Part shown: piece by piece, positions 1 through 64,000 of the stretch
Layout: the number at the start of each line of letters is the position of its first letter
How positions within the stretch are numbered: position 1 is the stretch's first letter
Source of the DNA: a virus
Lineage: Duplodnaviria; Caudoviricetes
IMG/VR virus record: IMGVR_UViG_3300025723_000026
Coordinates: 1-64,000 of that record
Length of the DNA stretch: 64,000 nucleotides
Strand: one strand, 5' to 3'
Translations under genes and position numbers: made by a program
The notes under the pieces: model-generated
Told to the model about the DNA's origin: nothing
Seen by the model: the letters and a program-made list of their open reading frames with translations, nothing else
Database searches by the model: none

Positions 1-2
1 GA

Positions 3-2840
3 GCTGGTGAGCTTAGTGCTCTCTTTACAGAAAAACTTGTAACCGAGCTTGAAGAATATAAGCGTGATATAACTAAAGAGCTCAATGGTATTAATATTAC
101 CCTTGATAGTCTTATTAACGAGAAACTTGAAAAGAATAACGAAGAAGTAGATAAGCTCTTAGTCAATCGTTCAGGTATTCTCCAAGATCAGTTTAATGAA
201 TCAGTAACAGAGCAATTAGATAAACACAAGACAGAGTTATTCGATGAATTTAAAACCGTATCGACAAATACAGTTACAGGTTTATTTGAATCAAGAACAA
301 AAGAACTTAATACAGCTTTAGAGCTTGTTATTGACGAACACCGTAAGAATTTAAATACAACTATTGATCAGAAACTTAATGAAGTTAGTTCTTCGGTAAG
401 TAGATTTACTACTGATATTGAAGGTAAGCTACCTCAGCTAGATGAGACCATTAAAGATATTAACAAGAGATTACAAACCCTTGTTATTGAAAAGAAAAAC
501 GTTCAAGCTTTAGCTGATGATGCTAGAAAGTACACTGATACTAAGGTAGCTCAAGCTTCGGAAGAGATGATGAATTACGCTCGTCGTATTCTTGATCTTG
601 GAGGGGGTGGTGGCTCTGTAGCTGTTCAATTCGCCAATGGCGGTACTATGAATGGTAGCTTAAACGTCACCGGACAATACCTCTCCGGTGGTGTTGATAT
701 TAGTACATTATTTGGTAAGGGAGGGGGTGGAAGCGGTGGTACATATAGCCCTTATACAACAGGTACTAATACCGGTGCTATTATACCGGTTTCCGGTAGT
801 AATACAGCTTCAGGGATTTTTTCTAATGTAGCAGGTGGTTCAAATAATCTCACCTCAGGTAATTGTTCATTTGTCGGTGGTGGGGATACAAATTGTACTA
901 CGAATACACACGCTGTAGTTGCAGGTGGTAATCATAATTGCTCAATAGGGGGTGCTTCGTTTGTCGGTGGTGGTAGATTGAATACAGCATCAGCTCAGTA
1001 TAGCGCTGTTGTAGGTGGTAATCAAAATGGTAGCACATCTTATGCAGCTTCTGTGGTAGGCGGACAGAATAATAATGCCACAGGGGATTATTCTAGCGTA
1101 GTAGGTGGTAGTAATAATATAGCTTTAGGGAATCGATCCAATGTAACTGGTGGTATTTATAATACTTCTTCAGCATATGGTACCAATGTAGCAGGCGGAG
1201 GGTGTAACGCCGCTACACAAATTTATTCAAATGTAGCTGGCGGATATTGTAATACCGCTTCAGGATCCCATTCTAATGTAGCTGGTGGAGGTGGTAATAC
1301 TGCTTCTGGAAACTATTCAACTATTGCTAATGGTTCAAATGGTGATACTCAACCAAATGATACAAACTCTTGTAATTATATAGGCTATCAAGGTTCCGAT
1401 GGAAATTTGTATAGCGATAATACATGTTCAAATTATATCGGGCATTATTATAGTATAGCAGAAGGACCTTTATATTGCTGCACACAGACAAATTATACTC
1501 TTACCCAAACAGGTAATTTAGCTTGCGGTCAAAATAGTTTTATTGGTAACGGAAAAGGTTCTTGTGGTACTAGTTCAAATTATTGTGCTATAATAAACAA
1601 TAATACAGCTAGTGCTTATTACCAAAATTATAGTACCGGTAGTTGGGGTAGGGTTAATACAGCATCCGGTATTCATTCAACTGTCATTAATGGTTGTAAT
1701 AATATAGCTTCAGGGAATTTTTCTACAATTGCTGGTGGTTTTAATAACAATGATAACGGTCATTCGAATGTTTTTATTCTAGGTTCAAATCTTTGTGCTA
1801 CTCAGTCAGATACAACGTATGTCAATACAATAAATTCGCGTCTATACTGCGGTGGTACAGGATATGGCTCCACTAACTGTAATGGTACGTCATATGGGGG
1901 TATCGGTGGAACTATTAATATTAATGGTGGCAATGGTGCTGATAGCGATACCGGAAACGGTGGACCCGGTGGTTCAATTGATTTAACTGGCGGTAATTCT
2001 TCATCTGGTGGTTGCCCTGCAGGGAGTGGTGGATCGATTGATATGCGCGGAGCTGGTGGCTATAGTGTCGATCCCGGGGGATCTCTCAATACAAGCTGTG
2101 GTGGTGGATCGATTATAACTAATGGGACTGGATGTATTGGTCTAGGTTACGAGGGCTATGGAGTTGTCGGTAATAATTTCAGTAGCTCCCAAACAATGAT
2201 TTGCGGTACAGCTACTGCACATCGAGATATTTGTTTTCCTGATAAATCAGGTGTTGTTGCTTTATTGTCTGATACTTTATCACCGTATATCTCCGGTTCT
2301 GGTACTGCTTCAATTGTAACAGTGTACGGCATTAATACTGCTTCCGGTTGTTATAGTACTATTGGTGGAGGTAATTGTAATGCCGTGTCAGGGCGTTATT
2401 CGACAATTGTTAATGGATTTAGTAGTTGTGCTACAGGTTATGCAACATTTGTAGGAGCAGGAAGTGGTATTAAAGCTACGGGCAACTATGCTGTAGCTGT
2501 TGGTGGTCGGTGTAATACAGCTTCTGGAAATTATTCCAGTGTACTTGGTGGTGGTAATAATATTGCTTCTGGGGCTTGTTCAGCAATTCTTGGTGGTTGT
2601 AGAAATAACACGTCAAACGTAGATAATACATTTATTCTCGGTTCAGATATTACAGCTTCACTACCGAGTTATACATATGTGAATAATTTATCCTCGCAAG
2701 GAACCATCGCAACAAGTAATTTAATTATCAGTAAAACACCTAGCACATTTACAAACCCAGTAACAGCCTCTGGAACGTTCCTAATAGTAAATATTAACGG
2801 TACAAATAAAGCCATTCAACTCTGGGATTACTCTTCATAA
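3..2840 (+). CDS. Virion fibre-like protein, 5'-partial: coiled coil, ARRILDLGGGGGS junction, GGxxNxASG beta-roll repeats
   Basis: Frame 3 is open from position 3 (AGELSALFTEKLVTELEEY...), so the ORF starts before the window and the track's 567 start is internal; 14-15 aa repeats resemble YadA-head-type beta-rolls. Confidence 0.8.
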   Translation, partial: AGELSALFTEKLVTELEEYKRDITKELNGINITLDSLINEKLEKNNEEVDKLLVNRSGILQDQFNESVTEQLDKHKTELFDEFKTVSTNTVTGLFESRTKELNTALELVIDEHRKNLNTTIDQKLNEVSSSVSRFTTDIEGKLPQLDETIKDINKRLQTLVIEKKNVQALADDARKYTDTKVAQASEEMMNYARRILDLGGGGGSVAVQFANGGTMNGSLNVTGQYLSGGVDISTLFGKGGGGSGGTYSPYTTGTNTGAIIPVSGSNTASGIFSNVAGGSNNLTSGNCSFVGGGDTNCTTNTHAVVAGGNHNCSIGGASFVGGGRLNTASAQYSAVVGGNQNGSTSYAASVVGGQNNNATGDYSSVVGGSNNIALGNRSNVTGGIYNTSSAYGTNVAGGGCNAATQIYSNVAGGYCNTASGSHSNVAGGGGNTASGNYSTIANGSNGDTQPNDTNSCNYIGYQGSDGNLYSDNTCSNYIGHYYSIAEGPLYCCTQTNYTLTQTGNLACGQNSFIGNGKGSCGTSSNYCAIINNNTASAYYQNYSTGSWGRVNTASGIHSTVINGCNNIASGNFSTIAGGFNNNDNGHSNVFILGSNLCATQSDTTYVNTINSRLYCGGTGYGSTNCNGTSYGGIGGTININGGNGADSDTGNGGPGGSIDLTGGNSSSGGCPAGSGGSIDMRGAGGYSVDPGGSLNTSCGGGSIITNGTGCIGLGYEGYGVVGNNFSSSQTMICGTATAHRDICFPDKSGVVALLSDTLSPYISGSGTASIVTVYGINTASGCYSTIGGGNCNAVSGRYSTIVNGFSSCATGYATFVGAGSGIKATGNYAVAVGGRCNTASGNYSSVLGGGNNIASGACSAILGGCRNNTSNVDNTFILGSDITASLPSYTYVNNLSSQGTIATSNLIISKTPSTFTNPVTASGTFLIVNINGTNKAIQLWDYSS

Positions 2841-2843
2841 AAT

Positions 2844-5800
2844 ATGTCACTACAAATCGAAACACAGCCTTTTCAGTTTAATAGCTCCGTTACAGGTTTA
2901 TCTAGTGCTATCTTTAACTCAGTTTCTGCTGTATCTCTATCAGGTATATTCTATGGCGATGGGTCAAACTTAACCGGTGTTAGTAACTATAATGGATCTG
3001 ATATAAAAGCCCTCACTGGTAATTGGCAATCAACCTTTACTACTGTATCAGCTAAGTCAGGTAACTGGAATACAGCCTATAATAATGCAATCTATACAGT
3101 TAACGGTACCGCTAATCAAATTGTTGCAACCCCTACTGGAGCAAATACAGGAAATAACTCTGTTATAATAAGCTTACCAAATAGTGCAATATTTCCTGGT
3201 GATGTTTCTATTATTGGTAATTTAACTATAGCAGGGTCAGCTACCTATATTAATACTAAGAATCTCATAGTAGGTGATAACATTATCTATTTTAATGATA
3301 ACAATTATGGAAGCAATACCCTGGACATGGGTATTGTTTCTCATTTCTCTCAAGCCCCACTTGGCTACAACCATACAGGATTAATAAGAAGAGCAGGACA
3401 GGGAAACCCAGGTGTTTGGACTTTATTCTCTGGGTTAACAACTGAACCAGCATCTGCTACAAATATAGATTGGAATGATAAGAATATTGTAATTGATACA
3501 TTAAGTGCGAACTTAATCGGTAATGTAACAGGTAATGCTGACACCGTTACTAATGGTGTTTATACAAATCAATCATATTCTAATCCTTCATGGATTACTT
3601 CTTTAGCTGATACAAAGATTACAGGAACTACATTTGCTACTAATACTACACTACAGAGCACGTCAGCTCTTCTCACTACTCTAACTCTCACTAATACTCT
3701 TACATCTCAATTAGTTCTTAATACCACTTTTAATAACTATCAAACAAATGTAGCGAGTAGTACTGCCACTTTATTACCTACAAGTATCTATCAAAATACT
3801 TCTGGTTCATTTGTTCCCTATACGGCTATTAATTCTGTATCAGGTAACTGGAATACGGCTTATCAAGCTCTTTCAACTAATCCTTACATTCTCAATCAAA
3901 CTCTTTCTTCAACAACAACTCTTATTGGTTCTAATACAGCTAATAATACATTCTCAGAAGTCTTAGGAGGTAACTGTAATTTAGCATCTGGTACATATTC
4001 AACAATTGTCAATGGATTCAGTAGTTGTGCTACAGGTTACGCAACATTTATAGGAGCAGGAAGTGGTATTAAAGCTACAGGTAACTATGCTGTAGCTGTT
4101 GGTGGTCAGTGTAATACAGCTTCTGGTTGTTATAGTACTGTTGGGGGTGGTGTATCTAATACAGCTTCTGGTTCAAAATCCTTTGTCGGCGGTGGTGGGG
4201 CAAGTGGAGCTGGTAACACAGCATCAGCACAATATAGTATTATTGTAGGTGGTAAGCAAAACTGTATATCTGGGGTAAATTCGCACGGTATTATTGTAGG
4301 TGGTTGCAGTAACATATTATGTACAGTTGGCTCAGCAAATTACCCTGCTATAGTAGGCGGTCAAAGTAATAAACATACATACTCAGGTTATAGCTTTATA
4401 GGTGGAGGTTGTAATAATTGCACTTGCTCCCAATTTGGACAATCGCAAAATATAAACTATGCAACAGTTGTAGGTGGTAATGCAAATGCAGTAACTAATA
4501 ACTACTCAATCATTGGTGGAGGGTTAGGAAACTACAATCCATTAAGAGATTCTCAAATTGTTGGAGGTGTTGCAAACCATACTGGTGGTTATGCTCCTTC
4601 AAACTTTGTAACTGGTACTTCATTATCTGGTAATGGTTCATGTACCTGTATCTGTGGTACTAATATTCAGAACTGTTTCTCTTATCCCTTTACATCTGGT
4701 AACATTTCTGTTTATTATGCAACAGCTGCTAACCCATTAAGTGCTGGTACATTTAGTACTGCTACAATTGCTGCAACTGGTACAAACTATGTTATTCTTA
4801 ATACAGACTATAGTGCATGTTCAAATGGATTGAGTGCAACGAGCTTATATGTCTATGATAGAGCAATTAATAATACAGGTTATGATAACTTTATAGGTGG
4901 TGGAAAACTCAATACAGCTTCTGGTTGTTATGGAGTTATAGGTGGTGGTGTTTGTAATGTATCGACTGGAGCCTATGGTACTATTGCTGGTGGATGCTTT
5001 AACAAAGCAACAGGCTGTTTATCTTTTATTGGTAGTGGTAGAAATAACTGTACATCAAGCTCCAGGTCTGTAATCGTAGGTGGAGATAATAATACATCAT
5101 CCAATGGATATACGTTTATTGGTAATGGATATAATAATTGTGCATCTGGTAATGGAGCTGTGGTTGTTGGTGGTAATGGTAGCAATGTTTCGTCTGGTGG
5201 TAGTTCGTTTGTTGGAGCTGGTTCTAGTAATATAGCGTCAGGGGGACAGTCGGTAATTGTTGGTGGTATAACTAACTCTACATCAGGTTGTGTATCTACA
5301 ATCGTTGGGGGTAGATACAATTATAATCCTCTCTATAATTCTGATATTCATGGTGGTTCATTTAACCATACTGGTGGTTATGCTCCTTTAAACATCGTTA
5401 CAAGTACATCATTATCTGGTAATGGATCTTGTAGCTGTATTTGTGGTTCTAATATACAGAACTGTTTTGCTTCTGTTGCTTCTAATTCAATCTTTGCTTA
5501 CTATGCTACAGCAACAAACCCATTAAGTTCTGGTACATATACTACAGCTACCATTACAGCTTCTGGTACAAACTATGTTATCTTTAACAAAGACTTTAGT
5601 GCTTGTGTTAATGGTTTATCAGCGACTAATTTATATCTTTATGATAGTACTGTAAACAATACAGGATGCTTTAACTTTATTGGTGGTGGTGTATTGAATA
5701 CAGTTTCAGGTTGTTATGGTGTTTTAGGTGGTGGTAAATGTAATTTAGCTTCAGGTATTATGGCTATAGTTGGTGGCGGTTGCTGTAACATTGCATCTGG

Positions 5801-6743
5801 TGGACAAAGTACGGTATCTGGCGGTTATAAAAATACAGCATCTGGTGGATACAATACTGTTGGTGGTGGTAGTACAAATACTGCTGGTACTGGTAACGGT
5901 AACACTGTAGCTGGTGGCAGAGGTAATGTAGCATCTGGTGGTTATGGACTTATTGGTAGTGGTTATGGCAATAACAACGCTGGTGGTTATTCGGCAATTG
6001 CTGGTGGTTGTACTAACTGCGCGTGTGGCACAGTTTACCCTAATCCTGCTTTTCAGTTTATTGGGGCAGGCGCTTGTAATAAAGTATCTAATGGATTTAC
6101 CTCTATCGTTGGCGGTTTCTGCAATACAGCTTCTGGTAACTATTCCTTCGTTGCTGGTGGTTCTGCTAATGATACAAAGGGATTTACTAATACCTTCATC
6201 TTAGGTACAGCATTGAGTGCAACACAGGCTAATACAACATATGTCAATAATCTCTCCGTTCAAGGTAATATAGCTTCTAATACATCATATGTTGTAACAG
6301 CAGCTTTAACAGCTAATCAAACAATGGGTAGTGGTACCGATACAGTCTTAACACTCGATCCTAAGAATGATCCAAATAGCTGGTTTAGTAGAACAGCAGG
6401 AACAGGATTAACTGCTCGTAGAATTACACCGACAATTCCTGGTTATTATAACATTAATTATCAAGTTAGTTGGCAACCGAGTGTGTCGGCTGTTGGTGCC
6501 CAAAACAATATTCAAATAATGAAAGTTTCAGGCGGTACAGGCTCAGCCAATACAATATCTATTGTACAGCAACCCATTATTAATACATCTATTAATACCA
6601 CACAAAATACATCAGCTGTAACTTATATGAACGGTACAACTGATTATCTTTATTTTCAGGGATATTCAAGTAATTCGGCTCAGGTAGTTACAGGTGAATC
6701 TAATGGTGTTTGGACAAAGGTTGAAGTCTTTAAGATTAACTAA
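2844..6743 (+). CDS. Long tail fibre/adhesin with beta-roll repeats, a duplicated insertion domain and a C1q/TNF-like C-terminal domain
   Basis: 1299 aa; many GG(x)CNTASG repeats; C-terminus TPTIPGYYNINYQV...YMNGTTDYLYFQGY resembles C1q-like heads. Confidence 0.75.
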   Translation: MSLQIETQPFQFNSSVTGLSSAIFNSVSAVSLSGIFYGDGSNLTGVSNYNGSDIKALTGNWQSTFTTVSAKSGNWNTAYNNAIYTVNGTANQIVATPTGANTGNNSVIISLPNSAIFPGDVSIIGNLTIAGSATYINTKNLIVGDNIIYFNDNNYGSNTLDMGIVSHFSQAPLGYNHTGLIRRAGQGNPGVWTLFSGLTTEPASATNIDWNDKNIVIDTLSANLIGNVTGNADTVTNGVYTNQSYSNPSWITSLADTKITGTTFATNTTLQSTSALLTTLTLTNTLTSQLVLNTTFNNYQTNVASSTATLLPTSIYQNTSGSFVPYTAINSVSGNWNTAYQALSTNPYILNQTLSSTTTLIGSNTANNTFSEVLGGNCNLASGTYSTIVNGFSSCATGYATFIGAGSGIKATGNYAVAVGGQCNTASGCYSTVGGGVSNTASGSKSFVGGGGASGAGNTASAQYSIIVGGKQNCISGVNSHGIIVGGCSNILCTVGSANYPAIVGGQSNKHTYSGYSFIGGGCNNCTCSQFGQSQNINYATVVGGNANAVTNNYSIIGGGLGNYNPLRDSQIVGGVANHTGGYAPSNFVTGTSLSGNGSCTCICGTNIQNCFSYPFTSGNISVYYATAANPLSAGTFSTATIAATGTNYVILNTDYSACSNGLSATSLYVYDRAINNTGYDNFIGGGKLNTASGCYGVIGGGVCNVSTGAYGTIAGGCFNKATGCLSFIGSGRNNCTSSSRSVIVGGDNNTSSNGYTFIGNGYNNCASGNGAVVVGGNGSNVSSGGSSFVGAGSSNIASGGQSVIVGGITNSTSGCVSTIVGGRYNYNPLYNSDIHGGSFNHTGGYAPLNIVTSTSLSGNGSCSCICGSNIQNCFASVASNSIFAYYATATNPLSSGTYTTATITASGTNYVIFNKDFSACVNGLSATNLYLYDSTVNNTGCFNFIGGGVLNTVSGCYGVLGGGKCNLASGIMAIVGGGCCNIASGGQSTVSGGYKNTASGGYNTVGGGSTNTAGTGNGNTVAGGRGNVASGGYGLIGSGYGNNNAGGYSAIAGGCTNCACGTVYPNPAFQFIGAGACNKVSNGFTSIVGGFCNTASGNYSFVAGGSANDTKGFTNTFILGTALSATQANTTYVNNLSVQGNIASNTSYVVTAALTANQTMGSGTDTVLTLDPKNDPNSWFSRTAGTGLTARRITPTIPGYYNINYQVSWQPSVSAVGAQNNIQIMKVSGGTGSANTISIVQQPIINTSINTTQNTSAVTYMNGTTDYLYFQGYSSNSAQVVTGESNGVWTKVEVFKIN

Positions 6744-6795
6744 ATGTTCTGTAGTATAGGACTCGAATTTTATAGTTTTTTAAGTAAATACTAAC

Positions 6796-8307
6796 GTGGA
6801 ACAAGATCCGTTTATAAACTTTCTATCCAATCTCACCGAGAAGATTAGTGTTGAAAAAGAGCATAAGGCGTTGATGGAGAAAATAAACTCCGAACAACCT
6901 ACTCTAACGGTATCACCATTAGAAGAAACTCTATCCAGATTACAAGAAAAAATAACTCAACAAGTTCAAGCTCATATAGAAGTTACTACACCAAAAGAAA
7001 AAATTGAAGAGGTGGTAATTAATGAAAATAAAGAAGAGCAAATATTAGAAGAAGAGAGTTTTGGTGACTTTGTTAATAAGCTTGAAAATATTCTTAAAAC
7101 ACCAAGAAAAGAAATACCTATTCAGGATATTGTTAAAGAAGAAGCTCCAATTGAAGAAGAACCTATTGATGAAATAGAGCCAGAAATAAACCCCTATGTT
7201 CAAGAGCTTATGAAACAATCAATTGAAAAACAACCGGAATCAAGCAAGTATATTAACGATCTTGATAAACTTACAACAAAAGTCGTAGCTGAAAAACAAC
7301 CTGAAAAAATAGAAGATGTTAAGAAATTAATCGAAGAGTATGTTACAAAATACGCTAGGAGAATTTTGGATCTCGGCGGCGGCGGTGGATCAGTGGCTCA
7401 GCAATTTGCCAATGGCGGTACAATGAATGGTAATCTTAATGTTACCGGACAGTACCTCTCCGGTGGTGTTGATCTTGCTAGTATTATTGCAAGTAATTTT
7501 AATACAGGTAATTTTGCTTTTAGTGGTAGTGAGATTTATACTGTAGATAATAGCGATATAATTATAGGTAGTAATATTGTTCCATCGAGTAATACTTTTA
7601 GTTTAGGTTCTTTAGGCAATCCTTTTGATACACTTTATCTAGCAGCAAATTCTTTATCTCTTGCTTCTAATTCCCCTGGTGCTTCAGCTCTAACTATAGA
7701 AAATGATGGTAAAAATTTTAATATTCTTAACGGTGGTTTACGCTCGTTAGAATTATATACCGGTGGTTTACTATTAAGTGGTAATAATATTGGAGCCGAT
7801 CCTATGGCTAGTGGATTACCTATGAATATAGGTACTAACGGCTTACCTGCTGTTAATTTCCTTGCACCTTTGAGTGCACAATCTAATACATATTTAAATA
7901 GTGTTACAGCAACTAAAGCGCAAATAGGTAAATCGTTTTCAAACTTTACAGATATTTCAACTGTTACAAATACAACAGCTATTAGTGCTGATTTTTCAAA
8001 AGACACGCTCATTCATCTTCATGCCTATAAAAATGGAACAATTAATTCTGTATCTAGCCCACTTAAAATTGTTCCTATCAATTTTACTGCAGGGAGTACG
8101 GTTGATATTCTTATCTTTAACCCGTTGCCTAGTAACGGTGTTGTTTATGTGGACTGGGGGGGTGTATATGCTACATTCCCTAACTATCAAAATTCAAATG
8201 GAGCTCCATATATTGTTGCTCTAAGTAGTATAGGTACAACACAAACCTATCACTTTAGATACATCTGTATTGACGGTACGCTAGCTAACACATTTATTAC
8301 AACATAA
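6796..8307 (+). CDS. Structural protein: acidic coiled coil, ARRILDLGGGGGS junction, variable C-terminal domain
   Basis: 503 aa; shares junction module with the first ORF; TAAATA 5 nt before GTG start. Confidence 0.65.
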   Translation: MEQDPFINFLSNLTEKISVEKEHKALMEKINSEQPTLTVSPLEETLSRLQEKITQQVQAHIEVTTPKEKIEEVVINENKEEQILEEESFGDFVNKLENILKTPRKEIPIQDIVKEEAPIEEEPIDEIEPEINPYVQELMKQSIEKQPESSKYINDLDKLTTKVVAEKQPEKIEDVKKLIEEYVTKYARRILDLGGGGGSVAQQFANGGTMNGNLNVTGQYLSGGVDLASIIASNFNTGNFAFSGSEIYTVDNSDIIIGSNIVPSSNTFSLGSLGNPFDTLYLAANSLSLASNSPGASALTIENDGKNFNILNGGLRSLELYTGGLLLSGNNIGADPMASGLPMNIGTNGLPAVNFLAPLSAQSNTYLNSVTATKAQIGKSFSNFTDISTVTNTTAISADFSKDTLIHLHAYKNGTINSVSSPLKIVPINFTAGSTVDILIFNPLPSNGVVYVDWGGVYATFPNYQNSNGAPYIVALSSIGTTQTYHFRYICIDGTLANTFITT

Positions 8308-8463
8308 CTAATTATTAGTATATTTTCTTGTACGGCGGTGAATACAAGCACCTCTACCTTCGGCGATAATTTGTGCACGAGTTTTGTACACGGTAACCGG
8401 AGCAGGATCGAGCTTCTTTTTATTCAAAAGCTGATCTACAATCTCTTTGATCGCGCGCATCAT
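8308..8463 (-). CDS. Small basic hypothetical protein (51 aa)
   Basis: Translated by hand: MMRAIKEIVDQLLNKKKLDPAPVTVYKTRAQIIAEGRGACIHRRTRKYTNN. Confidence 0.5.
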   Translation of the reverse strand: MMRAIKEIVDQLLNKKKLDPAPVTVYKTRAQIIAEGRGACIHRRTRKYTNN

Positions 8464-8536
8464 ATATGATAAAACTATTTAGTGACCCTTGTCACTAAAT
8501 TTATCACAAAGAGAAACTTTTAGTTAAAAAAGTTTT

Positions 8537-9085
8537 TTAGGCGTTGTATACGATAACGGGACCACCAGCGCTACAAGCAACTCCAGTAAACGGGCCGTAG
8601 ATAATACCAACAGTTGAAGCAATTGAAACGCCAGTTATAGCACCAACAAAGCTTCCAGTAGCTGTAAGGCCGTTGAAGGTTGCATTTGTACCGAGAATCT
8701 GTAAAGCACCAAATGTACCGTAGGCCGAACCACCAGCTGTAATTGTTGTAAACCCCCCCTGACCTACGATAAAGTCTTCAGAGTTTACTACATAATTAAG
8801 AGTAGCGAACTTTGGATAGATACTAACAGCAGTAAGAGAAGGTGGCGGGTTATTAGGTGACCAGAAACTACCTGAAAGGGGTTGGGTACCGAGTTTAACG
8901 TCAGAAGGAATATAGGCTTGGGTATTATCTGGCCATGCATTGTCAGTTACTACAATAGATGAAATTGCAGGAAAACGACTATCACCGACAATCTCAACAT
9001 ATATACCTTGTTCGTATTGAGAGCGATTTACTACGTAAGACGGATTGTAAGAAGCATATGCTAAGGGAATCTGTGGTTCAGTCAT
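8537..9085 (-). CDS. Hypothetical, probably structural, protein
   Basis: 182 aa ORF with TAAATA upstream. Confidence 0.6.
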   Translation of the reverse strand: MTEPQIPLAYASYNPSYVVNRSQYEQGIYVEIVGDSRFPAISSIVVTDNAWPDNTQAYIPSDVKLGTQPLSGSFWSPNNPPPSLTAVSIYPKFATLNYVVNSEDFIVGQGGFTTITAGGSAYGTFGALQILGTNATFNGLTATGSFVGAITGVSIASTVGIIYGPFTGVACSAGGPVIVYNA

Positions 9086-9141
9086 AATAAGTTATAATTA
9101 TTTAATGTTGAATACTGTTTTTTTGTATATAAAATATCTAT

Positions 9142-10086
9142 ATGCCGGACAAATATATTATATTTCACATTGATGGAGGAGCAGGTAAAAACATTATTGC
9201 TACAGCTGTCTGTCGTTCAATCAAGACTGCTTATCCTGAACATAAGCTTGTTGTCGTAACAGCGTGGCCGGAGATCTTCTTACATAATCCGAATGTATAC
9301 AGAGTATATAAGTTTGGCAATCTTCCTTATTTTTATGATGATTATGTAAAGAACAAGGAGTCAAGGATTTTAAGACTTGAACCTTATCATACAGAAGATT
9401 TTCTCTACCGCAGAAAGCACCTCAGTGAAATTTGGTGTGATCTATTCTGTATTCCAACAACTGGTGAAAAACCTGAACTCTTTCTTACACAAAGAGAGCT
9501 TATGTATGTGGAGAAAAATCTTCAGAAAGACGGTCCTATATTATTAATTCAATCATCAGGTGGAGCTGAGAATCAGCAACATCCTTATAGCTGGGCTAGA
9601 GACCTCCCACCATCTATAGCCCAAGATGTTGTCAATACAGTATCGGGTAATTTTAAAAAGATACTTCATGTAAGACGCGAGAATCAACCTGAGCTCATTA
9701 ATACAATTCGTGTAACAGATAACTTACGTAACCTTTTCTGTCATGTAGTATTAGCTGATAAGATTCTTGGTATTGATTCCTTAATTCAACATGCCGCAGC
9801 AGCTTTTGGTAAACAAGCAACTGTTTGTTGGATTGCAAATGATCCTGATGTATTTGGTTATAAGATACATAAGAACATTATAGCTGAAGGACATAAAAAC
9901 TTTGGTCATCAAATTGATCATTATCTCGATCAGGCTGATTGGATTGGTAGTAATTTTTATCAATGTGATTACTCCGATCTTAATCAAATCTTTAATAGGG
10001 AAGAAATTGTTGAGTCCTTGCTAGGAACAAAGGGTGGCGAATTATTATTTGATTTTGATGTTAATAATCATACAATAACAGTATAA
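9142..10086 (+). CDS. Glycosyltransferase family 9 (heptosyltransferase-like)
   Basis: N-terminal HIDGGAGKNIIATAV and C-terminal GIDSLIQHAAAAFGK match GT9 GxGD and DSxxxHxAxA motifs. Confidence 0.75.
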   Translation: MPDKYIIFHIDGGAGKNIIATAVCRSIKTAYPEHKLVVVTAWPEIFLHNPNVYRVYKFGNLPYFYDDYVKNKESRILRLEPYHTEDFLYRRKHLSEIWCDLFCIPTTGEKPELFLTQRELMYVEKNLQKDGPILLIQSSGGAENQQHPYSWARDLPPSIAQDVVNTVSGNFKKILHVRRENQPELINTIRVTDNLRNLFCHVVLADKILGIDSLIQHAAAAFGKQATVCWIANDPDVFGYKIHKNIIAEGHKNFGHQIDHYLDQADWIGSNFYQCDYSDLNQIFNREEIVESLLGTKGGELLFDFDVNNHTITV

Positions 10087-10088
10087 CC

Positions 10089-10907
10089 ATGATATTCTTT
10101 AATTCTTCTATGCCCCGGTCGATGTCGACCTTGCTACAATGTATTCTTAATCAAAATCCTGAGATCTGTGCAACACCTACCGATGGTGTTTTAGAATATC
10201 TATACGGCGCTAGAGCGAATTACACATCAACACCCGAGGTAAAGGCAATTGATGTTGAAGTAGCTGAACGTTCTTGGCGTGGGTTCTGTTGGGGTGGTCT
10301 TGAGGGATATGCAAAGACATATACCGATAAACCTAATATTTGTATTAAAACACGAGGCGCTACTATTCATCACGGCTGGTTTAATAAGTTTATGCCCTAT
10401 GATATGAAGTGTATTGTCATGGTTAGGAACATGAAAAGCATTATTAGTTCTATGGAGAAGCTCTATAGGGACAATCAAGAATATCATCAGGAGATTCAAA
10501 ATCATGCGCATATGACGGGTACTAATACGGCGAAGAGAGTAGATCAGTGGTTTGCAAGTCCTCCTGTTGGACTCGCTCTCGAACGACTCAATCAATGCTT
10601 CCATGAAGGCCTCAATAAGAATTTCTTATATGTTCGTGCTGAAGATCTTACAAGCTATCCTGATCGAGAAATGAATAAAATTTATAATTATCTCGATCTT
10701 GAGCCTTATAAGCATGATTTTAATAATGTTGAACAAACCGTTAAAGAGGATGATTCGGTATACGGATTGGCATCAAATCTTCATACTATTAGAAAGTCTG
10801 TTAAACCATTAACACCTGATTACGATAAAGTTCTTGGACCACAAATCTGTGATTGGATTGATAATGCACATCAAAGTTATCAACGTTTATTTGGTTATAT
10901 TAAATAA
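10089..10907 (+). CDS. Sulfotransferase (P-loop, Sulfotransfer_3-like)
   Basis: SSMPRSMSTLLQCILNQNP is a variant of the PAPS-binding PRSGsTLL motif; VRAEDL and YNYLDLEPYKHDF are typical. Confidence 0.8.
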   Translation: MIFFNSSMPRSMSTLLQCILNQNPEICATPTDGVLEYLYGARANYTSTPEVKAIDVEVAERSWRGFCWGGLEGYAKTYTDKPNICIKTRGATIHHGWFNKFMPYDMKCIVMVRNMKSIISSMEKLYRDNQEYHQEIQNHAHMTGTNTAKRVDQWFASPPVGLALERLNQCFHEGLNKNFLYVRAEDLTSYPDREMNKIYNYLDLEPYKHDFNNVEQTVKEDDSVYGLASNLHTIRKSVKPLTPDYDKVLGPQICDWIDNAHQSYQRLFGYIK

Positions 10908-10915
10908 ATATCTAT

Positions 10916-11185
10916 GTGAATAGCATAGATGAAAATAGTAGAGAGCCTTTCTTCAATAATGTTTACGGTAAGCTAGTATTGTATATACTAGCTGCCTCTC
11001 TTACATCACTTGGCAATGACCTAGGTCATTATACATGCCATGATTCAGGATGGGAGGATATTACACCTGTTCACTGGGCAACAATTATTATTAATCTCGT
11101 TGTACAAGGCCTAATTGCTTGGAGAGCGTATATTGATGGCTCGGCAGAAAAGCAAAGAGAATATATTATTTCAAAAGATAAATGA
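10916..11185 (+). CDS. Small membrane protein with two hydrophobic segments
   Basis: 89 aa ORF. Confidence 0.55.
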   Translation: MNSIDENSREPFFNNVYGKLVLYILAASLTSLGNDLGHYTCHDSGWEDITPVHWATIIINLVVQGLIAWRAYIDGSAEKQREYIISKDK

Positions 11186-11385
11186 CATTTAAAGAATACT
11201 TAAAAACAGAAGAAGGTCGACGTAGAGCTATTAATCTCTATAGAAAACTTAAAGAGAGAAAGGGACTGGTAAAGAAAAAACATAAGTTACCACAAACTAA
11301 AGACTCTAGACATACTGATAGCAGCACGTTAGGTTCTTCTGCCTCTCTACCTGCTGATAGCCCAGAACAACCATCGATGAGTTGA
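11182..11385 (+). CDS. Basic hypothetical protein with MTFKEYL N-terminus
   Basis: 67 aa ORF overlapping upstream stop. Confidence 0.55.
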   Translation: MTFKEYLKTEEGRRRAINLYRKLKERKGLVKKKHKLPQTKDSRHTDSSTLGSSASLPADSPEQPSMS

Positions 11386-11415
11386 AAAATATATAAACAA
11401 GAATAAATCTATTAT

Positions 11416-11607
11416 ATGTCAACCAATACATCAACTGTCCTAACTGAACTTACCACTTCTTTCGCTGCTGATGCAGAAAAGTTTTATACAGGAAATAATG
11501 CTGCTGGAGCCCGTGCACGTAAATCTCTTCAAGAGATTGTAAAATATGCACGAGCAGAGCGTAAAAATATTCAGGAAACAAAAAACGCTAGAAAAGTTAC
11601 AAAGTAA
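11416..11607 (+). CDS. Histone H1-like nucleoid protein (Hc1-like)
   Basis: GNNAAGARARKSLQEI...RAERKNIQE matches the GNKAAGxRAR core of Hc1-like proteins. Confidence 0.75.
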   Translation: MSTNTSTVLTELTTSFAADAEKFYTGNNAAGARARKSLQEIVKYARAERKNIQETKNARKVTK

Positions 11608-11627
11608 ACTTTACTACTAATATCTAC

Positions 11628-11658
11628 AAAAAAAGCGCCCTTAAGGGCGCTTTTTTTT
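11628..11658. terminator. Bidirectional intrinsic terminator
   Basis: A7-GCGCCC-TTAA-GGGCGC-T8 between convergent genes. Confidence 0.9.
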
Positions 11659-11848
11659 ATTCAATATTTTTAGCTTCTACGAAACCTTCTTCGATAAGGT
11701 ATTGTGTAAGACTGAGAAGCTCATCATCTTCAACATCATCATCAATATTAGCATGTTCAACGTAAATAGACGTTTGACCTTTTGATTTTAAAACGTCAAT
11801 ACTATACTCTATACCTTTAAACGTAATATCAAAAGATTTACCTATCAT
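11657..11848 (-). CDS. Hypothetical protein
   Basis: 63 aa ORF in operon-like run. Confidence 0.6.
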   Translation of the reverse strand: MIGKSFDITFKGIEYSIDVLKSKGQTSIYVEHANIDDDVEDDELLSLTQYLIEEGFVEAKNIE

Positions 11849-12063
11849 CAGTCAGCTCTTCCTAAAAGCTGAAGCGCTTTTGATGCAGATAGAATATTAA
11901 GGTAAAAAGTTCTACCATTTTTCTCATAAACAGTTCCCCACTCAAGTGAGTTTGATTGTAACTCTTTTTGTATGCTACCAATATTATTCCAACCGTTCAG
12001 TTCAAAAGCAAGCTGAGCATCAGCTAGAATTTTCAAATCTTTTTTAAGTGTATCGCTTGACAT
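11848..12063 (-). CDS. Hypothetical protein
   Basis: 71 aa ORF, TGATG stop/start overlap. Confidence 0.6.
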   Translation of the reverse strand: MSSDTLKKDLKILADAQLAFELNGWNNIGSIQKELQSNSLEWGTVYEKNGRTFYLNILSASKALQLLGRAD

Positions 12064-12075
12064 TATAATAATTTA

Positions 12076-12615
12076 TTATCGTGATCGACGATTGGCAATA
12101 AATTGTCCCTTTTTATTACGTCGACGCTTAATTGTTTTCTTTAGCGGCTTTATGACAGTCTTTACGCTCTTCTTAGTGTCAGACTTAGTTATCTTTTTAG
12201 CTTTCAGATTCTTTGCTGTTCGAATAGCTGTACCAATTTTTGTAAGCCAATCCTGATGATTACGATCGTAAAGTGCACTCATTGCTTCATTAACTAAAAA
12301 TTCTATTCGTTTGAAAATATACTCCTTATGATCAGCATGATAATCACCACGAACCAGTTCCTGAATGGTAAGCAATGCATTTTCAATATTATCTTCACCT
12401 CCACGTTCGTAAGAAGATTTAACAAGAGTATCAGGTTCATAGCTCATGTAATATAACATCTTAGCCTTAATATTAATTTTCTTGAGCAACCTATTATTAT
12501 GAAGATTGAATTTACCAAGAATAGGATGGATAGAAGCCTTTACAACAAAAGGTGTGAGATTATTATAAATAATTTTGGCTACTTTAGCTTCAATGGATGG
12601 TGACGTTGTATTCAT
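12076..12615 (-). CDS. Hypothetical protein with basic C-terminal tail
   Basis: 179 aa ORF abutting the deaminase gene. Confidence 0.6.
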   Translation of the reverse strand: MNTTSPSIEAKVAKIIYNNLTPFVVKASIHPILGKFNLHNNRLLKKINIKAKMLYYMSYEPDTLVKSSYERGGEDNIENALLTIQELVRGDYHADHKEYIFKRIEFLVNEAMSALYDRNHQDWLTKIGTAIRTAKNLKAKKITKSDTKKSVKTVIKPLKKTIKRRRNKKGQFIANRRSR

Positions 12616-13052
12616 TACGACTTAATACTAGGCGAATTTGCACCTGATTGCAACTGAATAATTTCGATCCCATAAAATTTAAATATATCCAAAGCACGCA
12701 TATCCTTAGTGTAATTATCTCGATAGACAACTTTCTTTATTCCATGGGAAATAATTTGTCGTGCACAACATGAACATGGTAACAACGTACATGCAATCAA
12801 TCGACCTTCCCCGCGCTTAAACAAGGAGAGTAAGTTTGTTTCAGCATGTAAGATATACGGGCGCCTTCCATCCCGATCAGCCCAAAAGTAATCTGACATT
12901 GTTGTACCAGGCGCTAGACCATTATACGCTACCCCAAGTACTCTATTATCATAATCTAAAGCACATGCCCCTACTTGAACGTAGGGGTCCTCACTTCTCA
13001 TAGCAGCTGTCTCAGCTAAAGCTAAAGCATATTGTTCCCAAGAAGGTCTCAT
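12615..13052 (-). CDS. dctD: dCMP deaminase
   Basis: RSEDPYVQVGAC...GVAYNG, HAE and PCxxC zinc ligands. Confidence 0.88.
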   Translation of the reverse strand: MRPSWEQYALALAETAAMRSEDPYVQVGACALDYDNRVLGVAYNGLAPGTTMSDYFWADRDGRRPYILHAETNLLSLFKRGEGRLIACTLLPCSCCARQIISHGIKKVVYRDNYTKDMRALDIFKFYGIEIIQLQSGANSPSIKS

Positions 13053-13054
13053 AA

Positions 13055-13330
13055 TTAAAAATCTAAATGCAAAACGGAATACGTTTTGATAAGCTTAGAA
13101 ATAGGATCCTGTATAGTGTACCCGGTCAAAAGTAGTGAATGATCCTTTTTGATATCAAGATTATACTTCTGCTTCATATCAATATTTATAATGTCTAATT
13201 TATCGTTAGTAACGTAGGAGATGGTGTTAGTGGTACCGGCAAATATACTGCAAATAGATAAACTTAATGCAGCAATAAACGCTTTATTCATGTTACCGTT
13301 TATAATAGGCTTTCTTTTTCTTAAATGCAA
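13055..13330 (-). CDS. Hypothetical protein with probable signal peptide (likely start 13291, MNKAFIAALSLS)
   Basis: Hydrophobic N-terminal segment. Confidence 0.5.
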   Translation of the reverse strand: MHLRKRKPIINGNMNKAFIAALSLSICSIFAGTTNTISYVTNDKLDIINIDMKQKYNLDIKKDHSLLLTGYTIQDPISKLIKTYSVLHLDF

Positions 13331-13447
13331 ATTGATAAGGCCGACTATCAGGATCGTAAACCTTACACTCCTTACGTCTTTGCTGATACCAAATATATTC
13401 TTCTTTTGTGAGAACTACCTTTTCTATTTTCTCTTCTCTGTACATGC

Positions 13448-13816
13448 TTACAACCGAATGCTCTCTGGTTTTGTAGAGCGGATATAGACCTCTCCGTAAA
13501 CCTCTAAGATACCCATCGCAGCTTGAAATTCACGTTGCGACATTTTATCCCAATCTTTGAGCTTTTTATACGTCTCATCAGCCATCATCTTATAGTGATT
13601 ATCTCTGTTTTCCTTCTTAGCATGTTTAATAGCATCTTTATATGGTTTCATTTTAGCCTTATAATGAATAGCTGTGAGAAGACTGTAGCCACCTTTCTTT
13701 CTGGTCATCGCTTCAATTTTAACGGCTCCAGCTAAGCGCTTGTGAAGAAATTCTAAAAATGATTCTGTTGTATTTAATGCAGATTTAACTGCCTCCATTA
13801 ATGCCTCTAATCTCAT
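13448..13816 (-). CDS. Hypothetical late protein
   Basis: 122 aa; TAAATA just upstream. Confidence 0.6.
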   Translation of the reverse strand: MRLEALMEAVKSALNTTESFLEFLHKRLAGAVKIEAMTRKKGGYSLLTAIHYKAKMKPYKDAIKHAKKENRDNHYKMMADETYKKLKDWDKMSQREFQAAMGILEVYGEVYIRSTKPESIRL

Positions 13817-13824
13817 AGAATTAT

Positions 13825-14526
13825 TTATTCGAATTTATTTTTTAAATTAAAATATACAGATTTGCAAAGACTAAAGAATTCTCTATCTGATAAGTCCATC
13901 TTTGCCTGATTATACTGTTTTAACACCAATTGGATATTATCTTTGTGATAACCTAACTTGGAATCTATCCTATCGACCGATACTGTGCTTATCTTCGCAT
14001 CGGCACATAAAAACAACGGCTGCCCTGATAAAGCACATTTTTTATCTTGTGCATTGTATAACGTACAAATATCGTCTGGCGTAATGCTTACTTCAAGATC
14101 TCTGAGCTTAGCATTATTAATAATGTTTGTCCAAAGTCTCGCAGGTACATATTGATGTATTAATTTTGGTTGATTTTTGCGTATACCTAGTTGACGAACT
14201 CGAAGATGTATAAACTGAACAGGCTTATTGAGAGCATCGGCGCAAATTTGCGCACCATGTTTTGAATAATGATCTTTTATAAATTCATCATCTGAAACTA
14301 CATGTTGTATTCTCCATTTTTCGATGCGTTTAAGGTGGCCGCATTGTCGGCATCCCTTGCCTTTAAGGTGCCTGTAAGCATTTTGTTTAAACTGACCATG
14401 CTTGCTACATATAGCTATAATATCTTTTGTATGACCGCTGTACTTGCATAGGGAATAATCGTATAGATTACCGTGAACCGTTATAGCGTCCTTTATGAAC
14501 TGATCAGTATCATACCCTACTTTCAT
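13825..14526 (-). CDS. Putative homing endonuclease (zinc-ribbon N-terminus plus HNH-like domain) downstream of nrdA
   Basis: HGNLYDYS..CSKHGQF..HLKGKGCRQC ribbon; CALSG...SVDRIDSKLGYHKDNIQLV...N HNH-like core. Confidence 0.72.
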   Translation of the reverse strand: MKVGYDTDQFIKDAITVHGNLYDYSLCKYSGHTKDIIAICSKHGQFKQNAYRHLKGKGCRQCGHLKRIEKWRIQHVVSDDEFIKDHYSKHGAQICADALNKPVQFIHLRVRQLGIRKNQPKLIHQYVPARLWTNIINNAKLRDLEVSITPDDICTLYNAQDKKCALSGQPLFLCADAKISTVSVDRIDSKLGYHKDNIQLVLKQYNQAKMDLSDREFFSLCKSVYFNLKNKFE

Positions 14527-14533
14527 AAATCAG

Positions 14534-16186
14534 CTACGCCTCGCAAGAGGTGCATGCAAGAATAGAGCGCGCAAGCAACTGACTAGGATTTGCACTACGC
14601 TGATAATATAGGCTCTTTATACCTTGCTCCCACGCAAAGATAATAAGCTCATTGACATCTTTTGGTTTTGTTTCGGGTGGAATCATTAAGTTTAATGATT
14701 GACCTTGATCGATATATTTCTGCCGTGCTGCAGCTTGTATGACAATTTCTTTTTGCGAAATTTCACCAAATGTTTTAAATACATCCTTTTCTTCCTGCGT
14801 TAAAAAGTCTAAATGTTGAACCGATCCTCCATGTTTAAGAATTGATAACCAAGTATCGTCGTCGTGTTTATTTTTTTCTTTAAGAAGCTTTTTAAGGTAA
14901 GGGTTTCTATATGTAAACTTACCCTTTGCAAGATCTTTTGTATAGTACGTCGAATCGAGAGGTTCAATAGAAGGTGAGACTTGACCAAGAATAAATGATG
15001 AGGATGTAGTCGGTGCAACAGCTAGTGTCGTCGTATTTCTACGCTTATAACCTTTAAGAAGAGGTGGTTCGCCTAATAAAACCGCAAGCTGTTCAGTGGC
15101 ATGGTCCGCTTTCTCTCTAATATGCTTCCAAATTTGACCATTAAGCATTTTAGCAGTCATGGTTTCAAATCCAATCATTTTCGATTGAAGAAGCGAATGC
15201 CATCCAAGTACTCCGACACCAAGTGCTCGATGATTAACAGCGAAATTACGAGCATGTTCCATAAATTTAACACCTTCTGTTTTGATAATAAATTCTGTCA
15301 TTACAGCATCTAGGAAATAAACCAGAGTTTCAACAGCATCAGTATCTTTCCATTCATCCCAATGTAATAAATTTAAAGACGATAAATCGCAAACAAACGA
15401 TTCATCTTTTGATGAAGGTAGAAAAATTTCGCTACAAAGATTACTTGCATTAATCCTCATGTTCTTATCTTTATAGATCTGTGGTTTATTATTGTTAGCA
15501 TTATCAGTGAAAAATATATATGGATATCCAGTTTCAAAACGCTTTTGAATAATCCTACCCCAAAGCTTTCTCTTATCCTTATCACCGTCAATCATAGATT
15601 TCATCCAATCATCTGATACACACACGCCAATTGAAAGATTTTGAATTTCATCACCTTCGCCGCGAATTTTAAGAAATTCTTCAATATCTCCATGATCCAC
15701 TGGGAGATAGGCTGCAAATGATCCGCGGCGCACGTTACCTTGTGAAATGTAGTTTGTCAATGATTCAAAAACAGTTAATTGATGATGCACGCCTGTTGCC
15801 TCGCCTCCTGTAGAAATGCTAGCGCCCCGCGGCCGCACGTCACCAAAATAACCTGAAGTACCGCCTCCTACCTTCGACATGACCCCTACTTCAGCCATCT
15901 TATAGAGAATAGAATCCATATCATCTTCTATATGCGAATTAAAACATGATATCGGCATTCCACGCTTACGTCCGAAATTTGACCAAATCGGTGAACTTAA
16001 GCTGAACCATCCTCTCGAGACGTAGTCTTCAAACTTATCAGCAAACCCTTTAACACCTAGATACTTCTCAGCAATTTTAGCGATATCACTAATACGCTGT
16101 TCGGCAGTCTCACCTTCTAAAAGATAGCCTCGCTCAAGAAACTTACGCGAATCTTTGTTAAGCCAATAATATTTTTCTGTTACCAT
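14534..16186 (-). CDS. nrdA: Ribonucleotide reductase class I alpha subunit, no ATP cone
   Basis: SPIWSNFG, ISCF, NLCSEI, APTTSSS, KSLYYQRS motifs; 550 aa. Confidence 0.95.
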   Translation of the reverse strand: MVTEKYYWLNKDSRKFLERGYLLEGETAEQRISDIAKIAEKYLGVKGFADKFEDYVSRGWFSLSSPIWSNFGRKRGMPISCFNSHIEDDMDSILYKMAEVGVMSKVGGGTSGYFGDVRPRGASISTGGEATGVHHQLTVFESLTNYISQGNVRRGSFAAYLPVDHGDIEEFLKIRGEGDEIQNLSIGVCVSDDWMKSMIDGDKDKRKLWGRIIQKRFETGYPYIFFTDNANNNKPQIYKDKNMRINASNLCSEIFLPSSKDESFVCDLSSLNLLHWDEWKDTDAVETLVYFLDAVMTEFIIKTEGVKFMEHARNFAVNHRALGVGVLGWHSLLQSKMIGFETMTAKMLNGQIWKHIREKADHATEQLAVLLGEPPLLKGYKRRNTTTLAVAPTTSSSFILGQVSPSIEPLDSTYYTKDLAKGKFTYRNPYLKKLLKEKNKHDDDTWLSILKHGGSVQHLDFLTQEEKDVFKTFGEISQKEIVIQAAARQKYIDQGQSLNLMIPPETKPKDVNELIIFAWEQGIKSLYYQRSANPSQLLARSILACTSCEA

Positions 16187-16222
16187 AATTTTATTATAAT
16201 TTATAAATTTGCAATTTCTAGC

Positions 16223-17194
16223 TTAGAATAAATCGTCTTCAGAAAAACTTTGCGACTTCTTTGAATAATTTACTGGTCTGGAATGAAAAAAATCTGTTAA
16301 GTTGTTGCCATGTAACTCCTCGTTGAACCAGTTCGAAGCTTTTAACAGCTCTTTATCAACTTCAAATGGTCTATGAAAGCCAATACCCTCTAACGACTCA
16401 TTAATCCTGTTCTTAATAAACTCCTTAAGAAGAGGGGCATTTAGATTTTCTTCATTAATATCGTTTAACATCCAATCAACAATTTTTGCTTCAGCTTTAA
16501 ATGCTTCGTGAGCTTCATGAAGAATCTTATCTTCAAGCTCTTTATCGAAGAGCTCAGGATACTCTTCTCTGATTGTATTGATAATCTTCGTACCAACAAG
16601 ACCATGAATGTTCTCCTCATTGCGTGTATACTTTACTTGTTGATCGGTATCCTTGAGAACGTTCTTAAAACGTGCAAACCAATTGATAACGTAGAACTGA
16701 CTGAAGAGTGATACGTTCTCAATAAGAAGAGTAAAGAGAGCAATAGCATAGAGATACTGCTTCTTAGAATCCTTAAAACAACGCTTTGTATATTTCTTAA
16801 GATACTTTACTCGGCCTTGAATCCAAGGAAGTTCTAAGTTCTTTTCAAAGATATCCTCTAAACCAAGCACGGAAAGAAGACGCTCGTAAGCATTGTTATG
16901 AATAACTTCTGTATTAGCCATAACATATCCAAGATCATAGATAGAGGGATGTGGGAGATTATCACCTAAACGTGCCCAGAATGTCTTAACTGATACTTCA
17001 ATCTGACCAATAGCTGAAAGAACTCTAATTACAGCCTCTCTCTCCTGATCGGTTAAATTAACTTTAAATTGTTGAATATCGGACTTAAAGCTGAATTCCT
17101 TATCTGTCCAGAAGCCATTGTGCATTGCCTCCACGAATTCTTCTGTCCATTTATAGTTGTTTGGTTTGCGGCTAATTTGTTCGTCAAAGATCAT
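16223..17194 (-). CDS. nrdB: Ribonucleotide reductase class I beta subunit (class Id/NrdBi-like)
   Basis: QIEVSVKTFW, TEVIH, IENVSLFSQF, EENIH ligand motifs. Confidence 0.93.
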   Translation of the reverse strand: MIFDEQISRKPNNYKWTEEFVEAMHNGFWTDKEFSFKSDIQQFKVNLTDQEREAVIRVLSAIGQIEVSVKTFWARLGDNLPHPSIYDLGYVMANTEVIHNNAYERLLSVLGLEDIFEKNLELPWIQGRVKYLKKYTKRCFKDSKKQYLYAIALFTLLIENVSLFSQFYVINWFARFKNVLKDTDQQVKYTRNEENIHGLVGTKIINTIREEYPELFDKELEDKILHEAHEAFKAEAKIVDWMLNDINEENLNAPLLKEFIKNRINESLEGIGFHRPFEVDKELLKASNWFNEELHGNNLTDFFHSRPVNYSKKSQSFSEDDLF

Positions 17195-17350
17195 AGTGCT
17201 TAATAGTCGAGTTTATTTATTAGGTTCTCACAGGCCATCTCTTATGTACGATGAAACTTTAGTGTAAAAATCTATACATATATTAGCCTAAATAACGGCT
17301 AAAGCAATTAGTTTTTTACAAATTTATAAAATAACTTAACTCGTTATAAA

Positions 17351-17587
17351 TTAAATGCTTACAACCATTCCTGCATCAGAATTCCAAGCTTGAGAATTAT
17401 ACTTTGAGGTATAGCGCTGAACTTTCTTTTTTGGTTTATAATCTACAATACGATAAGGATTTTCAGTTGTATAATGCCACGAATAATCCCTGAGATGCTT
17501 AGTAACTTCTGACATTGTCTTGTATGGTGAGCATAAAGAAGCACCCCATGCCTTTCCCGTCCAGCGTTCAATGACGTATTGATGCAT
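17351..17587 (-). CDS. Hypothetical protein
   Basis: 78 aa ORF. Confidence 0.55.
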   Translation of the reverse strand: MHQYVIERWTGKAWGASLCSPYKTMSEVTKHLRDYSWHYTTENPYRIVDYKPKKKVQRYTSKYNSQAWNSDAGMVVSI

Positions 17588-17787
17588 TAGTCTTTCTTTT
17601 TTGTGCTAATAAAACGGCCTGGCCGTGAAAAGGAATAATACAACATGGCAGAAGCAAACCAAGTTTCAATAGTATATGGAATATGAAAGTTAAACAACGT
17701 ATTAATTGCGGCAATTAAAGCAATTGGACAAATAATAAACAAAAAGATAGCAAATACAATAAGACTAATACCGGAGATAAGTTTCAT
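17587..17787 (-). CDS. Small membrane protein
   Basis: 66 aa, two hydrophobic segments; sigma70-like promoter upstream. Confidence 0.55.
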   Translation of the reverse strand: MKLISGISLIVFAIFLFIICPIALIAAINTLFNFHIPYTIETWFASAMLYYSFSRPGRFISTKKKD

Positions 17788-17842
17788 ACTCCTATAATAA
17801 TTTAATAATTAAATAAGGCAAGCAAGCATTTGTCTATTTAAG

Positions 17843-17916
17843 TGCGCCAGGAGAGACTTGAACTCTCGACTCCAAGCTTAAAAGGCTCGTACTCTGACCA
17901 ACTGAGTTACTGGCGC
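17843..17916 (-). tRNA. tRNA-Lys(UUU), CCA not encoded
   Basis: GCGCCAG/CTGGCGC acceptor; loop CT-TTT-AA. Confidence 0.92.
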
Positions 17917-17917
17917 G

Positions 17918-18496
17918 TTAAACATTAAAAGACTGACATTCTTTTAATGTTTTTAAAATTGTAAGATTGTTGAGTTGCTTCGTTATAATATCAATTTTAG
18001 CTCGTTGTACATTATATGCAATAGGATTCTTCGGATCGAGGTATAAATTATATTCTGTTAAAAAGAAATCGGGAAAATAATTATGCGTAGTACCATTAAG
18101 ATCTGTCCACGGTATTGGTTGCGTTGGCCGTATCCACGCGATATTAAGTTCATCCAGTCTTTTTGCTAGCGCTTCTTCCCAAGATGAGTCGAGTAGCACT
18201 TCTGTACCGTCTTTGCATTTATATGTACGAGTGGATCTTACTAGTCGACGGTGTGTAGACTTAAGAGCTATAGCTCTTAATTTGTCCTTCGTTTCTTGTG
18301 TTTGTATACGGCCTTTAGTATTGTATTTTGCATTCTCATATTTTCCCTCAGCGTGTGCTTTTCTAACTCTCTCACTAGCACCTATTTTAATACTCTCGCT
18401 GTGCAATTTTTTATTTAAGTCAATATTTGGATTTTCTGAGCACCATCTCATGTGAATACTATTCAATACCTCTTTATCACAATACTTACATTTCAT
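17918..18496 (-). CDS. Free-standing PD-(D/E)xK endonuclease with NUMOD3-like segment
   Basis: DSSWE...YFPDFFLTEYNLYLDPK; KGRIQTQETKDKLR. Confidence 0.7.
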   Translation of the reverse strand: MKCKYCDKEVLNSIHMRWCSENPNIDLNKKLHSESIKIGASERVRKAHAEGKYENAKYNTKGRIQTQETKDKLRAIALKSTHRRLVRSTRTYKCKDGTEVLLDSSWEEALAKRLDELNIAWIRPTQPIPWTDLNGTTHNYFPDFFLTEYNLYLDPKNPIAYNVQRAKIDIITKQLNNLTILKTLKECQSFNV

Positions 18497-18548
18497 ATAA
18501 GTATTTATTAATGAAGGCGAGTATAATACGATTATTGTTTAAATAAAA

Positions 18549-18625
18549 TGGTACAACCGGAGGGACTTGAACCCCCATAAGCCGAGGTAGAAGCTCGGTA
18601 CTTTATCCAGTTAAGTTACGGTTGC
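18549..18625 (-). tRNA. tRNA-Arg(UCU)
   Basis: Cloverleaf, loop CT-TCT-AC, CCA encoded. Confidence 0.92.
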
Positions 18626-18703
18626 ATAAATTTATAAAAAAGGCGGGTGTGATACGTCCCCGTTATTCAAACGAATATATTAGCTTAAGAAAAATTTTAC
18701 AAG

Positions 18704-19294
18704 CTAATTTTTAAATTCTTTTAAAAAGATCTCCCAATCAGTAATATTATGCTTATTACGAATATAGAAGGTTGATGGAAGCTCTCTCGGAATTATAGGC
18801 TGCCGTACAAGCTTTAGTCCAGCCTCTTCAGGTGTACGTGATCCTTTCTTTGAATTGACTTCCTTGTGACAGAGAACGCAATTCGTCCAATCAGTCTTAC
18901 CACCTCGGGTACGAGGAATGACATGATCGATATTGGCTTCAGATTTTGAAAGCTTCTTATTAGTATATTGACAGGTGCCGTTATCTCGAGTCCAGATATT
19001 ACTATGGGTAAACTTCGGACGTTTCATTGGTACCTTATCATACTCACAGAGAACAATAACAGTAGGAATCTTAATGCTACCACGAGTTGTTTTAATATAC
19101 GAGGCCTTTTCATCAAAAGGCAAATTAACCCAATCCGACCATTTGAGTGGTACCATCATATCATATCCTCGAATATCTAAAGCTGTTGCTGTATTCTGAT
19201 ACATCATGACAAAAGCATCAGCTGGAGATTTTGTATGAATGGCTTGCCAGTTTCTATTAAGAACTAGCACTGTCTCCTGTTTAAGGTACGACAT
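18704..19294 (-). CDS. HNH endonuclease (McrA-like)
   Basis: VLVLNRNW, IWTRDNGTCQY, NIDHVIPRTRGG, NCVLCHKEVN; start moved to MSYLK because the longer ORF overlaps tRNA-Val. Confidence 0.85.
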   Translation of the reverse strand: MSYLKQETVLVLNRNWQAIHTKSPADAFVMMYQNTATALDIRGYDMMVPLKWSDWVNLPFDEKASYIKTTRGSIKIPTVIVLCEYDKVPMKRPKFTHSNIWTRDNGTCQYTNKKLSKSEANIDHVIPRTRGGKTDWTNCVLCHKEVNSKKGSRTPEEAGLKLVRQPIIPRELPSTFYIRNKHNITDWEIFLKEFKN

Positions 19295-19325
19295 ATATGT
19301 ATATTTAATTAATTGTAAAGAAAGA

Positions 19326-19401
19326 TGGTACACCAGAAGGGATTCGAACCCCTGACATTCTGCGTGTAAGGCAGACGCTACTACCACTGAGCTACTGGTG
19401 C
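19326..19401 (-). tRNA. tRNA-Val(UAC)
   Basis: Cloverleaf, loop CT-TAC-AC, CCA. Confidence 0.92.
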
Positions 19402-19472
19402 GTTATTATTTTTTTAATATATCAACAAAATGCATGATATGCAAGAAAAATAGAGTAAGATTAAATAATCAT

Positions 19473-19928
19473 ATGCCAATTAGATTAAAAGATTCTAGTA
19501 CGTGGCTGGCTGATGTAATAACTTCGTTCATTGGATCGTGGACATTTATTATTGTACAATCCATTATACTAACAATTTGGATTTTAATCAATGTTCTTAA
19601 TTTGACTCATTTTGATCCTTATCCATTTATTCTTATGAATCTTTTCCTGTCTTTTCAGGCAGCCTACGCTACCCCGCTCATCCTTATGTCTTCCAACAGA
19701 CAAGCCGAGCGCGATAGATTACACATGCAACAAGAGCATGAAATTACAGAAGAAGATCACATTATAATAAAAGATCTTAAAAAGATTTTAGATGACCTAC
19801 AGGAAGATGTTCTCTTAAGTAGACTATCACTTGAACAGCATAAGAGACTAGAGGCCGAACACGAAGAATTAAAAACGGGTATAACCGAAATAAAAGAATT
19901 ACTTCTCAATAAGAAGAGAAAAATTTAA
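19473..19928 (+). CDS. DUF1003 family membrane protein
   Basis: GSWTFI...FDPYPFILMNLFLSFQAAYATPLILMSSNRQ; TAAATA upstream of 19473 start. Confidence 0.85.
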   Translation: MPIRLKDSSTWLADVITSFIGSWTFIIVQSIILTIWILINVLNLTHFDPYPFILMNLFLSFQAAYATPLILMSSNRQAERDRLHMQQEHEITEEDHIIIKDLKKILDDLQEDVLLSRLSLEQHKRLEAEHEELKTGITEIKELLLNKKRKI

Positions 19929-19943
19929 AAATGTCTAGTTGAT

Positions 19944-20017
19944 TGGAGCGGGTAGAGAGAATTGAACTCTCGCATCAAGTTTGGTAAACTCGCAGGCTAC
20001 CATTACATCATACCCGC
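19944..20017 (-). tRNA. tRNA-Gly(ACC), rare A34 anticodon
   Basis: GCGGGTA/TACCCGC, U73, CCA; stem CGAGT/ACTTG, loop TT-ACC-AA. Confidence 0.9.
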
Positions 20018-20020
20018 ATT

Positions 20021-20105
20021 TGGTACTCATGGTCGGGGTCGAACCGACACTCCTTACGGAACAGGATCCTAAATCCTGCGCGGCTGCCAGTTACGCCACA
20101 TGAGC
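20021..20105 (-). tRNA. tRNA-Leu(UAG)
   Basis: Class II cloverleaf, loop TT-TAG-GA, CCA. Confidence 0.92.
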
Positions 20106-20113
20106 ATTAAAAT

Positions 20114-20189
20114 TGGCTGCCAAGGTAGGGATCGAACCTACGACCTAGAAGTTAACAGCTTCCCGCTACTACCGCTGAGCTACTTGGCA
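20114..20189 (-). tRNA. tRNA-Asn(GUU)
   Basis: Loop CT-GTT-AA, G73, CCA. Confidence 0.92.
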
Positions 20190-20200
20190 TTTAAAATTTA

Positions 20201-20275
20201 TGGTCGGGCACCTCGGTGCTGCCCCGAGTATTTCCTGGTCCCAAACCAGGCGGATTGCTGTCTTCCTCGTGCCCG
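20201..20275 (-). tRNA. tRNA-Pro(UGG) with non-canonical T-loop
   Basis: CGGGCAC/GTGCCCG; loop TT-TGG-GA; T-loop GGCAGCA. Confidence 0.82.
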
Positions 20276-20305
20276 TTAATATTATTTTATCTTTTTATTT
20301 ATAAA

Positions 20306-20381
20306 TGGCTACGGAGGAAGGGCTCGAACCTTCAACCGGCGGATCCAAATTCCGCTGCGCTACCAATTGCGCCACTCCGTA
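20306..20381 (-). tRNA. tRNA-Gln(UUG)
   Basis: Loop AT-TTG-GA, G73, CCA. Confidence 0.88.
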
Positions 20382-21032
20382 TTAAGTCTTATATTTACAA
20401 TTATTGAAATGAAACCGTGCCATAGTATTTTTAGCGCCTTCCTTTAAGCAATAAGGGCATTTAATTTTTTGTCGCTTAAGACCTCTATTACGCCGCCCGC
20501 CAAACGACGGTGACTCTTTGTTTCGCTGTAAAAGTGATTGGCGTATTTTTTCTTTATGCTCTTCAGTTTTATTACCTGATGCAGCTTTTCGTGCATGTTC
20601 ACGCTGCAATTCAGGGTTTTTTCTAGCAAAATTATTTGCTATCATTTTTTTTCTCGTTTCGTCACTTGCTTTGCGATTAGTGGCTTTTAAACGTAAAATA
20701 GCCTTTGTTTCATCAGTATGTCGTTTATTTTGAAACGTTAAATTATTTTTTTCTTTTGATCCGTAACCGCCACCGGGCATTAAATTGTAAGTATCAGATC
20801 GTAGACAAAAATCAGCATCAACAATTTCTGCTTCTCTATAAAGCATCTCTTCTTTGGAGTCAAAATATTCTAATATTTCTTTTGTAAAGCACGCCTTACC
20901 ATATTTGTTAATATCTCTTATAAGAGCTTTACCTGAGCCAAAATAATAATCGTTAATATCGCGGGACTGATGTACACCTATATAAAACTTATTATTAATG
21001 TTATTTGTAATTTTATACAAGTAATATATCAT
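20382..21032 (-). CDS. GIY-YIG homing endonuclease (Seg-like)
   Basis: YYLYKITNNINNKFYIGVH, YFGSG, YNLMPGGG, NUMOD3-like KRHTDETK. Confidence 0.88.
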   Translation of the reverse strand: MIYYLYKITNNINNKFYIGVHQSRDINDYYFGSGKALIRDINKYGKACFTKEILEYFDSKEEMLYREAEIVDADFCLRSDTYNLMPGGGYGSKEKNNLTFQNKRHTDETKAILRLKATNRKASDETRKKMIANNFARKNPELQREHARKAASGNKTEEHKEKIRQSLLQRNKESPSFGGRRNRGLKRQKIKCPYCLKEGAKNTMARFHFNNCKYKT

Positions 21033-21076
21033 ATAATAATATTTATGTAAAGGTAGCACATTAATCAATTAAAGAC

Positions 21077-21149
21077 TGGAGAATAGCGGGATCGAACCGC
21101 TGACATTCTGCTTGCAAAGCAGACACTCTACCAACTGAGTTAATTCCCC
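21077..21149 (-). tRNA. tRNA-Ala(UGC), CCA not encoded
   Basis: G3:U70, loop TT-TGC-AA. Confidence 0.92.
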
Positions 21150-21156
21150 GTAAAAA

Positions 21157-21234
21157 TGGAGCGTCAGGTAGGATTTGCACCTACGGCTTTAGGGTTTTGC
21201 AGACCCTTCCTTTGGGCTTCTCAGGCACTGACGC
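21157..21234 (-). tRNA. tRNA-Cys(GCA)
   Basis: Loop CT-GCA-AA, U73, T-loop TGCAAAT. Confidence 0.88.
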
Positions 21235-21238
21235 ATAT

Positions 21239-21329
21239 TGGCGGATAGGGTAGGATTCGAACCCACGGTACCCTTCCGGGTACTTCTGATTTCAAGTCAG
21301 ATGCAATAGACCAACTCTGCCACCTATCC
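21239..21329 (-). tRNA. tRNA-Ser(UGA)
   Basis: Long variable arm, loop CT-TGA-AA, G73. Confidence 0.92.
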
Positions 21330-21337
21330 GTAAAAAT

Positions 21338-21511
21338 TTATTGACAATGATAATTGAGGTAACGTTGAGCGGCTTTAGCTGTTAAACCACCTTTACCTTT
21401 TAATGAACGTGCTTTAGAACATGTAAGCTTACCTTTAACCTGACGTTTAAGAATGCCTGGGTGACGTGGTTCATCGATACTTTTTTCTGTTACATATTCC
21501 TTAAAAGTCAT
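21338..21511 (-). CDS. Small basic late protein (57 aa) inside tRNA array
   Basis: Translated by hand: MTFKEYVTEKSIDEPRHPGILKRQVKGKLTCSKARSLKGKGGLTAKAAQRYLNYHCQ; TAAATA upstream. Confidence 0.7.
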   Translation of the reverse strand: MTFKEYVTEKSIDEPRHPGILKRQVKGKLTCSKARSLKGKGGLTAKAAQRYLNYHCQ

Positions 21512-21523
21512 AAAGTTATTTAA

Positions 21524-21613
21524 TGGAGGAAGCTGAGGGATTCGAACCCTCGGAGGCGATAAAGCCTCGGTTGTTTAGTAAACAACTCTCTTAAACCGCT
21601 TGAGTAAGCTTCC
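21524..21613 (-). tRNA. tRNA-Ser(ACU), rare A34 anticodon
   Basis: GGAAGCT/AGCTTCC, long variable arm, stem GTTGT/ACAAC, loop TT-ACT-AA, CCA. Confidence 0.88.
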
Positions 21614-21619
21614 ATAAAA

Positions 21620-21692
21620 TGGTGTCTCTTGAAGGTAACGCTCCTTCTCATCATCGTTCGTAGCGACGAGTCTAAAGTCTTTTAGAAGAGAC
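21620..21692 (-). tRNA. Atypical tRNA-Arg(ACG)
   Basis: GTCTCTT/AAGAGAC acceptor plus ACCA; stem CGTCG/CGATG, loop CT-ACG-AA; D-arm and T-loop (AGCGTTA) non-canonical. Confidence 0.65.
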
Positions 21693-21698
21693 ATAAAA

Positions 21699-21773
21699 TG
21701 GTCAGGAGGCTGGGATTTGCACCCAAACCGATTCTTTCACAGAGAATAATGCTACTATTACACCACAACCTGA
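21699..21773 (-). tRNA. tRNA-His(GUG), with U-1:A73 and acceptor mismatches
   Basis: Stem ATTCT/AGAAT, loop CT-GTG-AA, CCA. Confidence 0.78.
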
Positions 21774-21779
21774 TAAAAA

Positions 21780-21856
21780 TGGCGGAGTTAACGGGACTCG
21801 AACCCGCACTCACTCGCGTGACAGGCGAGTGCTTTAACCAATTAAGCTACAACTCC
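21780..21856 (-). tRNA. tRNA-Asp(GUC)
   Basis: Loop CT-GTC-AC, G73, CCA. Confidence 0.93.
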
Positions 21857-21861
21857 GTTCG

Positions 21862-21935
21862 TAGGACTAGATGGACTCGAACCATCAACCCTTTCGTTAT
21901 CAACGAAATGCTCTGACCGGTTGAGCTATAGTCCT
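21862..21935 (-). tRNA. tRNA-Ile(GAU), CCA not encoded
   Basis: Loop TT-GAT-AA. Confidence 0.9.
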
Positions 21936-21944
21936 GTAGAAAAT

Positions 21945-22020
21945 TGGTGGCAGGAGCGGGAATCGAACCCGCAATCTTTGCGTTATGAGCGCAACGACTT
22001 AACCGTTTGTCCATCCTGCG
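21945..22020 (-). tRNA. tRNA-Met(CAU), initiator-like
   Basis: C1xC72 mismatch, loop CT-CAT-AA; anticodon stem GCG/CGC rather than GGG/CCC. Confidence 0.82.
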
Positions 22021-22031
22021 TCAAAAAAAAA

Positions 22032-22106
22032 TGGTGGAACCGTCGAGACTCGAACTCGAAACCAATTCGTTAAAAGCGAACTGCTCTACCATTGAGCTAC
22101 GATTCC
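22032..22106 (-). tRNA. tRNA-Lys(UUU), second gene
   Basis: Loop CT-TTT-AA, CCA; sequence unlike the 17843 copy. Confidence 0.92.
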
Positions 22107-22113
22107 GAGAATA

Positions 22114-22195
22114 TGGGCAGAGAAGGACTCGAACCTTCGAACTCCGAAGAGAGGAGATTTACAGTCTCCGGCAATTGCCGCTATGCGATCTACCC
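22114..22195 (-). tRNA. tRNA-Tyr(GUA), CCA not encoded
   Basis: Class II variable arm, loop CT-GTA-AA. Confidence 0.92.
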
Positions 22196-22207
22196 TTAAA
22201 AAATGGT

Positions 22208-22621
22208 TTATGACGGTTTTGAACGTCTTTTATGGTAATGAAAATCTGCATGACAGTTTCTACAAAGAGGTATACACTTTTTAATTTCTTCCTGTAAGAG
22301 CTGCGTGTTATATCTATTAACAAAATAAGATATTTCATTTGCTTTCGTACTCGGATCTACATGATGTAAATCTAAACACCAAGGACGATCTTCATTACAC
22401 TTTGTGCATTTAAGTGTAGCTTTATATTCAAGAAATTTATTTCTAAAATTAGCGTTCGATTTATACGCACTAGCAATATATTTTTTCTTATTTGCGTCGT
22501 AATGTTTTCTAGCGTACTTGTTTTTTGCACATTGCTTACAATAGGGAAAATAACCATGCTTTGTATTTTTATAATATGAATTAAGTGACTTTGTCTCTTT
22601 ACATTGACTACAGGTTTTCAT
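22208..22621 (-). CDS. HNH homing endonuclease
   Basis: CSQC...CKQC; CTKC...LDLHHVDP...KCIPLCRNCHADFH. Confidence 0.85.
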   Translation of the reverse strand: MKTCSQCKETKSLNSYYKNTKHGYFPYCKQCAKNKYARKHYDANKKKYIASAYKSNANFRNKFLEYKATLKCTKCNEDRPWCLDLHHVDPSTKANEISYFVNRYNTQLLQEEIKKCIPLCRNCHADFHYHKRRSKPS

Positions 22622-22657
22622 GTCTCCAAATATTTATTGTTTTGGAGGCTATTTTTA

Positions 22658-22734
22658 TGGCACGGAGAGTAAGAATCGAACTTACCCAGTCGGATTTGGA
22701 GTCCAACTCGCCTATCCTTGGAACATTTCTCCGC
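22658..22734 (-). tRNA. tRNA-Trp(CCA) with atypical D-arm
   Basis: GCGGAGA/TCTCCGT, G73, loop CT-CCA-AA. Confidence 0.82.
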
Positions 22735-22750
22735 ATATAAAAATAAAAAA

Positions 22751-22833
22751 TGGAGCCAGTGGAGGGACTCGAACCCCCGTTGTTTGTATACCGCTTTACA
22801 AAAGCGGTGCTGTCGCCGCTGAGCCACACTGGC
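22751..22833 (-). tRNA. tRNA-Thr(UGU) with 12-nt variable region
   Basis: Loop TT-TGT-AA; variable region TATACAAACAAC. Confidence 0.88.
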
Positions 22834-22909
22834 ATATTTTAATTTGACAATATGAGTAGTACGCCACGGCCGGTCAAATTAGCGACCGCGGCTCAACAAC
22901 CAACTAGAA

Positions 22910-22921
22910 ATTTCAAGGAAC
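22910..22921 (-). promoter_or_regulatory. boxA-like antitermination element upstream of tRNA array
   Basis: GTTCCTTGAAAT downstream of promoter at 22959-22986. Confidence 0.5.
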
Positions 22922-22958
22922 AAAAAACCCCATTAAGGGGCTTTCGAATATACTTATG

Positions 22959-22986
22959 ATTATACATACTATCGTGCAATCTACAA
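22959..22986 (-). promoter_or_regulatory. sigma70-like promoter for tRNA array
   Basis: TTGTAG-N16-TATAAT. Confidence 0.7.
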
Positions 22987-23003
22987 GCTAAAAATAAATT
23001 TTT

Positions 23004-23129
23004 TTATTCGTGATGAAGTTGCGAAGTAGGTAGAGGACGATAGGAGCGAATAAGCTTTCTAACACCACTAATTGTTATTACCGAGCCCATAATAAAAACA
23101 ATGAGGACGCATCCAAGGATTATCCTCAT
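23004..23129 (-). CDS. Small membrane peptide (41 aa)
   Basis: MRIILGCVLIVFIMGSVITISGVRKLIRSY... Confidence 0.4.
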   Translation of the reverse strand: MRIILGCVLIVFIMGSVITISGVRKLIRSYRPLPTSQLHHE

Positions 23130-23178
23130 TTTAAGGATTTGAATAAAGTCCTGCTCTCGTTGTTGTTCTAATCTCATT

Positions 23179-23433
23179 TTAAGCAGCTACACTCCTCGAA
23201 AAGTTCTTCACACAGCTCCTACTACCAATAGGCTCATAATACATCTTTGTTTCCTTAAAGGATTGAGGAGACATAATTTGAATCTCAGCTCCTGTCTTGT
23301 GAGAAAAAACCATACGACCAAGTCTTGGCTTTACGACGTTATGCTTATGAGCACATGACGAGCAAAATACCGTATTAGGGAGTACTTCAAGTCGTTCAGG
23401 TTCAATAATATTTGTACAAGTTCTACAGTTCAT
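23179..23433 (-). CDS. DksA/TraR-type C4 zinc-finger protein
   Basis: MNCRTCTNIIEPERLEVLPNTVFCSSC matches CxxC..I..eRL...P.t..CxxC. Confidence 0.72.
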   Translation of the reverse strand: MNCRTCTNIIEPERLEVLPNTVFCSSCAHKHNVVKPRLGRMVFSHKTGAEIQIMSPQSFKETKMYYEPIGSRSCVKNFSRSVAA

Positions 23434-23546
23434 ATCACCAAAATTTATGAATAAAATGAATAGCGATATAAATGACACTAGTCCATAGTGCTAAGCTGAG
23501 TAAAAATGCCGTTAACCAGGATAGAAGAATTTGCCAGGATTTCATA

Positions 23547-23702
23547 TTATTTCCTCTTCTTTCCTGCATCTGAGCGTTGAGCTCGAGACTTAACGCCGAA
23601 CAACCGCCGACGTGCGGCGGTTTCCTTTTGCTCTTTTGCTGCAAAACTAGTCTTAGAAGTATTAGCTCCCCAGACTTTTACGATGTTGTTTTTTGTTGCC
23701 AT
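23547..23702 (-). CDS. Small basic protein (51 aa)
   Basis: MATKNNIVKVWGANTSK...; longer track ORF overlaps tRNA-Leu. Confidence 0.5.
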   Translation of the reverse strand: MATKNNIVKVWGANTSKTSFAAKEQKETAARRRLFGVKSRAQRSDAGKKRK

Positions 23703-23716
23703 AATTGTAATGAAAT

Positions 23717-23804
23717 TGGTAGTGCGGGTGGGATTTGAACCCACAATGTTTCTAATGTAAGGGATTTTAAGTCCCTTGCGTTTCACCAATTTCGCCACCG
23801 CACC
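23717..23804 (-). tRNA. tRNA-Leu(UAA)
   Basis: Class II, loop CT-TAA-AA, CCA. Confidence 0.92.
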
Positions 23805-23819
23805 ATATTTTCTAAATTG

Positions 23820-24143
23820 TCAATACCAGTTTAGATAGACTGGTTGATTATTGCAATCTAAAAATTCATTTTGTTTAAACTCTACACACTTATATGTGCC
23901 TATCTCCTCAAGAAAAAGTTTATCTCCTGATGTCATAGGATTTACATATCGCATACCATCTCTAGTAATTGGAGTTTTATGAACAATATGACCAAGTTCG
24001 CACGCTGCTTTGAGAAGAGTTTTTTCTTTACCAGTTCTTGATACTTTCTTTTGAGCACGTTCAATGACCCGGTGCATCTTCTTAAAAGATCTTTCTAGAT
24101 CTTTAGCTTTAGTATCGATATCCTTAAGAATGTATTGTTTCAT
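23820..24143 (-). CDS. Hypothetical protein
   Basis: 107 aa ORF between tRNAs. Confidence 0.6.
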   Translation of the reverse strand: MKQYILKDIDTKAKDLERSFKKMHRVIERAQKKVSRTGKEKTLLKAACELGHIVHKTPITRDGMRYVNPMTSGDKLFLEEIGTYKCVEFKQNEFLDCNNQPVYLNWY

Positions 24144-24150
24144 TTTAAAA

Positions 24151-24225
24151 TGGTGCGACAGGTCAGAGTTGAACTGACTTCCTTCCCGTTATGAGCAGGC
24201 CGCTCGACCGTTGAGCTTCTATCGC
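24151..24225 (-). tRNA. tRNA(CAU), elongator Met or Ile2
   Basis: Loop CT-CAT-AA, paired 1:72, CCA. Confidence 0.82.
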
Positions 24226-24369
24226 GTTAAATTATTCTTATATATTACCGGAAAAGAAAATATGTTTCAAGCAGCAAAAGCACAACACCGAAAATAATTG
24301 AAGCCTTTATTACTGTAGGATGATTCCAGATATCTTGAAGAAAGATACGAATAGGATTAAGCTTAATCA

Positions 24370-24540
24370 TTAAGGTAGCTGCTCCTCAGGAGGATTCAAA
24401 AGATCCTTAATCTCAGCGTTAATGCGCTTGATCTCATCGCCAAAAGCTTTAGCTGTAGACTTCTTACGTAACTTAGTTTCTTCGAGTTCTTGAACGAGTT
24501 GGTATACCTGGGCTTCTCTGGATGGTTTTGGGTTTGACAT
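24370..24540 (-). CDS. Small coiled-coil protein (56 aa)
   Basis: MSNPKPSREAQVYQLVQELEETKLRKK...; TTGCTT-N16-TATAAT 8 nt upstream. Confidence 0.6.
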   Translation of the reverse strand: MSNPKPSREAQVYQLVQELEETKLRKKSTAKAFGDEIKRINAEIKDLLNPPEEQLP

Positions 24541-24589
24541 TACTGATGATTATACATATATTTTTGTGTAAAGCAAGCGATTTTTATAG

Positions 24590-24681
24590 TGGTACTCCTG
24601 CCCGGTTCTGCCCCGGGATCGCGCCCTCATCTAGGACTTCTGGTGTATAAGACCAGTGTTTTACTGTTAAACTACAGGAGC
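24590..24681 (-). tRNA. tRNA with UAU anticodon (Ile), long variable arm and GGCAGAA T-loop
   Basis: GCTCCTG/CAGGAGT-A-CCA; stem CTGGT/ACCAG, loop CT-TAT-AC; 22-nt variable region. Confidence 0.8.
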
Positions 24682-24682
24682 A

Positions 24683-25486
24683 TTATGTATCTATAATAGA
24701 TTCTGAACTCGAATCATCAAGCTTTTTTCTCTGAATATTTGTATAAAGCTGTTTTAATTTACTAATAAATTCTTTAAAATACTTTTGATAGGCTGGATTG
24801 GACTTATTACGATAGAGTGTATTAATGAATCCGTTATAGTCAGATAGAAATTGTGGTACAACAACTTCAGAAATCTTTGTAGAGTTAATGAGGTTTGCTA
24901 TTGACTTGAGAAGAAGCATACGTCTGCTCTTCCAAAAGGTTCTTCCTGAACCTGATTTACTACGACGATAGAGTTCTTTTTGCTGAAGATCAATTTCGTG
25001 CAAGATTGCAGCTATCTGAACAGGGAACTCATTTTGTGCTGTATAATAATCTCTCTTACTACCTACCTTATTGCCAGCTGTTGCTTTGAGATAGGCTTCT
25101 GTTGGTTTTTTATAATTCTTAGCATGAAAAAGCTCATGCACTATCTTATTACGTTTTGTATTATTCGGTAGAGCACTATACTTTTGATAGTTTAATGAGA
25201 TAGTATCTGTTTTTCTATCATAGTCAGCATCACCAAGACTCTCGTCAAAATTGACAGATACATATGCTTTACTTTCTTTACGTTTTACCTCATCATAGTA
25301 CTTTATTGACCCCAAGATCATTGTACCGTCTTGCTGTAATCTCTTTGCATACAATTCCTTAGGATCATTATTTCCTATCACTGTAGGATTAAAGAACTTT
25401 AAGTATGTATTATATACAAGACTAACCTGTCTCTCTTCTTCATCTGAGAGAGTACTCTCTACTATAAAGGATTTAAAGGGAAGCAT
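24683..25486 (-). CDS. Putative zinc metallopeptidase-like protein (HExxH)
   Basis: KIVHELFHAK; N-terminus MLPFKSFIVES. Confidence 0.55.
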   Translation of the reverse strand: MLPFKSFIVESTLSDEEERQVSLVYNTYLKFFNPTVIGNNDPKELYAKRLQQDGTMILGSIKYYDEVKRKESKAYVSVNFDESLGDADYDRKTDTISLNYQKYSALPNNTKRNKIVHELFHAKNYKKPTEAYLKATAGNKVGSKRDYYTAQNEFPVQIAAILHEIDLQQKELYRRSKSGSGRTFWKSRRMLLLKSIANLINSTKISEVVVPQFLSDYNGFINTLYRNKSNPAYQKYFKEFISKLKQLYTNIQRKKLDDSSSESIIDT

Positions 25487-25495
25487 TAAAGATAC

Positions 25496-25678
25496 TTATC
25501 GACCCTGCTTTATCTTTCTATCTAACGCCTTTTGCTTGCGCTTACGCTTTTGACCTGATGACTCAAAATATCGGTGATTACGTACTTCCTCTAAAACACT
25601 ATCAGAATCTATTTTAGTTTTAAGACGTCTTAAAACACGATCAATATCTTCACCTTTTCTTACTTCTACCGAATGCAT
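25496..25678 (-). CDS. rpsU: Ribosomal protein bS21
   Basis: VEVRKGEDIDRVLRRLK...VLEEVRNHRYFESSGQKRKRK. Confidence 0.85.
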   Translation of the reverse strand: MHSVEVRKGEDIDRVLRRLKTKIDSDSVLEEVRNHRYFESSGQKRKRKQKALDRKIKQGR

Positions 25679-25681
25679 ATT

Positions 25682-26044
25682 CTATTGCTGATGTAAAGCT
25701 AAATCAACAAGCCTATCATACTGATCCTCTTCTATCTCATGATGCTTACCCTCGTCCTTGTATACTACAAAGTAATCATAATAATAACGATCACCATCAC
25801 TATACCTATCATCCCATACAACATAGACTCTACCGTTGTTAATACCTACATGTGCTCTAGCTTGATTTCCAATTGAAACATATTGCTCAACCCAACTTTT
25901 ATCTTGTAACTGTTTTTGTAATTCTTTATGTTCAGCTTCTGGTTCATGTACTTTAGCTGAAGAAGGCATTTGTTCACGGAAATCTGAATCTGATTCCTGA
26001 TAAATTCTTGTGTACGCTTCGGCAATAAGCTGTTCGTCGTTCAT
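25682..26044 (-). CDS. Hypothetical late protein
   Basis: 120 aa, MNDEQLIAEAY start, TAAATA upstream. Confidence 0.6.
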   Translation of the reverse strand: MNDEQLIAEAYTRIYQESDSDFREQMPSSAKVHEPEAEHKELQKQLQDKSWVEQYVSIGNQARAHVGINNGRVYVVWDDRYSDGDRYYYDYFVVYKDEGKHHEIEEDQYDRLVDLALHQQ

Positions 26045-26059
26045 ATGTCGAATTATTTA

Positions 26060-26434
26060 TTAAAAATCATCGTTGTTTTCTATAATAGCGGTCTCTGCTT
26101 TTAGTTTTTCAAGATGAGCTACAATTTCTTGGGTTACAAGCTCTTTTGCTTCTTCCTCCATCCATCCATAATGACAAATAGCTTCATTACTCTTTCGTTC
26201 TTCAATAAGATAACAGAGTTCACTGAGCTCAGAGAAAATAGCTTTGACTCTCTGATTATGTCCACGAACAAAATCTGCACGAGATAGCTCATGATTAATG
26301 ATTCTATTCTGTACATACCAGTTATAGATATGCTTATTGAATTCCTCTGTTAGTTCGATTTCTTCTAAGGAATATTCGTTATTCATTTTCAGGTAATTTC
26401 CAAATAATATATCCAGCTCTCTCATCGTATTCAA
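26060..26434 (-). CDS. Hypothetical protein
   Basis: 124 aa ORF. Confidence 0.55.
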   Translation of the reverse strand: MNTMRELDILFGNYLKMNNEYSLEEIELTEEFNKHIYNWYVQNRIINHELSRADFVRGHNQRVKAIFSELSELCYLIEERKSNEAICHYGWMEEEAKELVTQEIVAHLEKLKAETAIIENNDDF

Positions 26435-26579
26435 GAGAAAGCTTCATAAATTTACTATATAGACTCCAGGCAGGCCCTGCAATAAGCTTACGAGTTATTT
26501 CACTCCAATCAGTACGGCAGACGATCTTCCAACAAATATTACCGAGATGGTAAAATAGTAAAGCTAAAAATTTATTCAT
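26379..26579 (-). CDS. Hypothetical protein
   Basis: 66 aa ORF. Confidence 0.5.
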   Translation of the reverse strand: MNKFLALLFYHLGNICWKIVCRTDWSEITRKLIAGPAWSLYSKFMKLSLEYDERAGYIIWKLPENE

Positions 26580-26592
26580 GTAGATATATAAT

Positions 26593-26832
26593 CTACTTTT
26601 TTTGTTTACCGAGCTTCTTTACAAAGAAGTTAATCTTTGCCTGTTCCATAGTCTTCTCGACAACAATCCAGCGAAGTGGTTTTCCTTCGTGCTCGTTTTG
26701 CTCATTAAAAATAGCTCTACGAATAATTGATTCACGTTCATCGTAAGTAGGCTCATACTTAAAGACAATAGTCCTAGTATACTTTGTTTCGTTCTTAGGT
26801 TTTGATTTTGCTTTTAATGGTAATTTAGCCAT
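26593..26832 (-). CDS. Hypothetical protein
   Basis: 79 aa ORF with sigma70-like promoter. Confidence 0.55.
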   Translation of the reverse strand: MAKLPLKAKSKPKNETKYTRTIVFKYEPTYDERESIIRRAIFNEQNEHEGKPLRWIVVEKTMEQAKINFFVKKLGKQKK

Positions 26833-26911
26833 TTCTATATACTATAGGAATTATATTTTTTTACAAGCTTAAAAAGTGCTCCAGGTGCTCAACCAGAAAC
26901 TAAATTAAACT

Positions 26912-27397
26912 TTATTTAACCTCGATACTAATATTGTGTACCTCCGGTTTCACTGTCGGGACCTTAACTCGTAGTAACCCGTCGGTGTATGTTGATGAGA
27001 TGTTTTTAACATCCGTATTGTCATTAAGAGAGAAGGACAATTGTCCCTTTCTACGGCTAATGCCTTTACGATGGAAGACTACTGTCTCATCATATTCAAC
27101 TTCTTCCTTATCAACAGCGATCACGAGCTTACCCTCCTTGACCGATACGTTGATATTATCCTTTCCTACACCAGCCAATGCTACTTCGATGTAGTAGGTG
27201 ATTGGGTTGCCGTCTGGATCGGTTTCTGATACAATGTTATAAGGATAGACTGCATTTGGAATATCAAATGCTTTATCGAAGTCCTTAATGACATCGGTTA
27301 GCCACTTATCGTTAAACAGCGCAGGGAGGTGACTGAATCCCGTCGCTGTAGCAGGAATGATCCTGCCAATCGTGTATGGTGTTATTGTGTTTGTCAT
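26912..27397 (-). CDS. hsp20: Small heat shock protein (Hsp20/alpha-crystallin)
   Basis: YPYNIV, IEVALAGVGK, HRKGISRR, YTDGLLRVKVP, ISIEVK. Confidence 0.92.
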   Translation of the reverse strand: MTNTITPYTIGRIIPATATGFSHLPALFNDKWLTDVIKDFDKAFDIPNAVYPYNIVSETDPDGNPITYYIEVALAGVGKDNINVSVKEGKLVIAVDKEEVEYDETVVFHRKGISRRKGQLSFSLNDNTDVKNISSTYTDGLLRVKVPTVKPEVHNISIEVK

Positions 27398-27460
27398 ATG
27401 TTTTCTCCTTTGTTAAGCGAGTTAATATGTTCACTCTAGTCTCGGTTGAGCACCTGAGCA
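27398..27460 (-). promoter_or_regulatory. hsp20 5' UTR with ROSE-like thermometer hairpin over the SD
   Basis: CTCGCTT-AACA-AAGGAG pairs with a bulged G (UCGCU motif). Confidence 0.6.
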
Positions 27461-27495
27461 ATATTATTTATATAGGCTATTCTAAAAAATAGCAA

Positions 27496-27768
27496 TTATT
27501 TTTTATACCGATAATAAAAGTAAAGTGTTATAAGATATCAAACAATACCAAAACAATAATTTACAAATAACCAGAGCTGAAATCCTTTACCTAAGAGATA
27601 AAACATTGCAAACACATACCCTGCTAAAACAAGATAAATCATCGCAGCAGAAAAATCTTTAGCAGATTTTGTTTTAAAGAGTTTATAGAGCTGAGGGAAC
27701 CAACTTACTGCCCAACATATAGACATGAGAAACCCGCTTATTTCAATGGCATCTCTCGTAATCTGCAC
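27496..27768 (-). CDS. PQ-loop/SemiSWEET-like membrane protein interrupted by in-frame TGA (27538-27540)
   Basis: WFPQLYKLFKTKSAKDFS motif; the frame continues after TGA as YLITLYFYYRYKK then TAA. Confidence 0.65.
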
Positions 27769-27769
27769 G

Positions 27770-27779
27770 TAAATATTTA
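27770..27779. promoter_or_regulatory. Palindromic bidirectional late-promoter-like element
   Basis: TAAATATTTA between divergent starts at 27768 (-) and 27783 (+). Confidence 0.5.
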
Positions 27780-27782
27780 AGC

Positions 27783-27941
27783 ATGCTGACAGAATATATA
27801 TTCGAACTTGTGGAGAATGAAACGCCTAAGCTTCTTAATGTTGTAGCTACAACAAAGGAAGAAGCTGAAAAGAAGCTTAAAGCTCGTTACGGAGAACAAG
27901 TAGATTTAAAGTTATTAGATCTTAGAAGACTTATCTACTAA
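27783..27941 (+). CDS. Small hypothetical protein (52 aa)
   Basis: MLTEYIFELVENETPKLLNVVATTKEEAEKKLKARYG... Confidence 0.55.
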   Translation: MLTEYIFELVENETPKLLNVVATTKEEAEKKLKARYGEQVDLKLLDLRRLIY

Positions 27942-28541
27942 ATTTATAGCAACATCGTGGAAATTAATTTGCTTTAGTAGACCATTTACTATTCGTATTT
28001 GTAACTTCACTCTTTCTTCTAAGCTGTATGACTTGACAGGTGTCTCAACCGTTACACTAGGGATATCACGTTTCCTTAATGCTCTTTCAAGTGTCCCTGC
28101 TGTTGGTAGATGGCCACGCACTATAACACCTTTATCAGTCTTATCTCCTATTGCCGACTTTGCCAATGGTACATCCAATTCAGCTAAAACAGCTTGAACT
28201 TTGTCCTTCATACCTGGAGAGCAATAAGCATATACTTCATCAGTTGTATCATCTTCATGAAGTGCTATAACCAATCTTGGCTGAACTTCTTCAATTTTAG
28301 CTAGAATTTCATCTTCTATTGGTAAAGAATCCTTTTTATCAAAATGTCTATTAGGATCAACTCCATCCAATCTTCTCTTACCTGTTGGATTAACATCAGC
28401 AATTACAACAATGTTCTCTTTTCCTTTATACCTTTTAGCTGCTATATTACCAGCTGGTTCATCACCGTGAATACCGCCAATCAAAACAACAGGTCCTTCT
28501 GTTGTCGCTAGAATAGATTCTACTAGAATATCAAACTTCAC
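27915..28541 (-). CDS. Succinylglutamate desuccinylase/aspartoacylase-like (M14) zinc hydrolase
   Basis: GGIHGDEPAG, DPNRHF, IALHED. Confidence 0.8.
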   Translation of the reverse strand: MKFDILVESILATTEGPVVLIGGIHGDEPAGNIAAKRYKGKENIVVIADVNPTGKRRLDGVDPNRHFDKKDSLPIEDEILAKIEEVQPRLVIALHEDDTTDEVYAYCSPGMKDKVQAVLAELDVPLAKSAIGDKTDKGVIVRGHLPTAGTLERALRKRDIPSVTVETPVKSYSLEERVKLQIRIVNGLLKQINFHDVAINLVDKSSKI

Positions 28542-28558
28542 AGAATTATTTAAGTTAA

Positions 28559-29233
28559 TTACACCTTTATCTTTTCTCTATAAGGCTTAAAATGTTCTTT
28601 AAATCCCTTAACTATAGCGTCATAGTTCTTTAGCTCTTTTGTATTGAGCTTTTTATTAGCTTTGAGAGAATTAAAGCCTGTAGTAAGATATGCTTGAAGC
28701 TCATCGTTAAAAACAGCTTTTGTATATCCTAGTTCATAAAGAACATCTTCTGCCTTTTTACGAACTGATTTATTAAGCTTTTTAAGAATATCGTTTGCTT
28801 TCTTTTTATATTCTTTATCTAAAAAGTATAGAGCGTGACAACATTCATGTTCAATTGTATTAGTGTCGTTATTTGATCCAATGAGATAGTAGTTACGACT
28901 TTCAATTTTACCTACAATCTTATCATGAATATCGGTTATAATACTATCGTAAATATTAAAGTCCTCTACCTCATTATCATATAGATCTGAAATAACAGGA
29001 CCAGGTATATTAAACCCACCCCAATCTATAGGATAGGTAAAAGAGCCTTCATTACCTTTTGAATAGATAGCCATGAGCTCTACTAAGGTAAAGCGCTTAC
29101 CGCGGATTTGTTTAAAAGGAGATTCGTAGAATTCTTGTACCCTGCAAAACGTCATAGCAAGATCATACATATCCTCTATCTGACAAAGATAAATTCCTGG
29201 GTATAGATTTTTAAGAGAATATTTGATCTTCAT
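28559..29233 (-). CDS. Hypothetical protein with HExxH motif
   Basis: 224 aa; IEHECCHALYF. Confidence 0.6.
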   Translation of the reverse strand: MKIKYSLKNLYPGIYLCQIEDMYDLAMTFCRVQEFYESPFKQIRGKRFTLVELMAIYSKGNEGSFTYPIDWGGFNIPGPVISDLYDNEVEDFNIYDSIITDIHDKIVGKIESRNYYLIGSNNDTNTIEHECCHALYFLDKEYKKKANDILKKLNKSVRKKAEDVLYELGYTKAVFNDELQAYLTTGFNSLKANKKLNTKELKNYDAIVKGFKEHFKPYREKIKV

Positions 29234-29244
29234 TTTATATTTAT

Positions 29245-29319
29245 TGGCATCCTCGACGGGATTCGAACCCGTGCTAAGCCCGTGAAAGGGGCTGGTGCTA
29301 ACCGCTACACTACGAGGAC
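29245..29319 (-). tRNA. tRNA-Glu(UUC)
   Basis: Loop CT-TTC-AC, G73, CCA. Confidence 0.92.
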
Positions 29320-29383
29320 CAAAAAAAGACCGGGCGTGAGATAGCTTGCATGTGCAGAGGCCCGCCCGGTTTACTTTATTTAC

Positions 29384-30484
29384 TTATGCTTCAAGATTCG
29401 CTGGTTCAACATTACGGAATGGATCCGGTGCTACTGCAGCAAAATCAGGTCCTTTAAAGAACATCTCTGAAGCAAGACGATTGAGCTCCATACGGAATGC
29501 AATATTCTCATCAGATTGAATATGATGGGTTGCAACATTGGTTAGGTTATTGAACAGGTCATACGCATTAACGTTTGAGTTAGCGGTTGACTGCCAACGG
29601 GTACCTTTCTTCGCTGTATCAATTCCAAGAGTCTTATAACGACCCTTGATCTCGTTATCGTTAAACATTGTTACAGCAAGCTCCTTATCTAAATCCATAA
29701 CAAGCTTACGAGCGTTATAGTACTCACGGAGAGAGGCGTTATTGTTACGAAGACGATTAGCGCTAGCTGAAACTTCCTGACGGAGAGCATCTCCAGTCAA
29801 GAACTTACGAACTTGCGTATCGAAGGTACGCTGACTGAAGTCTGCGCTATCAATAAAGCGCTGAGCCATACGATGAACAGCAGTCATTCCGTTAGAGCAG
29901 ACCAAGCGAAGGAGATAGGGGAAGAACTGCGACTTATTCATCGAGAAGTTCATACCAAAACCACCCTTCCACATATCCTTACCATCACCGAAGACATCGA
30001 TATCAGAATCAGGGTTCTTAAAATTAATGTTGATACAAATATTTGTAGGATCGAAATCAAAATTTCGAAGCTCAAGATTGGTATCATTATCGCGCAGATA
30101 AGCCTCTGTATAACGGAGACCGGCAGTAAGGTCAATTGCCTTCTCCTCCTTAATCGGACGATCGAAGATATTAACAATCTCGTTGTTGCTACTGTCCTGA
30201 ATAGCTGTAACACGCTTATTCTGACGGATGTTAGTGAGTGCATTATGGAGCGGGGCCCACTGAGCGTTATCATCTTTAATCTCGTTAACGAGCTTATCCT
30301 TAACACCAAGAACACCAAGCAGACTGCTCAATGACTTAGTACCAAGGCGATTATTATTATAAGAGAACGTATTACCGCTCTTCTCAATGTTTTCAATATC
30401 CAGAGGGACAAGGCTGTAGCCCTGAAGTGTCTGGCGGATTTCTGCGCTTTTAGCGACGAACTGATCTAGTGTTGTTGTACTCAT
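29384..30484 (-). CDS. DUF932-like protein
   Basis: LLRLVCSNGM motif; C-terminal YDLFNNLTNVATH. Confidence 0.6.
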   Translation of the reverse strand: MSTTTLDQFVAKSAEIRQTLQGYSLVPLDIENIEKSGNTFSYNNNRLGTKSLSSLLGVLGVKDKLVNEIKDDNAQWAPLHNALTNIRQNKRVTAIQDSSNNEIVNIFDRPIKEEKAIDLTAGLRYTEAYLRDNDTNLELRNFDFDPTNICININFKNPDSDIDVFGDGKDMWKGGFGMNFSMNKSQFFPYLLRLVCSNGMTAVHRMAQRFIDSADFSQRTFDTQVRKFLTGDALRQEVSASANRLRNNNASLREYYNARKLVMDLDKELAVTMFNDNEIKGRYKTLGIDTAKKGTRWQSTANSNVNAYDLFNNLTNVATHHIQSDENIAFRMELNRLASEMFFKGPDFAAVAPDPFRNVEPANLEA

Positions 30485-30561
30485 GACCCCTTTATAATAA
30501 AGGCACCTGAGAAGGAATTCCAGAATTATTTTTAAATTCCCGGAAATAGTTTCTAATTTAC

Positions 30562-31620
30562 TTAATAACCAGGTAGTTCCGGAAGATTACAAATTTGTTG
30601 AAATTTATCTCTTACAAGGTTGAACCCTTGCATGATGGTATTTTTATCACTTGTAGCTTTTTCTTCTGAAGCTTTATCCCGCTTTGAGCTTGAAAGATTT
30701 ACATCAGTTTTTGCTTTATAGATATCAAAAAATTTTGTAAGATATTCTGTTTCATTTTGATATTTGGAGAGAGTTCCTTTTCCAAACATATCATTATTAT
30801 AGAAACTTCTAGCAAGTCCCTTAATGCCCTTAATCAGTATTTCAATATCAACATCTTTTGGCTCTTTAGCAATGACACCTGGGTTTTGTATAAGAAGAGG
30901 GTCTGGTGTAGCGTTCTTAACTCCGTTTATTTCCGCTTCATGCTTAAAGATATCTAAAATAAACGAACGAATGCTTGCTGATGCCGTCTTTACTTCAACG
31001 TTTGCACCTCTTGTAGAGCGGAAAGGAGAGCGAACATTATCTTTTAATTTATATTGAGCGCCTGCATGCTGGATACTCATATCAAGAGTATCACCTAATA
31101 CGCTAAACATATTCCCGTATAGAAGTCCCTTTAAACCATGCTGTGGTGTTGTTCTCCACCTACCCCACTCTGCTGTGTCAGATGGATGAATAATAAGATC
31201 AACCTGAACGTAATCGTCACCGCTTACATGAAAAATTGGATGGCCTGAATTACCCTCAGAAACATCTCTTGGCTTGACGTCTTTAATAAATTGATCAAAC
31301 AGTCCCCACCAATAGGTCTGTGCTGCTGAAGGTGTTTTATGTGCTTCGTTTTTTGGAACAATGATTTGAAGATCTAAATCACCGTACGTCTTGTTTTCCT
31401 TGTCGTATTCATAATGTGCAGTACTACCAAGAGGAGACCCCATTTTAATCATTGGAATGCCATGTTTATTAGCATATAAATTAAATTGATCTATAAACTG
31501 TTTAACTTTTGGTAATACCATTCGTATAACTGAAGGGGTTATAACTGTATTTTGTGTTAAAGGAGAATCGTATCCGCCTTCATTTATCTGAGCATAAAAT
31601 TTACTGAACGTTAACGGCAT
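30562..31620 (-). CDS. Putative Pol-beta-superfamily nucleotidyltransferase
   Basis: LGSTAH...YGDLDLQI and VQVDLI give GS...DxD...D. Confidence 0.6.
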   Translation of the reverse strand: MPLTFSKFYAQINEGGYDSPLTQNTVITPSVIRMVLPKVKQFIDQFNLYANKHGIPMIKMGSPLGSTAHYEYDKENKTYGDLDLQIIVPKNEAHKTPSAAQTYWWGLFDQFIKDVKPRDVSEGNSGHPIFHVSGDDYVQVDLIIHPSDTAEWGRWRTTPQHGLKGLLYGNMFSVLGDTLDMSIQHAGAQYKLKDNVRSPFRSTRGANVEVKTASASIRSFILDIFKHEAEINGVKNATPDPLLIQNPGVIAKEPKDVDIEILIKGIKGLARSFYNNDMFGKGTLSKYQNETEYLTKFFDIYKAKTDVNLSSSKRDKASEEKATSDKNTIMQGFNLVRDKFQQICNLPELPGY

Positions 31621-31643
31621 AAAAAATATTTATGCTATTTTCT

Positions 31644-31683
31644 AAAAAAAGAAACCCCTATTACCTGATCAGGGCAATAGGGG
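31644..31683 (-). terminator. Intrinsic terminator closing the large ncRNA
   Basis: CCCCTATT...AATAGGGG then TTTCTTTTTTT. Confidence 0.85.
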
Positions 31684-32148
31684 TGAGTTCGAACTCTGTT
31701 TTTCTATTTCTTTATCTCTCTGCATTTTAGGGAGAGCGACTCCTTTCCGGACTTGAGACCGGCAACTGGTAGCATTACTAAAGAAATTTGTGGTATTTGA
31801 AAAGCTTTTGTTCCGGAATTTGTTCTTTCCTCAACGGGACTCGGCATGGAGCCAAGTTTACCGTCCAGTCTGTGTTTACTAAAGCAAAGGATCAAAGCTG
31901 TATGTAAGTTTTTGGCTCCCCTTATGAAAATACGTCTACTAACATACCAACAGACAACTCAACGTATCTCTCCCACGGATTATACCTACAACGCGGGAAC
32001 TTAATTTATATGACTAGAAAACCTCATTCGTTTTCACGGAGATTTATCTTACAGGCTACACGTTCACTCGGCCGAATGCTTCGCTATCACCTATCGCGGG
32101 AGTCCTTTTGCATATCAGACTTGCGCCTAGTCAAATTTTTAAAATGTA
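31684..32148 (-). ncRNA. Large structured ncRNA (~470 nt), possibly ROOL-like
   Basis: No credible ORF; own promoter, boxA and terminator; GGAGCCAA/TTGGCTCC long-range pair and several hairpins. Family assignment is from memory only. Confidence 0.65.
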
Positions 32149-32204
32149 CTATCAAAGATCAATTCTTATTCTTTTAATATAGTGACTGAATAAGGAAGTG
32201 GCAA
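32149..32204 (-). promoter_or_regulatory. sigma70-like promoter and boxA-like element for the large ncRNA
   Basis: TTGCCA-N17-TATATT (32204-32176); GATCTTTGATAG (32160-32149). Confidence 0.65.
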
Positions 32205-32361
32205 CTAGAAAATTTGTAAGTCTTTTTGTCCTGATAACTTGAAGCGTCCCTCATTATGTATCAGTTTTGTTATGACTTACGACGAACCGGTTCCATACAT
32301 ACAGCCTTTCGAACAGCTGTAGAGAGGGTTTTACCGATTTCTGTGAATTTATTTATATTTA

Positions 32362-33009
32362 TTAAAATGAATATCCAAGAGTTGTTTCGAGACCATTACC
32401 CTGATAATTCTGACCAAAGGCAGTAATGTATCTTGCTCCAAGCTCTACGTTCTTTGAAATTTTATAGGTTATACCAAACTTAAAGGTATTAACGAACGTA
32501 TCACCGTACTGTGAGTTAAGAGCGCTACCTGGATCATAACGTAGGAACGTGCTCCATCTTTCACTAAGCTTACGCTCAAGCTTAGCCTGCGCTAGCCAAT
32601 ATCCAACGTTAGGTGATGTTGGATCAGTATAGCTATAACCATCACCTAGACCACCACGAAGACTGAACTCCCAATCCTTACCAAGAGCCCATGTATATCG
32701 AAGCTTAAGCTCTGTATAACCATCGGTTTGTTGATCAGGTCCTGTTATACGTGAAGCACCGGTTTCAGCTTCTAGATCCCAACCATTCTTAAAGTTAGCA
32801 CCCATAGAGAGTTGCTCGGTATTGTTCCACTGGTACGGTCCCCATTGACCATCTGTTTTTGTACGCTGATACATACCTGTCCAGTGAGGCTCGATATTAT
32901 ATTCAATTGGTTCATTCGTACTGATGAGTACTACTTTGTTCGTGTCACCAGCGTAAGCAGCGACCGTGGTTAGCGTTGCGACGATTAGTACAATGTATTT
33001 GTTTTTCAT
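32362..33009 (-). CDS. Outer-membrane beta-barrel (porin-like) protein
   Basis: Signal peptide MKNKYIVLIVATLTTVAAYA, alternating hydrophobic strands, C-terminal TTLGYSF. Confidence 0.75.
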   Translation of the reverse strand: MKNKYIVLIVATLTTVAAYAGDTNKVVLISTNEPIEYNIEPHWTGMYQRTKTDGQWGPYQWNNTEQLSMGANFKNGWDLEAETGASRITGPDQQTDGYTELKLRYTWALGKDWEFSLRGGLGDGYSYTDPTSPNVGYWLAQAKLERKLSERWSTFLRYDPGSALNSQYGDTFVNTFKFGITYKISKNVELGARYITAFGQNYQGNGLETTLGYSF

Positions 33010-33029
33010 ATTTGTGTACGTGGGTTGAA

Positions 33030-34103
33030 TTACTTGATAAATGTAAAGGCAGCTGCGGTTGAAAGCAAAAGCAATACCCAAACACAAAGTGTTGAATAAT
33101 ATGTCCAAAGACTTGTCCCAAAATAGCGTTTACCAATAAGAACACATTCATGAAGCGGGGAGATAAGGTATCCGGCGTAATCCAGAGCAAAGAACCAGAG
33201 AAGATATTCTTTACCAAAGATCGTCGACATAAGGACGGTTAGTGCAGCGAACTTTCCATCAGATCCCATACTATACGAGGCGATAAATGTAATAATACTA
33301 ATTACAATAAAACCAACAGATGTGTGCATTGATACACCAAGATTCTTTACAGACGATTCAATCCAATCATGATGCTCTTGCATATAATCAGATAAGAAGA
33401 AGACAATACCAATTATCCAAATTGTATTCCAGTTAATATAGCTATTAAGTTTTTTGAGATTAAAATTCTTTGTTAGAATCAGATAATAAGCCATTAGCGT
33501 ACCAAATACCGTAAACACAGCCAATGGACCTTCACCACCTAGAAGAATGTACCCAACGATAGCTAGAAGAAACGGTACAACGTTCTTAATAAATCCAAGA
33601 ACATTAAATTTAGGTCTTTCGGTAATCTCTACTTCCTCTTCTTTAACATTAAACCAAATATAATAACCAATAAAGAGAGCAGAAACAGCAATTAACGGCC
33701 AGATCATTCCTAACCAAGCTGTATAACCGATAGAGAAAGCAGCCATCGGTAAAATAACAGGCTTCTCTAACGGTGACCACATATAGAAATGATGGGTAGT
33801 TAAGAAATCAACAATTCCTAGCTTTTTTCGACTTTCTGAATTCTCAGATTCATGATTAGTACAGTTACAATTTGATGTAGCTGTATCAAGAATTCCTGCT
33901 GATACTGTTGCTCTTCCTTCAATAGGAAGGATACCTGATACAAACGAAAGTAGAGATATAACTACTCGATTACTCTTAAACTTTGACTTTAGATATCCGT
34001 AAATATCCTGGAAGATGCCATGCTCTTTAATAGTTCCAGATACAATCATGATCGCAATGAGCACGAATAGATATATCTCGTCTTCTAGATATGACCAATT
34101 CAT
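33030..34103 (-). CDS. Multi-pass inner-membrane transporter (DUF401/IT-superfamily-like)
   Basis: About 10 hydrophobic segments; GYLISPLHEC...RYFG C-terminal motif. Confidence 0.65.
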   Translation of the reverse strand: MNWSYLEDEIYLFVLIAIMIVSGTIKEHGIFQDIYGYLKSKFKSNRVVISLLSFVSGILPIEGRATVSAGILDTATSNCNCTNHESENSESRKKLGIVDFLTTHHFYMWSPLEKPVILPMAAFSIGYTAWLGMIWPLIAVSALFIGYYIWFNVKEEEVEITERPKFNVLGFIKNVVPFLLAIVGYILLGGEGPLAVFTVFGTLMAYYLILTKNFNLKKLNSYINWNTIWIIGIVFFLSDYMQEHHDWIESSVKNLGVSMHTSVGFIVISIITFIASYSMGSDGKFAALTVLMSTIFGKEYLLWFFALDYAGYLISPLHECVLIGKRYFGTSLWTYYSTLCVWVLLLLSTAAAFTFIK

Positions 34104-34145
34104 TATTATAATATAATATAAATGTTGATAAATTCAATAAAAAAA

Positions 34146-34230
34146 ACTACAACTAGAGCGAATTCAATCTTTCGGAGGATTACTAGTACCTCGTTCTAAA
34201 CAGGAATTCTACCTGCTCTCTAATTGTAGT
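34146..34230 (-). ncRNA. Unassigned structured element 3' of tmRNA
   Basis: 13-bp closing stem ACTACAATTAGAG/CTCTAGTTGTAGT around small hairpins, followed by a U-tract. Confidence 0.45.
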
Positions 34231-34251
34231 AAATTGGTGGAGGCGAGGGGA

Positions 34252-34457
34252 CACTTAATCTCTAGCTTTCGCTAAAGCGTGGACTATATCTTCACCCTCG
34301 CGGGTGTTGGATGCTCAAGCCGGTACTCCGGTAGTCTCTGCACCTTCCTATTTCTAGGCTCGGCTCAGTATTGCCATGTTGCTTTCGCAATTTAGGTTCC
34401 ACTGAATTCTTCCAATTTATACATTATCTATTGCTAGATAAGTCGACCTGCTTGTTG
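34252..34457 (-). mobile_element. Group I intron (IA-type, no ORF) in the tmRNA T-loop
   Basis: P1 with U.G splice pair, P2-P9 helices, GGCAATACTGAGCC, GGTGCAGAGACTA and AAGATATAGTCC motifs, terminal G; removal gives AGGGG-TTCGATT-CCCCT. Confidence 0.92.
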
Positions 34458-34684
34458 ATCGAACCCCTGTGTTTATACTGTTACGTTAATATCTCTACAC
34501 GCTTAGATAAGTTTAGCATTTGATTGACTACAGGCTGCTATGGCTTACCGACCTATCTTTTTTAGTCTGCCTATTATAGTGAAGAGTCTACAACCACCCC
34601 CTGTACTATGTTTTCTAAGTATCACAGGTACTACTTTAACCTATTATTATTTCCAAAAGCTTAATAGGATCTGCTTCTGGTTCC

Positions 34685-34792
34685 TTAGGCTGCGATAGCG
34701 AGGGGAGCCATTTCGTCACAGAGACAAAACTCTGTAATTGTGTTGGCTGCCTTCTTTACCTTGGCAAGGATTGCGGAGACCTTAGTCTTTGC
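34685..34792 (-). other. tmRNA tag reading frame (35 aa)
   Basis: AKTKVSAILAKVKKAANTITEFCLCDEMAPLAIAA then TAA. Confidence 0.75.
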
Positions 34793-34892
34793 ATTTATGT
34801 TTTAATCAGCTTTTATAGTGGCCAACTGATTAACCACTGCGTGCAATACTAATTTCGAGTATAAGTCGAAGCCAGTACGCCCCCAAAATTAT

Positions 34893-34904
34893 TTATCAAA
34901 GAAC
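34893..34904 (-). promoter_or_regulatory. boxA-like element 5' of tmRNA
   Basis: GTTCTTTGATAA 8 nt before tmRNA G1. Confidence 0.55.
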
Positions 34905-34913
34905 AAAAATTAT

Positions 34914-35546
34914 TTAGTACATGTTTCTAAGCACCCACATTTGAGCACTACTTAAAGCTTTAGACCATGTTCCAAGAATCTTTGAAATATTCTGCCAAAC
35001 TGTAGACCAGTATCTAAAAGTGATCTTATTAAGAATCTTCTTAGTCTTAGTCCAAGGATGATTTTCATGAGCCTTGAGTCGATCTTGCCAAGCTTTTTCA
35101 TTAGCTGCATTTACTTCAGCTGTTGTTATAATCTCTCCCTTTACAAGTTCTAAAGACTTAAGCTTGCCTTTTACAAATACAGCATCAAATTCAATGTCCC
35201 AGGTATTACCCTCGTCGTCATCACTATAATCGTAGAAGTTAATAGTGTTTGTAATCTCTTCTTTAACTGAGGTACGACTTGACTCTACAAACTCATAAGG
35301 CCAGCAAAATTTGCCCTGCTTCTTAATCTTCTTTTCTTCAGCTTCAGACATTGTACGAACATGTTCTCCCTCTACTTTTTCAGTATAGAGATAACCATTC
35401 TTCTTAATATAATAAGCAGTCATTGTATTATCTAAAGACTTTGTTTGAAAGTCAGCTTTTGTCCAATCCTTGTTAGGAAAGGCCTTTTTAATTGCTTTAA
35501 TCAGAGGAAGCTTACGTTCACAAAATACATAATCAAACATTCCCAT
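34914..35546 (-). CDS. Hypothetical protein
   Basis: 210 aa; GGAGGT SD upstream. Confidence 0.65.
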   Translation of the reverse strand: MGMFDYVFCERKLPLIKAIKKAFPNKDWTKADFQTKSLDNTMTAYYIKKNGYLYTEKVEGEHVRTMSEAEEKKIKKQGKFCWPYEFVESSRTSVKEEITNTINFYDYSDDDEGNTWDIEFDAVFVKGKLKSLELVKGEIITTAEVNAANEKAWQDRLKAHENHPWTKTKKILNKITFRYWSTVWQNISKILGTWSKALSSAQMWVLRNMY

Positions 35547-35595
35547 TTTTTATACCTCCAAATTTACTTTTCATATTTTTATATAATAGTATATA

Positions 35596-36234
35596 TTAAA
35601 CTAAAGTCAAGGTTTGAATTGGTTTATGACTAGGTTTCATTTCTTCATTAGTTGTATAATTAATGTTTATTGCTACTCTTCTAGACACTGTTGTTGGTGT
35701 ACTACCACTATGATAGAGATGACCATCGAAAATTATCATTCTATTTGCCTTAGGTGTAACTGTTTGTCTAATAGTTAGATTAGGGAGTGTATCATCATCG
35801 ATGATTATATTACCGCCAAAAGCTGTAAGCGAGGGACTAAAGCGCTCGTTATAGATAACCGTATCACCGTCTGAATCATTTAGATAAATTAAAGCGGTTC
35901 GATGTGGTTGATTTAAATCAATATGTGTACCGAAATCATAGTTCTTATCAGCTGGTGTATTTAAAATACAACGAATACGTAAAATTGATTTAATATTTTC
36001 CCCTGCATATCCAAGAGCATATCTTACTGATGCTTCTATTATACCATGAGGATCAAAGACAAGCGTGCCATTATTCATAACAACACGTACAAAACTACAT
36101 AAGAATGGATTTGTTAATATACGTCTATCATCAGCTACTCGTCCATAGTTCCAAGGAAAATCAATTTGCATGATTTCATCATGTAGTCGCTTAAAATCAT
36201 ATGCAGGTAAAATACTATCAAGAACTTTTATCAT
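35596..36234 (-). CDS. 2OG-Fe(II) oxygenase-like protein
   Basis: HID...TALIYLNDSDGDT...PKANRMIIFDG..YHSG...RVAININY. Confidence 0.82.
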   Translation of the reverse strand: MIKVLDSILPAYDFKRLHDEIMQIDFPWNYGRVADDRRILTNPFLCSFVRVVMNNGTLVFDPHGIIEASVRYALGYAGENIKSILRIRCILNTPADKNYDFGTHIDLNQPHRTALIYLNDSDGDTVIYNERFSPSLTAFGGNIIIDDDTLPNLTIRQTVTPKANRMIIFDGHLYHSGSTPTTVSRRVAININYTTNEEMKPSHKPIQTLTLV

Positions 36235-36265
36235 ATCTTATATTATAGATTTTTAATAACAGGAA

Positions 36266-36907
36266 TCAAGCTAAACTCTGTAAGAGTTTATTAACAATAA
36301 TATTAAATGATTCTACCGTTACATCTTCTCCATCAATTTTTTTCTTGGCAGCTAATAGTTTTTTGGTAAGATCACGCTCTATGTCACTAACAGAACTATA
36401 ACTATCTGTACGCATTTCTATTGGCTCACCACCGGCTGCTTTCCATGCTTTAATATATTTTGGAAAATCATCAATAAGAACATTAGGCTTACCTGTTTCT
36501 TTATTAAAAGCTACCTTGGTTTTATCGGTAATAAATCGCATTTCTTCAGGAGGTGGATTAAGATGTTTTTTAATCCATTCTCTTTTACCAGCTTCAGAAG
36601 CTGCACGGTCAATACCAGCAGGGCAGGAACAAATACTATAGCTACCTGCGATGTTTATTACCGTTTTTATTATAGCATGGGTTAGTTCACCATTCTCACC
36701 AAATGGAGGAAGATTAGCGAAGAAATTTTTAACTCCACCATGTTTTTTAAAGAATGCTGGTGCTGCTACTTCCCTATCTCTCCAAATTTGTCGAGTAGAT
36801 TCTTTTTCATGATCTAATAGCTCTTTATAAGGCTTTCCTTCTGTACCTAATGAGACTGTATCAAAAAGGTTAGCAAGTAACCCATCCATGTCGAGATAAA
36901 CTTTCAT
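36266..36907 (-). CDS. 5'(3')-deoxyribonucleotidase, HAD family
   Basis: YLDMDGLLAN, GKREW, VLIDDF. Confidence 0.82.
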   Translation of the reverse strand: MKVYLDMDGLLANLFDTVSLGTEGKPYKELLDHEKESTRQIWRDREVAAPAFFKKHGGVKNFFANLPPFGENGELTHAIIKTVINIAGSYSICSCPAGIDRAASEAGKREWIKKHLNPPPEEMRFITDKTKVAFNKETGKPNVLIDDFPKYIKAWKAAGGEPIEMRTDSYSSVSDIERDLTKKLLAAKKKIDGEDVTVESFNIIVNKLLQSLA

Positions 36908-37125
36908 TACTCTCTATCCTTTCTATGTGCTCTCTTCCACCACTTGCACCATCCATTAGGTTTAATATCACCTGCTACTGCCGAACATTTATTTGGTGGT
37001 CTCCACATCGTACATACATCACATCGTTGACCTTTAACAGTATGAGCTACATACCCTGCTTCAGCCTTAGAGTGTTTCGCTTTAGCTTCTGCTAAAAATT
37101 CCTGTATTAACTTATTAAAGATCAT
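36907..37125 (-). CDS. HiPIP-like [4Fe-4S] protein without Tat signal
   Basis: GY...CDVC...CSAVAGDIKPNGWCKWW. Confidence 0.75.
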   Translation of the reverse strand: MIFNKLIQEFLAEAKAKHSKAEAGYVAHTVKGQRCDVCTMWRPPNKCSAVAGDIKPNGWCKWWKRAHRKDRE

Positions 37126-37127
37126 TA

Positions 37128-37370
37128 TTAAGGTTTATTTGCAAGTATAACAGTAAAACGAAAGAGAAAATATCCTTTGAAGTGTCTGTTTATAAATTCT
37201 TTCTTTGCGCTAACTACAAGTTTTGACTCTTGATCAACAATACGCTTTATTTTATCTTCTAAATTGGTTTGCGCTTGTTCTGTTGTTGCAAAATAACCGC
37301 TCCATTTAATAGTATTACGATCGATCGTCGGAGCTGAAGCATGCGGTGGATAGTGGTCGACGAGTGACAT
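37128..37370 (-). CDS. Hypothetical protein
   Basis: 80 aa ORF, TAAATA upstream. Confidence 0.55.
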   Translation of the reverse strand: MSLVDHYPPHASAPTIDRNTIKWSGYFATTEQAQTNLEDKIKRIVDQESKLVVSAKKEFINRHFKGYFLFRFTVILANKP

Positions 37371-37392
37371 GATGTAAAATATTTAATCCTCT

Positions 37393-38040
37393 TTATGACC
37401 AAAAGAAGTGACGATATCTAACAAGTTGAGATAAAACTTCAGTATCCTTATCTTGAATAAGTTGCTCAAGACGATTTACCTCGCCGTACAGTTCTTCAAA
37501 TGATTCCTTCCGTTCAACCATCTTAAGCATTTTAACCCTACCTTTTTCATCCGTTTCACACGGTATAAACATTTCGTTAAGTGGACGTAGTGGTGGGTAG
37601 GCATTATCCATATCTTTCTCTAGTTGTACACGTTTAATGGTAATATAATCGTAAGCAGATTCTAACCATTTGGCAAATGCTACAGCGTGCTCTCCTGTAC
37701 CCTCCCAATCTGTATGACCGTGAAGATATTCATTTTCATAAAAACCTTTAATAAATTCAAAATTTACAATCTCAATGAGATGCGACACATCAGACCAAAT
37801 ACGAGGTATGACCTTACGATAGCGTTTGTTCTGTGGAACAAAGATTGGACGAATCTTATCATAATAATAAAGATCAGCCCAGCGAGGTACAAATGGAATC
37901 AACTGCCAAAGCTTTCTTGTACCAAACTTTTCATATAAAAAGTTATTAAATTTGTAACGAAAAGATTTTTTATATTCTTCGTAGTCAAAATTATCACAGC
38001 GAAGCTTGTGGTTACGCGCTTCAAATTTTTCTGATGTCAT
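37393..38040 (-). CDS. Hypothetical protein
   Basis: 215 aa; TTGTAA-N16-TATAAT 6 nt before ATG. Confidence 0.65.
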   Translation of the reverse strand: MTSEKFEARNHKLRCDNFDYEEYKKSFRYKFNNFLYEKFGTRKLWQLIPFVPRWADLYYYDKIRPIFVPQNKRYRKVIPRIWSDVSHLIEIVNFEFIKGFYENEYLHGHTDWEGTGEHAVAFAKWLESAYDYITIKRVQLEKDMDNAYPPLRPLNEMFIPCETDEKGRVKMLKMVERKESFEELYGEVNRLEQLIQDKDTEVLSQLVRYRHFFWS

Positions 38041-38188
38041 GCTATTATTATAACAGCTTAATATTTTTTTACAAGCTTTCCTTTCATCTTTACAAAGCCT
38101 TCGACTTTGCCTGTAGATTTAGGAAAATTTTCCTTGTATTTTTTTTGATCAGTTACGCGTGATTTTGAGCCTTTTCCTGCCATATATT

Positions 38189-39106
38189 TTAGTGTTTGGT
38201 TATTGTTGCTTCGATCTTATTTACACACCAGCGTGCGTAGGATCCACGCTCGTTATTCTTTTTTAGCTTACCTTCAGTTGTAAGTTCACGCAAAAGGTAG
38301 CCAGCGCGCGAGGCATCTACATTTAGGAGAGAGCAAATATCTGAAACTCCAAACTTACCATTAATTTTAAGAATTTCTTCTTTATCTTTTTCCTTTCTCT
38401 CCGTTTTCTTATTCTTTTTCGGCTCAGCATTCTCAACGTTAGCAGAGACAGCGGTAAAGTCATAACCACGACTCGTAAACGAACATGTATAATCAATACC
38501 AGGACCAAAACGGTTCTTCGAGAAATAAATTCGACGAAGATCAGGTGTCTCTCCCAATTCAACGAACATATTCACATCAACAGCGTAGGTAAGATGATTT
38601 GTACCACGCATTACACCGCCTTTGGTTAAGTGACAAATAATAACTACCGAACATTCCGTTTCCTTTGCACGTTGAATAAGCTTTTCAATAGCTTCCTTCT
38701 CCTCGAGATTACCTTTATCCATTGCCTGAAACGAATCAATAACGATTACATCCATATCTTCCATAAACGAAAGAACTTTGCTAAACTTAGTTTCATTACA
38801 TACACCTACATCTTCAATACCAAGTCGACGGCAACTGAAAGCAACTTGATGAATAGATTCTTCAGCGCTAATGTAGCCGACAGAACGACCTGTTTTAGTC
38901 ATTCCATTAAGAATCTGAAGAACCATCGTAGACTTACCAACACCTGCTTTCGAGGAAAGAGTAATACAAGAACCTGGAAGAATTCCTCCACCAAACATCT
39001 CATCGATTTCAGGGATATTCGACTTTACACGACGAAAGTAGATATCAGGAATCTGAACATCCTTAGCAGCTGTGAACGAAGTGGGTATAATATGATTAAG
39101 TTTCAT
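38189..39106 (-). CDS. RadA/Sms-like RecA-fold ATPase with probable C-terminal winged helix
   Basis: GGGILPGS, AGVGKST, YISAEES, IVIDSFQ, SKNRFGP; no N-terminal zinc finger or Lon-like domain. Confidence 0.82.
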   Translation of the reverse strand: MKLNHIIPTSFTAAKDVQIPDIYFRRVKSNIPEIDEMFGGGILPGSCITLSSKAGVGKSTMVLQILNGMTKTGRSVGYISAEESIHQVAFSCRRLGIEDVGVCNETKFSKVLSFMEDMDVIVIDSFQAMDKGNLEEKEAIEKLIQRAKETECSVVIICHLTKGGVMRGTNHLTYAVDVNMFVELGETPDLRRIYFSKNRFGPGIDYTCSFTSRGYDFTAVSANVENAEPKKNKKTERKEKDKEEILKINGKFGVSDICSLLNVDASRAGYLLRELTTEGKLKKNNERGSYARWCVNKIEATITKH

Positions 39107-39156
39107 GCTATTATTATGGTTGGTTTTTGTAAAATCGGCAATAGGAAAAGGGAATT

Positions 39157-39429
39157 TTATTTCAATTTCTTAAACTTTACCTCTGCCATTTTAAGATCTG
39201 TAAAAGTCCACCCGGCTGTGCCCCATTGAGAGGTTGAAGGATAAGCCTCTCCTGGAGGGATTTTCTGGCCACCGAGCTCATAACCGTTATGACGATTAAT
39301 TTTTACGACTTCAAAAGAAACACCTTCTTGTCCCTTTTTTGTTTGTTTGTATATAGCGTTATTACCTATACGCTTTACTTGAGTATAGGTAAATCCCTTT
39401 TTATCGAACTGCTTAGGTAGTGTCTTCAT
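39157..39429 (-). CDS. Hypothetical protein
   Basis: 90 aa; TTGTAT-N17-TATTAT upstream. Confidence 0.65.
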   Translation of the reverse strand: MKTLPKQFDKKGFTYTQVKRIGNNAIYKQTKKGQEGVSFEVVKINRHNGYELGGQKIPPGEAYPSTSQWGTAGWTFTDLKMAEVKFKKLK

Positions 39430-39469
39430 GATTCTTTAATAATAGAAGCTCCATTTAGGAAATACAAGC

Positions 39470-39772
39470 TTATTTCCCGTTTATTTCTAGAGCACGTTTT
39501 AGAAAATCACTACCAAGAGCTATTGTTACACCGATTACCCCAAGCTCTTTTCGAACATCAGCTAGGCTCTTACCTTGTTTGAGAAGAGTGAGAGCATCTC
39601 GACAGATGTAGTGTTTGAGAAACTCTTCCTTTGAACCTGCCCTCTTAGCCTTTTCCTCAAGATACTCACTATTTGTAGGGCGCTCCTTGCCTGTAACAAT
39701 ACAAGTAAGAATATTCGAGTCCTTTGCAATCGCTTTCTTAAAGCGTTTATTGATTTCTTCAGCGTTTAACAT
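39470..39772 (-). CDS. Hypothetical protein (CIVTG paralog 1)
   Basis: 100 aa; sigma70-like promoter upstream. Confidence 0.6.
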   Translation of the reverse strand: MLNAEEINKRFKKAIAKDSNILTCIVTGKERPTNSEYLEEKAKRAGSKEEFLKHYICRDALTLLKQGKSLADVRKELGVIGVTIALGSDFLKRALEINGK

Positions 39773-39823
39773 TCTTTTATAATAAAAAATTGTGTATTAA
39801 AATGCAATAATAAAGTTGAAAAT

Positions 39824-39859
39824 AAAAGGACCGACCACTAAATCATAGCAGTCGGTCCT
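39824..39859 (-). terminator. Intrinsic terminator
   Basis: AGGACCGACTGCTA...TAGTGGTCGGTCCT then TTT. Confidence 0.75.
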
Positions 39860-39869
39860 CTTCATTATC

Positions 39870-40064
39870 TTAAGCAACGTTAAGTTCGTTGTTCCTAATA
39901 GCACGTGTAATATCACGTGCATCAACGCGCTGGACGGAACGCTTAAATTGATTGGTGCGGTTAAGCACCTTAGCACGCTTTACTGTAAAGCTGCCATCAC
40001 GGTTACGTACCATCTTAACGAAGAACGTCTTAGGACGTAGATTCTTGTTTGAATAATCGATCAT
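39870..40064 (-). CDS. Small basic protein
   Basis: MIDYSNKNLRPK...; GGAGGTGA SD upstream. Confidence 0.65.
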   Translation of the reverse strand: MIDYSNKNLRPKTFFVKMVRNRDGSFTVKRAKVLNRTNQFKRSVQRVDARDITRAIRNNELNVA

Positions 40065-40124
40065 TTTTATTTCACCTCCTTTTTGTTTTTTCAATAGTGG
40101 TCTCTATTTTTTAATAATCCACTA

Positions 40125-40331
40125 TTAATTTTTAAAACTCTCAGGAATATTAATTTCCTCAGGAACAGGAAGCATATAACTATCGGTCTTTGCCTTCCTG
40201 CTTGTGGCTCTGCGTTTGTAGCCGATAAGATAATGCTTACCGTTTTGCATGCTTTTAATAATTGGAATAAGACGACCTTGTTTAACCAACTTCATAATAT
40301 TATCTGGATTCATCTTGCTCATATGTTTCAA
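40125..40331 (-). CDS. Hypothetical protein
   Basis: 68 aa ORF. Confidence 0.5.
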   Translation of the reverse strand: MKHMSKMNPDNIMKLVKQGRLIPIIKSMQNGKHYLIGYKRRATSRKAKTDSYMLPVPEEINIPESFKN

Positions 40332-40542
40332 TTAGTAGCTTCTTTAATTTGATATATCAACTATTTTTTGGATAATTTTTTAAATTTGTTAAAACATCGT
40401 TAATTGTATGGTAGTTTGTTCTGTTAAACCGAATAACTGTCCAGCCAAGCTCCTCTAACTCTCGCGTTCTTTTTCTATCATTTTCTTGTACGTTTTTCAT
40501 TAAATGTACTTTACCATCATATTCAAATGTATTTGCACTCCA

Positions 40543-40809
40543 TCACCGTGTGTATCCAGGTAAGTCACCATTTTCGGCAATCTTAATCCCTTCATATGGA
40601 GCAACAACACGACGATAGAACTCGATCTTACAACATTCAAGAGAACCAACGATCTCGTTGAGAGTATTATAACAAAGCTTATGATCATCGATGTACTGCT
40701 GACAGATCTTAGTTATAAGATAGTTAAGATCACCAGCGTTTTCAATATTTGGAACAGCCTTCAGAGCTTTTTCAAATTTTGTTCTTTCTTGTTTTTTGAT
40801 ATATGGCAT
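40543..40809 (-). CDS. Conserved phage protein (DUF6899-like)
   Basis: MPYIK...GDLNYLIT...LECCKIEFYRRVVAPYE..KIAENGD. Confidence 0.65.
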   Translation of the reverse strand: MPYIKKQERTKFEKALKAVPNIENAGDLNYLITKICQQYIDDHKLCYNTLNEIVGSLECCKIEFYRRVVAPYEGIKIAENGDLPGYTR

Positions 40810-40882
40810 GTTTTTATAGTAGAAATATTTTTTTAAAAAATCAAGCTTGAAATTCATTTTCTACCTACATAATATAAAACCA

Positions 40883-41488
40883 ATGAAACATGCCAAGGTA
40901 AAGAAAGTCAAAAAACTTCCTAAACAGAAAGCGAAGCCTGTTATTAAAAAAGCTAAACCTGTTATTAAGAAAACTACCCCCGTTGATAGCAATGGTGGTG
41001 TTAAGAGCAGGTTGATGTCCTGTATTGTAACGGGTATTGAGCGTCGTGTTTCAAAAGCAGGTATAACAAAAGGAATTAAAAAGTTTGGCGATCTTGCTAC
41101 ATTTATTGAAAATTATGTTGGAAATGAAGCAAAGCGTCTTCTTCGTCAGCGTGTCTCGCCGGAAGAGGTACAGAAGCAGCTTCGACCAGAAGGACTTAAA
41201 CCGTTTTCTATTGATCATCAAGCTCTTGCAAGACTTAAGCTGCTTAAAAAGCCTCGTAACAAGAAACTAACAATTGAAGAGGTTCAGCAAATTTCAGTTA
41301 AGTGGATTCCAAAGGAACCACGTACCTACCCTACACAGGAAGCGTACATTATTGATAATACAAAGAATGGTTCTTGTATTGCTCCGCAATTATATCTCGA
41401 TTCAGATCGATGCTGCGATCATTGCAAATATGTTAAGCACTGTCTATCAACAGCTAAACATTTTTCAAAGAAGTACAAAGCAGCTTAG
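40883..41488 (+). CDS. Hypothetical protein (CIVTG paralog 2) with basic N-terminus and Cys-rich C-terminus
   Basis: Start at MKHAKVKK after sigma70-like promoter. Confidence 0.6.
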   Translation: MKHAKVKKVKKLPKQKAKPVIKKAKPVIKKTTPVDSNGGVKSRLMSCIVTGIERRVSKAGITKGIKKFGDLATFIENYVGNEAKRLLRQRVSPEEVQKQLRPEGLKPFSIDHQALARLKLLKKPRNKKLTIEEVQQISVKWIPKEPRTYPTQEAYIIDNTKNGSCIAPQLYLDSDRCCDHCKYVKHCLSTAKHFSKKYKAA

Positions 41489-42612
41489 TACCCATCATAG
41501 GTCTTTGTATATTTTACACGGCGTAGATAATTATCTTCCCCTTGAATAACTGGTATAGGTGTTTTTTTCTCGTACCGAATTGTAAACACAATAATAATAT
41601 CGCCTATCTCCATAAGAAAAGCTAAGAAAAAGCAGACAAGTGCAGTAATATCAGCGTGAGTAAGTGCTGTAAAGGATACTTTAATAATATTATCTGTGCC
41701 AAGAATTTTTACAGGTGTGAATTTTGTATTAAGTGTAGAGGCGATAGAAGAAATAAGACTATTCGCATCAATAACAGCTGATTCAAGTTCTTTAAAACTA
41801 TTTGTTTCGTTAATATTCTTTTTGCATGTGATAATTTTATCACCGAGTAGTTTATTTGATTTTTCAAGTGATTGAAGCTGCTCAATTACCTGCTGATCCA
41901 CAGCATCATCCTGTTTTTTAATTTCTGCTTTTGTTCCTTGAAGTTCAATATTTGACTGCGCTTCAAGTCTACGAGCTTGGGCCTGAAGTTCCTTTGATTT
42001 AGGACCGTCTCCGGCTTTACCTTTTACACCAACCCGTTCATCAATAACTTCTTGGTTGGCGTCTTCAACTTTTTGTTTAATTTCTGTAACTTTAACAGTT
42101 AAATTTTTTTCTATTTCAATTTTCTTATCTCGTGCTTGATTGTTTATGTCGAGTTCCTGTGTTTGTACAGCTTTTTTACTTTCAGCTTCAAAATATGATA
42201 ATGTTTCTGTGATTTGTACTTTTGATTCTTGTAAACTATCTCTTACGCCGGTCTCAGAGTATAGACCTGCAAAATCAAAAATAGTTGGTAATAGGCTTAA
42301 AAATAAACTTAAAGTTGCTGCTTTAAGAGGAAATTCTTTTCTACCAAATAAAATTATCTTCACACAATACGGCAAACCAACAACAGCAAAGCTTGCTAAA
42401 GCGATTAAACCCCAATTCCAACTTATAAGAATAACATTAAGAGCGTGAAACGCAAAACAATAAGCTACAAAAATAATAAACCAATATACAATATCAATAG
42501 CTACAGAAGCTATTTTATTGTTTGTATTAAACCCAAAAATTGTATGATACTGTGGTATAACAGTATTTTCAGTTATAGCTTCTCTGCTAAATAAATTTTT
42601 GATAAGCTTCAC
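41485..42612 (-). CDS. Membrane protein with long coiled coil (DUF4407-like)
   Basis: Three N-terminal TM segments, GVKGKAGDGPKS loop, C-terminal TM. Confidence 0.65.
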   Translation of the reverse strand: MKLIKNLFSREAITENTVIPQYHTIFGFNTNNKIASVAIDIVYWFIIFVAYCFAFHALNVILISWNWGLIALASFAVVGLPYCVKIILFGRKEFPLKAATLSLFLSLLPTIFDFAGLYSETGVRDSLQESKVQITETLSYFEAESKKAVQTQELDINNQARDKKIEIEKNLTVKVTEIKQKVEDANQEVIDERVGVKGKAGDGPKSKELQAQARRLEAQSNIELQGTKAEIKKQDDAVDQQVIEQLQSLEKSNKLLGDKIITCKKNINETNSFKELESAVIDANSLISSIASTLNTKFTPVKILGTDNIIKVSFTALTHADITALVCFFLAFLMEIGDIIIVFTIRYEKKTPIPVIQGEDNYLRRVKYTKTYDGY

Positions 42613-42807
42613 GCTAGTATTTAATCGATTTTAAAATACAGCGTATATCTTCTCGTATAATCTCGATCTGTTTATAGAACATTTGATCAAGAAACATTAT
42701 AACTATTCTCATATTTGCATCCTAGGGACACATATATATTTAATCTTTTATAACTAAGTATTCTAGCCTTTGGTATTTTATAGATTTACCCATAAATAAT
42801 TGTAATC

Positions 42808-45693
42808 ATGTCCGATAACGCACGGTTCCATAATAAGCTTCACAGAAAGAATCATCACTCCATCTGTACACCAGGATATCCTGATTCAGCAACAGATCCT
42901 ATTGCCTCACAAGCAGAACCGTTTCAGGGTGATTTTTATATTAACGGTAATATCAACGCAACAGGCGCTCTTAATACTACATTTGTTACTCTCTCAAACA
43001 TTAGTATACCTACTCCTGTTTTATCAGCTACTATTGGATTTAATCCAACAAATTCTCTCATTGTTCAACTATCTGGCACTCAATACGCTATCCCTGTAAC
43101 GTATGTAGGTCCTCTCGGTACATCGGCTCCAGCGATTCTTAGCAACTCTCTTTCTGGTAACCTAGGATTTGGTACAAATGCTCCAAGCTATCCGATAGAC
43201 ATTGTAGGTAGTAATAATGGTATAAAAACGTCATTTTATGGTACTTCAAACAACCTAGGCAATGCTACCTACATGTATCAAAGTTCAGCTGGAAGCGCTA
43301 CTTTTTCAAACAATACATACGAACAAAATGGCTCGAGGATAGCATCTCTCTCTACCGGCGGTTGGATGACTATAAGTCAAGCAGGTCAATTTCGCTTTCA
43401 TCAATTCAGCGGTCAAGTAGCAGGTCAAACTGTAACTTCAACAACTCCTGTTATTATTTTATCCTCCGGTCAAGTTGGTATAGGAACAACTACACCTAAT
43501 AAGGCACTAACCGTCTCCGGCGATATTAGTGCAGCGAATGCTATCTATGATGCGACTGGTAATAGTAATAATTGGAACACTACCTATACAACAGTATGTG
43601 CAAATAGTGCAAGTTGGCAATCTAGTTTAGTTGTTGATAGTTACGTAATATCAAATAGTGCTACCTTCGATAGTTCATATAATGTTACTGTATACGCTAA
43701 GCTTTCTTCCCAGCCCTATACCCTCACGAATGTAAACTCAATTCAAGCAAATATAGGTGGTAACAATGCATTAAGTGCTTATTCAGGTGTACTTGCCGGC
43801 TACTACAATACATCATCAGGCTATGGATCATTAGTCGTAGGTGGTGGTAATAATATGGCGTCAGGCTATTTTTCAAATGTTCATGGTGGTGTTAGTAACA
43901 ATGCATTAAGCGCATATTCCGCTGTTCTTGCAGGCTTTAACAATACATCATCAGGCTACGGGTCCTTAGTCGTAGGTGGTGGTAATAATACGGCATCAGG
44001 CTGTGGAGCGATAATTGCCGGTGGTGGTAATAATACGGCATCAGGCTGTGGAGCGATAATTGCCGGTGGTTATAATAATGTAGCTTCAGGATACCTATCC
44101 AATATTCTTGGAGGTACTGGTAATAGTCTTTCAGGCAATAATTCATTTGCCTTAGGGTCAAATATTGTATCAACTACACCTAATTATACATTTGTAAATA
44201 ATCTATCCTCTCAATCCCTAGTACAGTCATCTAGTTCATGTACTGGCTATCTCAATGTAAGTCAAAATAGTGTCGGAGCAGCGCTATCAAATGTTCGTGC
44301 ACAATTTACTTCTAATCTTAATAGTTTTTCACAAATTAATCATCAAAATACAAACAGTGGAACATATGCATCGACAGATGTTGTTGTTACAGCTGATAAC
44401 GGTAATGATACACAAAACTATCTCGATTTAGGTATTAATAGTAGTACGTATTCTTCGCCCTCTTATACTATTACCGGTCCTAACGATGCGTATCTGTATA
44501 CACAAAATTGCAACATTGCAATAGGTACGGCGTCAAACGCCAATATACTCTTTCATACCGGTGGCACACTTGCAAGTAATGAACGTATGCGTGTTACAGG
44601 TTCAGGATGCGTTGGTATAGGTACAAGTACACCGAACAACACATTGACCGTTGTAGGTAATATCTCAGCAACAGGTAATGCATATTTTACAAATACCGTT
44701 TACTGTGCAGGTATAAACCAGGGTTCAATACAACCAGCAAATACAACAAATACTGCATCAAACGTTTATACACTTATCGCTGGTGGTAGTAATAATATTG
44801 TCACAGGAGCCGGTTCAACTGTGGTTGGTGGTTATTGTAATATTGTGTCAAGCTGCTGTGGTAGTATTCTCGGTGGTTTGTGTAATAATAATAGCGGTAC
44901 TCTATCTATAATAGGTGGTGGTAATAATAATATTACTTTCTCCGGTTACGGTAGTATTCTAGGCGGAAGTAATAACAAAACATGCTGTTATAGCGTAGTA
45001 GTAGGAGGTTACAATAACAGTGCTTATGGCTGTTACTCAGTAACTGGGGGCGGGCTTGGTAATACAAGCTCTGGTACTTATAGTAGTGTAGTAGGTGGAT
45101 GCTGTAATGTAAACAATGGAAGTCTTAGCTTTATTGCTGGTGGTTATAATAATACCATACAAAATGGTGTAAACGATGCTTTTATATTAGGTTCTAATAT
45201 AAACGCTACATGTTCAAACTACACCTACGTAGAGGGAATTATTGCAAATAACGGTATAAATGCAAACTGCGCTACTATTAATAGCATTTACAGTAATGTC
45301 TCAATTTGCACGTACAGTCTCAGTGCGTTTAGCGTTAATGCATATAGTACAAATATCTGTGATTCTACTGTTAATAGAAATAGTGTTATTGGTGGTAATT
45401 TAACAGTATTAGGTAATATCTATTCACCTTTATTCTCATCTCTAACCGGTACAGGTTCATTTGTACTCTCAGGTGGTAGTAAATATTCAACTGTATTTGG
45501 CGATGGTGTTGCATCAACCTTTATTATTAACCATAACTTAAACACAAGCGATATAGTAATGACAGTTATTGACTTTAATACAGCTCAGGTTGTATATCCG
45601 ACTGTTACGATTAATAATTTAAATCAGGTACAAATTAATTTCTCTTTTGTACCGCCACCATTAAGTTATAAGATATCAATCATAGGTCTTTAA
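42808..45693 (+). CDS. Tail fibre-like protein with beta-roll repeats
   Basis: 961 aa; GIGTTTP motifs; GGxNNxASG repeats; HNLNT C-terminus. Confidence 0.75.
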   Translation: MSDNARFHNKLHRKNHHSICTPGYPDSATDPIASQAEPFQGDFYINGNINATGALNTTFVTLSNISIPTPVLSATIGFNPTNSLIVQLSGTQYAIPVTYVGPLGTSAPAILSNSLSGNLGFGTNAPSYPIDIVGSNNGIKTSFYGTSNNLGNATYMYQSSAGSATFSNNTYEQNGSRIASLSTGGWMTISQAGQFRFHQFSGQVAGQTVTSTTPVIILSSGQVGIGTTTPNKALTVSGDISAANAIYDATGNSNNWNTTYTTVCANSASWQSSLVVDSYVISNSATFDSSYNVTVYAKLSSQPYTLTNVNSIQANIGGNNALSAYSGVLAGYYNTSSGYGSLVVGGGNNMASGYFSNVHGGVSNNALSAYSAVLAGFNNTSSGYGSLVVGGGNNTASGCGAIIAGGGNNTASGCGAIIAGGYNNVASGYLSNILGGTGNSLSGNNSFALGSNIVSTTPNYTFVNNLSSQSLVQSSSSCTGYLNVSQNSVGAALSNVRAQFTSNLNSFSQINHQNTNSGTYASTDVVVTADNGNDTQNYLDLGINSSTYSSPSYTITGPNDAYLYTQNCNIAIGTASNANILFHTGGTLASNERMRVTGSGCVGIGTSTPNNTLTVVGNISATGNAYFTNTVYCAGINQGSIQPANTTNTASNVYTLIAGGSNNIVTGAGSTVVGGYCNIVSSCCGSILGGLCNNNSGTLSIIGGGNNNITFSGYGSILGGSNNKTCCYSVVVGGYNNSAYGCYSVTGGGLGNTSSGTYSSVVGGCCNVNNGSLSFIAGGYNNTIQNGVNDAFILGSNINATCSNYTYVEGIIANNGINANCATINSIYSNVSICTYSLSAFSVNAYSTNICDSTVNRNSVIGGNLTVLGNIYSPLFSSLTGTGSFVLSGGSKYSTVFGDGVASTFIINHNLNTSDIVMTVIDFNTAQVVYPTVTINNLNQVQINFSFVPPPLSYKISIIGL
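43975..44064 (+). repeat. Two identical 45-bp coding tandem repeats
   Basis: GGTGGTGGTAATAATACGGCATCAGGCTGTGGAGCGATAATTGCC x2 (GGGNNTASGCGAIIA). Confidence 0.9.
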
Positions 45694-45732
45694 CTTGTAT
45701 TATAGAATAATACTGTATAAATATTAGAGTAT

Positions 45733-47517
45733 ATGCCTAATAATATTAATGCATTACCATCTTCTGGTCCTATCTCTCTACAAGATATAGCGAACGCGTT
45801 CTATTTATATAAATCATATTCAGATGGTGGTTCTGTTGATCTTTCCGTATATTATGGAGACAATATACGGAAATATAATTCACCATCTGGGCCTAATATA
45901 CCGTTCCTATCAACGTATTCGCCGTCTGCTCCACCAATTGCTACATCATTTACAAAAAAACTTGATGTTGACCCTTTTCATGGTAAGCGTTTTACGTTTC
46001 CTATTAATCTTATTGTCAATACCCCGATTAAAAACTATAACGTTTATGATCAAGCAGCACTTTCAGCAAAAAATGCATATGGGTTTAATTTAAACACACC
46101 TGGTATTCCGTTTAATATTACTGTAATAAACAATAGTACTATATCATCATCTGCAACAACAGGACCTGGTATAACACCAGGATCATATTCCGTGTCAACA
46201 CCAGGTACTACATATACTTGGACAATACCAGCTAATACAACATCAGTAAATATACTCGTTGCCGGCGCCGGTGGTGGTGGCGGCGGTGGTGGCGGTGTCA
46301 GTGGCGCTGTTGGAGGCGGTGGTGGTGGCGGTGGTGGTGTTATAGTTACAAACAATATTCCTGTTATACCGGGTATGCCTGTAACTATAACTGTAGGTAA
46401 GGGGGGTCAAGCAGGTACATTTACTACTCAAGGAGATTCAGGTGGTACCTCAACACTTACAATAGGTACTAGTAGTTTTAGTGCGTTAGGCGGTGGAGGT
46501 GGTTACCCAGCTCCTAATGGACCAGGTGGTAACTACGGAGGACCAGGTGGTGCAACAGGTGGAACCGGTACTACTAAAGGAGGATCAGGTGGACTCTCAC
46601 TTACATCTCCAGCTGGCACTGGTGGTGCTGGTGGAGGTGGTAATGGAAGCGGTGGTTGGACAGCAGATGGTATACCAGGTAATAATGGCATTATCACTAT
46701 TACTTGGGCCAATGTAAATAGTAACACAACTAACACCCTAGGTACAGCTGCAATGGTTATTGGTACAAGTTCTGATGGATCAAAAGTATTCAATCAAAAT
46801 ACAATTGCATGTTTTATTAACGGTAATAGTGGCACCATAGTAGGTGCTGCAGATACGTCTCCAGTAGTGACTTGTACTGGAGCAGGTAGTTTTTACGTGA
46901 ATCAAGGTGAAGCAAACATATGTTATAAACTATTAGGGGGAGGAGGCCAGGGCGGACATGGAGGCGCTGCTGATCACCATGTTGGTCAAGGTCAACATGG
47001 TGGAACGGGCGGTTGTATAACCGGTTCTGTATCCGTTAAACAGGGCGATCTTGTATGTTACGGGGGGGGAAGCGGTGGTACAGGTGGTAGTTATGTTGGT
47101 ATCGATGGAAGTCCGGCTGTGCTCTGTATCAACGGTAATGTAGCAGCTTGTGCCCCTGGAGGGGGAGGTGGCGGAGGTTACGGTACTGATGGTCAAACGT
47201 ATTACGCAGGTAGTAATGGGGTTTCATATAGTGGTGGAGGATGTGGAGGCAGCTATGGTGGTTATACTGATGGAAATTGGAGTGGTCACTGCGGGGGCAG
47301 CGGTTACCCTGGTAGTGCTACAGTGTGTTATCAACCAAACCTACCAGGAGGACCAGCACTCTACCTTACGAAAAAAACAAGTATTACAAACAACGGTAAT
47401 ATAATTGGTGGATCGAGTTCAATCGGTACAGTAGGTGCTGGTAATGCTATTATCGGTTGTTCCTGTATAGATGGTACAATACAGGGTAGTGGTAAGATTT
47501 ACGGCCATCAGATATAG
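45733..47517 (+). CDS. Glycine-rich adhesin-like virion protein
   Basis: LPSSGPISLQDI N-terminus; poly-Gly loops; TATAAATA upstream. Confidence 0.7.
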   Translation: MPNNINALPSSGPISLQDIANAFYLYKSYSDGGSVDLSVYYGDNIRKYNSPSGPNIPFLSTYSPSAPPIATSFTKKLDVDPFHGKRFTFPINLIVNTPIKNYNVYDQAALSAKNAYGFNLNTPGIPFNITVINNSTISSSATTGPGITPGSYSVSTPGTTYTWTIPANTTSVNILVAGAGGGGGGGGGVSGAVGGGGGGGGGVIVTNNIPVIPGMPVTITVGKGGQAGTFTTQGDSGGTSTLTIGTSSFSALGGGGGYPAPNGPGGNYGGPGGATGGTGTTKGGSGGLSLTSPAGTGGAGGGGNGSGGWTADGIPGNNGIITITWANVNSNTTNTLGTAAMVIGTSSDGSKVFNQNTIACFINGNSGTIVGAADTSPVVTCTGAGSFYVNQGEANICYKLLGGGGQGGHGGAADHHVGQGQHGGTGGCITGSVSVKQGDLVCYGGGSGGTGGSYVGIDGSPAVLCINGNVAACAPGGGGGGGYGTDGQTYYAGSNGVSYSGGGCGGSYGGYTDGNWSGHCGGSGYPGSATVCYQPNLPGGPALYLTKKTSITNNGNIIGGSSSIGTVGAGNAIIGCSCIDGTIQGSGKIYGHQI

Positions 47518-47555
47518 ATCTCGCACAGGTCAATATATAAATACTAATAAGATAT

Positions 47556-49508
47556 ATGTCACTTAATTTATTAGATAATGCTTATGTTATTGGTACACTT
47601 AGCGCTTCGTCGGATGTAGCTACATCTGGAAGATTTCTCTCCGGTGGTGTCGATATAAGCTCGATTATAAGCGCTATTAACATCAGTCCGTATTCTTATA
47701 AATTAAGTACATCATCTATACAGACATTATATAACAGTAATAATGCTTTAGGTCAATTTTCTGTATCTACAGGTGGTAGCAACAATACAACCACCGGAGC
47801 ATATTCTTTTATTGCTGGTGGGTCTGCTAATTATACAAATTATACTAATACTTTTATCTTAGGAACTGGTTTAAGCGCTTCTAAAGCTAATACAACATTT
47901 GTTAATAATTTAAGCACTCCCGGTACTATAACAGCAGGCATTGTAAGTGCAACCGGAAGTATTTATGCTGGTGGAAACGGTGGTATATTTTATGGTGATG
48001 CTGCAATTCTTGCTCTACGTCCACCAGTTGCTACAGCTCCTAATGGTGCAACATTTTTTCAAGATAATGTAGGTAGTATTACCACAATGTATGTTGACAG
48101 TAATACTAATTACCGTGTCGGTATTGGCACTGTTACACCCAATCAGTTATTAACTGTTGCTGGTAATATTAGTGCGGCTGGTAATTTTTTTACTTCAGCA
48201 GCAACAATTACATCTAACAACTCAGCTACTAATGCTTTTAATACTAGTCTTTTAACTATAGTAGGCGCTGCTAGTGGTTCTGTATTTGAGTCATTGCAAA
48301 ATACTGTAGCAGGGGTTAGTGCAAGTACAGATATATCTATATATAACGATTTAAACAATTATATTGATTTAGGTATTAATAGTTCTAAGTATAATGGTAA
48401 TTTGTATGGACCAGCCTTTAACGTTGTAGGTCCTGGAGACGGTTATCTCTATACAACTAATAACAATTTAGCTCTTGGTACAGCAGGTACTACAGGTAAT
48501 GTCAGTATCTTTACTGGAGGTACATTGTCTGGTTCTAATATAAGAGCTAATTTTACAAATGCAGGGTTAACTGTTAATGGTTATATAAGTGCATCCGGGG
48601 CTGTTTTTTATAATTCAAATTTTAATACAACTAATTTCACAACTAATGGTACTTATATTGTACCAGCTACCGCTTCTTTCGTAAGAATTCAATGTATTGG
48701 TGGTGGTGGAGGCGGTGGAGGCGGATCAGCTAATATAGCAGGGACATCTCACTACGGTGGTGCCGGTGGTGGTGGTGGTGGTTATGTTGATATAACAATA
48801 CCTGCAAGCCAATTAACCTCAACTAATTTAACTATTGGAGTTGGAACTAGTGGAGCTGGTGGAGCTGGCGTTGGACTTACAACTGTAGCTACAGCAGGTA
48901 CTACCGGTTCAGATGGATTATCTAGCTATGTTGCATATACCGCATCTGGTATAAAAATAGCTCTCGCGCCTGGTGGAAGGGGAGGACGCTCTTCGTTAGC
49001 GTCAACAGCTATAATTGGTGGTGGCGGTGGTGGAGGAAATGGAGGAAATGGGGGTTCTGCCGTTCAAGCATCTGAAACCGGTCTTCCTGGAGGAGATTCT
49101 ATGTATGGCGGCGGTGGGGGTGGTGCTGGTGGAGGAACCTTAACTAGTAACAATGGATTAGCTGGAGGAATCGCGTATCCTGGTGGATCTGCTGGTGGTA
49201 ATATAACAAACTCTACAGGAGGTACAGCCGGTACATCTGGTATTGCAGGTGGAGCAGGTGGAGCAGGTTCTGCGTCAGTTGCCTTCTCGACTAATGGTAT
49301 AATTTTTGGTGGTACAGGTGGTGGCGGTGGGGGAGGTAGTTATGGTGGAGCAACTGCTTCTGCAGGTGGCAATGGTGGTGTTGGAGCTTTATATGGTGGT
49401 GGTGGAGGAGGAGGTGGATCCGGTACAGCAGGCACAGCACCACAACAAGCAGCTGGTGGAGCAGGTGGTAATGGAGCAAACGGATACGTAAGAATAACAG
49501 TTTATTAA
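47556..49508 (+). CDS. Fibre protein with glycine-rich C-terminal domain
   Basis: 650 aa; TYIVPATASFVRIQCIGGGGGGG...GANGYVRITVY. Confidence 0.7.
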   Translation: MSLNLLDNAYVIGTLSASSDVATSGRFLSGGVDISSIISAINISPYSYKLSTSSIQTLYNSNNALGQFSVSTGGSNNTTTGAYSFIAGGSANYTNYTNTFILGTGLSASKANTTFVNNLSTPGTITAGIVSATGSIYAGGNGGIFYGDAAILALRPPVATAPNGATFFQDNVGSITTMYVDSNTNYRVGIGTVTPNQLLTVAGNISAAGNFFTSAATITSNNSATNAFNTSLLTIVGAASGSVFESLQNTVAGVSASTDISIYNDLNNYIDLGINSSKYNGNLYGPAFNVVGPGDGYLYTTNNNLALGTAGTTGNVSIFTGGTLSGSNIRANFTNAGLTVNGYISASGAVFYNSNFNTTNFTTNGTYIVPATASFVRIQCIGGGGGGGGGSANIAGTSHYGGAGGGGGGYVDITIPASQLTSTNLTIGVGTSGAGGAGVGLTTVATAGTTGSDGLSSYVAYTASGIKIALAPGGRGGRSSLASTAIIGGGGGGGNGGNGGSAVQASETGLPGGDSMYGGGGGGAGGGTLTSNNGLAGGIAYPGGSAGGNITNSTGGTAGTSGIAGGAGGAGSASVAFSTNGIIFGGTGGGGGGGSYGGATASAGGNGGVGALYGGGGGGGGSGTAGTAPQQAAGGAGGNGANGYVRITVY

Positions 49509-49528
49509 AATAACTAATATTAACACTG

Positions 49529-50569
49529 ATGTATACACTGCCTCCAAATACTGTTGCGGGTTCAATTATATTTTCACCACAACATCTTGGTATACCACAA
49601 TATCTTGACGTATCGAGAGATATTGTAATTTCATTTGATTACGCTTGCTATGGGCCAACGGTAAGCGGTAGTGAAGGTTTTTGTGTATTTTTTGGAGATA
49701 CTTTCAATCCAGCTATCTATGGCGGTGGTCCAGGACCAGGATTAGCGTATAGTTCCGTGTATTCTGTTGATCCTAGTCAGGTAACACCTACGGTACCAGG
49801 GTTAAGTGGGTTGACATGCGGTGTATTAGGTGTTGGTTTTGATATAACGGGTAATTTTGGTTGCAGTGCTTATTCAAGCTCTGGTTACATTGACCGAGTT
49901 CAAAACTCTATTGCTTTGCGCTCTTCCTATAATAGCGATTTTAATATTATAACAAGAACTCTCAATTTAAATGATACGTCGTTTACAAAAAATATCAATC
50001 TCTACCAGCAAGTAACAGGGAGTGACGTCCCGGTCTTTAAACGTGTACGTGTTAGATTAACAGACTTCGGGCAGCGTATCGTTGTTGACATGAAATTATT
50101 GGATGATTTGTATTTTACAAACTACTTAGATTATAATTTTGCTAATTATAATAATTCACTTTTATCAAGTACAGTTACTGTATTCGGTATACCATTGAGT
50201 ACAATACCAGTCGCTTTCCCGTCTACAGTTAGATGTGGATTAGGTTTTTCAACAGGACAAGACACAACTACTACCTTTAAAATTAAAAACTTTAATACAA
50301 ATGGTTCATTTACCACAGCATATGCTTCTGGTACATACATGTATGATGTTGATACTACGACATTGAGTGCAATTAGAACATATCTTGATACAGCTGCACC
50401 GTACTTCTATCAAGGGGACAGGTTTAATATATTTAATTATGACCCCGATACCACAAATCCTATTGTTACAGGTGGTAACCCACTTATTGTTGCAGGTACA
50501 AATGGTGTTGACATTGGTGCGCCTTATGTTCCGGGTGATAACTATGTAGTTATTACTGAACATTATTAA
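49529..50569 (+). CDS. Legume (L-type) lectin-like protein
   Basis: ISFDY...GSEGFCVFF...GGGPG..LAY...LGVGFD...NSIALR. Confidence 0.7.
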   Translation: MYTLPPNTVAGSIIFSPQHLGIPQYLDVSRDIVISFDYACYGPTVSGSEGFCVFFGDTFNPAIYGGGPGPGLAYSSVYSVDPSQVTPTVPGLSGLTCGVLGVGFDITGNFGCSAYSSSGYIDRVQNSIALRSSYNSDFNIITRTLNLNDTSFTKNINLYQQVTGSDVPVFKRVRVRLTDFGQRIVVDMKLLDDLYFTNYLDYNFANYNNSLLSSTVTVFGIPLSTIPVAFPSTVRCGLGFSTGQDTTTTFKIKNFNTNGSFTTAYASGTYMYDVDTTTLSAIRTYLDTAAPYFYQGDRFNIFNYDPDTTNPIVTGGNPLIVAGTNGVDIGAPYVPGDNYVVITEHY

Positions 50570-50612
50570 GGAAGCTTAAAAAACAAATACTAAGGAATAA
50601 ATAATCATAGTC

Positions 50613-53273
50613 ATGTCTAATATTGCAGCTACTCTCTCATTAAACGTTCCTGCTATTACTGCCCTCTGCAAGGGTCCGAGAGGGAGCCTGTTCTACGCTG
50701 CATCAGGTCTACCAACAAATCCAAATAATATTTATAGCGGTACTGTCGGTGTGTCCGGTGATTATTATATTGATACATCAACGAGCTTACTATATGGTCC
50801 GTTCGGTGCAACATGGCCGACGACGCCTCTTTTTGCTTTAAATCTACCTGTTAGTGCTTATCCAATTCAAATTATTCCAGGTACAACCTCACTTGTTATA
50901 CCTACATACGGGTCAAATTCCATATCTCAACCAAGCTCATATGTTACTATTCTCGGTGGCTTTAATAATTCTATAACTGGTCTTAATTCTTTTGTTTTAG
51001 GATCGAATATTACTGCAGCTGTTACCGGCTTTACATTATTAAACAATCTTTCATCAACCGGTACTATTTTTGCTAGCGCGGGTAACAGCAATCAATGGTA
51101 TAATACCTATACCGCTGTTTCACCTAATAGTGGTAACTGGTTTTCAACTTATACATCTGTAGGTAGTAATAGTGGTAACTGGAATAGCACTTATACATCT
51201 GTAGGTAGTAATAGTGGTAACTGGAATAATACCTATTCTTCTGTTTTTGCTAATAGTGGCTGTTGGTCTAGTGCTTATTCTCTAGTTAGTGCCGTTGGGT
51301 ATCAAACATACTATGCAAATAATTCTTGCGCTATTCTACCATTTCAACAAACAAATTTTGCTACAGGAACAGCGAGCAATATTGGCGGTGGTAATTGCAA
51401 TAATGTTTCAGGTTGTTTTTCAGGTATTTTAAATGGTGTTTGTAATACAGCATCCGGTAATTATAGTAATATCACAGGTGGCTTTAGTAGTAATGCCATA
51501 GCTAATTATTCAAATGTGGCTGGTGGTGTAAAAAATACAGCATCTGGTTACGGCTCTACCATAGGTGGTGGTATATACAATATTGCTTGTGGTTATAATG
51601 CTGCTGTAGCGGCTGGTGCATATAATTGTTCAAATTGTTGTAGTACCTTTATCGGCGGTGGTAAGTATAATACAGCGTCCGGTATTCGTTCTGCTGTTGT
51701 AGCAGGTCAAAATAATACAGCTTCCGGTCATTACTCTTATATAGCAGCTGGTTCAGCTAACGACACAAAAGGATATGCTAATACCTTTATCTTAGGTACA
51801 GGATTAAGCGCAACACAAGCTAATTACACATACATCAATAACTTAAGTGTACAAGGTAGTATAAGTGTTAATGGTGGTATTAATACTGGCGGTACCGGTG
51901 GCGCTACATTTAATTCATTGGGTGTTACAAATAATGCTACTGTAGGTGGTACATTGAGTAGTGTTGGTGCTGCTACACTAAATTCGCTAAACGTTACCAA
52001 CAGCGCTACTGTCAGTGGTACATTAAAGGTTGCAGGTGCTTCTACTCTTGCTTCATTAGGTGTAACAAATAATGCTACAGTAGGTGGTACATTAGGTGTA
52101 ACAAGTAATGCTACAGTAGGTGGTACATTAGGTGTAACAAGTAATGCTACAGTAGGTGGTACATTAGGTGTAACAAGTAATGCTACAGTAGGTGGTAGTG
52201 CAACTATTACAGGTAGTGTTGGAATTGGAAGTTCAGGTTCATCAAAATTGAATATATCAAGAAATGTAGGAAACTCATCAACTGCTGATATACATACAAC
52301 AGATGGTACCCAGTGGATTGATATTAATAGTAATCAGTCTGTAGGGTCATGGAATCCTTTAACACAAAATAACGATGCTTCAGTAATTTATTCCGCTGGT
52401 ACAATTGACAATGCAAGCAGTGCTCTTGTCATTGGTCCGCACGCTTCAACAGCAAAAGGTATAAGAATAGATAATAACGGTAACGTTGGTATTGGCATTG
52501 CAGTACCAAATTCTAAGTTAACTGTAGCAGGTACAATTTCTGCGACAACAGCAGTATATGCAAACGGCTATTTGTTAGGTTCTGGAAGTGCCAATTCTCT
52601 CCCACTCTCTGGTGGTACGTTAACAGGCGGTCTTTCAGCTCCTTCTTTAAGTGCAAACAGCATTTATAGTATTGGAAACCAAACAGTAATGACCGATGGT
52701 AGTAATACCACTGGAGCCGGTGCTGGTACTATTTCAATAAATTACCAGAATGGTGCATATATTGGATCAAACGGTTCAGGTGCTTTATATGCTTTAGGTG
52801 TATCAAGATACGGTGCTTATCTTGTAGCAAACGGTACTGCCTTCGGTCCAACAGGAGCTGCTTATTTTACGGCAGCGCCGACAGATACGCTTGTATCAAA
52901 TGGTGTGTATGAATACGAAGCACAGCTTACATTTCAAAAAACCACATCTGCTACTGTTACTACATCTCTTGTTCCGAGTGTGGCGGCAGGTACCAGTATT
53001 GCAGCTGGTATAATGTTGTTTAGCTTTCCATCTTATTCAGGAACGACAACATTATCTCAGACTATAAGTACTAACGCAATTGTAACAAATAATATAACCC
53101 CGTACGTTTTAGGCGTTACACCAACGCTTATAAGCGGTAACTATATGATGAAAATTAAAGGTATGATTGTATCACCAGCTGGTGGAACGACTATACAGTT
53201 AAATATGAGCTGTGGTGCCGGTACGATTACTCCTCTTGCTGGTAGTTATAGAAAACTTACTAGAATTGCTTAA
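50613..53273 (+). CDS. Tail fibre-like protein with 14-aa and 12-aa tandem repeats
   Basis: 886 aa; SNSGNWxxTYTSVG and LGVTxNATVGGT repeats. Confidence 0.75.
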   Translation: MSNIAATLSLNVPAITALCKGPRGSLFYAASGLPTNPNNIYSGTVGVSGDYYIDTSTSLLYGPFGATWPTTPLFALNLPVSAYPIQIIPGTTSLVIPTYGSNSISQPSSYVTILGGFNNSITGLNSFVLGSNITAAVTGFTLLNNLSSTGTIFASAGNSNQWYNTYTAVSPNSGNWFSTYTSVGSNSGNWNSTYTSVGSNSGNWNNTYSSVFANSGCWSSAYSLVSAVGYQTYYANNSCAILPFQQTNFATGTASNIGGGNCNNVSGCFSGILNGVCNTASGNYSNITGGFSSNAIANYSNVAGGVKNTASGYGSTIGGGIYNIACGYNAAVAAGAYNCSNCCSTFIGGGKYNTASGIRSAVVAGQNNTASGHYSYIAAGSANDTKGYANTFILGTGLSATQANYTYINNLSVQGSISVNGGINTGGTGGATFNSLGVTNNATVGGTLSSVGAATLNSLNVTNSATVSGTLKVAGASTLASLGVTNNATVGGTLGVTSNATVGGTLGVTSNATVGGTLGVTSNATVGGSATITGSVGIGSSGSSKLNISRNVGNSSTADIHTTDGTQWIDINSNQSVGSWNPLTQNNDASVIYSAGTIDNASSALVIGPHASTAKGIRIDNNGNVGIGIAVPNSKLTVAGTISATTAVYANGYLLGSGSANSLPLSGGTLTGGLSAPSLSANSIYSIGNQTVMTDGSNTTGAGAGTISINYQNGAYIGSNGSGALYALGVSRYGAYLVANGTAFGPTGAAYFTAAPTDTLVSNGVYEYEAQLTFQKTTSATVTTSLVPSVAAGTSIAAGIMLFSFPSYSGTTTLSQTISTNAIVTNNITPYVLGVTPTLISGNYMMKIKGMIVSPAGGTTIQLNMSCGAGTITPLAGSYRKLTRIA
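52054..52197 (+). repeat. Four 36-bp coding tandem repeats
   Basis: CATTAGGTGTAACAA(A/G)TAATGCTACAGTAGGTGGTA x4. Confidence 0.9.
52295..52438 (+). repeat. 144-bp repeat, copy 1 (copy 2 at 62885-63028)
   Basis: Manual comparison shows 2 mismatches. Confidence 0.9.
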
Positions 53274-53285
53274 TTATTATTAGCA

Positions 53286-54401
53286 ATGTCTAATTCTCTA
53301 CAAATTTTAAATTCTCTTACATATACAGGGACATCTAACTTTAGTGCAGCTAAAATAATTAGCTCTAAAAACGGGAGCGATTATCTAAATCATGCAATAA
53401 GCTCCTGGAATACTATATCACCGCCTTTAACCAGTCTTGGTCGTTTTACTTGGTCACAAGTTGAATTTGTAAATGATAAATTTTTTACGACAGTTACCGG
53501 TAAACCTTCAGCCGCATGGTCATATGATGGTAAAAATTGGAATTCTATAACAGTTCCAATGACTGCACTTAAAGACGGTATTGCGTACGGTGGTGGCATG
53601 TATACTGGTTTATCTAATTTTCAAGGTGCTACTACTTACATGACACCAGAGTCGTACTATTCCACCGACGGTATAAATTGGTCTATAAACAATTCTTACA
53701 ATACTCCAATAGTTCAGTTAAACTGGGCAACACCTGTATACGGTGTAGTAAATGGTACAGGTATATTTGTATCGGTTGGTGGATCAAATACTTCTGGCTA
53801 TGGTGCGTATTCATACGATGGAATAAATTGGACATTTAATACATCATTTGCCGGTGGTGGTGGTAATAGTATAGCATATGGTATAGTAAACGGTCAGGGT
53901 ATATTTGTAACTGTTCCGCCTCATTCAGCAACGTATTTCATGTATTCAACAGACGGTGTAACTTGGAAACAGGGTAATAGCTTTACTTCATTAGGTAACA
54001 GTTGGAGTTCTGTTACATACGGTTATAATGATGTCGGTACACCGATGTTTGTAGCTGTATCTAATAGTACGACAGGTTACCCAGCGAATGTTTTGTATTC
54101 TTATGATGGTAAAAATTGGGCATACGGTAGTATTCCTGATTATTACTGGATAAATGTAATATATACACCTAACGGACTCTTTATAGCTACAGCGACTACA
54201 TCTACAGCATATGGTATTTATGCTTATTCCTACGATGGTATAACATTTAATACAGCACCGTACATTACAGCTAGCTACATTTTGCCAAAAATAGCTTACG
54301 GTAATGGTGTAGTTGTTGCAGCACCATATTATGGTGCCGCTAACCAATTTGCCTACGCAACACTACCTGTAATTACTAGTACAGGCATATTAACACATTA
54401 A
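53286..54401 (+). CDS. Beta-propeller-like repeat protein
   Basis: Repeated YGxG.FV(A/S)V...YSxDGxxW blades. Confidence 0.7.
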   Translation: MSNSLQILNSLTYTGTSNFSAAKIISSKNGSDYLNHAISSWNTISPPLTSLGRFTWSQVEFVNDKFFTTVTGKPSAAWSYDGKNWNSITVPMTALKDGIAYGGGMYTGLSNFQGATTYMTPESYYSTDGINWSINNSYNTPIVQLNWATPVYGVVNGTGIFVSVGGSNTSGYGAYSYDGINWTFNTSFAGGGGNSIAYGIVNGQGIFVTVPPHSATYFMYSTDGVTWKQGNSFTSLGNSWSSVTYGYNDVGTPMFVAVSNSTTGYPANVLYSYDGKNWAYGSIPDYYWINVIYTPNGLFIATATTSTAYGIYAYSYDGITFNTAPYITASYILPKIAYGNGVVVAAPYYGAANQFAYATLPVITSTGILTH

Positions 54402-54474
54402 ACTCAATACTAGCTACTAGAGAAAAATAAAACCGAAGACTTGTAGCTGAATTAAGTTGTATTAAATAATTACT

Positions 54475-56199
54475 GTGAAGTCATACACTGTTACATTACA
54501 AAGTTATGTACCTTATGGGCTACCAGCTGTTCTAGATGGTGGATTTCATTATAATGGTAGCCAATATGATCCTATTGGAAATGGATATTATTATCTATCA
54601 GGTGCTGATGGTGATGCTAATCCTTATACAGGTTTTTTTCCAACCGATAGCTATACAGGAGCTATTACAGCTGATGATCAACAATTTAAACCATGGAGCT
54701 ACCACGCACAAGATGTATTTGTTGATATACCTGTAGGTCCACTTAAAGGACCATATACAATTAACTTTGATCCTTCAGGTTTATATACACCGTACGTAGA
54801 TATTCTCAAGATAGCATACGATTTCGGAGATGGTTCATCGGTATACGTGGTTAATAACAGCATTAACGCTTTACAGAATTATAATCAAAATACGCAAGGC
54901 GAACCACTATCAGCTGTTACACCGGCTGCAAATATTGTTAGTCATGATTATTACCCACAAAATGATTATCAGATAACGACGTTTACACCTAGCGTTACAG
55001 CGTATTATAGTAATGTTTCTCGCTGGATTTATAATATTAGTATATCATCGGCACCGATTTCAATTTATGAATTTGATGATATACATCTCATTAGCGCTAC
55101 GCAGCAGTTGACAGCTATTGAAACACAAAATATATTTGAGGTCGAGAGTCCTGACTACCTAACCGTTGCAAGAGTAGTAAGTGCAGTTGATGCTAATTAT
55201 TCTACTGTTATACCATTTGATCCCAATACATCAGTATTAAGTTATGACCTTATTACTTGGCTTGATGCGTCAGATGGTTCAACACTTGGCAGAGACTCTA
55301 ATGATAGAGTCTTTATTTGGTATGATAAGAGTTCTTATCAAAATAATTATTTCTGTAATGCTAGTGACGGTTCGGATGCACCGGTGTTTTTAACGCCAAG
55401 AGAGAGTCAATCTAAAAGAAAGTGCGTACACTTTCAAGCAAAGCCAATAAATGGTGGACCGGGTCAGTATCTTTACGCATTACCTATAGGACCTGGTCCG
55501 AACGGATCTGCTGGCGGTTATGTTGATAATATTTTTTATACATACGGGCAAGGCTTTACAGTATTTGCCGTAATGAAATTAAATCAAATCGGAAGCCATG
55601 ATACACTCTTTGCATATGATTTAAATACTAATGAACAGGCCTATAACAACGATCCTGCTCAATTAGCATTAGGTAACGGTCAGAACTACCTACCATATCT
55701 TAATATATCTTTTACTAATAACAATTCTATTACAATAGAACAGGGTGATACAAGTTATTATTTCGGAACAAGTGCATACGATTCAAATAATGGTATATAC
55801 AATCCTACAACAACAGGTACAATATCTCAAAATCTACTAAATTATAGCTTGTTTTCTACAACCATTAGCGGTAATCAAAATGCAACAGCATATATTACTG
55901 CAGATACAGCAGTAATTCAAAGAAAAAAACAAAATTATCAAAACTCATACACAACATTAAGTGCGTTTCTTTCTGGTGGTTATAATGTAGCGACAGGAAA
56001 AACTATTCCACCTGGACAGTATGACTACAATCTTGTTTACGGTCTTTTAGGTACTAGTGATGCGTATTTTAATAGTTTCTTAACAGATGCTGAAATTTCT
56101 GAATTCATGATATATGATAGACCGCTAAATCCGAATGAAATTGCATCTGTACAGGCATATCTTATTAATAAGTGGGGATTAACATTACAAACGAACTAG
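54475..56199 (+). CDS. Virion protein with LamG/ConA-like C-terminal region
   Basis: WLDASDGSTL, WYDKS, ISEFMIYDRPL...YLINKWGL. Confidence 0.65.
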   Translation: MKSYTVTLQSYVPYGLPAVLDGGFHYNGSQYDPIGNGYYYLSGADGDANPYTGFFPTDSYTGAITADDQQFKPWSYHAQDVFVDIPVGPLKGPYTINFDPSGLYTPYVDILKIAYDFGDGSSVYVVNNSINALQNYNQNTQGEPLSAVTPAANIVSHDYYPQNDYQITTFTPSVTAYYSNVSRWIYNISISSAPISIYEFDDIHLISATQQLTAIETQNIFEVESPDYLTVARVVSAVDANYSTVIPFDPNTSVLSYDLITWLDASDGSTLGRDSNDRVFIWYDKSSYQNNYFCNASDGSDAPVFLTPRESQSKRKCVHFQAKPINGGPGQYLYALPIGPGPNGSAGGYVDNIFYTYGQGFTVFAVMKLNQIGSHDTLFAYDLNTNEQAYNNDPAQLALGNGQNYLPYLNISFTNNNSITIEQGDTSYYFGTSAYDSNNGIYNPTTTGTISQNLLNYSLFSTTISGNQNATAYITADTAVIQRKKQNYQNSYTTLSAFLSGGYNVATGKTIPPGQYDYNLVYGLLGTSDAYFNSFLTDAEISEFMIYDRPLNPNEIASVQAYLINKWGLTLQTN

Positions 56200-56229
56200 C
56201 GTCTGTTTTAGTTTAAGATAAATAAAGAC

Positions 56230-59200
56230 ATGGAGGTTATTTCCTTAAATTCTACAAATTATATTGGTCTTTCGACCAAATATAGCCCTGATAATTTATT
56301 ACAGTTTAGTCAAAACGTTTATTGCACTGAACAAGGTATAAATCTGCCTCTCTCTCAAGTTCTATCTCAAGCTAACGATACATCTACAAATAATTATTCA
56401 AATTTATTTTTATCACAAACCATACCACTTACAAGCGCTGCGTATATCGAGAATCTTGAATATATACCTGATGACGGGTTTACGACGTATCTTGTTGCTA
56501 ACGCACAAGACGGAATCACCGAAACGTCTAATTTTCTTGTCGTTCAGGAGCCTGCGTCAAGTACTTCAACTGCTTCAATATCGATGTCTGGTTTATCAGC
56601 GTATCTCGATAATAGATACATGTTTACTATTAAGTTTCATACTTTTGATCTCTGTAAAATAGAGCACGTAAACGCAAACGTGGTACGATATTTAACGGTA
56701 GGTTCAGATTTAGGTTTATACTTTAGATCTGATATGAGCGAAGATTATCTAGGTGATCAAAGCCATCAGATGTTTAATTATCTCTATAATCGACAGGATA
56801 ATATTTTTATATTATCGAAAAAACTTCAAGATGTTCCGCATTATTTTGGGTACGATGCTGTAACACAGACATTAACTGGTTTGCCTGCTGTATCAGGTTT
56901 ACCTTCATGGCCCTCGTCAGCTGAATTAGTATGCATAGGTCGACCAGTTGAACCTAACAATACTGTTTTACTTGATCCTTGGGTTAGTTATAATCAAAAT
57001 TTTCTTACAAATACTCAAGATATTAATATAGGTGGTTCAACTCAGAGTATTAATTCTAACCTTCTCCTTCATAGTCAATATCTCAATCTAACAGGTGGCT
57101 CCCTTGACGTTAATGCTATATCACTAAAAACAACCAATACACCTGAAAACTATCAATCAAGAAATAACCCGTTTCAAGCCAATAAATCGCAATTTTTAAA
57201 TGAAAGTGATGCAGAGATGCGAGATTATAAAGCTTTATTTACAGGTTCAAATCAAACGTTTGGTAATGATAACATTACACTTGGTTATGAATCATATACC
57301 ACAGATGTTGTACTAAAAGGTGACAAAGTAACGTACTTTCATATACCACAATCCCTTTACCCGTTCCTTCAGCTTAATGTTAATGATTCAGGTTTAATTC
57401 AGGCAGGTGCTATCGCTGGTGATCACCCTGTTAAGTCTGATAAAGTTTTTAAAAAGCTTGCTGATGCAAAAAATACATCACCTTACGGTAATACATCAGG
57501 TGAGACAAACGGAACATTTCTTTGCAGTTGGTTATCAGGTAGTACAGATATTACAGCGCTACCAATTTGGGTGGATAGGTATTACAACCCTTCTAAGGTA
57601 TCATTTGTAGCAGCACTAACAACAAGATCACTTAGAGCTGTTACATATTCGACGGCATTTGAAGGATTAGTTCAGGAATCCGGTCCTATTCCAGATACTG
57701 ATATTGTAATAGATGTTCCTTCAAGTCTTACTTTTGAGCCTGGTGCTTATTATGCTTATCACCACTATGGTCCTAATGATGTAGTAAATTATTTAAAAAT
57801 ATTTTCTCCTTTTATTGCTGAAAAAGATCTTCCCAACTATTACACTACGAATGACGCTGATGCGGTACCTAATTATACACCTGAGCTCGAGTATACATTT
57901 AATGGTAACGAGTATGCTGTGACAGACTCACTATCTAGTATACAGAACTCTAATCAATTTACACTGTGTTTTGATATGCATAATCAAAATTGGAAAGTAC
58001 CGTTTGCCAATCAAATTGTAGGTAATTTATTAAATGATGGGTTCGGTGTTTTTAACGAAAATATTATTACACCAACTATTTTTGTCAATACTCTTACAAG
58101 TCTTGACGTACTTAATACTGATTTGGTAAAATTAGATACAGTAACCTATCCAACAACAGCTCTTGCTTTCATTCGCCCTAATTTTATTGAAAATTATTCG
58201 GTTGTTTTTAGTGATGGTTACTTGAGACAGTATACATGTAACAATCAATTAATACGTCAAACGTTCTCACCATATCTATCGAACACAATTTTTGTAACAA
58301 ATACAGATACTACTGCGTATATATTATGTCCTAATACAACTTCTGCGATAATACTCTCAGCAAATTTAATTACTAACACTGTTACACCTATTAACCTATC
58401 AAATATTGCTTATAACTCTTATGTTGCAGGGTCAGGACAAACATTACCAACACAAGCATCGCATTCTGTAGCTGTATACAATAATAATTTCTATTTTACG
58501 CCTAGCCATACAGCTAAACGTGCAGGAAATAACATTTACTATCGTGACTCTAGTACAGGCTACCGCTCTCTTATAAAATGGGATATAAGCAATACTAACT
58601 CACGCCCTGTTACAGCCTTCAACATACCCTCTTCTGCAGGTACAACAATAAATGATTTTAATATTGACTTTAACGGTAACATTTGGATTTTAAATAGCGC
58701 AAACAAATATTATAAGTTTACACAAAATAATGAATTAGTACTTTCAGGTACATTGACATCAAATACACCGATTACAACCGTACAGTCATTAACAGGAAAT
58801 GGTACAACAACGATATATTCTATTTCTGCTTCAACTGTACTTACATCCAATGATCTTACAGTAACCGTTAATAACACCATATTAAGACCAACCTTTGATT
58901 ATAACTTAAGTGGTTATAATGTTATTTTTTCTAATCCACCACTATCAGGTGTATACGGTACTATTTCATATACTCAAAATCTTGATACATTTACAAATAC
59001 AAGTGTTAATTTTATATCAGAGTTTTATAATAGCATATATTATAATAATGTTGTTTTTGCTCGAAAAGGTCAAGCATATCAAACACTATCCAATACTGTT
59101 ACTGCTCTCTCGACATCGCCCGCCTATCAGTTTCTAATATATGATACTTTAGGTAATCAATTATCAAGTATATTTTACTTTACACCTACTGCAACACCGT

Positions 59201-59892
59201 TAAACGGGCTATCGCTTACAAATTCTAACTACTTACGTGAATTTATTCAGGGTACATATCCAGCATCAAATTTTAATATTAAGGCTGTCACCACAAATAT
59301 ATACGATAAAGCCGATGTAAGTACAAATGAGATTATATTTGACCTCTCGACTCTAGATCCCGGTTACCATCATTTTGCTATTCGGTTTGATAGCTATAAC
59401 GGGTATATGTCACTCTTTGTTGATGCTCAACTCGTACAATCCATTCAATTTACACCAAGAAAGTATCAGTTTAGTAACTTACTTTATAGACCATTCCTTA
59501 TAGGCTCATCAAACTTTAATAACTCCGAGCCCTTATTTAAATATCTTCAAAAGAATCTATATCTTGCTGAAAATATTAAGATAAAAAATTTCTATCTGTA
59601 TGACACACCTTTAAATGATTACGATATTATCATGCACGCACGACAGAGTGGTAGTATGCATGATATACACTTCGACATACCCTGTGGTCGTAGAAGCTAT
59701 CTTGAAGAAATAGAACGATACTTTAAAGCAGATATACCTGGCTCGAAGTCAACACTCTATAACATAGTATTACGCAATACAGGTATTACTGATCCAGTAT
59801 TAAAGCATTCTATCGAGCAACGTGTACTCAAGACACTATCGAATTCAGCTCCGGTGTATTCTAAACTAAATACAATTAAGTGGGTCAATTAA
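56230..59892 (+). CDS. Large baseplate/virion protein with LamG-like domain
   Basis: 1220 aa; GYHHFAIRFD..NGYMSLFVD. Confidence 0.6.
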   Translation: MEVISLNSTNYIGLSTKYSPDNLLQFSQNVYCTEQGINLPLSQVLSQANDTSTNNYSNLFLSQTIPLTSAAYIENLEYIPDDGFTTYLVANAQDGITETSNFLVVQEPASSTSTASISMSGLSAYLDNRYMFTIKFHTFDLCKIEHVNANVVRYLTVGSDLGLYFRSDMSEDYLGDQSHQMFNYLYNRQDNIFILSKKLQDVPHYFGYDAVTQTLTGLPAVSGLPSWPSSAELVCIGRPVEPNNTVLLDPWVSYNQNFLTNTQDINIGGSTQSINSNLLLHSQYLNLTGGSLDVNAISLKTTNTPENYQSRNNPFQANKSQFLNESDAEMRDYKALFTGSNQTFGNDNITLGYESYTTDVVLKGDKVTYFHIPQSLYPFLQLNVNDSGLIQAGAIAGDHPVKSDKVFKKLADAKNTSPYGNTSGETNGTFLCSWLSGSTDITALPIWVDRYYNPSKVSFVAALTTRSLRAVTYSTAFEGLVQESGPIPDTDIVIDVPSSLTFEPGAYYAYHHYGPNDVVNYLKIFSPFIAEKDLPNYYTTNDADAVPNYTPELEYTFNGNEYAVTDSLSSIQNSNQFTLCFDMHNQNWKVPFANQIVGNLLNDGFGVFNENIITPTIFVNTLTSLDVLNTDLVKLDTVTYPTTALAFIRPNFIENYSVVFSDGYLRQYTCNNQLIRQTFSPYLSNTIFVTNTDTTAYILCPNTTSAIILSANLITNTVTPINLSNIAYNSYVAGSGQTLPTQASHSVAVYNNNFYFTPSHTAKRAGNNIYYRDSSTGYRSLIKWDISNTNSRPVTAFNIPSSAGTTINDFNIDFNGNIWILNSANKYYKFTQNNELVLSGTLTSNTPITTVQSLTGNGTTTIYSISASTVLTSNDLTVTVNNTILRPTFDYNLSGYNVIFSNPPLSGVYGTISYTQNLDTFTNTSVNFISEFYNSIYYNNVVFARKGQAYQTLSNTVTALSTSPAYQFLIYDTLGNQLSSIFYFTPTATPLNGLSLTNSNYLREFIQGTYPASNFNIKAVTTNIYDKADVSTNEIIFDLSTLDPGYHHFAIRFDSYNGYMSLFVDAQLVQSIQFTPRKYQFSNLLYRPFLIGSSNFNNSEPLFKYLQKNLYLAENIKIKNFYLYDTPLNDYDIIMHARQSGSMHDIHFDIPCGRRSYLEEIERYFKADIPGSKSTLYNIVLRNTGITDPVLKHSIEQRVLKTLSNSAPVYSKLNTIKWVN

Positions 59893-59896
59893 AACA

Positions 59897-61519
59897 ATGA
59901 ATATAAACGATATTATAACCCAACAAGGCATTATTTACGATCGTTATCTCGGTTCTACATTAAGTTTACCGTATTCGAGTTTTGAATCAATTAAAATTCA
60001 ACCAAACGAAACAGTAAACAATTTTAATATTAATAATATTATTACAAAGTTGTATGATAATTATCTTTATTTGTATAAATCCGCTCATGTTGCATCAAAT
60101 GTTATTCCTATTACATCTGTCGCTGTAGCTGGTAATTATAATGGTAAATTTAACTGGTATAGTGGTCTTAGTTCAAAACAATTTAGTTCATTAGCGTCTG
60201 CATTAGGATTTGATCTTCAGGATAATCCTGGTGTACTTGCTGTCAAATATAATAGTGATCTCGATCAATATGTACTTGTTACAACAACAGGTACCGATAT
60301 TATCATTTTAAATAGCAACTCAACGTTTACCAGTATTACATCCACACTTAGCACAGGTATCACGTTTCAAGGCTCTAGTATTAATTGGCAAAAAATTCAA
60401 GATATTACGTTTGGTGATAATGATACAATGTATGTATTAGATCAAAAGGCTAATAATATCTTTTTATATGATGCCTCAGGGTTCTTAACTAGTGATAATC
60501 TATTAAAAAATATTCTTGTGTATCAAAATAGTATAGGTGGGTACGGTACGTTTATTGATAATACTAAATTTAATAATCCAGTTAGTATTGATTATTATAA
60601 TTCAACACTTTATGTTTTAGATGCAAGCAATAAATGTATAAAAACGTATGATAAAAATTTAAACTGGCTTATTACATATCGACTTTTTCAAGACTTTTTA
60701 TCCGCTGGCCCTGTTCAAATTACACATGATCAATTCGGCTATAATTATGTTCTTAACAGTAATTGGACTGTATACAAATATAGTAATGAGTTTAACACTA
60801 AAAAGTTACTCGACTTTACGGCACTATCAGCATCAGGCGATACAGTTAAACGACTTGTTTTTTCGCAATCCGATCCAAATGTTTTCTATTTTGTAACTCA
60901 AAACAATATCTATAAAAAGCTTGTAGATATACCAGGTGATACGGTAGGTAAATACAACTTAAGCGGGTTTAATATTACAAATCAATATTTTGCAACTTTT
61001 GCTACAGTATCAGCAGCAATTAATAATATGCCTTACGATTACAATTTTACAATCAGTACTCAAGCAGGTACAGTAAATAGAATTTCTCTTTTTCAAGATA
61101 ATCTCAATGTAGTGAGTATTTTAACTAACGATGTTTTTGATGTTTATCCTCTAAGCGGTATTACTATTAATAAAGAAGAATATTTACAAAATTGGGTTAT
61201 TAACAAGTCAATCTCTAAGCTCTTAATGAATCATATGAGACTCAGAGATAACATCTCGAGTAAATTTCTTTTCACACAGGATACAATTCCTGGTGATACG
61301 CTTTTAGCTGGTACTAGATATCTGCGGCCGAGTGAACTAACAAATCTACAGTTTACCCAAGACATTACAAACTTTATTGGTGTAAATGAGATTTTTCAAA
61401 ATAATATTATAAACAGACCATTTGAAAATATCTTTAATATACAGACTAACCTACTATCTGCGCTCGCTGATGATGTACGTAACTACAGTAATGTACCGCA
61501 AATTGTATATCTAAACTAA
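59897..61519 (+). CDS. Virion protein with NHL-like propeller repeats
   Basis: FNNPVSID...LYVLDASNKCIK; MYVLDQKANNI. Confidence 0.6.
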   Translation: MNINDIITQQGIIYDRYLGSTLSLPYSSFESIKIQPNETVNNFNINNIITKLYDNYLYLYKSAHVASNVIPITSVAVAGNYNGKFNWYSGLSSKQFSSLASALGFDLQDNPGVLAVKYNSDLDQYVLVTTTGTDIIILNSNSTFTSITSTLSTGITFQGSSINWQKIQDITFGDNDTMYVLDQKANNIFLYDASGFLTSDNLLKNILVYQNSIGGYGTFIDNTKFNNPVSIDYYNSTLYVLDASNKCIKTYDKNLNWLITYRLFQDFLSAGPVQITHDQFGYNYVLNSNWTVYKYSNEFNTKKLLDFTALSASGDTVKRLVFSQSDPNVFYFVTQNNIYKKLVDIPGDTVGKYNLSGFNITNQYFATFATVSAAINNMPYDYNFTISTQAGTVNRISLFQDNLNVVSILTNDVFDVYPLSGITINKEEYLQNWVINKSISKLLMNHMRLRDNISSKFLFTQDTIPGDTLLAGTRYLRPSELTNLQFTQDITNFIGVNEIFQNNIINRPFENIFNIQTNLLSALADDVRNYSNVPQIVYLN

Positions 61520-61553
61520 TTGGATTTCATTACTTTTCAACTAAATAATCATA

Positions 61554-63602
61554 ATGGCCACAAATACGATTAATGTTACATCTGATACAGTAATTAAGCT
61601 TCTCATTAGACGCGGCACCGATGCAGATAGACAGAATATTATTCTTAATTCAGGAGAGTTTGGTTATGCTTATGATACAAAGCGTGTTTTTATAGGTGAT
61701 GGTGTAACGCTCGGTGGTAATATTGTTGGTAACATAAATTTTGGTATTGTACAAGGTATTGAGAATTACACATCACCATCAGTATTACCTGGTGATATGA
61801 TATATCAGTATATAACTAGTAGTGGTCAAGCTGATAATACATTATATACGTTTAACGCTGGTGAGTGGCAGTCCATAAGTCCAAAGTATAGCTTGCCTGG
61901 AAACCCTGGTACACCGGGTCCTCTTACTAATGCTCAGGGCTACGTTAATTTTAACCCGACATATTTTTATCTAGATACAACAAATTCAATTTTTAATGTA
62001 TATGGTGATCTCAATATTAAACGCGGTATAACATCCAGTACATTAAAATCAACTACTATGTCTACTGACATGGTAACTATTAATAATGAACCTGTTCACG
62101 GTACTGATGGCGTAAACCTCATTGCCTTATTGTCAGGTATTGATATTGCTGAAGCGTACGCAAGAAGTTATAATGGTGCTTACTACGTTCCGTTAAGTGG
62201 TAAAGCTACAATGTACGGTACCTTAAGTAGTACTAAAAATATCGTAGTCCCGACACCGCCTGCCAACGGCAATGACGTAACTAATAGAACATATGTGGAT
62301 AGCGTAGCTAGTAGCTCTTATGATAACGCTGTAGCTTACACGGCAAACAGGTACTTACCGCTTTCCGGTGGTACGATAAGTCATGCTAACAATACACCTG
62401 CCGTAATTATTAATCAAACTGGTGGTGGTCCAGGTGTTCCGGGTATAGCTCTTCAAATCAATGATACAAATTATGGCGCAAATCCATTTATTGTTGATAA
62501 CTTTGGTAGTGTAGGGGTCGGTGGTATTCCAGCCCCAGGTGGGGTCACACAGTTATCTATATTTGGTACGACGAGTGCGCAGGGAGATACTATACTCAAT
62601 GGAAGTCTTTCTATCAATAAAAATAACAGCGCTACTATAACTCTTGGAAGAGATGTTACTCCATATGGAAGCTTTGAGATAACAAAGGATGGCAGTAGTA
62701 ATACTTTTGATATTTCATCAAATGCCGCAGGATCTATTAGTAAGCGCTTTAGTATTGATCAATCTGGTAATGTTTCAGCAGCTATAAACGGTGGACGTAT
62801 TAATATTGGTGCTATACCTACCTCCACAACAAATAAAGTTTATGTTCAAAGAGATATTAGCAATAGTTCAACAGCCGATATACGTACAACAGATGGTACC
62901 CAGTGGATTGATATTAATAGTAATCAGTCTGTAGGGTCATGGAATCCTTTAATACAAAATAATGATGCTTCAGTAATTTATTCCGCTGGTACAATTGACA
63001 ATGCAAGCAGTGCTCTTGTCATTGGTCCTTGGTCTGCATCATCTAAGGGGCTAAGAATAGATAATAGTGGACGTATTGCTATTAATACATCTTTTACAGG
63101 TGCTACCCTTACATTAAACGGCTCATTAAGTTCCAATAGTACTATTAGTACTACAGGTGATATTAATGCAACTGGTGCTCTCCGCGTTACAGGAAATATT
63201 ACTACTGCGGGTACTATTAGCGCTACAGGAAATATTACTACTACAGGTACCATTAGCGCTGCAGGTAATATTACTACTGCAGGTAATATTAATGCTGCAG
63301 GTGATATTACAGCTTTCTACACCTCTGATAAACGTCTTAAAAATAATATTAAGTCAATTACATCAGCTCTTGATAAAATTGAAGTAATAAACGGTGTAGA
63401 ATATGACTGGAATACTGAACTTCAAGATAATCACGCCGGACACGATGTCGGTGTAATCGCTCAAGAGATTGAACATGTGTTACCTGAAGCTGTTACAACC
63501 CGTAAAGATGGGTATAAGGCGGTAAACTACGATAAGGTTATACCTCTTTTACTACAAGCTATTAAAGAACTTAAAGCCGAAGTTCAATTACTTAAAAAAT
63601 AA
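61554..63602 (+). CDS. Tail fibre with Mtd-N-like N-terminus and peptidase S74 intramolecular chaperone
   Basis: LIRRGTDADR...GEFGY..DT...IGDG; SDKRLKNNI...GVIAQE...VNYDK. Confidence 0.88.
   Translation: MATNTINVTSDTVIKLLIRRGTDADRQNIILNSGEFGYAYDTKRVFIGDGVTLGGNIVGNINFGIVQGIENYTSPSVLPGDMIYQYITSSGQADNTLYTFNAGEWQSISPKYSLPGNPGTPGPLTNAQGYVNFNPTYFYLDTTNSIFNVYGDLNIKRGITSSTLKSTTMSTDMVTINNEPVHGTDGVNLIALLSGIDIAEAYARSYNGAYYVPLSGKATMYGTLSSTKNIVVPTPPANGNDVTNRTYVDSVASSSYDNAVAYTANRYLPLSGGTISHANNTPAVIINQTGGGPGVPGIALQINDTNYGANPFIVDNFGSVGVGGIPAPGGVTQLSIFGTTSAQGDTILNGSLSINKNNSATITLGRDVTPYGSFEITKDGSSNTFDISSNAAGSISKRFSIDQSGNVSAAINGGRINIGAIPTSTTNKVYVQRDISNSSTADIRTTDGTQWIDINSNQSVGSWNPLIQNNDASVIYSAGTIDNASSALVIGPWSASSKGLRIDNSGRIAINTSFTGATLTLNGSLSSNSTISTTGDINATGALRVTGNITTAGTISATGNITTTGTISAAGNITTAGNINAAGDITAFYTSDKRLKNNIKSITSALDKIEVINGVEYDWNTELQDNHAGHDVGVIAQEIEHVLPEAVTTRKDGYKAVNYDKVIPLLLQAIKELKAEVQLLKK
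62885..63028 (+). repeat. 144-bp repeat, copy 2
   Basis: Matches 52295-52438. Confidence 0.9.
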
Positions 63603-63609
63603 AATTATC

Positions 63610-63638
63610 TTGACCTATAGTGGTACATAGCCTATTAT
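63610..63638 (+). promoter_or_regulatory. sigma70-like promoter, probably leaderless transcript
   Basis: TTGACC-N17-TATTAT, 6 nt before ATG. Confidence 0.7.
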
Positions 63639-63644
63639 AGGTAC

Positions 63645-64000
63645 ATGACCAAGATTCTCTGCATAGGCGATATTCACAATAGGTGGGTAGCTGCTGAGGC
63701 TATTGCATCGAAGTATGATGCTACTCATACCATTGTATTTGTTGGCGACTACTTCGATAACTTTCATGATACAGCTATTGACGCAGATCAAACTGCTCGT
63801 TGGTTGAAGGAGTCATTGTCAAAGCCTAATCGAATTCATCTAATGGGTAACCATGATGTTAACTACGATTACAGAAATGTTCGTGATAGTGGTCAGATTT
63901 ATCATTGTTCTGGTTATTCACCCGCTAAGGATGACGCTATTAATAGGAATATGACCAATGAAGATTGGGATAAAATCGAGATAGCTTATTATAAGAATGG
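63645..64000 (+). CDS. Calcineurin-like metallophosphoesterase, 3'-partial
   Basis: IGDIH, VGDYFD, MGNHD motifs. Confidence 0.88.
   Translation, partial: MTKILCIGDIHNRWVAAEAIASKYDATHTIVFVGDYFDNFHDTAIDADQTARWLKESLSKPNRIHLMGNHDVNYDYRNVRDSGQIYHCSGYSPAKDDAINRNMTNEDWDKIEIAYYKN

Follow-up and report, generated by a model that had tools for sequence, protein, structure and literature searches.

The tRNA-Gly gene with anticodon ACC located at positions 19944-20017 of this viral DNA, as judged from its sequence, probably encodes a working elongator tRNA of a large, AT-rich and uncultured phage, in which it would act as a GGU decoder replacing the GCC-type tRNA-Gly of the clade. The most likely reading is a replacement of GCC, as opposed to a specialised adaptation to the fibre genes. 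The window, i.e., the whole stretch of DNA analysed, covers positions 1-64,000 of an IMG/VR record of 76.3 kb, the completeness of which is about 35% according to CheckV.

Structure and identity of the tRNA-Gly(ACC) gene

The minus strand is the coding strand of this gene according to ARAGORN, and the anticodon is therefore seen as GGT on the strand presented.

19944-20017, minus strand: tRNA-Gly(ACC) gene, 74 nt, CCA encoded (ARAGORN, Rfam RF00005, direct reading and family covariation)
19983-19985, minus strand: anticodon ACC (GGT on the plus strand), A34 being the complement of T19985 (direct reading)

The Rfam tRNA model RF00005 matches over its full length (model positions 1-71) with 56.5 bits, well above the gathering score (29), the E-value over the window being 1.7e-9, and ARAGORN concurs with this assignment. 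The acceptor stem GCGGGUA/UACCCGC forms the seven pairs G1-C72, C2-G71, G3-C70, G4-C69, G5-C68, U6-A67 and A7-U66, and is followed by the discriminator base U73 and the encoded CCA. The 5-bp anticodon stem CGAGU/ACUUG closes a 7-nt loop (U32 U33 A34 C35 C36 A37 A38), the D-loop reads AAUGGUA and the T-loop UUCAAUU. The bases U8, A14, G18G19, U33, G53, UUC, A58 and C61 can all be read in the gene. The identity set of bacterial GlyRS consists of G1-C72, C2-G71, G3-C70, U73, C35 and C36; it is complete here, and the same six elements are carried by the GCC-type relatives described below. The clean cloverleaf with Gly identity elements and a TT-ACC-AA loop, as described in the first-pass annotation, is thus borne out by ARAGORN, Rfam and direct reading, the strand being minus. 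The D-stem contains one mismatch, U11.C24, which is shared by all 29 distinct sequences of the family and is therefore not a defect of this tRNA.

The tRNA-Gly species dedicated to cell-wall cross-bridges in Staphylococcus have lost G18G19 and have a weakened T-stem. The phage gene does not share these traits, as shown by the presence of G18G19, by the T-stem GAGAG/CUCUC with its three G-C pairs and by the T-loop UUCAAUU. A scan for promoters and terminators around the gene gave nothing above chance.

The tRNA array and its neighbourhood

The gene is embedded in a large array of tRNA genes, which is interspersed with endonuclease-like ORFs.

17842-29319, minus strand: array of 23 tRNAs for 18 amino acids (Phe and Pro missing), without a second Gly tRNA (ARAGORN, Rfam)
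20021-20105, minus strand: tRNA-Leu(UAG), 3 nt upstream of tRNA-Gly(ACC) on the same strand (ARAGORN)
19398-19928, plus strand: gene of a DUF1003 protein, convergent on the 3' end of tRNA-Gly(ACC), used as a query for relatives
18704-19387, minus strand: HNH homing-endonuclease-like ORF within the tRNA island
20382-21068, minus strand: GIY-YIG (SegE-like) homing-endonuclease-like ORF within the tRNA island

tRNA-Leu(UAG) and tRNA-Gly(ACC) are probably co-transcribed. Genes for ribonucleotide reductase (RNR) and a dCMP deaminase lie on one side of the array, and both ends of the window carry Gly-rich tail-fibre-like genes in plus orientation. The absence of GCC and UCC tRNA-Gly from the window, noted at first, extends to the whole 76.3-kb record, in which neither GCC, UCC nor CCC is detected by ARAGORN and Rfam. 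Since this record is about 35% complete, the expression "only Gly tRNA" holds for the fragment alone. In two near-complete relatives (88 and 91% complete), all tRNAs lie within one region of about 30 kb and there is exactly one Gly tRNA each; the tRNA set of the window is thus probably the complete set of its phage.

The island is hypervariable. The relative L001, whose RNR protein is 100% identical, is devoid of the part of the array holding tRNA-Gly(ACC): its island (5466-8850) is 3.4 kb long with 4 tRNAs, where the matching segment of the window (17341-25980) has 8.6 kb and about 20 tRNAs. The whole 21.7-kb L001 locus contains 7 tRNAs.

Several further RNA genes were observed in this part of the genome. 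A second tRNA with a CAU anticodon (24154-24225, minus strand; Rfam 50.5 bits, missed by ARAGORN) is a candidate initiator, elongator Met or lysidine-type Ile tRNA. A tRNA-like gene (24593-24681, minus strand), seen in the window by Rfam alone, combines a UAU anticodon with an extended extra arm; its window copy has a D-loop without GG (AACAGUA) and a non-standard T-loop (GGCAGAA). This gene of 89-95 nt is conserved in L001 (7214-7304), L026 (10250-10343), L432 (691-785) and L435 (9589-9681). A tmRNA gene missed by ARAGORN is found at 34232-34882 on the minus strand (RF00023, 45.5 bits, E 9e-17, just below the gathering score of 47). Its T-loop is split by a group I intron (RF00028, 34260-34484, 77.7 bits), its 5' end is GGGGGCGUACUGGCUUCGAC, its 3' exon ends with GUCCCCUCGCCUCCACCA, and its tag frame ends with APLAIAA. 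Accessory genes uncommon in phages are also present, coding for a sulfotransferase-family protein (10089-10907, plus strand), a PQ-loop membrane protein (27538-27768, minus strand), a DUF401/citrate-transporter-like membrane protein (33030-34103, minus strand) and Hsp20 (26912-27397, minus strand).

Probable descent from a GCC-type phage tRNA-Gly

The RNR large subunit and the DUF1003 protein encoded next to the tRNA served as queries for the retrieval of relatives. The tRNA family was defined by the D-arm AUGUAAYGGUAGCYUG, and its copies were sought in IMG/VR with an anticodon-blind pattern. Among the 83 other copies retrieved, G34 is by far the commonest state (75 copies), followed by C34 (7) and U34 (1), with no instance of A34, so that the A34 allele of the window is a singleton among 84 members. 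The nearest copy is 84.5% identical; the 11 mismatches over 71 aligned positions include compensatory exchanges within anticodon-stem pairs, which argues for an old and maintained lineage of tRNA-Gly(ACC). The cloverleaf of the family could be validated by covariation, the window gene being aligned with 28 distinct copies: 95% of the cells are paired, and 15 of the 21 pairs are altered on both sides. The window gene keeps all stem pairs and all family-invariant bases. It thus belongs to the family by its shared body and covarying stems, and stands apart from the G, C or U of the other members by its A34.

The likeness to the GCC-type members (e.g., those of contigs L187, L085, L086 and G007) covers the acceptor stem, the D-arm with U11.C24, the T-arm, U73 and CCA, as well as loop positions 32, 33 and 35-38. 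The role is also the same, that of the sole Gly tRNA with a purine at position 34 in the array. Divergence is concentrated in the anticodon arm, where A34, G30-C40 and U31-A39 are found in the window, in contrast to G34, C30-G40 and C31-G39 in the family. The near-complete relatives G006 and G007 have one Gly tRNA each, which is GCC, and the ACC tRNA thus occupies the GCC slot. Exact-pattern scans with the anticodon arm detected no second copy of the window A34 allele in the accessible IMG/VR records or JGI metagenome contigs, from which those very close to the window may be missing. A blastn search of INPHARED with the tRNA region gave generic tRNA similarity only and no close cultured relative; INPHARED queries with two other ACC families matched ordinary tRNA-Gly genes.

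A second tRNA-Gly(ACC) gene was found in the relative L252, which is syntenic with the window over 16.4-37.6 kb at 69-86% nucleotide identity and carries, as does the window, Gly(ACC), Ser(ACU) and Ser(UGA). Its Gly(ACC) gene belongs to the other tRNA-Gly body of the clade, being the ortholog, by sequence and position, of Gly(GCC) in L002 and G006; its acceptor, anticodon and T stems have diverged from theirs in a compensatory manner. Since ACC occurs there in a different tRNA-Gly body, two independent G34-to-A34 switches took place in the clade. A pattern for this second body retrieves only L252 (ACC) and the L002 contig (GCC), the GCC copy of G006 varying at a fixed pattern position. Conservation of A34, which had been singled out as a check of the initial interpretation, therefore holds in part: L252 also has Gly(ACC), in a different body, whereas A34 is found in 0 of the 83 family copies, and GCC is retained in G006 and G007.

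Both switches are accompanied by the same flip from C30-G40 to G30-C40. Over the distinct anticodon arms collected, which are not phylogenetically independent and whose positions 32, 33, 37 and 38 are fixed by the search patterns, G30-C40 is present in 11 of 14 ACC arms vs 1 of 17 GCC arms, and C31-G39 in 0 of 14 vs 12 of 17. The parallel between A34 and the 30-40 flip is no more than suggestive.

ACC anticodons in phages and cells

A more generic pattern (UUACCAA, a gap of 14-15 nt and a standard T-loop) was run on IMG/VR and on 185,579 species genomes. Among the 116 IMG/VR matches listed, 25 are true tRNA-Gly(ACC) genes according to ARAGORN, which makes at least 25 in total. These 25 listed genes have 14 distinct 5' halves and mostly lie in tRNA arrays; 13 are found alongside Gly(UCC) and 1 alongside GCC. 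None of the 120 matches listed from the 185,579 species genomes is a tRNA, hence no cellular tRNA-Gly(ACC) among them (Fisher p = 4e-9 vs the viral matches). With chance matches taken as a rough yardstick, this contrast of 25 viral genes with 0 cellular ones among the matches listed makes the ACC Gly tRNA a phage feature. The near-absence of ACC from cells, stated in the first-pass annotation, is thereby supported (0/120 cellular vs 25/116 viral matches listed), and the literature agrees: tRNA-Gly(ACC) is described as "banished from nearly all organisms" (PMC6720975) and as absent in eukaryotes (PMC4928997), a gap attributed to loop instability and poor deamination (PMC6720975, PMC4928997). 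A literature search combining Gly-ACC or Ser-ACT with phage returned no paper on such phage genes. The ACC loci have a lower median GC content than the GCC-family loci (33.6 vs 40.1%) and a higher GGT/(GGT+GGC) ratio (0.85 vs 0.73), these loci being not phylogenetically independent.

Glycine codon usage

Glycine makes up 9.2% of the residues encoded by 61 ORFs, with codon shares of 61% for GGT, 21% for GGA, 11% for GGC and 7% for GGG, and it is the most U-biased four-codon family of the window genes. The codon count proposed in the first-pass annotation was run as plus-strand structural vs minus-strand genes. Gly represents 11.9% of the residues in the former (up to 24.5%) and 5.5% in the latter, and GGT is indeed enriched, with shares of 63 and 53%, respectively (chi-square p = 2e-4). 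The triple repeat GGTGGTGGT occurs 23 times on the plus strand, where poly-Gly runs of at least 10 residues are also present. The description of the structural genes as Gly-rich and dominated by GGT was therefore correct, and three genes stand out.

45733-47517, plus strand: Gly-rich tail-fibre-like gene, Gly 24.5%, poly-Gly runs, GGT 57% of Gly codons
47556-49508, plus strand: Gly-rich structural gene, Gly 23.1%, poly-Gly runs, GGT 57%
567-2840, plus strand: Gly-rich structural gene, Gly 19.6%, GGT 60%

The proteins encoded by these three genes, with 20-25% Gly and uninterrupted poly-Gly stretches of at least 10 residues, have few or no family matches. The fibre-like gene at 45733-47517 is likely a main user of tRNA-Gly(ACC).

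This bias says little about A34 itself. The GGT:GGC ratio (5.3) is not above the GAT:GAC ratio (5.4), the Asp codons being served by an ordinary G34 tRNA of the phage, so that part of the GGT bias reflects a general preference for U-ending codons in a genome of 37% GC. In the most Gly-rich fibre genes, the GGT share (57-67%) is not above that of other structural genes. Sister phages with GCC also have Gly-rich genes and GGT/(GGT+GGC) ratios of 0.79-0.90, as high as in the window or higher. Individual values are 0.84 for the window and 0.85 for L252, both ACC, and 0.90 for G006, 0.90 for L085 and 0.81 for G007, all GCC. The bias thus appears permissive and provides no specific explanation of A34, which may be nearly neutral given that codon usage does not shift between the GCC and ACC phages of the clade. 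A special adaptation to GGT as the specific cause of A34 is ruled out by this equal codon bias. The initial proposal of a Watson-Crick GGU decoder evolved for poly-Gly fibres can consequently be retained only in its first half: ACC does pair with the dominant Gly codon GGU, whereas GGT-biased sisters keep GCC and the fibre genes show no higher GGT share.

A second A34 tRNA and the state of position 34

The array contains a second A34 tRNA, which has counterparts in relatives.

21524-21613, minus strand: tRNA-Ser(ACU), second A34 tRNA of the array, split AGN box (ARAGORN)
L002, 15394-15485: tRNA-Ser(ACU)
L003, 20314-20404: tRNA-Ser(ACU)
L084, 8531-8622: tRNA-Ser(ACU)
L085, 9222-9309: tRNA-Ser(ACU)
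L086, 1161-1247: tRNA-Ser(ACU)
L252, 8753-8842: tRNA-Ser(ACU)
L432, 4799-4890: tRNA-Ser(ACU)
L434, 7694-7784: tRNA-Ser(ACU)

The ACU anticodon is invariant across 10 distinct genes of the clade with 7 different anticodon stems, which indicates that A34 tRNAs are maintained in the clade; Ser(GCU) is never found beside tRNA-Ser(ACU), and the discriminator base is not constant (U, A or G). AGA is the commonest Arg codon of the phage, which carries its own tRNA-Arg(UCU) for it. An inosine at position 34 of tRNA-Ser(ACU) would read AGA and insert Ser for Arg, which argues that A34 is probably left unmodified in these phages. By analogy, A34 of tRNA-Gly(ACC) may likewise be unmodified.

Alternative explanations

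Conversion of A34 into inosine, by the host TadA or by an unseen phage enzyme, would make the sole Gly tRNA of a phage most useful by broadening its reading: ICC would read GGU, GGC and GGA, i.e., 93% of the phage Gly codons. The loop UUACCAA does match the TadA motif YUACGAA at 6 of 7 positions (PMC11472039), and the enzyme of some bacteria has widened its range to tRNA-Leu(AAG) (PMC11472039, PMC13249217). However, G36 is invariant in the reported motifs (UACG, UAMG), where the phage tRNA has C36; the loop thus departs from the substrate consensus U33-A34-C/A35-G36 (YUACGAA or YUAMGRA), a departure that does not by itself disprove deamination. The best PDB matches of the only deaminase encoded in the record (12615-13052, minus strand) identify it as a dCMP deaminase, and it scores 20 bits with the TadA model, for a cut-off of 150; the PF14437 match at 12702-13034 was accordingly rejected as a phage TadA, since it corresponds to this dCMP deaminase beside the RNR genes. 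Considering also the poor activity of eukaryotic ADAT on tRNA-Gly(ACC) (PMC4928997) and the predicted misreading of AGA by a deaminated Ser(ACU) of the clade, the inosine reading is held to be unlikely. Escape from a host defence, either a nuclease or a modifying system acting on the anticodon loop of G34 isoacceptors, would account for the presence of A34 in two G34-type tRNAs of the clade, Gly and Ser(AGY), which would thereby become poor substrates, as well as for the recurrence of the switch in many phages. Phage tRNAs with resistant anticodon-loop changes are documented in general terms (PMC10264068, PMC11555353). This explanation nevertheless looks quite improbable, given that most clade members keep GCC, that the window bears no sign of such a conflict, and that the association of ACC with AT-rich, GGU-biased genomes fits decoding better. 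To our knowledge, there is also no defence nuclease directed against tRNA-Gly(GCC) or tRNA-Ser(GCU), which counts against it.

A34 could also be unselected, as a sequencing or assembly error, or as a recent and slightly harmful mutation in a tRNA gene heading for loss. The allele is indeed a singleton among its 84 family members, a change of G into A is what mutation would be expected to bring about in an AT-rich genome, and the tRNA island is highly variable and endonuclease-rich, L001 having no counterpart of this part of the array. Yet none of the four stems is disrupted, every family-invariant base is retained, the 11/71 differences from the nearest GCC relative include compensatory pairs, and L252 shows the same switch together with an identical flip of the 30-40 pair. 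The existence of at least 25 true phage ACC genes would in addition make a real variant far likelier than a consensus error exactly at base 34, and an error or decay is thus very improbable here. Hardly any weight is given, finally, to the use of this tRNA as a private glycine donor outside the ribosome, either for a Mom-type modification of DNA into N6-carbamoylmethyl-adenine or for a Fem-type transferase. Mom does use charged tRNA-Gly (PMC13219725); however, no Mom gene (PF25680) is matched in the 76.3-kb record (about 35% complete) even with an E threshold of 1, nor, with a threshold of 0.01, in the L252 record or in four large relatives of 73-91% completeness, and a link to Mom was therefore rejected for this lineage. 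No domain of an aminoacyl-tRNA-dependent transferase was found in the 45 ORFs scanned. The tRNA is moreover canonical (G18G19, UUCAAUU) and lies inside a decoding array, not alone beside an enzyme gene.

Proposed role in GGU decoding

The preferred reading, a GGU decoder in the slot of GCC, would involve the following steps. The gene would descend from the single GCC-type tRNA-Gly of the clade's array through the change of G34 into A34, and the two stem pairs next to the loop (C30-G40 and C31-G39) would have been rebuilt into G30-C40 and U31-A39. It would be transcribed together with the neighbouring minus-strand tRNAs and processed normally, with CCA already encoded. Charging by the host GlyRS would proceed through the six identity elements given above, to which position 34 does not belong. 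GGU would then be read by an A34:U Watson-Crick pair, providing extra capacity for the codon that represents 61% of the phage Gly codons, and demand would be heavy in the structural proteins with 12-25% Gly. The codons GGC, GGA and GGG would be covered by host tRNAs. The drawback that keeps ACC out of cells, namely that the remaining GGN codons are read poorly or loosely, would cost little to a phage tRNA, which merely comes in addition to those of the host, and A34 may be tolerated or mildly favoured in GGU-biased phages.

The charging and GGU-reading steps of this scheme have precedents in engineered tRNAs. According to PMC4928997, citing Boren et al., tRNA-Gly(ACC) is charged by GlyRS and active in elongation; GlyRS also charges ACC mutants of human tRNA-Gly (PMC4928997), and the ACC/GGU pair is nearly as good as GCC/GGU (PMC6720975). 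These constructs (Boren et al. in PMC4928997, the human G34A mutants of PMC4928997 and the IGR mimic of PMC6720975) have the same anticodon in a tRNA-Gly body, are GlyRS-charged and active on GGU, and are artificial point mutants. Unlike them, the tRNA-Gly(ACC) of the window is a natural phage gene with a retuned anticodon stem.

Relation to known systems and significance

The tRNA arrays of large lytic phages are thought to supplement the host tRNAs for the codons preferred by the phage. Those of T4-like and jumbo phages resemble the present one by their same-strand tRNA sets, their interspersed homing endonuclease genes and their often encoded CCA. T4-type arrays read Gly with U34, as in T4 tRNA-Gly(UCC), in contrast to the clade of the window, which has one purine-34 Gly tRNA (here A34) plus an A34 tRNA-Ser. 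The known bacterial A34 tRNAs are tRNA-Arg(ACG), together with TadA, and tRNA-Leu(AAG) in some Lactobacillales. In both of them as in the phage tRNA-Gly(ACC), A34 is gene-encoded, and the phage loop shares U33-A34-C35 and A37-A38 with that of tRNA-Arg(ACG). The bacterial Arg(ACG) and Leu(AAG) species are deaminated to I34 and have an invariant G36 (PMC11472039), whereas the phage tRNA is specific for Gly, has C36 and comes from a record without a TadA gene.

A broader interpretation can be put forward tentatively, as a possibility rather than an expectation: this freshwater-type clade of large phages would keep an unmodified A34 in place of the G34 found in all cells, fixed in Ser(ACU) and acquired twice in Gly(ACC) with the same G30-C40 retuning, for an advantage in decoding or in evasion of defence, the stem change making ACC workable. 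If so, the advantage might be, for instance, that NNU codons are read strictly and rapidly by Watson-Crick pairing, or that host factors acting on G34 tRNAs have no hold on the phage tRNAs, and the G30-C40 change would be a structural fix for the ACC loop, which is held in the literature to be intrinsically unstable.

Ordinary decoding of GGU, the likely function of tRNA-Gly(ACC), is not itself new. What the comparison brings is that functional-looking natural ACC genes arose repeatedly in phages, and twice in one clade with the same stem change. They provide ready-made sequences to test why cells avoid ACC, be it through loop instability or poor deamination, with A34 modification, the range of GGN reading and the rescue of the loop by the G30-C40/U31-A39 stem as testable points. 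In terms of annotation, tRNA-Gly(ACC) genes of phages are real and should not be discarded as errors. Together with the clade-wide tRNA-Ser(ACU), they also show phage tRNA sets exploring anticodons that are not available to cells, the support of the host pool being the probable reason.

Follow-up and report, generated by a model that had tools for sequence, protein, structure and literature searches.

A phage tRNA-Ser(ACU) carrying a wobble adenosine in the Ser/Arg split codon box is conserved within its clade and recurs in other phages and bacteria

A phage tRNA array within the 64,000-nucleotide stretch of DNA analysed here (the window) includes a gene for tRNA-Ser(ACU), at positions 21524–21613 on the minus strand, in which A34 takes the place of the G34 of the canonical AGY reader. 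The gene is intact, is maintained by selection across a diverged phage clade and has counterparts in unrelated phages and in cellular genomes; as to its charging, modification state and decoding range, we infer a serine-charged tRNA that reads AGU, and probably AGC, with A34 unmodified, a reading to which we assign a probability of about 0.6. The gene is one conserved representative of an isoacceptor type that is widespread, annotated in databases and seemingly unstudied; the window adds one more clade to this type and is not a unique event. A description of tRNA-Ser(ACU) was not found in the literature searched, and the main text of a census of virus tRNAs offers nothing on anticodons (PMC6409571). 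A 2021 review describes A34 as "universally missing" from the Ser-Arg split box and says that the same "prohibited" genes are absent among phage tRNAs (PMC8007984).

A serine-type tRNA gene in a phage tRNA array

The window is part of a 76.3 kb contig, a lake phage fragment of 36% GC with ribonucleotide reductase and many large fibre-type genes, which CheckV places at ~35% of a genome; a megablast search of its tRNA region returned no close match among cultured phages. ARAGORN detects 21 co-oriented tRNAs in the window and assigns exactly the same 90-nt span to tRNA-Ser(act) whether it is run on the window or on the whole contig. No tRNA-Ser(GCU) was found by ARAGORN on the 76.3 kb contig. Also in the array, all on the minus strand, are tRNA-Ser(UGA) (21239–21329), a UCN reader with G73 that is a regular neighbour of Ser(ACU) in relatives; tRNA-Arg(UCU) (18549–18625), the cognate reader of AGA and AGG and a probable competitor against misreading by Ser(ACU); and tRNA-Gly(ACC) (19944–20017), a second tRNA with A34.

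The Rfam tRNA model (RF00005) scores the tRNA-Ser(ACU) gene at 51 bits (gathering score 29, E 1e-8), and the minimum-energy fold of its strand is the cloverleaf, at -32 kcal/mol (z -4.2), with none of 200 shuffles folding equally well. The acceptor stem, GGAAGCU/AGCUUCC, supplies G1-C72, G2-C71 and A3-U70; the D stem has 3 bp, the anticodon stem is GUUGU/ACAAC, and the anticodon loop reads U32 U33 A34 C35 U36 A37 A38. The long arm of a class II tRNA is formed by ~18 nt of variable region, in which 5 bp pair as a stem (GAGGC/GCCUC); the T loop is UUCGAAU, and CCA is encoded. G2-C71 is an identity element for E. coli SerRS, whereas the discriminator here is U73 and not G73, a minor identity element of bacterial tRNA-Ser. 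U36 followed by A37 is the usual context for t6A37 in readers of ANN codons. The best full-length matches in cultured phages are tRNA-Ser genes; those of Kuttervirus (tRNA-Ser(GCU) of Vi01, PhaxI and BSP101) align over the full length at 74–76% identity. Like the window tRNA, bacterial and phage tRNA-Ser(GCU) have a class II body, a long variable arm, G2-C71 and a YU-NCU-AA loop with A37, and the phage form occupies the same kind of position in tRNA arrays; unlike it, they have G34 and usually G73. A scan for promoters and terminators around the gene gave counts at chance level.

Some further features of the array were recorded. A 57-aa ORF (21338–21511, minus strand) lies between the two serine tRNAs; it is basic (MTFKEY...KGKLTCSKARSL...), and a counterpart (L439:4989-5171) is present in a relative, G003, each lying directly after tRNA-Ser(ACU). 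At 24154–24225 (minus) the Rfam model finds a tRNA of 50.5 bits that ARAGORN missed; its anticodon, determined by hand, is CAU, of the Met or Ile2 type, and the stem beneath it is weak, positions 27-43 forming a G-A mismatch. A second tRNA found by Rfam only, at 24593–24681 (minus, 47 bits), combines a UAU anticodon with a variable arm in class II style, and relatives have ARAGORN 'Ile(tat)' genes of 93–95 nt at the matching place. Judged from their translations, the array ORFs at 17918–18496, 18704–19387, 20382–21068 and 22208–22621 (all minus) resemble homing endonucleases, with a GIY-YIG-like motif and HNH or zinc-finger-like motifs.

Maintenance of the ACU anticodon in a diverged clade

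The contig has many relatives among viral contigs from lake and other metagenomes, with NrdB 78–95% identical. Seven of the relatives anchored on NrdB carry tRNA-Ser(ACT) and none carries GCT. We aligned ten diverged copies of tRNA-Ser(ACU), comprising the window gene and nine homologues, three of which are family members from the pattern scan described below. In this cloverleaf alignment 19 of the 27 stem pairs show compensatory double changes, the variable-arm stem included, and the ten copies have six distinct versions of the anticodon stem around an unvarying YUACUAA loop. G2-C71 is present in all ten copies, A34 in the window tRNA and all of its homologues, and the U36-A37-A38 context expected for t6A37 is invariant; the discriminator is U or A across the clade.

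For five large relatives (CheckV 73–100% complete) the records were searched with the Rfam tRNA model and all tRNAs inspected. Four of them (73–91% complete) have Ser(ACU) and Ser(UGA) and lack Ser(GCU), and in the fifth the model found no serine tRNA. The relative G003 shares the acceptor stem, U73 and CCA of the window tRNA, followed by the 57-aa ORF and then by tRNA-Arg(ACG). In this clade the discriminator of Ser(UGA), too, is G73 in some members and U73 in others, which marks U73 as a trait of the clade and not of ACU. Gly(ACC), by contrast, is patchy: relatives with Ser(ACU) carry Gly with GCC, UCC or ACC anticodons. The two A34 anticodons therefore arose separately and differ in age.

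On these sequence comparisons, the ACU anticodon is inherited, old and maintained, and is not a recent mutation or a one-off. Every relative that carries the gene has ACT, so the possibility left by the earlier note that relatives would have GCT instead falls away, while its structural description (a class II serine-type tRNA with G2-C71, A3-U70, a long variable arm, a TT-ACT-AA loop and U73) was correct throughout.

Replacement of tRNA-Ser(GCU) in viral tRNA arrays

Scanning IMG/VR with a pattern in which a YTACTAA loop and a GGTTCRAATCC T arm stand at a class II distance from each other yielded at least 110 tRNA-Ser(ACT) genes confirmed by ARAGORN and very different in sequence. As this set was selected for ACT, a second scan was run in which one common anticodon stem was fixed and the wobble base left free (CGGTTTNCTAAACCG). 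Its 120 matches include 66 with G and ~19 with A at the wobble position, the latter made up of three in new loci and about 16 inferred from 17 re-hit loci (10 of the 17 listed); the remainder are Arg CCT or TCT. For this one fixed anticodon stem there is thus ~1 A per 3.5 G, and roughly one in five AGY-type serine tRNAs is ACU. ACT and GCT share a locus in only one of 113 ACT-bearing viral loci, and ACU therefore appears to replace GCU in phage arrays. Ser(ACU) is carried together with tRNA-Arg(ACG) in seven viral loci as well as in G003.

ACT and GCT forms are well separated in sequence. With the wobble column removed, GCT is the nearest neighbour of 4 of the 160 distinct ACT tRNAs; the best ACT/GCT identity in the metagenome sample is 87%, with no closer pairs, and the window tRNA is 83% identical to its closest ACT relative and 70% to its closest GCT relative. 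Recent ACT/GCT switches were looked for in this sample and rejected, no pair exceeding 87% identity. A FastTree tree of 252 unique AGY tRNAs needs 25 A/G changes, against ~75 with shuffled labels, so that the A34/G34 trait is strongly clustered, in an alignment whose ~90 columns cannot separate repeated origins from tree error.

ARAGORN also reports other A34 tRNAs in phage arrays, namely Thr(AGU), Leu(AAG), His(AUG), Ser(AGA), Tyr(AUA) and Cys(ACA). Several of these are in split boxes, and some may be false calls or pseudogenes (loci L101, L114, L115, L123, L124, L167, L226, L228, L231, L249, L252, L258, L299, L303, L306 and L308).

Cultured phages and cellular counterparts

Among cultured phages, tRNA-Ser(act) is annotated in Escherichia phage 121Q (KM507819), and ARAGORN concurs. 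All 18 records of the 121Q-like Asteriusvirus jumbo phages of E. coli, one of them isolated on K-12 MG1655, have a 100% identical Ser(ACU). As in the window, this gene has the same anticodon and loop context and lies in a tRNA array next to Ser(UGA); unlike the window gene, it has another body sequence and G73, and the host E. coli has TadA. No functional study of the 121Q tRNA was found in the literature.

A Kuttervirus-wide occurrence of ACT (~150 records, extrapolated from GG32) was considered and rejected, as inspection of the sequences shows GCT in BSP101, SJ2 and PhaxI. A 100% match to the ACT form is limited to GG32 and STP07 (3 records), against ~180 GCT records, and the other full-length Kuttervirus matches, among those listed, are 97.8% identical, which is the two-base difference of the checked GCT records. 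GG32 (L206:1501-1589) and STP07 differ from L434, L435 and L436 in two bases only, G34A and G73A. Together with the usual Kuttervirus tRNA-Ser(GCU) they provide, among cultured phages, a natural pair of near-isogenic ACU and GCU genes, and their two-base difference shows that the switch from G34 to A still happens.

That a single G-to-A change turns GCU into ACU, and that the rare Kuttervirus variant exists at all, would fit a mutated tRNA-Ser(GCU) gene copy that is neutral or in decay and has no role. The conservation data contradict this: the anticodon loop is invariant amid extensive compensatory stem changes in the ten clade copies, the gene is the sole AGY tRNA in the near-complete records of four relatives, the Asteriusvirus copies are all identical, and neither the window tRNA nor the sample at large has a near-identical GCT partner. 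We regard a neutral copy as highly improbable.

The discriminator base bears on a different proposal, in which the tRNA is not, or not only, charged with serine, and a non-G discriminator shifts its identity towards that of a mistranslating or regulatory tRNA. U73 in the window and A73 in some relatives and in GG32 depart from the bacterial serine norm; GG32 and STP07 couple the change of G34 to A with that of G73 to A; and by a rough acceptor-pairing heuristic non-G73 is commoner in viral ACT (40 of 115) than in viral GCT tRNAs (10 of 69). Yet most tRNA-Ser(ACU) genes, those of the candidate phyla radiation (CPR) and of 121Q included, have G73, and the alternation in Ser(UGA) of the clade, the conserved serine-type variable arm with G2-C71, and the abundance of AGT in structural genes, where miscoding would be costly, all speak for serine. 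A shifted identity is accordingly very unlikely in our judgement.

The same ACT pattern was applied to cellular genomes, one per species. Among the 120 matches listed, at least 59 are tRNA-Ser(ACT) by ARAGORN, and where a title was shown these are mostly from metagenome-assembled genomes of Patescibacteria/CPR. tRNA-Ser(GCT) is located within the same 8 kb at 27 of these 59 loci, and among the matches listed tRNA-Arg(GCG) occurs nearby six times and Arg(ACG) never. The CPR tRNAs share the anticodon, the UUACUAA loop and the serine-type body of the window tRNA, and a serine-type class II body with a YU-ACU-AA loop is thus kept across diverged phage and CPR genomes. In contrast to the phage genes, those of CPR are cellular and often stand beside Ser(GCU), as an extra isoacceptor and not as a replacement.

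tRNA-Ser(ACT) was also seen in isolate genomes of a free-living betaproteobacterium, L361 (Polynucleobacter sp. 31A-FELB) and L367. The 3' acceptor strand of the L361 gene mismatches its 5' strand, as at an integration-site hybrid, and from its sequence the gene may belong to an integrated element.

Codon usage

In the 80 long ORFs of the contig AGT outnumbers AGC by 418 to 179 (70% of AGY), and AGA makes up 41% of arginine codons. The main users of AGT are the large fibre and structural genes of the plus strand (the run at 42808–63602, counted together with 567–8307), at 25.7 AGT per 1000 codons, against 11.5 in minus-strand genes; these counts bear out the statement in the earlier note that AGT is common in the fibre genes. 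GCU pairs with AGC by Watson-Crick geometry and with AGU by wobble, and for ACU the reverse applies. In the window phage the tRNAs for Asn, Asp, His, Tyr, Cys and Ile nevertheless have G34, although their boxes are 73–85% U-ending, and a bias towards U-ending codons alone is therefore not the cause of Ser(ACU); a simple rule of retuning to U does not explain the switch of Ser(AGY) in particular. The same note had read Ser(ACU) and Gly(ACC) as two tRNAs independently retuned to U-ending codons. Their independence stands, given that the two are separate events, but retuning in this phage is not supported, since Ser(ACU) is inherited clade-wide and is found in unrelated phages and in CPR, and since the closest GCU tRNA shares only 70% identity with it.

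We then compared viral contigs bearing ACT with those bearing GCT; they are phylogenetically related and not independent, and all p-values given for this comparison are indicative only. Median GC is 0.37 for ACT-bearing and 0.415 for GCT-bearing contigs (p 3e-6), no ACT-bearing contig in the sample compared exceeds 50% GC, and AGY codons account for 0.44 and 0.33, respectively, of serine codons (p 2.5e-6). Among contigs of 33–45% GC, AGT stands at 19.1 per 1000 codons with ACT and 15.2 with GCT (p 0.007), and AGA at 14.0 and 18.4 (p 0.001), with AGG equal. AGA is lower in the ACT-bearing contigs despite their slightly higher AT; this deficit could be a trace of the cost of misreading or a lineage effect. 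Codon tuning beyond base composition was tested and rejected, as the residual of AGT/AGY on the other NNT/NNY boxes is the same for ACT and GCT contigs (p 0.78). A preferential co-carriage of Arg(UCU) was likewise rejected, this tRNA being no commoner with ACT than with GCT.

The lack of an AGT excess over composition, and the replacement of GCU in phage arrays, would suit a tRNA whose A34 form owes its existence chiefly to defences that target tRNAs: where such a system cuts or disables the host tRNA-Ser(GCU), the A34 version would elude it or stand in for the lost tRNA. The parallel is with phage tRNA arrays that counter tRNA-cleaving defences through nuclease-resistant changes in the anticodon loop (PMC10264068). 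However, a nuclease targeting Ser(GCU) was not named in the literature checked, and Ser(gct) is the untargeted serine tRNA in that same work (PMC10264068); moreover, CPR cells keep the ACU anticodon next to GCU, and the restriction of ACT to contigs below 50% GC in the sample points to codon supply instead. Escape from a nuclease therefore seems to us a decidedly unlikely main function.

The wobble adenosine and TadA

The motif recognised by TadA is U33-A34-C35-G36, in which the preference for G36 is strict (PMC10586758); the window tRNA has U33-A34-C35 followed by U36. Apart from Arg(ACG), TadA is reported to deaminate none of the A34 tRNAs of bacteria, whether natural or mutant (PMC3711424). 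Arg(ACG) resembles Ser(ACU) in U33-A34-C35, A38 and a 7-nt loop, and adjoins it in some phages, but it has G36, a class I body and arginine identity. The sole deaminase on the contig (12615–13052, minus strand) is of the dCMP-deaminase type, matching PF00383 at 58 bits and the TadA model at 20 bits against a cut-off of 150; a PF14437 match over the same span was considered as TadA and rejected. As the contig is ~35% of a genome, the absence of TadA from it proves little.

Ser(ACU) occurs in settings with TadA, namely E. coli phages, phages that carry Arg(ACG), and Polynucleobacter, where the L361 genome has a clear TadA (206 bits). It also occurs in CPR seemingly without the enzyme: in four CPR genomes with Ser(ACU) the TadA model scores 0, 0, 19 and 43 bits against the cut-off of 150, and CPR genomes of this kind have Arg(GCG) nearby.

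Were A34 nonetheless converted to inosine, by a relaxed host TadA or by some phage enzyme, the resulting ICU would read both AGU and AGC efficiently, while at AGA the weak I-A pairing would either be tolerated or lose out to tRNA-Arg(UCU). This reading has the merit that ACU by itself could then take over both AGY codons from GCU; it draws on the loop positions shared with Arg(ACG) (U33, A34, C35 and A38) and on the description of I-A pairing as inefficient (PMC3711424), and AGA is somewhat depleted in ACT-bearing contigs. U36 is set against it, given the strict requirement of TadA for G36 (PMC10586758), as are the other natural and mutant A34 tRNAs that TadA leaves untouched (PMC3711424), the success of Ser(ACU) in CPR genomes that have Arg(GCG) and no recognisable TadA, the dCMP-deaminase type of the only deaminase on the contig, and the share of 41% that AGA still holds among arginine codons in the window phage. 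On balance we find inosine unlikely. A34 most likely stays adenosine because U36 stands where TadA strictly requires G36.

What an undeaminated A34 reads is documented for three tRNAs, Mycoplasma capricolum tRNA-Thr(AGU), a Salmonella mutant tRNA-Pro(AGG) and an E. coli mutant tRNA-Gly(ACC), in which it decodes U and C well (PMC3711424). In the Salmonella tRNA-Pro mutant it read C almost as well as G34 did, and in tRNA-Gly and Mycoplasma tRNA-Thr it read all four codons, those ending in A most weakly (PMC3711424). These tRNAs serve four-codon family boxes, where any third base is harmless, whereas ACU is in the split Ser/Arg box. The contention of the earlier note that A34 must stay unmodified, to avoid reading AGA, is thus plausible and indirectly supported, in view of U36 and of the restriction of TadA to Arg(ACG), but its reasoning is incomplete: in family boxes unmodified A34 itself reads C, G and, weakly, A, so that the unmodified state alone does not remove the risk at AGR codons.

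Discussion

We propose that the phage tRNA-Ser(ACU) is a working, serine-charged tRNA that serves the AGY codons where tRNA-Ser(GCU) would usually do so. Recognition by SerRS would depend on the acceptor stem and the long variable arm and be independent of the anticodon. A34, unmodified, would form a Watson-Crick pair with the third base of AGU, which outnumbers AGC and is concentrated in the late fibre genes, and AGC would probably be read as well, by analogy with the other tRNAs with an unmodified A34. Misreading of AGA and AGG is presumably low, as A would pair poorly with purines in a box whose first pair is A-U and the phage tRNA-Arg(UCU) would compete.

Several observations count against this reading. 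The discriminator is U73 instead of the usual G73, AGT/AGY shows no excess over composition, and G34 is retained in other U-rich boxes. Unmodified A34 read all four codons in the three family-box cases, so that fidelity at AGG and AGA is not accounted for.

More broadly, we see an even chance that tRNA-Ser(ACU) is a widespread natural split-box tRNA with an unmodified A34 that serves phages as their only AGY reader in TadA-positive hosts. If so, an unmodified wobble adenosine separates U and C from A and G accurately enough in vivo, the textbook reason for the universal absence of A34 from split boxes would be overturned, and the 121Q-like coliphages on E. coli K-12 would be a ready experimental system. 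The window tRNA and its relatives, under clear purifying selection, are natural counter-examples to the statement that A34 is missing from this box in cells and phages alike (PMC8007984). They make it possible to test at the bench what an unmodified wobble adenosine reads and why cells avoid A34, and they bear on the tuning of phage tRNA sets and on genome annotation, where pipelines may regard ANN anticodons with suspicion.

Follow-up and report, generated by a model that had tools for sequence, protein, structure and literature searches.

The locus and its genomic setting

The window analysed here is a stretch of 64,000 nucleotides, positions 1 to 64,000 of the IMG/VR virus record IMGVR_UViG_3300025723_000026, which is 76.3 kb long, about 35% complete according to CheckV, and about 37% G+C. 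The record carries T4-like tail-fibre and baseplate genes as well as class I ribonucleotide reductase genes, and close relatives of its NrdA are found on phage contigs of about 200–226 kb. The 21 tRNAs called by ARAGORN are all encoded on the minus strand and lie between 17.8 and 29.3 kb. Rfam adds two, a tRNA(CAU) and a tRNA(UAU); the final 12 kb of the record yielded no further tRNA. A search of the 76 kb record, and thus of about 35% of a complete genome, returned neither TilS nor IleRS.

The tRNA(UAU) gene lies at 24590–24681 on the minus strand, as placed by its sequence, by the Rfam model RF00005, and by a minimum free energy cloverleaf. It is 92 nt long with an encoded CCA (24590–24592), next to the discriminator A73 at 24593. 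The acceptor stem, GCUCCUG/CAGGAGU, opens with a G1.U72 pair. The D-arm reads GUUU-AACAGUA-AAAC, and its loop (24662–24668, minus strand) lacks the GG dinucleotide, with A18 in place of G18 and G19 kept. The anticodon arm, CUGGU-CUUAUAC-ACCAG, has its loop at 24645–24651 and the UAU anticodon at 24647–24649, also on the minus strand. The variable region of 22 nt holds an extra arm (24623–24637, minus strand) with the stem GUCCU/AGGGC and the loop AGAUG, followed by a 3' tail, GCGAU (24618–24622, minus strand), whose last U is a candidate partner of A15 in a Levitt pair 15–48. If the extra arm is instead read as a 4-bp stem with a 7-nt loop, the loop is UAGAUGA and displays GAU at 24629–24631. 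The T-arm is CCCGG-GGCAGAA-CCGGG; in its loop (24606–24612, minus strand), G54 G55 C56 A57 G58 A59 A60 replaces UUCGAAU, while C56 and the G53–C61 pair are kept. All of the structural details that the sequence-only reading had given for this gene (92 nt, G1.U72, A73, the CUUAUAC loop, the 22-nt arm region, no GG in the D-loop, and GGCAGAA) proved correct.

The minimum free energy fold is exactly a five-arm cloverleaf (−30.8 kcal/mol, z = −2.15), with a 7-bp acceptor stem and a 5-bp T-stem, both of which covary among homologues. The tRNA-finder check proposed in the sequence-only reading gave a divided answer. RF00005 matches 24593–24681 on the minus strand over model positions 1–71 of 71 with 47.0 bits (E = 1.4e-7, 13 kb searched), well above its gathering cut-off of 29 bits, but ARAGORN makes no call at 24590–24681. 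ARAGORN also skips two sister copies with the GGCAGAA T-loop and calls the homologues with a normal T-loop as tRNA-Ile(tat), so its failure here is due to the altered elbow. The gene is thus overlooked by standard tRNA finders, and phage tRNA repertoires and analyses of codon supply are undercounted.

Two ORFs on the same strand flank the gene. Upstream, an ORF of 267 aa with no family match (24683–25486, minus strand) ends with a stop codon about 1–2 nt before position 1 of the tRNA. Since the stop codon abuts the tRNA and the neighbours are co-oriented, the tRNA is probably processed from a longer transcript; promoter-like matches near the gene were not enriched (6 found, 6.6 expected in shuffled sequence). 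Downstream lies a small ORF of 56 aa (24370–24540, minus strand). A second phage locus, L210, carries a homologue of the 267-aa ORF that is 72% identical, with a long-arm tRNA(UAU) about 0.9 kb downstream of it, and there the homologue of the 56-aa ORF sits directly upstream of the tRNA (translations compared by eye).

A family of long-arm tRNA(UAU)

A scan of IMG/VR with the anticodon arm returned two long-arm homologues among class I tRNA(UAU) genes, and a scan with the D-arm plus the UAU loop returned 69 loci. When one metagenome locus and the window tRNA were added to these 69 loci, 42 distinct full sequences resulted, and these form the family set used below. The long-arm tRNA(UAU) family is large and widespread, and its members occur in phages and in some bacteria. 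The CUUAUAC loop is found in 42/42 sequences, as the search pattern required, and likewise in L210, a locus reached through a protein search. When the explicit cloverleaf is laid on the 42-sequence alignment, 97.2% of cells are paired, compared with 73% after shuffling and 34–57% when the structure is slid along the alignment. Both partners vary in 21 of the 25 pairs, and the four pairs of the extra-arm stem are all among these; the other four pairs, all in the D-stem, do not show this, because the search pattern fixed the D-stem. The tRNA(UAU) gene is therefore real and its structure is under selection.

The extra arm was left free by the search pattern, so its motif is an independent observation, though the sequences are related. 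The arm loops fall into the types CAGAUUA (21), UAGAUGA (9, including the window), UAGAUUG (4), and YAGAUAA (3), with a consensus yAGAUkr in which the G and A are invariant; GAU is present in 39/42 sequences and GAC in 3/42. The discriminator is A73 in all 42. In the tail, column 77 of the alignment is T throughout (42/42), and columns 74–75 are GA in 40/42. The window tRNA shows the whole set of family features: CUUAUAC with UAU, A73, a covarying arm with yAGAUkr, and the 3' GAU tail. In the same DNA, AGAU occurs in the variable region of 38/40 long-arm UAU tRNAs, compared with 3/39 Ser, 0/36 Leu, and 0/14 Tyr tRNAs. Judged from these comparisons, the AGAU loop motif is specific to the family, which sets the extra arm apart from class II arms in general. 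The three sequences with GAC, from the IMG/VR loci L008, L013, and L045, thus show a valine anticodon in place of GAU, in an arm loop of 6 nt; in L013 the arm is poorly paired.

At pair 1:72, the family has G.U in 23/42 sequences and A–U in 12/42. Within the tRNA cluster of the phage (17.8–24.7 kb), G1.U72 is also present in tRNA-Leu(UAG), tRNA-Leu(UAA), tRNA-Val(UAC), and tRNA-Arg(UCU), making at least five tRNAs with the UAU tRNA, and is therefore not special to the latter. A 14-mer T-arm pattern was too unspecific, as it returned at least 114 loci and just two of them, the window and L066, were genuine. Searches of phage GenBank entries with the locus and the upstream ORF (megablast, tblastn) gave no match, and the sole blastn match, to a crAss-like phage, was rejected as generic similarity to a tRNA-Thr. 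A full-text search of the literature found no account of a 7/5 tRNA(UAU) with such a long arm.

Meaning of ATA codons in the phage

Nearly all bacteria read AUA only after an essential lysidine modification, and AUA is the sole sense codon treated in this way. In the phage, ATA is the second most used isoleucine codon, with 383 occurrences (20.7 per thousand, 28% of ATH codons). Its use is uneven, since it makes up about 37% of isoleucine codons in the structural block at 42.8–63.6 kb and about 23% elsewhere; in some structural genes the share is 44–69%, with 69% reached in one of them. At the other extreme, NrdB (16223–17194, minus strand) and an ORF of 366 aa (29384–30484, minus strand) have no ATA at all (0/23 and 0/19 isoleucine codons), and the choice of ATA splits strongly between gene classes. 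The phage thus uses ATA heavily, especially in its structural genes, and would bring its own decoder.

The sequence-only reading had left two options, a TilS-independent AUA decoder or a tRNA charged with leucine or serine that recodes AUA. The second supposes that LeuRS or SerRS, which do not inspect the anticodon, charge the tRNA, so that AUA is recoded or decoded ambiguously, and the long variable arm speaks for it. The alignment of ATA positions against homologues, which that reading had itself put forward as a check, bears directly on this choice. Window proteins were compared with ten related phage loci (51–73% identity) in codon-level alignments. In the 818 aligned ATA cells, the partner codons were mostly ATT (20%), ATA (18%), GTT (10%), and GTA (9%), and the residues were I (41%), V (22%), L (9%), and T (8%), with serine below all of these. 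For comparison, ATT sites gave I 51%, V 17%, and L 9%, and ATC sites gave I 58%, V 18%, and L 10%, whereas in the same alignments leucine codons faced leucine at 60–63% and serine codons faced serine at 43–52%. A similar picture was obtained for NrdA, which was compared with 150 diverse representatives at 39–69% identity (mostly 40–62%) and offers only five ATA sites: isoleucine is the top or joint-top residue at four of the five, for instance 118/140 at residue 79, and serine is essentially absent. NrdB, examined for the same purpose, had no ATA codon to contribute.

The profile at ATA sites, in the phage loci and in NrdA alike, is that of isoleucine, with no more leucine than at ATT sites; ATA therefore stands for isoleucine, and as read from these alignments the phage does not recode AUA. 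Recoding would moreover mistranslate 383 codons and would affect hundreds of conserved isoleucine sites in the structural proteins of the phage. What the codon comparison establishes is the meaning of ATA rather than the cargo of tRNA(UAU), because a host tRNA-Ile2 could also read ATA as isoleucine.

Descent and synthetase identity elements

A scan of a genome collection found long-arm members in an Allomesorhizobium, in three Pyrinomonadales (Acidobacteria; two of them Pyrinomonadaceae), in an Arcobacter, in a member of the Flavobacteriales, and in an archaeal assembly assigned to the Methanobacteriota, along with a truncated long-arm copy in Pleionea. Three Candidatus Harrisonbacteria genomes carry instead a class I tRNA(UAU) with an identical D-arm and anticodon loop and a 4-nt variable loop. 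TilS was matched in all three of the long-arm-carrying genomes that were checked, whereas a TilS search of two Harrisonbacteria genomes gave no match, and the class I tRNA(UAU) is presumably the AUA decoder of these bacteria. The existence of a class I relative with the same D-arm and anticodon loop argues that the family consists of tRNA-Ile(UAU) to which an arm has been added, and not of a converted leucine or serine tRNA; by its sequence, the long-arm family looks like a descendant of class I tRNA-Ile(UAU).

TilS-independent tRNA-Ile(UAU) of class I is known from Mycoplasma mobile, as its tRNA-Ile2 (PMC3575796). Other cases are a suppressor of tilS deletion in Bacillus subtilis (PMC3919564) and, as cited in PMC9976931 (its references 44 and 45), tRNAs of lactic acid bacteria. 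These tRNAs likewise have UAU reading AUA without lysidine, and A73. They differ in that their variable loop is short and their elbow normal, where the phage tRNA has a 22-nt region with a GAU hairpin, and A18, G54, G55, and G58. The phage tRNA(UAU) is thus a form of the known TilS-independent tRNA-Ile(UAU) with an arm and a rewired elbow. Two other groups invite comparison. Allo-tRNAs resemble tRNA-Sec and tRNA-Ser, and their acceptor and T-stems are arranged as 8/4 or 9/3 (Mukai et al., PMC5389517). Their UAU group, described from phages, soil bacteria, and metagenomes, has the anticodon and a long variable arm in common with the phage tRNA, which by contrast is 7/5 and has A73, and C2–G71 where bacterial tRNA-Ser has G2–C71. 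Class II tRNAs (Leu, Ser, and bacterial Tyr) share the paired extra arm, and A73 with A15–U48 is also found in E. coli tRNA-Leu, whereas the phage tRNA has a class I D-arm and a conserved AGAU arm loop (found in 3/89 Leu, Ser, and Tyr tRNAs), and its anticodon and the codon evidence point to isoleucine.

The identity rules used here for isoleucine, leucine, and serine tRNAs are those of E. coli and other bacteria, taken from PMC9976931. By these rules, tRNA(UAU) carries the IleRS elements A73, A35, U36, A37, C4–G69, and U12–A23. It lacks two E. coli isoleucine determinants, with G29–C41 instead of C29–G41 and C38 instead of A38, and its position 34 is U where the rule asks for G34 or lysidine-34. 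The elements that would suit a leucine tRNA are A73 and a probable A15–U48 pair, formed with the invariant U before the T-stem, to which can be added an acceptor stem identical, except at pair 5:68, to that of tRNA-Leu(UAG) from the same phage. The elbow that LeuRS of E. coli needs, G18G19 with the pairs G18:U55 and U54:A58, is replaced by A18, G55, G54, and G58. This requirement is not absolute, given that one tRNA-Leu(UAA) among the phage tRNAs surveyed carries A18:G55. For SerRS, which looks for G1–C72, G2–C71, and G73 in addition to a long arm, only the arm is present; the tRNA has G1.U72, C2–G71, and A73 instead, and C2–G71 is an antideterminant against SerRS in E. coli tRNA-Leu (PMC9976931). 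The D-arm is also of class I type, with a 4-bp stem and a 7-nt loop, unlike those of the leucine and serine tRNAs of the phage.

The long arm, the two LeuRS elements, and the leucine-like acceptor stem thus have to be set against the replaced LeuRS elbow, the SerRS elements that are absent, the class I D-arm, the class I relative in bacteria in which TilS was not matched, and a codon profile with no excess of leucine and almost no serine. Together with the finding that the AGAU arm is not generic to class II, these points make recoding or ambiguous decoding by a Leu- or Ser-charged tRNA very unlikely, and the option of a TilS-independent AUA decoder gains support from the Harrisonbacteria match and from the isoleucine-like ATA sites. 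We infer that tRNA(UAU) is charged with isoleucine by the IleRS of the host.

A rewired elbow

The D-loop and the T-loop of the window tRNA depart from the family in concert. Among the 42 family sequences, the D-loop is AACGGUA in 38, AACGGUUA in one, and AACAGUA in three; 39/42 combine a GG in the D-loop with a UUC T-loop, and the other three combine AACAGUA with GGCAGAA. A metagenome scan with the A18 D-arm, in which the T-loop was left unconstrained, returned only GGCAGAA sequences. The GGCAGAA sub-lineage consists of three distinct sequences, namely the window tRNA, one shared by L066, L198, and L200, and that of L199. They differ from each other by compensatory changes at pairs 6:67, 29:41, and 30:40, and are 93.5–96.7% identical, whereas identity is no higher than 74% in the flanks, where these can be aligned at all, and 35–84% in the neighbouring proteins. 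L210, the phage with the closest upstream ORF, has a long-arm tRNA(UAU) with a normal elbow in the equivalent neighbourhood, and the elbow of the window tRNA is therefore derived.

The change follows a rule that holds well beyond this family. In 597 distinct phage tRNAs called by ARAGORN, a pyrimidine at position 55 (580 U, 2 C) goes with a GG in the D-loop in 582/584 cases, and G55 goes with AG without GG in 11/11. The A18:G55 pattern recurs in a structure-based scan that covered about 2 Mb of phage DNA, in which the G54...G58 combination is confined to the sub-lineage of the window. A18 and G55 thus covary across phage tRNAs, and the window tRNA conforms, with G55, a D-loop AG without GG, and C56 kept. 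The other A18:G55 phage tRNAs likewise combine G18 to A with U55 to G and retain G19–C56; they keep U54:A58 or swap it to A54:U58, whereas the window sub-lineage has G54 with G58. In the sub-lineage, A18:G55 takes the place of G18:U55 and G54/G58 that of U54:A58, with G19–C56 kept. A full-text search of the literature found no description of A18:G55. Two other tRNAs of the window, tRNA-Cys (21157–21234, minus strand) and tRNA-His (21699–21772, minus strand), share the A18:G55 elbow: they have the T-loop UGCAAAU, and thus G55, no GG in the D-loop, and U54 and A58 kept.

The covariation of A18 with G55 and the retention of G19–C56 and G53–C61 indicate that this elbow is a coherent alternative design and not decay. 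That the gene might be a decaying pseudogene copy of a family tRNA is suggested by the departure of G18 and of five of the seven T-loop positions from the family consensus. The same apparent defects are nevertheless fixed in three distinct sequences from different phages, whose tRNAs have remained 93–97% identical, with compensatory stem changes, while the flanks diverged. The A18–G55 combination is systematic, and the gene is the sole UAU tRNA in the 76 kb record. Decay is thus extremely unlikely.

A different proposal is that the gene encodes a tRNA-shaped RNA with no role in decoding. Such an RNA could be regulatory, or it could act as a decoy or sponge that occupies a host nuclease or modifying enzyme directed at tRNAs. 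This would explain the abnormal T-loop, which lacks U54, U55, and A58 and causes ARAGORN to reject the gene, and a conserved structure alone is no proof of decoding. Defence nucleases directed at the T-loop do exist: one is CbCash, a CRISPR-associated Schlafen nuclease that cleaves tRNAs at the UUC of the T-loop and no longer does so once either U54 or U55 is changed (PMC13462974). On the other hand, the anticodon loop, A73, the encoded CCA, the 7/5 stems, G19–C56, and G53–C61 are all retained. A close homologue with a normal elbow occupies the equivalent locus in L210, the A18:G55 elbow spans many isotypes and fits working tRNAs, and the high use of ATA constitutes a plain need for a decoder. 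We regard a non-decoding role as improbable.

As an explanation of the elbow itself, a block on mischarging by LeuRS was considered, since exactly G18:U55 and U54:A58 are removed. This idea is weakened because a phage tRNA-Leu(UAA) carries A18:G55 and because many isotypes share this elbow. U54 and U55 are also the sites at which m5U54 and pseudouridine-55 are formed. Our hypothesis is that the rewired elbow may let tRNA(UAU) escape enzymes directed at the T-loop or nucleases cutting at UUC; the CbCash study leaves open whether phage tRNAs are among its targets (PMC13462974). This elbow is relevant to two wider questions: how many features of the "universal" tRNA corner are required, and whether phages reshape their tRNAs to evade host defences that target tRNAs.

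The extra arm as a possible handle for IleRS

With these alternatives weighed, we consider it probable that the gene encodes a functional phage tRNA, one that reads AUA as isoleucine with no need for lysidine, and hence none for TilS, and that belongs to a family which gained an arm and, in this sub-lineage, had its elbow coherently rewired. What is new here is that a single gene joins a long arm to a rewired elbow, together with the G54/G58 variant, the Harrisonbacteria relative of class I, and a small comparison of IleRS enzymes.

E. coli IleRS charges a UAU anticodon inefficiently, a defect that is cured when the W905 site (W890 in Staphylococcus aureus) holds Arg or Lys, and on E. coli ribosomes a UAU anticodon that lacks modification can misread AUG (PMC3575796). 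M. mobile has an adapted IleRS, with Arg at the W905 site, whereas Trp is kept in the chromosomal IleRS of the three long-arm bacteria checked, two Pyrinomonadaceae and the Allomesorhizobium (mapped on 1FFY for one Pyrinomonadaceae enzyme, and read by eye from the C-terminal motif for the other two). The IleRS of the Harrisonbacteria, which have the plain class I form, differs in having a DUF5915 C-terminus and no zinc finger. In five genomes from three lineages, the IleRS types would thus fit a compensation by the arm. The Harrisonbacteria enzymes from L228 and L229, which have this C-terminus, also have a histidine-phosphatase domain (PF00300) inserted within the catalytic domain.

The scenario would be as follows. 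A hairpin was gained between the anticodon arm and the T-arm, and its 7-nt loop displays GAU, the standard isoleucine anticodon. The extra arm would then act as a second "anticodon" stem-loop that offers GAU to an IleRS of the Trp type, so that a UAU tRNA, otherwise a poor substrate, receives isoleucine. The ordinary tRNA-Ile(GAU) of the phage (21861–21935, minus strand) has the anticodon loop UUGAUAA, which matches the arm loop UAGAUGA at 5/7 positions, the mismatches falling at the equivalents of positions 33 and 37. Strict mimicry of GAU is weakened by the GAC found in 3/42 family sequences, by these differences at the U33 and A37 equivalents, and by an arm shorter than an anticodon arm; judged by our estimate of tRNA geometry, the loop of this arm is also unable to occupy the place of an anticodon. 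From the loop sequences, a contribution of the GAU arm to charging by IleRS is a possibility to be entertained, on the unlikely side. The combined proposal, in which the GAU arm serves as an IleRS handle and the elbow was rewired to drop a U54–U55 nuclease site, for example that of Cash, is rather doubtful. If the handle proposal were true, a plain UAU with a GAU hairpin would be a new way round the charging problem, which Mycoplasma overcame through mutation of its IleRS, and a rare natural case of an identity element located on an extra arm.

Other features of the tRNA region

The second tRNA added by Rfam, tRNA(CAU) at 24154–24225 (minus strand), scores 50.5 bits with RF00005 and is skipped by ARAGORN despite a normal elbow. 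Having G1–C72, it is not an initiator and would be either an elongator tRNA-Met or an Ile2 of the lysidine type; a typing search for Met versus Ile2 gave no match. If it were Ile2, the phage would have two AUA decoders. Another CAU tRNA, called as tRNA-Met (21945–22020, minus strand), has a C1xC72 mismatch that resembles an initiator, without the three G–C pairs in the anticodon stem.

A34 is unusual outside tRNA-Arg(ACG), and in the window it is carried by tRNA-Gly(ACC) (19944–20017, minus strand) and tRNA-Ser(ACU) (21524–21613, minus strand). The tRNA-Thr(UGU) at 22751–22833 (minus strand) is 83 nt long, with an unpaired variable loop of 12 nt (UAUACAAACAAC). Genes for HNH and SegE-like GIY-YIG endonucleases lie among the tRNA genes, at 18704–19387 and 20382–21068 (both minus strand). 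Gene order around the UAU tRNA differs between the window phage and L210, and the two observations suggest that homing endonucleases shuffle the tRNA region. Outside this region, a gene of the sulfotransferase family (PF13469; 10089–10907, plus strand) adjoins large structural genes.

Follow-up and report, generated by a model that had tools for sequence, protein, structure and literature searches.

A phage gene for the ribosome-rescue RNA (tmRNA), split by an intron, is encoded in the IMG/VR virus record IMGVR_UViG_3300025723_000026 (Duplodnaviria; Caudoviricetes). Most likely, a large T4-like phage here carries a tmRNA gene of the working type into which a selfish, mobile group I intron of 206 nt, lacking an open reading frame (ORF), has been inserted. 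The DNA analyzed here (hereafter "the window") comprises the first 64,000 nucleotides of this 76.3-kb record, the completeness of which is estimated at 35%. The window codes for a ribonucleotide reductase, a tail-fiber assembly protein, and a baseplate-wedge or long-tail-fiber-like protein, as well as 2OG-Fe(II) oxygenase-like proteins and a KaiC/DnaB-like ATPase. At least 23 tRNAs are found by ARAGORN and Rfam combined, 21 of them by ARAGORN alone; the two reported by Rfam without an ARAGORN call lie on the minus strand at 24154-24225 (50.5 bits) and 24593-24681 (47 bits). The virus record, the tail and baseplate genes, the ribonucleotide reductase, and the tRNAs together support a phage-borne, T4-like origin of the tmRNA gene.

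The mature tmRNA is 444 nt long and is encoded by two exons on the minus strand (34884-34458 and 34251-34235). Exon 1 (34458..34884) was delimited by its match to Rfam RF00023 and by alignment of the spliced form to the intronless allele L060. It begins with the first base of the tmRNA (G 34884) in the 5' acceptor strand GGGGGCG (34884-34878), contains the D-loop analogue, P2, PK1, the tag reading frame, and PK2-PK4, and closes with the 5' half of the T-stem (AGGGG, 34468-34464) and T-loop nucleotides 1 to 6 (TTCGAT, 34463-34458). Exon 2 (34235..34251), read directly from the sequence as T-CCCCT-CGCCTCC-ACCA, supplies T-loop nucleotide 7 (T 34251), the 3' half of the T-stem (CCCCT, 34250-34246), the 3' acceptor strand (CGCCTCC, 34245-34239), and the discriminator A with an encoded CCA (34238-34235); it is the same as the 3' end of the intronless alleles of the family. 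When the insert at 34457-34252 is left out, the T-arm reads AGGGG-TTCGATT-CCCCT, with a 5-bp stem and a 7-nt loop, and GGGGGCG and CGCCTCC form a 7-bp acceptor stem that has G3.U70 as its third pair and is followed by the encoded ACCA. The insertion point is T-loop subsite 7 (TTCGAT^T), and removal of the intron rebuilds the loop exactly. A first-pass annotation of this DNA had proposed a tmRNA split in its T-loop with a canonical TTCGATT after excision. Reading of the minus strand bears this out, and the exon and insert coordinates and T-arm motifs it gave are exact to the base.

The insert is a group I intron (34252..34457, minus strand) identified by Rfam RF00028 and by covariation. The RF00028 match spans 34260-34484 and the full model (1-253) at 77.7 bits (E 5e-18; cut-off of 50), and the intron has a minimum free energy of -56.8 kcal/mol (z -3.4). 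P1 pairs exon positions 34462-34458 with the internal guide at 34447-34443. The remaining helices are P2 (34441-34424), P3 (34415-34411 with 34311-34307), the P4-P6 domain (34405-34342), P7 (34336-34332 with 34286-34282), P8 (34306-34293), and P9 (34277-34260). A P7.1 hairpin, CCGG-AGUA-CCGG (34331-34320), follows the 5' strand of P7 and precedes the 3' strand of P3, and the intron ends in the terminal G (omega, 34252).

Pattern scans retrieved this arrangement from 3 viral and 21 metagenome contigs. A tmRNA T-arm was present on both sides in 17 of the metagenome loci, while one locus had no recognizable 3' exon; three other metagenome matches were rejected as introns in other genes that fit the pattern by chance. 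Several of the more distant intron-bearing loci also look phage-like: a T4-type DNA polymerase is encoded at L107, an RNA ligase at L096, and tRNA arrays at several. Covariation was assessed in 14 distinct homologous introns of 197-206 nt, using a structure string composed of the helices of the first-pass annotation plus the P5 and P6 stems of the Rfam alignment (56 pairs, 782 cells). Twelve helices were upheld in the 14 homologues, with standard pairs in 99.6% of the 782 cells, compared with 28-38% in controls for which the 3' partners were slid by 1-3 columns. Changes on both sides were seen in 22/56 pairs (2-5 in the slid controls), and 0/500 shuffles reached the observed covariation score. 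Among the 14 introns, P3, P4, P5, P6, and P7 pair throughout and show no variation; the covarying helices are P2, P5a, P6a, P7.1, P8, and P9. Within P1, two sequences have A and U in place of the exon G (of UUCGAU) and the guide C, a joint change. All 14 introns have the splice-site U.G, a count that is to be read with the metagenome search pattern in mind, as the pattern itself demanded T at position -1.

Rfam and covariation thus uphold the core helices that had first been read by eye (P1, P2, P3, P4, P5, P6a, P7, P7.1, P8, and P9). The proposed subgroup IA trait stands: the P7.1 hairpin is present between P7 and P3', and two of its pairs covary (CG to UA in two sequences and GC to UA in four). 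P7.2 is absent from the window intron. The intron is taken to contain no endonuclease ORF, given its length of 206 nt and its fold into a complete core.

In the mechanism that we propose, a precursor of roughly 650 nt would fold the intron core, and the last five exon bases, UCGAU, would bind the guide sequence GUCGA of the intron. For an external guanosine, the U.G wobble at the splice site would mark the 5' cut, the terminal G 34252 would set the 3' cut, and exon ligation would rebuild the T-loop UUCGAUU. The predicted ligated junction is TTCGAT^TCCCCT (GGGGUUCGAU-UCCCCUCG). The modeled fold suggests that the window intron is active in splicing. Because the T-arm and the 7-bp acceptor stem exist only after splicing, charging with alanine and use with SmpB would depend on it. 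SmpB would be supplied by the host, in line with other phage tmRNAs, and so presumably would AlaRS. No SmpB gene was found in the record that contains the window or in five related phage records, three of which are at least 90% complete. The absence from the window's own record is weakly informative since that record is only ~35% complete; the related records suggest that host SmpB must serve.

The unspliced gene is matched by Rfam RF00023 at 34456-34876 with 45.5 bits (E 9e-17) when thresholds are relaxed. The score falls just below the threshold of 47, since the intron displaces the 3' acceptor strand; the alignment goes no farther than the T-loop and leaves the acceptor strands unpaired. 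Viral contigs were scanned for the 5' end of the tmRNA without regard to the intron, which gave 63 loci, many of them on contigs of 138-316 kb. The 13 intronless alleles of the family, which reside on phage contigs of 138-226 kb, score 90-115 bits as tmRNA and align full length to the in silico spliced tmRNA of the window. The closest of these, L060, scores 102 bits and is 83% identical to the window allele end to end. Intronless alleles in related phages, for which the first-pass annotation had suggested a search, do exist.

The tag reading frame (34685..34792, minus strand) translates to 35 aa, AKTKVSAILAKVKKAANTITEFCLCDEMAPLAIAA. It opens with the resume codon GCA (34792-34790) after an ATAAAT motif and ends in LAIAA followed by the stop codon TAA (34687-34685); the tag equals that of intronless L060. 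Homologous tags were found in 13 of the translated alleles, and the calls that ARAGORN itself makes in L046 and L029 contain homologous tags of 32-33 aa. Tags across the phage tmRNA family are 33-35 aa long and come in two conserved flavors, one basic (AKTKVSAILAKVKK…EF…LAIAA) and one acidic (AEDNSDAILAEA…NADE…ALLAA). The most frequent tag length in the 2025 tmRNA catalogue is 10 aa (PMC11915505).

ARAGORN detected no tmRNA in the window. Given five in silico splice variants and lowered thresholds, it returned either nothing or a spurious shorter call from an internal GGGGG. Because ARAGORN also misses 11/13 intronless family members that score 90-115 bits in Rfam, its silence reflects a limit of the tool and is not counter-evidence. 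Rfam at curated thresholds reports the group I intron and does not report the tmRNA. One-piece predictors had been expected to miss the gene, and both programs do. As ARAGORN also overlooks most of the intronless kin, phage tmRNAs are under-counted.

To place the intron within the family, we used a maximum-likelihood tree of mature tmRNA sequences (20 rows, 17 different alleles). The intron is present in 4/17 alleles and absent from 13/17, and near-complete relatives of 184-226 kb are also intronless. The four intron-bearing alleles require at least three gains or losses on the tree; a single clade containing them costs 198 log-likelihood units and is rejected (AU p 1.8e-68). Between intron-bearing loci (15 pairs), the introns are 94.2-100% identical, compared with 67-90% for the mature tmRNAs. 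L004 and L091 differ at 0/206 intron positions versus 46/449 exon positions, and the window and L002 have introns that are 96.6% identical next to a protein that is 72% identical. Ribozyme constraint could account for part of this conservation. Constraint alone is insufficient, because the peripheral helices tolerate change in the wider alignment.

Two loci are informative about how the intron was acquired. Over 3,901 bp, up to GGGGTTCGA at the T-loop, L004 matches the intronless loci L078, L030, and L055 at 100% identity; past this point come T, the intron, and then a downstream flank like that of L003. One tmRNA sequence is known, with a single-base difference, both with and without the intron. 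At L091 the intron is a clean insertion, and both flanks are syntenic to L078 at 82-92% identity, which rules out a purely chimeric origin. Position -1 is U (T) in the four intron-bearing alleles first compared and C in 12/13 intronless alleles, a difference that fits co-conversion, the requirement for a U.G wobble, or both. At the level of sequence, a near-identical intron in diverged alleles, together with L004, is unusually direct evidence of recent intron movement. Sporadic presence, the failure to form a clade, and excess conservation are typical of a mobile selfish element and not of a conserved device for regulation. Our preferred reading is thus a selfish, mobile intron that recently moved between co-occurring, related phage tmRNA alleles; the route of transfer between phages is one that we infer.

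Beyond these contigs, BLAST against 50,697 deposited phage genomes gave only two matches, each of 48 nt and in the intron core, to other uncultured phages. A T-loop-anchored exact-pattern scan of 185,579 species genomes gave 0 matches, although a scan of this kind cannot prove absence from bacteria. An exact-pattern scan of 185,579 species genomes with the intron core only retrieved one match, a tRNA intron with an HNH ORF. At this locus (L108:2825-3424), a related core occupies a tRNA anticodon loop together with an HNH-like ORF, on a contig labeled as a Gammaproteobacteria MAG. A group I match at L086:1475-1745, in the genome that also contains L060 (G001), was set aside as an unrelated intron in a tRNA gene.

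No endonuclease gene lies within 10 kb of the window tmRNA. The nearest homing endonuclease gene, 13 kb off, is a GIY-YIG ORF of 228 aa inside the tRNA array (20382-21068, minus strand; Pfam score of 23.8 bits, just above the cut-off). This ORF, probably a free-standing homing endonuclease, has a relative in the GIY-YIG ORF at L003:3603-4358. A 210-aa ORF upstream of the tmRNA gene (34914-35546) was rejected as an endonuclease: it has no Pfam match, belongs only to a PHROG of unknown function, and is also conserved beside intronless alleles. A family of ORFs of 176-212 aa begins 20-80 nt past the CCA end of three other intron-bearing tmRNAs (L003:6399-7037, L098:633-1163, and L089:2937-3584). 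The PHROGs annotation of this family is HNH or homing endonuclease, a label for which Pfam gives weak support. Its members have N-terminal zinc-finger-like motifs, and more copies occur elsewhere in L003, L032, and L091. The window contains no homologue of these tmRNA-adjacent ORFs. The first-pass annotation had also suggested looking for a matching endonuclease in related phages; L003, L098, and L089 provide candidates, while none adjoins the tmRNA of the window.

The endonuclease-like ORFs beside the L003, L098, and L089 tmRNAs make collaborative homing a reasonable but unproven account of how the intron spreads. On this account, which we consider less likely than not and which combines spread with immunity, free-standing endonucleases by phage tmRNA genes would cut intronless T-arms (TTCGAC^T), the proposed target being …GGGGTTCGACTCCCC…. 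The ORF-less intron would be copied in during repair and would then split the target, thereby protecting its own allele. Collaborative homing would specify the mechanism of the selfish-element explanation and is compatible with it. Besides the position of the ORFs just past the CCA end, it is favored by the makeup of L004, in which an L003-like intron (99%) and an L003-like downstream flank are joined to upstream sequence identical to L078, as in co-conversion, and by the differing exon -1 base in the intron-plus and intron-minus alleles first compared. It is weakened by the lack of both an ORF homologue in the window and an endonuclease gene within 10 kb of its tmRNA, and by the weak Pfam support for a nuclease fold in the candidate ORF. 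Moreover, ordinary recombination of co-infecting T4-like phages could yield the same pattern.

Other rearrangements were observed in tmRNA genes of the family. In L003, on a contig shared with L105, a 589-nt insert (5141-5729) interrupts PK1 between the 3' strands of stem 1 and stem 2. It carries an ORF of 179 aa with an Endonuclease_7/HNH match (5206-5745; Pfam score of 73.6 bits); a 14-bp stem formed by GTGCTGGTATTCCC and GGGAGTATCAGCAC closes the insert, in which we detected no ribozyme. Together with the T-loop intron, this insert gives the L003 tmRNA gene two intervening sequences. In two intronless alleles (L083:46-497 and L066, minus strand, about 876-1326), the 3' end is duplicated: after TCCCCTCGCTTCCA comes TTCCCTCGCCTCCACCA (CTACCA in L066). 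To judge from their sequences, these duplications look like a recombination scar at the T-arm/acceptor region.

The first-pass annotation had suggested that splicing serves as a timing or GTP/Mg-sensing switch, by which the phage would set the supply of functional tmRNA through the splicing rate. Group I splicing requires guanosine and Mg, and splicing is structurally required before the T-arm and acceptor stem can form; both points suit such a switch. The distribution of the intron does not. It is absent from most alleles of the family and from near-complete related genomes, it is scattered on the tree, and the same tmRNA sequence exists with and without it at the cost of a single base. The intron is also better conserved than the gene that hosts it, and in the alignment of 14 introns we saw no conserved, regulatory feature beyond the minimal ribozyme core. 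We therefore do not retain the switch and consider it very unlikely.

The body of the window tmRNA was compared with that of L060 in light of a further alternative, namely, that the intron does not splice or the tmRNA is decaying, leaving a pseudogene. On the tree, no terminal branch is longer than that of the window allele (0.15), and the PK3-PK4 region of this allele (34490-34584, minus strand; mature positions 301-395) matches L060 at only 57/95 bases (60%), compared with 98/100 between the nearest alleles, L060 and L002. ARAGORN, in addition, rejects even the spliced form. In contrast, the window allele and L060 are 91-94% identical in the tRNA-like domain, P2, PK1, and the tag ORF, and the intron has kept every helix as well as the splice-site U.G and its terminal G. 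One helix in the divergent region has apparently been swapped in a compensatory manner (TTGTAG/CTATAA versus GTATGTG/CACATAC), as read by eye from the alignment, and the ARAGORN result extends to 11/13 intronless relatives as well. A dead gene is thus quite improbable. The divergence of PK3-PK4 may reflect replacement or relaxed constraint, and partial functional decay of the tmRNA body is possible.

Misassembly or bacterial contamination that joined the intron or tmRNA to phage DNA is extremely improbable: although L004 is short (4.2 kb) and its nearest relative changes exactly at a conserved 13-nt stretch, the same intron occupies the same site in at least six further independent contigs from several samples, and the L091 insertion has both flanks syntenic to L078.

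Two elements flank the window gene. The motif GTTCTTTGATAAATAATTTT (34885..34904, minus strand) immediately precedes the tmRNA and occurs once in the window. In the family, the motif G-W-TCTTTGA-Y-AA is found ~8-20 nt upstream of tmRNA base 1 and is followed by a less conserved ATAAATA. The core G-W-TCTTTGA is kept in 14 of the 15 family loci compared over this flank, although the sequence farther upstream differs. This putative element could be boxA-like or T4 late-promoter-like; we take it to be closer to the boxA of rRNA leaders than to a T4 late promoter. If boxA is correct, the 5' end of the tmRNA would arise from processing, not from transcription initiation. A promoter scan predicted no sigma-70-type promoter upstream of the tmRNA gene. 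Directly after the CCA end is a three-way structured element with a long closing stem, followed by eight U (34138..34230, minus strand). Its minimum free energy is -27.9 kcal/mol (z -4.1), and the predicted fold makes it a possible terminator; L087 has the same flank. On another contig with an intron-form tmRNA, L102:6410-6688 (minus strand) gives a weak, full-length match to bacterial RNase P RNA class A inside a tRNA array (43.8 bits, E 2.7e-10; cut-off of 100), which could represent a reduced phage RNase P RNA.

The intron-containing tmRNA is one of three major forms of the gene (PMC11915505). Williams described it first, in 2002 (NAR 30:179; cited in PMC11915505), and it is characterized by a group I intron at T-loop subsite 2, 3, 7, or 8 (PMC11915505). 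The catalogue lists 883 unique intron-form sequences from 21 bacterial phyla, with most introns at subsite 7; endonuclease genes are found in 4.1% of tmRNA introns, some of them within the P7.1 region (PMC11915505). The first-pass annotation, which cited a T-loop intron in Clostridium botulinum tmRNA, was correct that the layout is known and understated how widespread it is. As in the bacterial genes, the window intron is at subsite 7 (between loop nucleotides 6 and 7), has U at -1 paired with a P1 G, ends in a terminal G, rebuilds the T-loop exactly, has a P7.1 region, and lacks an endonuclease gene, as is usual. It differs in its host, a T4-like phage and not a bacterium, and in its length of 206 nt, compared with a mean of 293 nt for the founding set (PMC11915505). 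The features of the intron-form tmRNA that we examined are all present in the window, which therefore belongs to this known group. The phylum table of the catalogue covers Bacteria and Archaea only, and its text mentions phage only for DS6A (PMC11915505). Our literature searches found no published phage intron-form tmRNA.

Published phage tmRNAs include those of cluster C mycobacteriophages, such as Bxz1, and of Bacillus phage G, for which no intron is mentioned (PMC4131195). The family described here resembles them in its one-piece members, its large, tRNA-rich phage genomes, and the absence of a detected SmpB gene. It is set apart by its unusually long tags of 33-35 aa and by the lack of a close match in the 50,697 deposited phage genomes. 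Group I introns have also been described in the anticodon loops of bacterial and phage tRNAs (bioRxiv 10.1101/2020.01.27.920355). There, too, a small ribozyme core sits inside a tRNA-like loop and follows a U at -1, while the window intron is inserted in the T-loop of a tmRNA. A further parallel comes from aquatic T4-like phages. The psbA gene of cyanophage S-PM2 contains an ORF-less group I intron and is neighbored by the free-standing homing endonuclease F-CphI. Like the S-PM2 intron, the window intron is found in a T4-like aquatic phage, lacks an endonuclease of its own, and is sporadically distributed, and endonuclease-like ORFs adjoin the host gene in some relatives of the window. Unlike psbA, the host gene here is a non-coding RNA, and the window has no adjacent endonuclease gene.

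The novelty of this locus thus resides in its host: the mechanism is already known, and the finding adds large T4-like phages to the bacteria that have the intron-form tmRNA. More speculatively, phage tmRNA genes might have at their T-arm end a battleground of selfish DNA, with endonucleases that cut intronless alleles, spread of the intron by repair copying, and shielding of the alleles that receive it, and with scars as alternative outcomes. The stem-closed HNH cassette in PK1 and the duplicated 3' ends might be such scars, a reading that we offer with similar reserve. If the battleground reading is true, these phages would provide natural pairs that differ in the presence of the intron and are otherwise identical, through which intron gain could be studied in wild populations.
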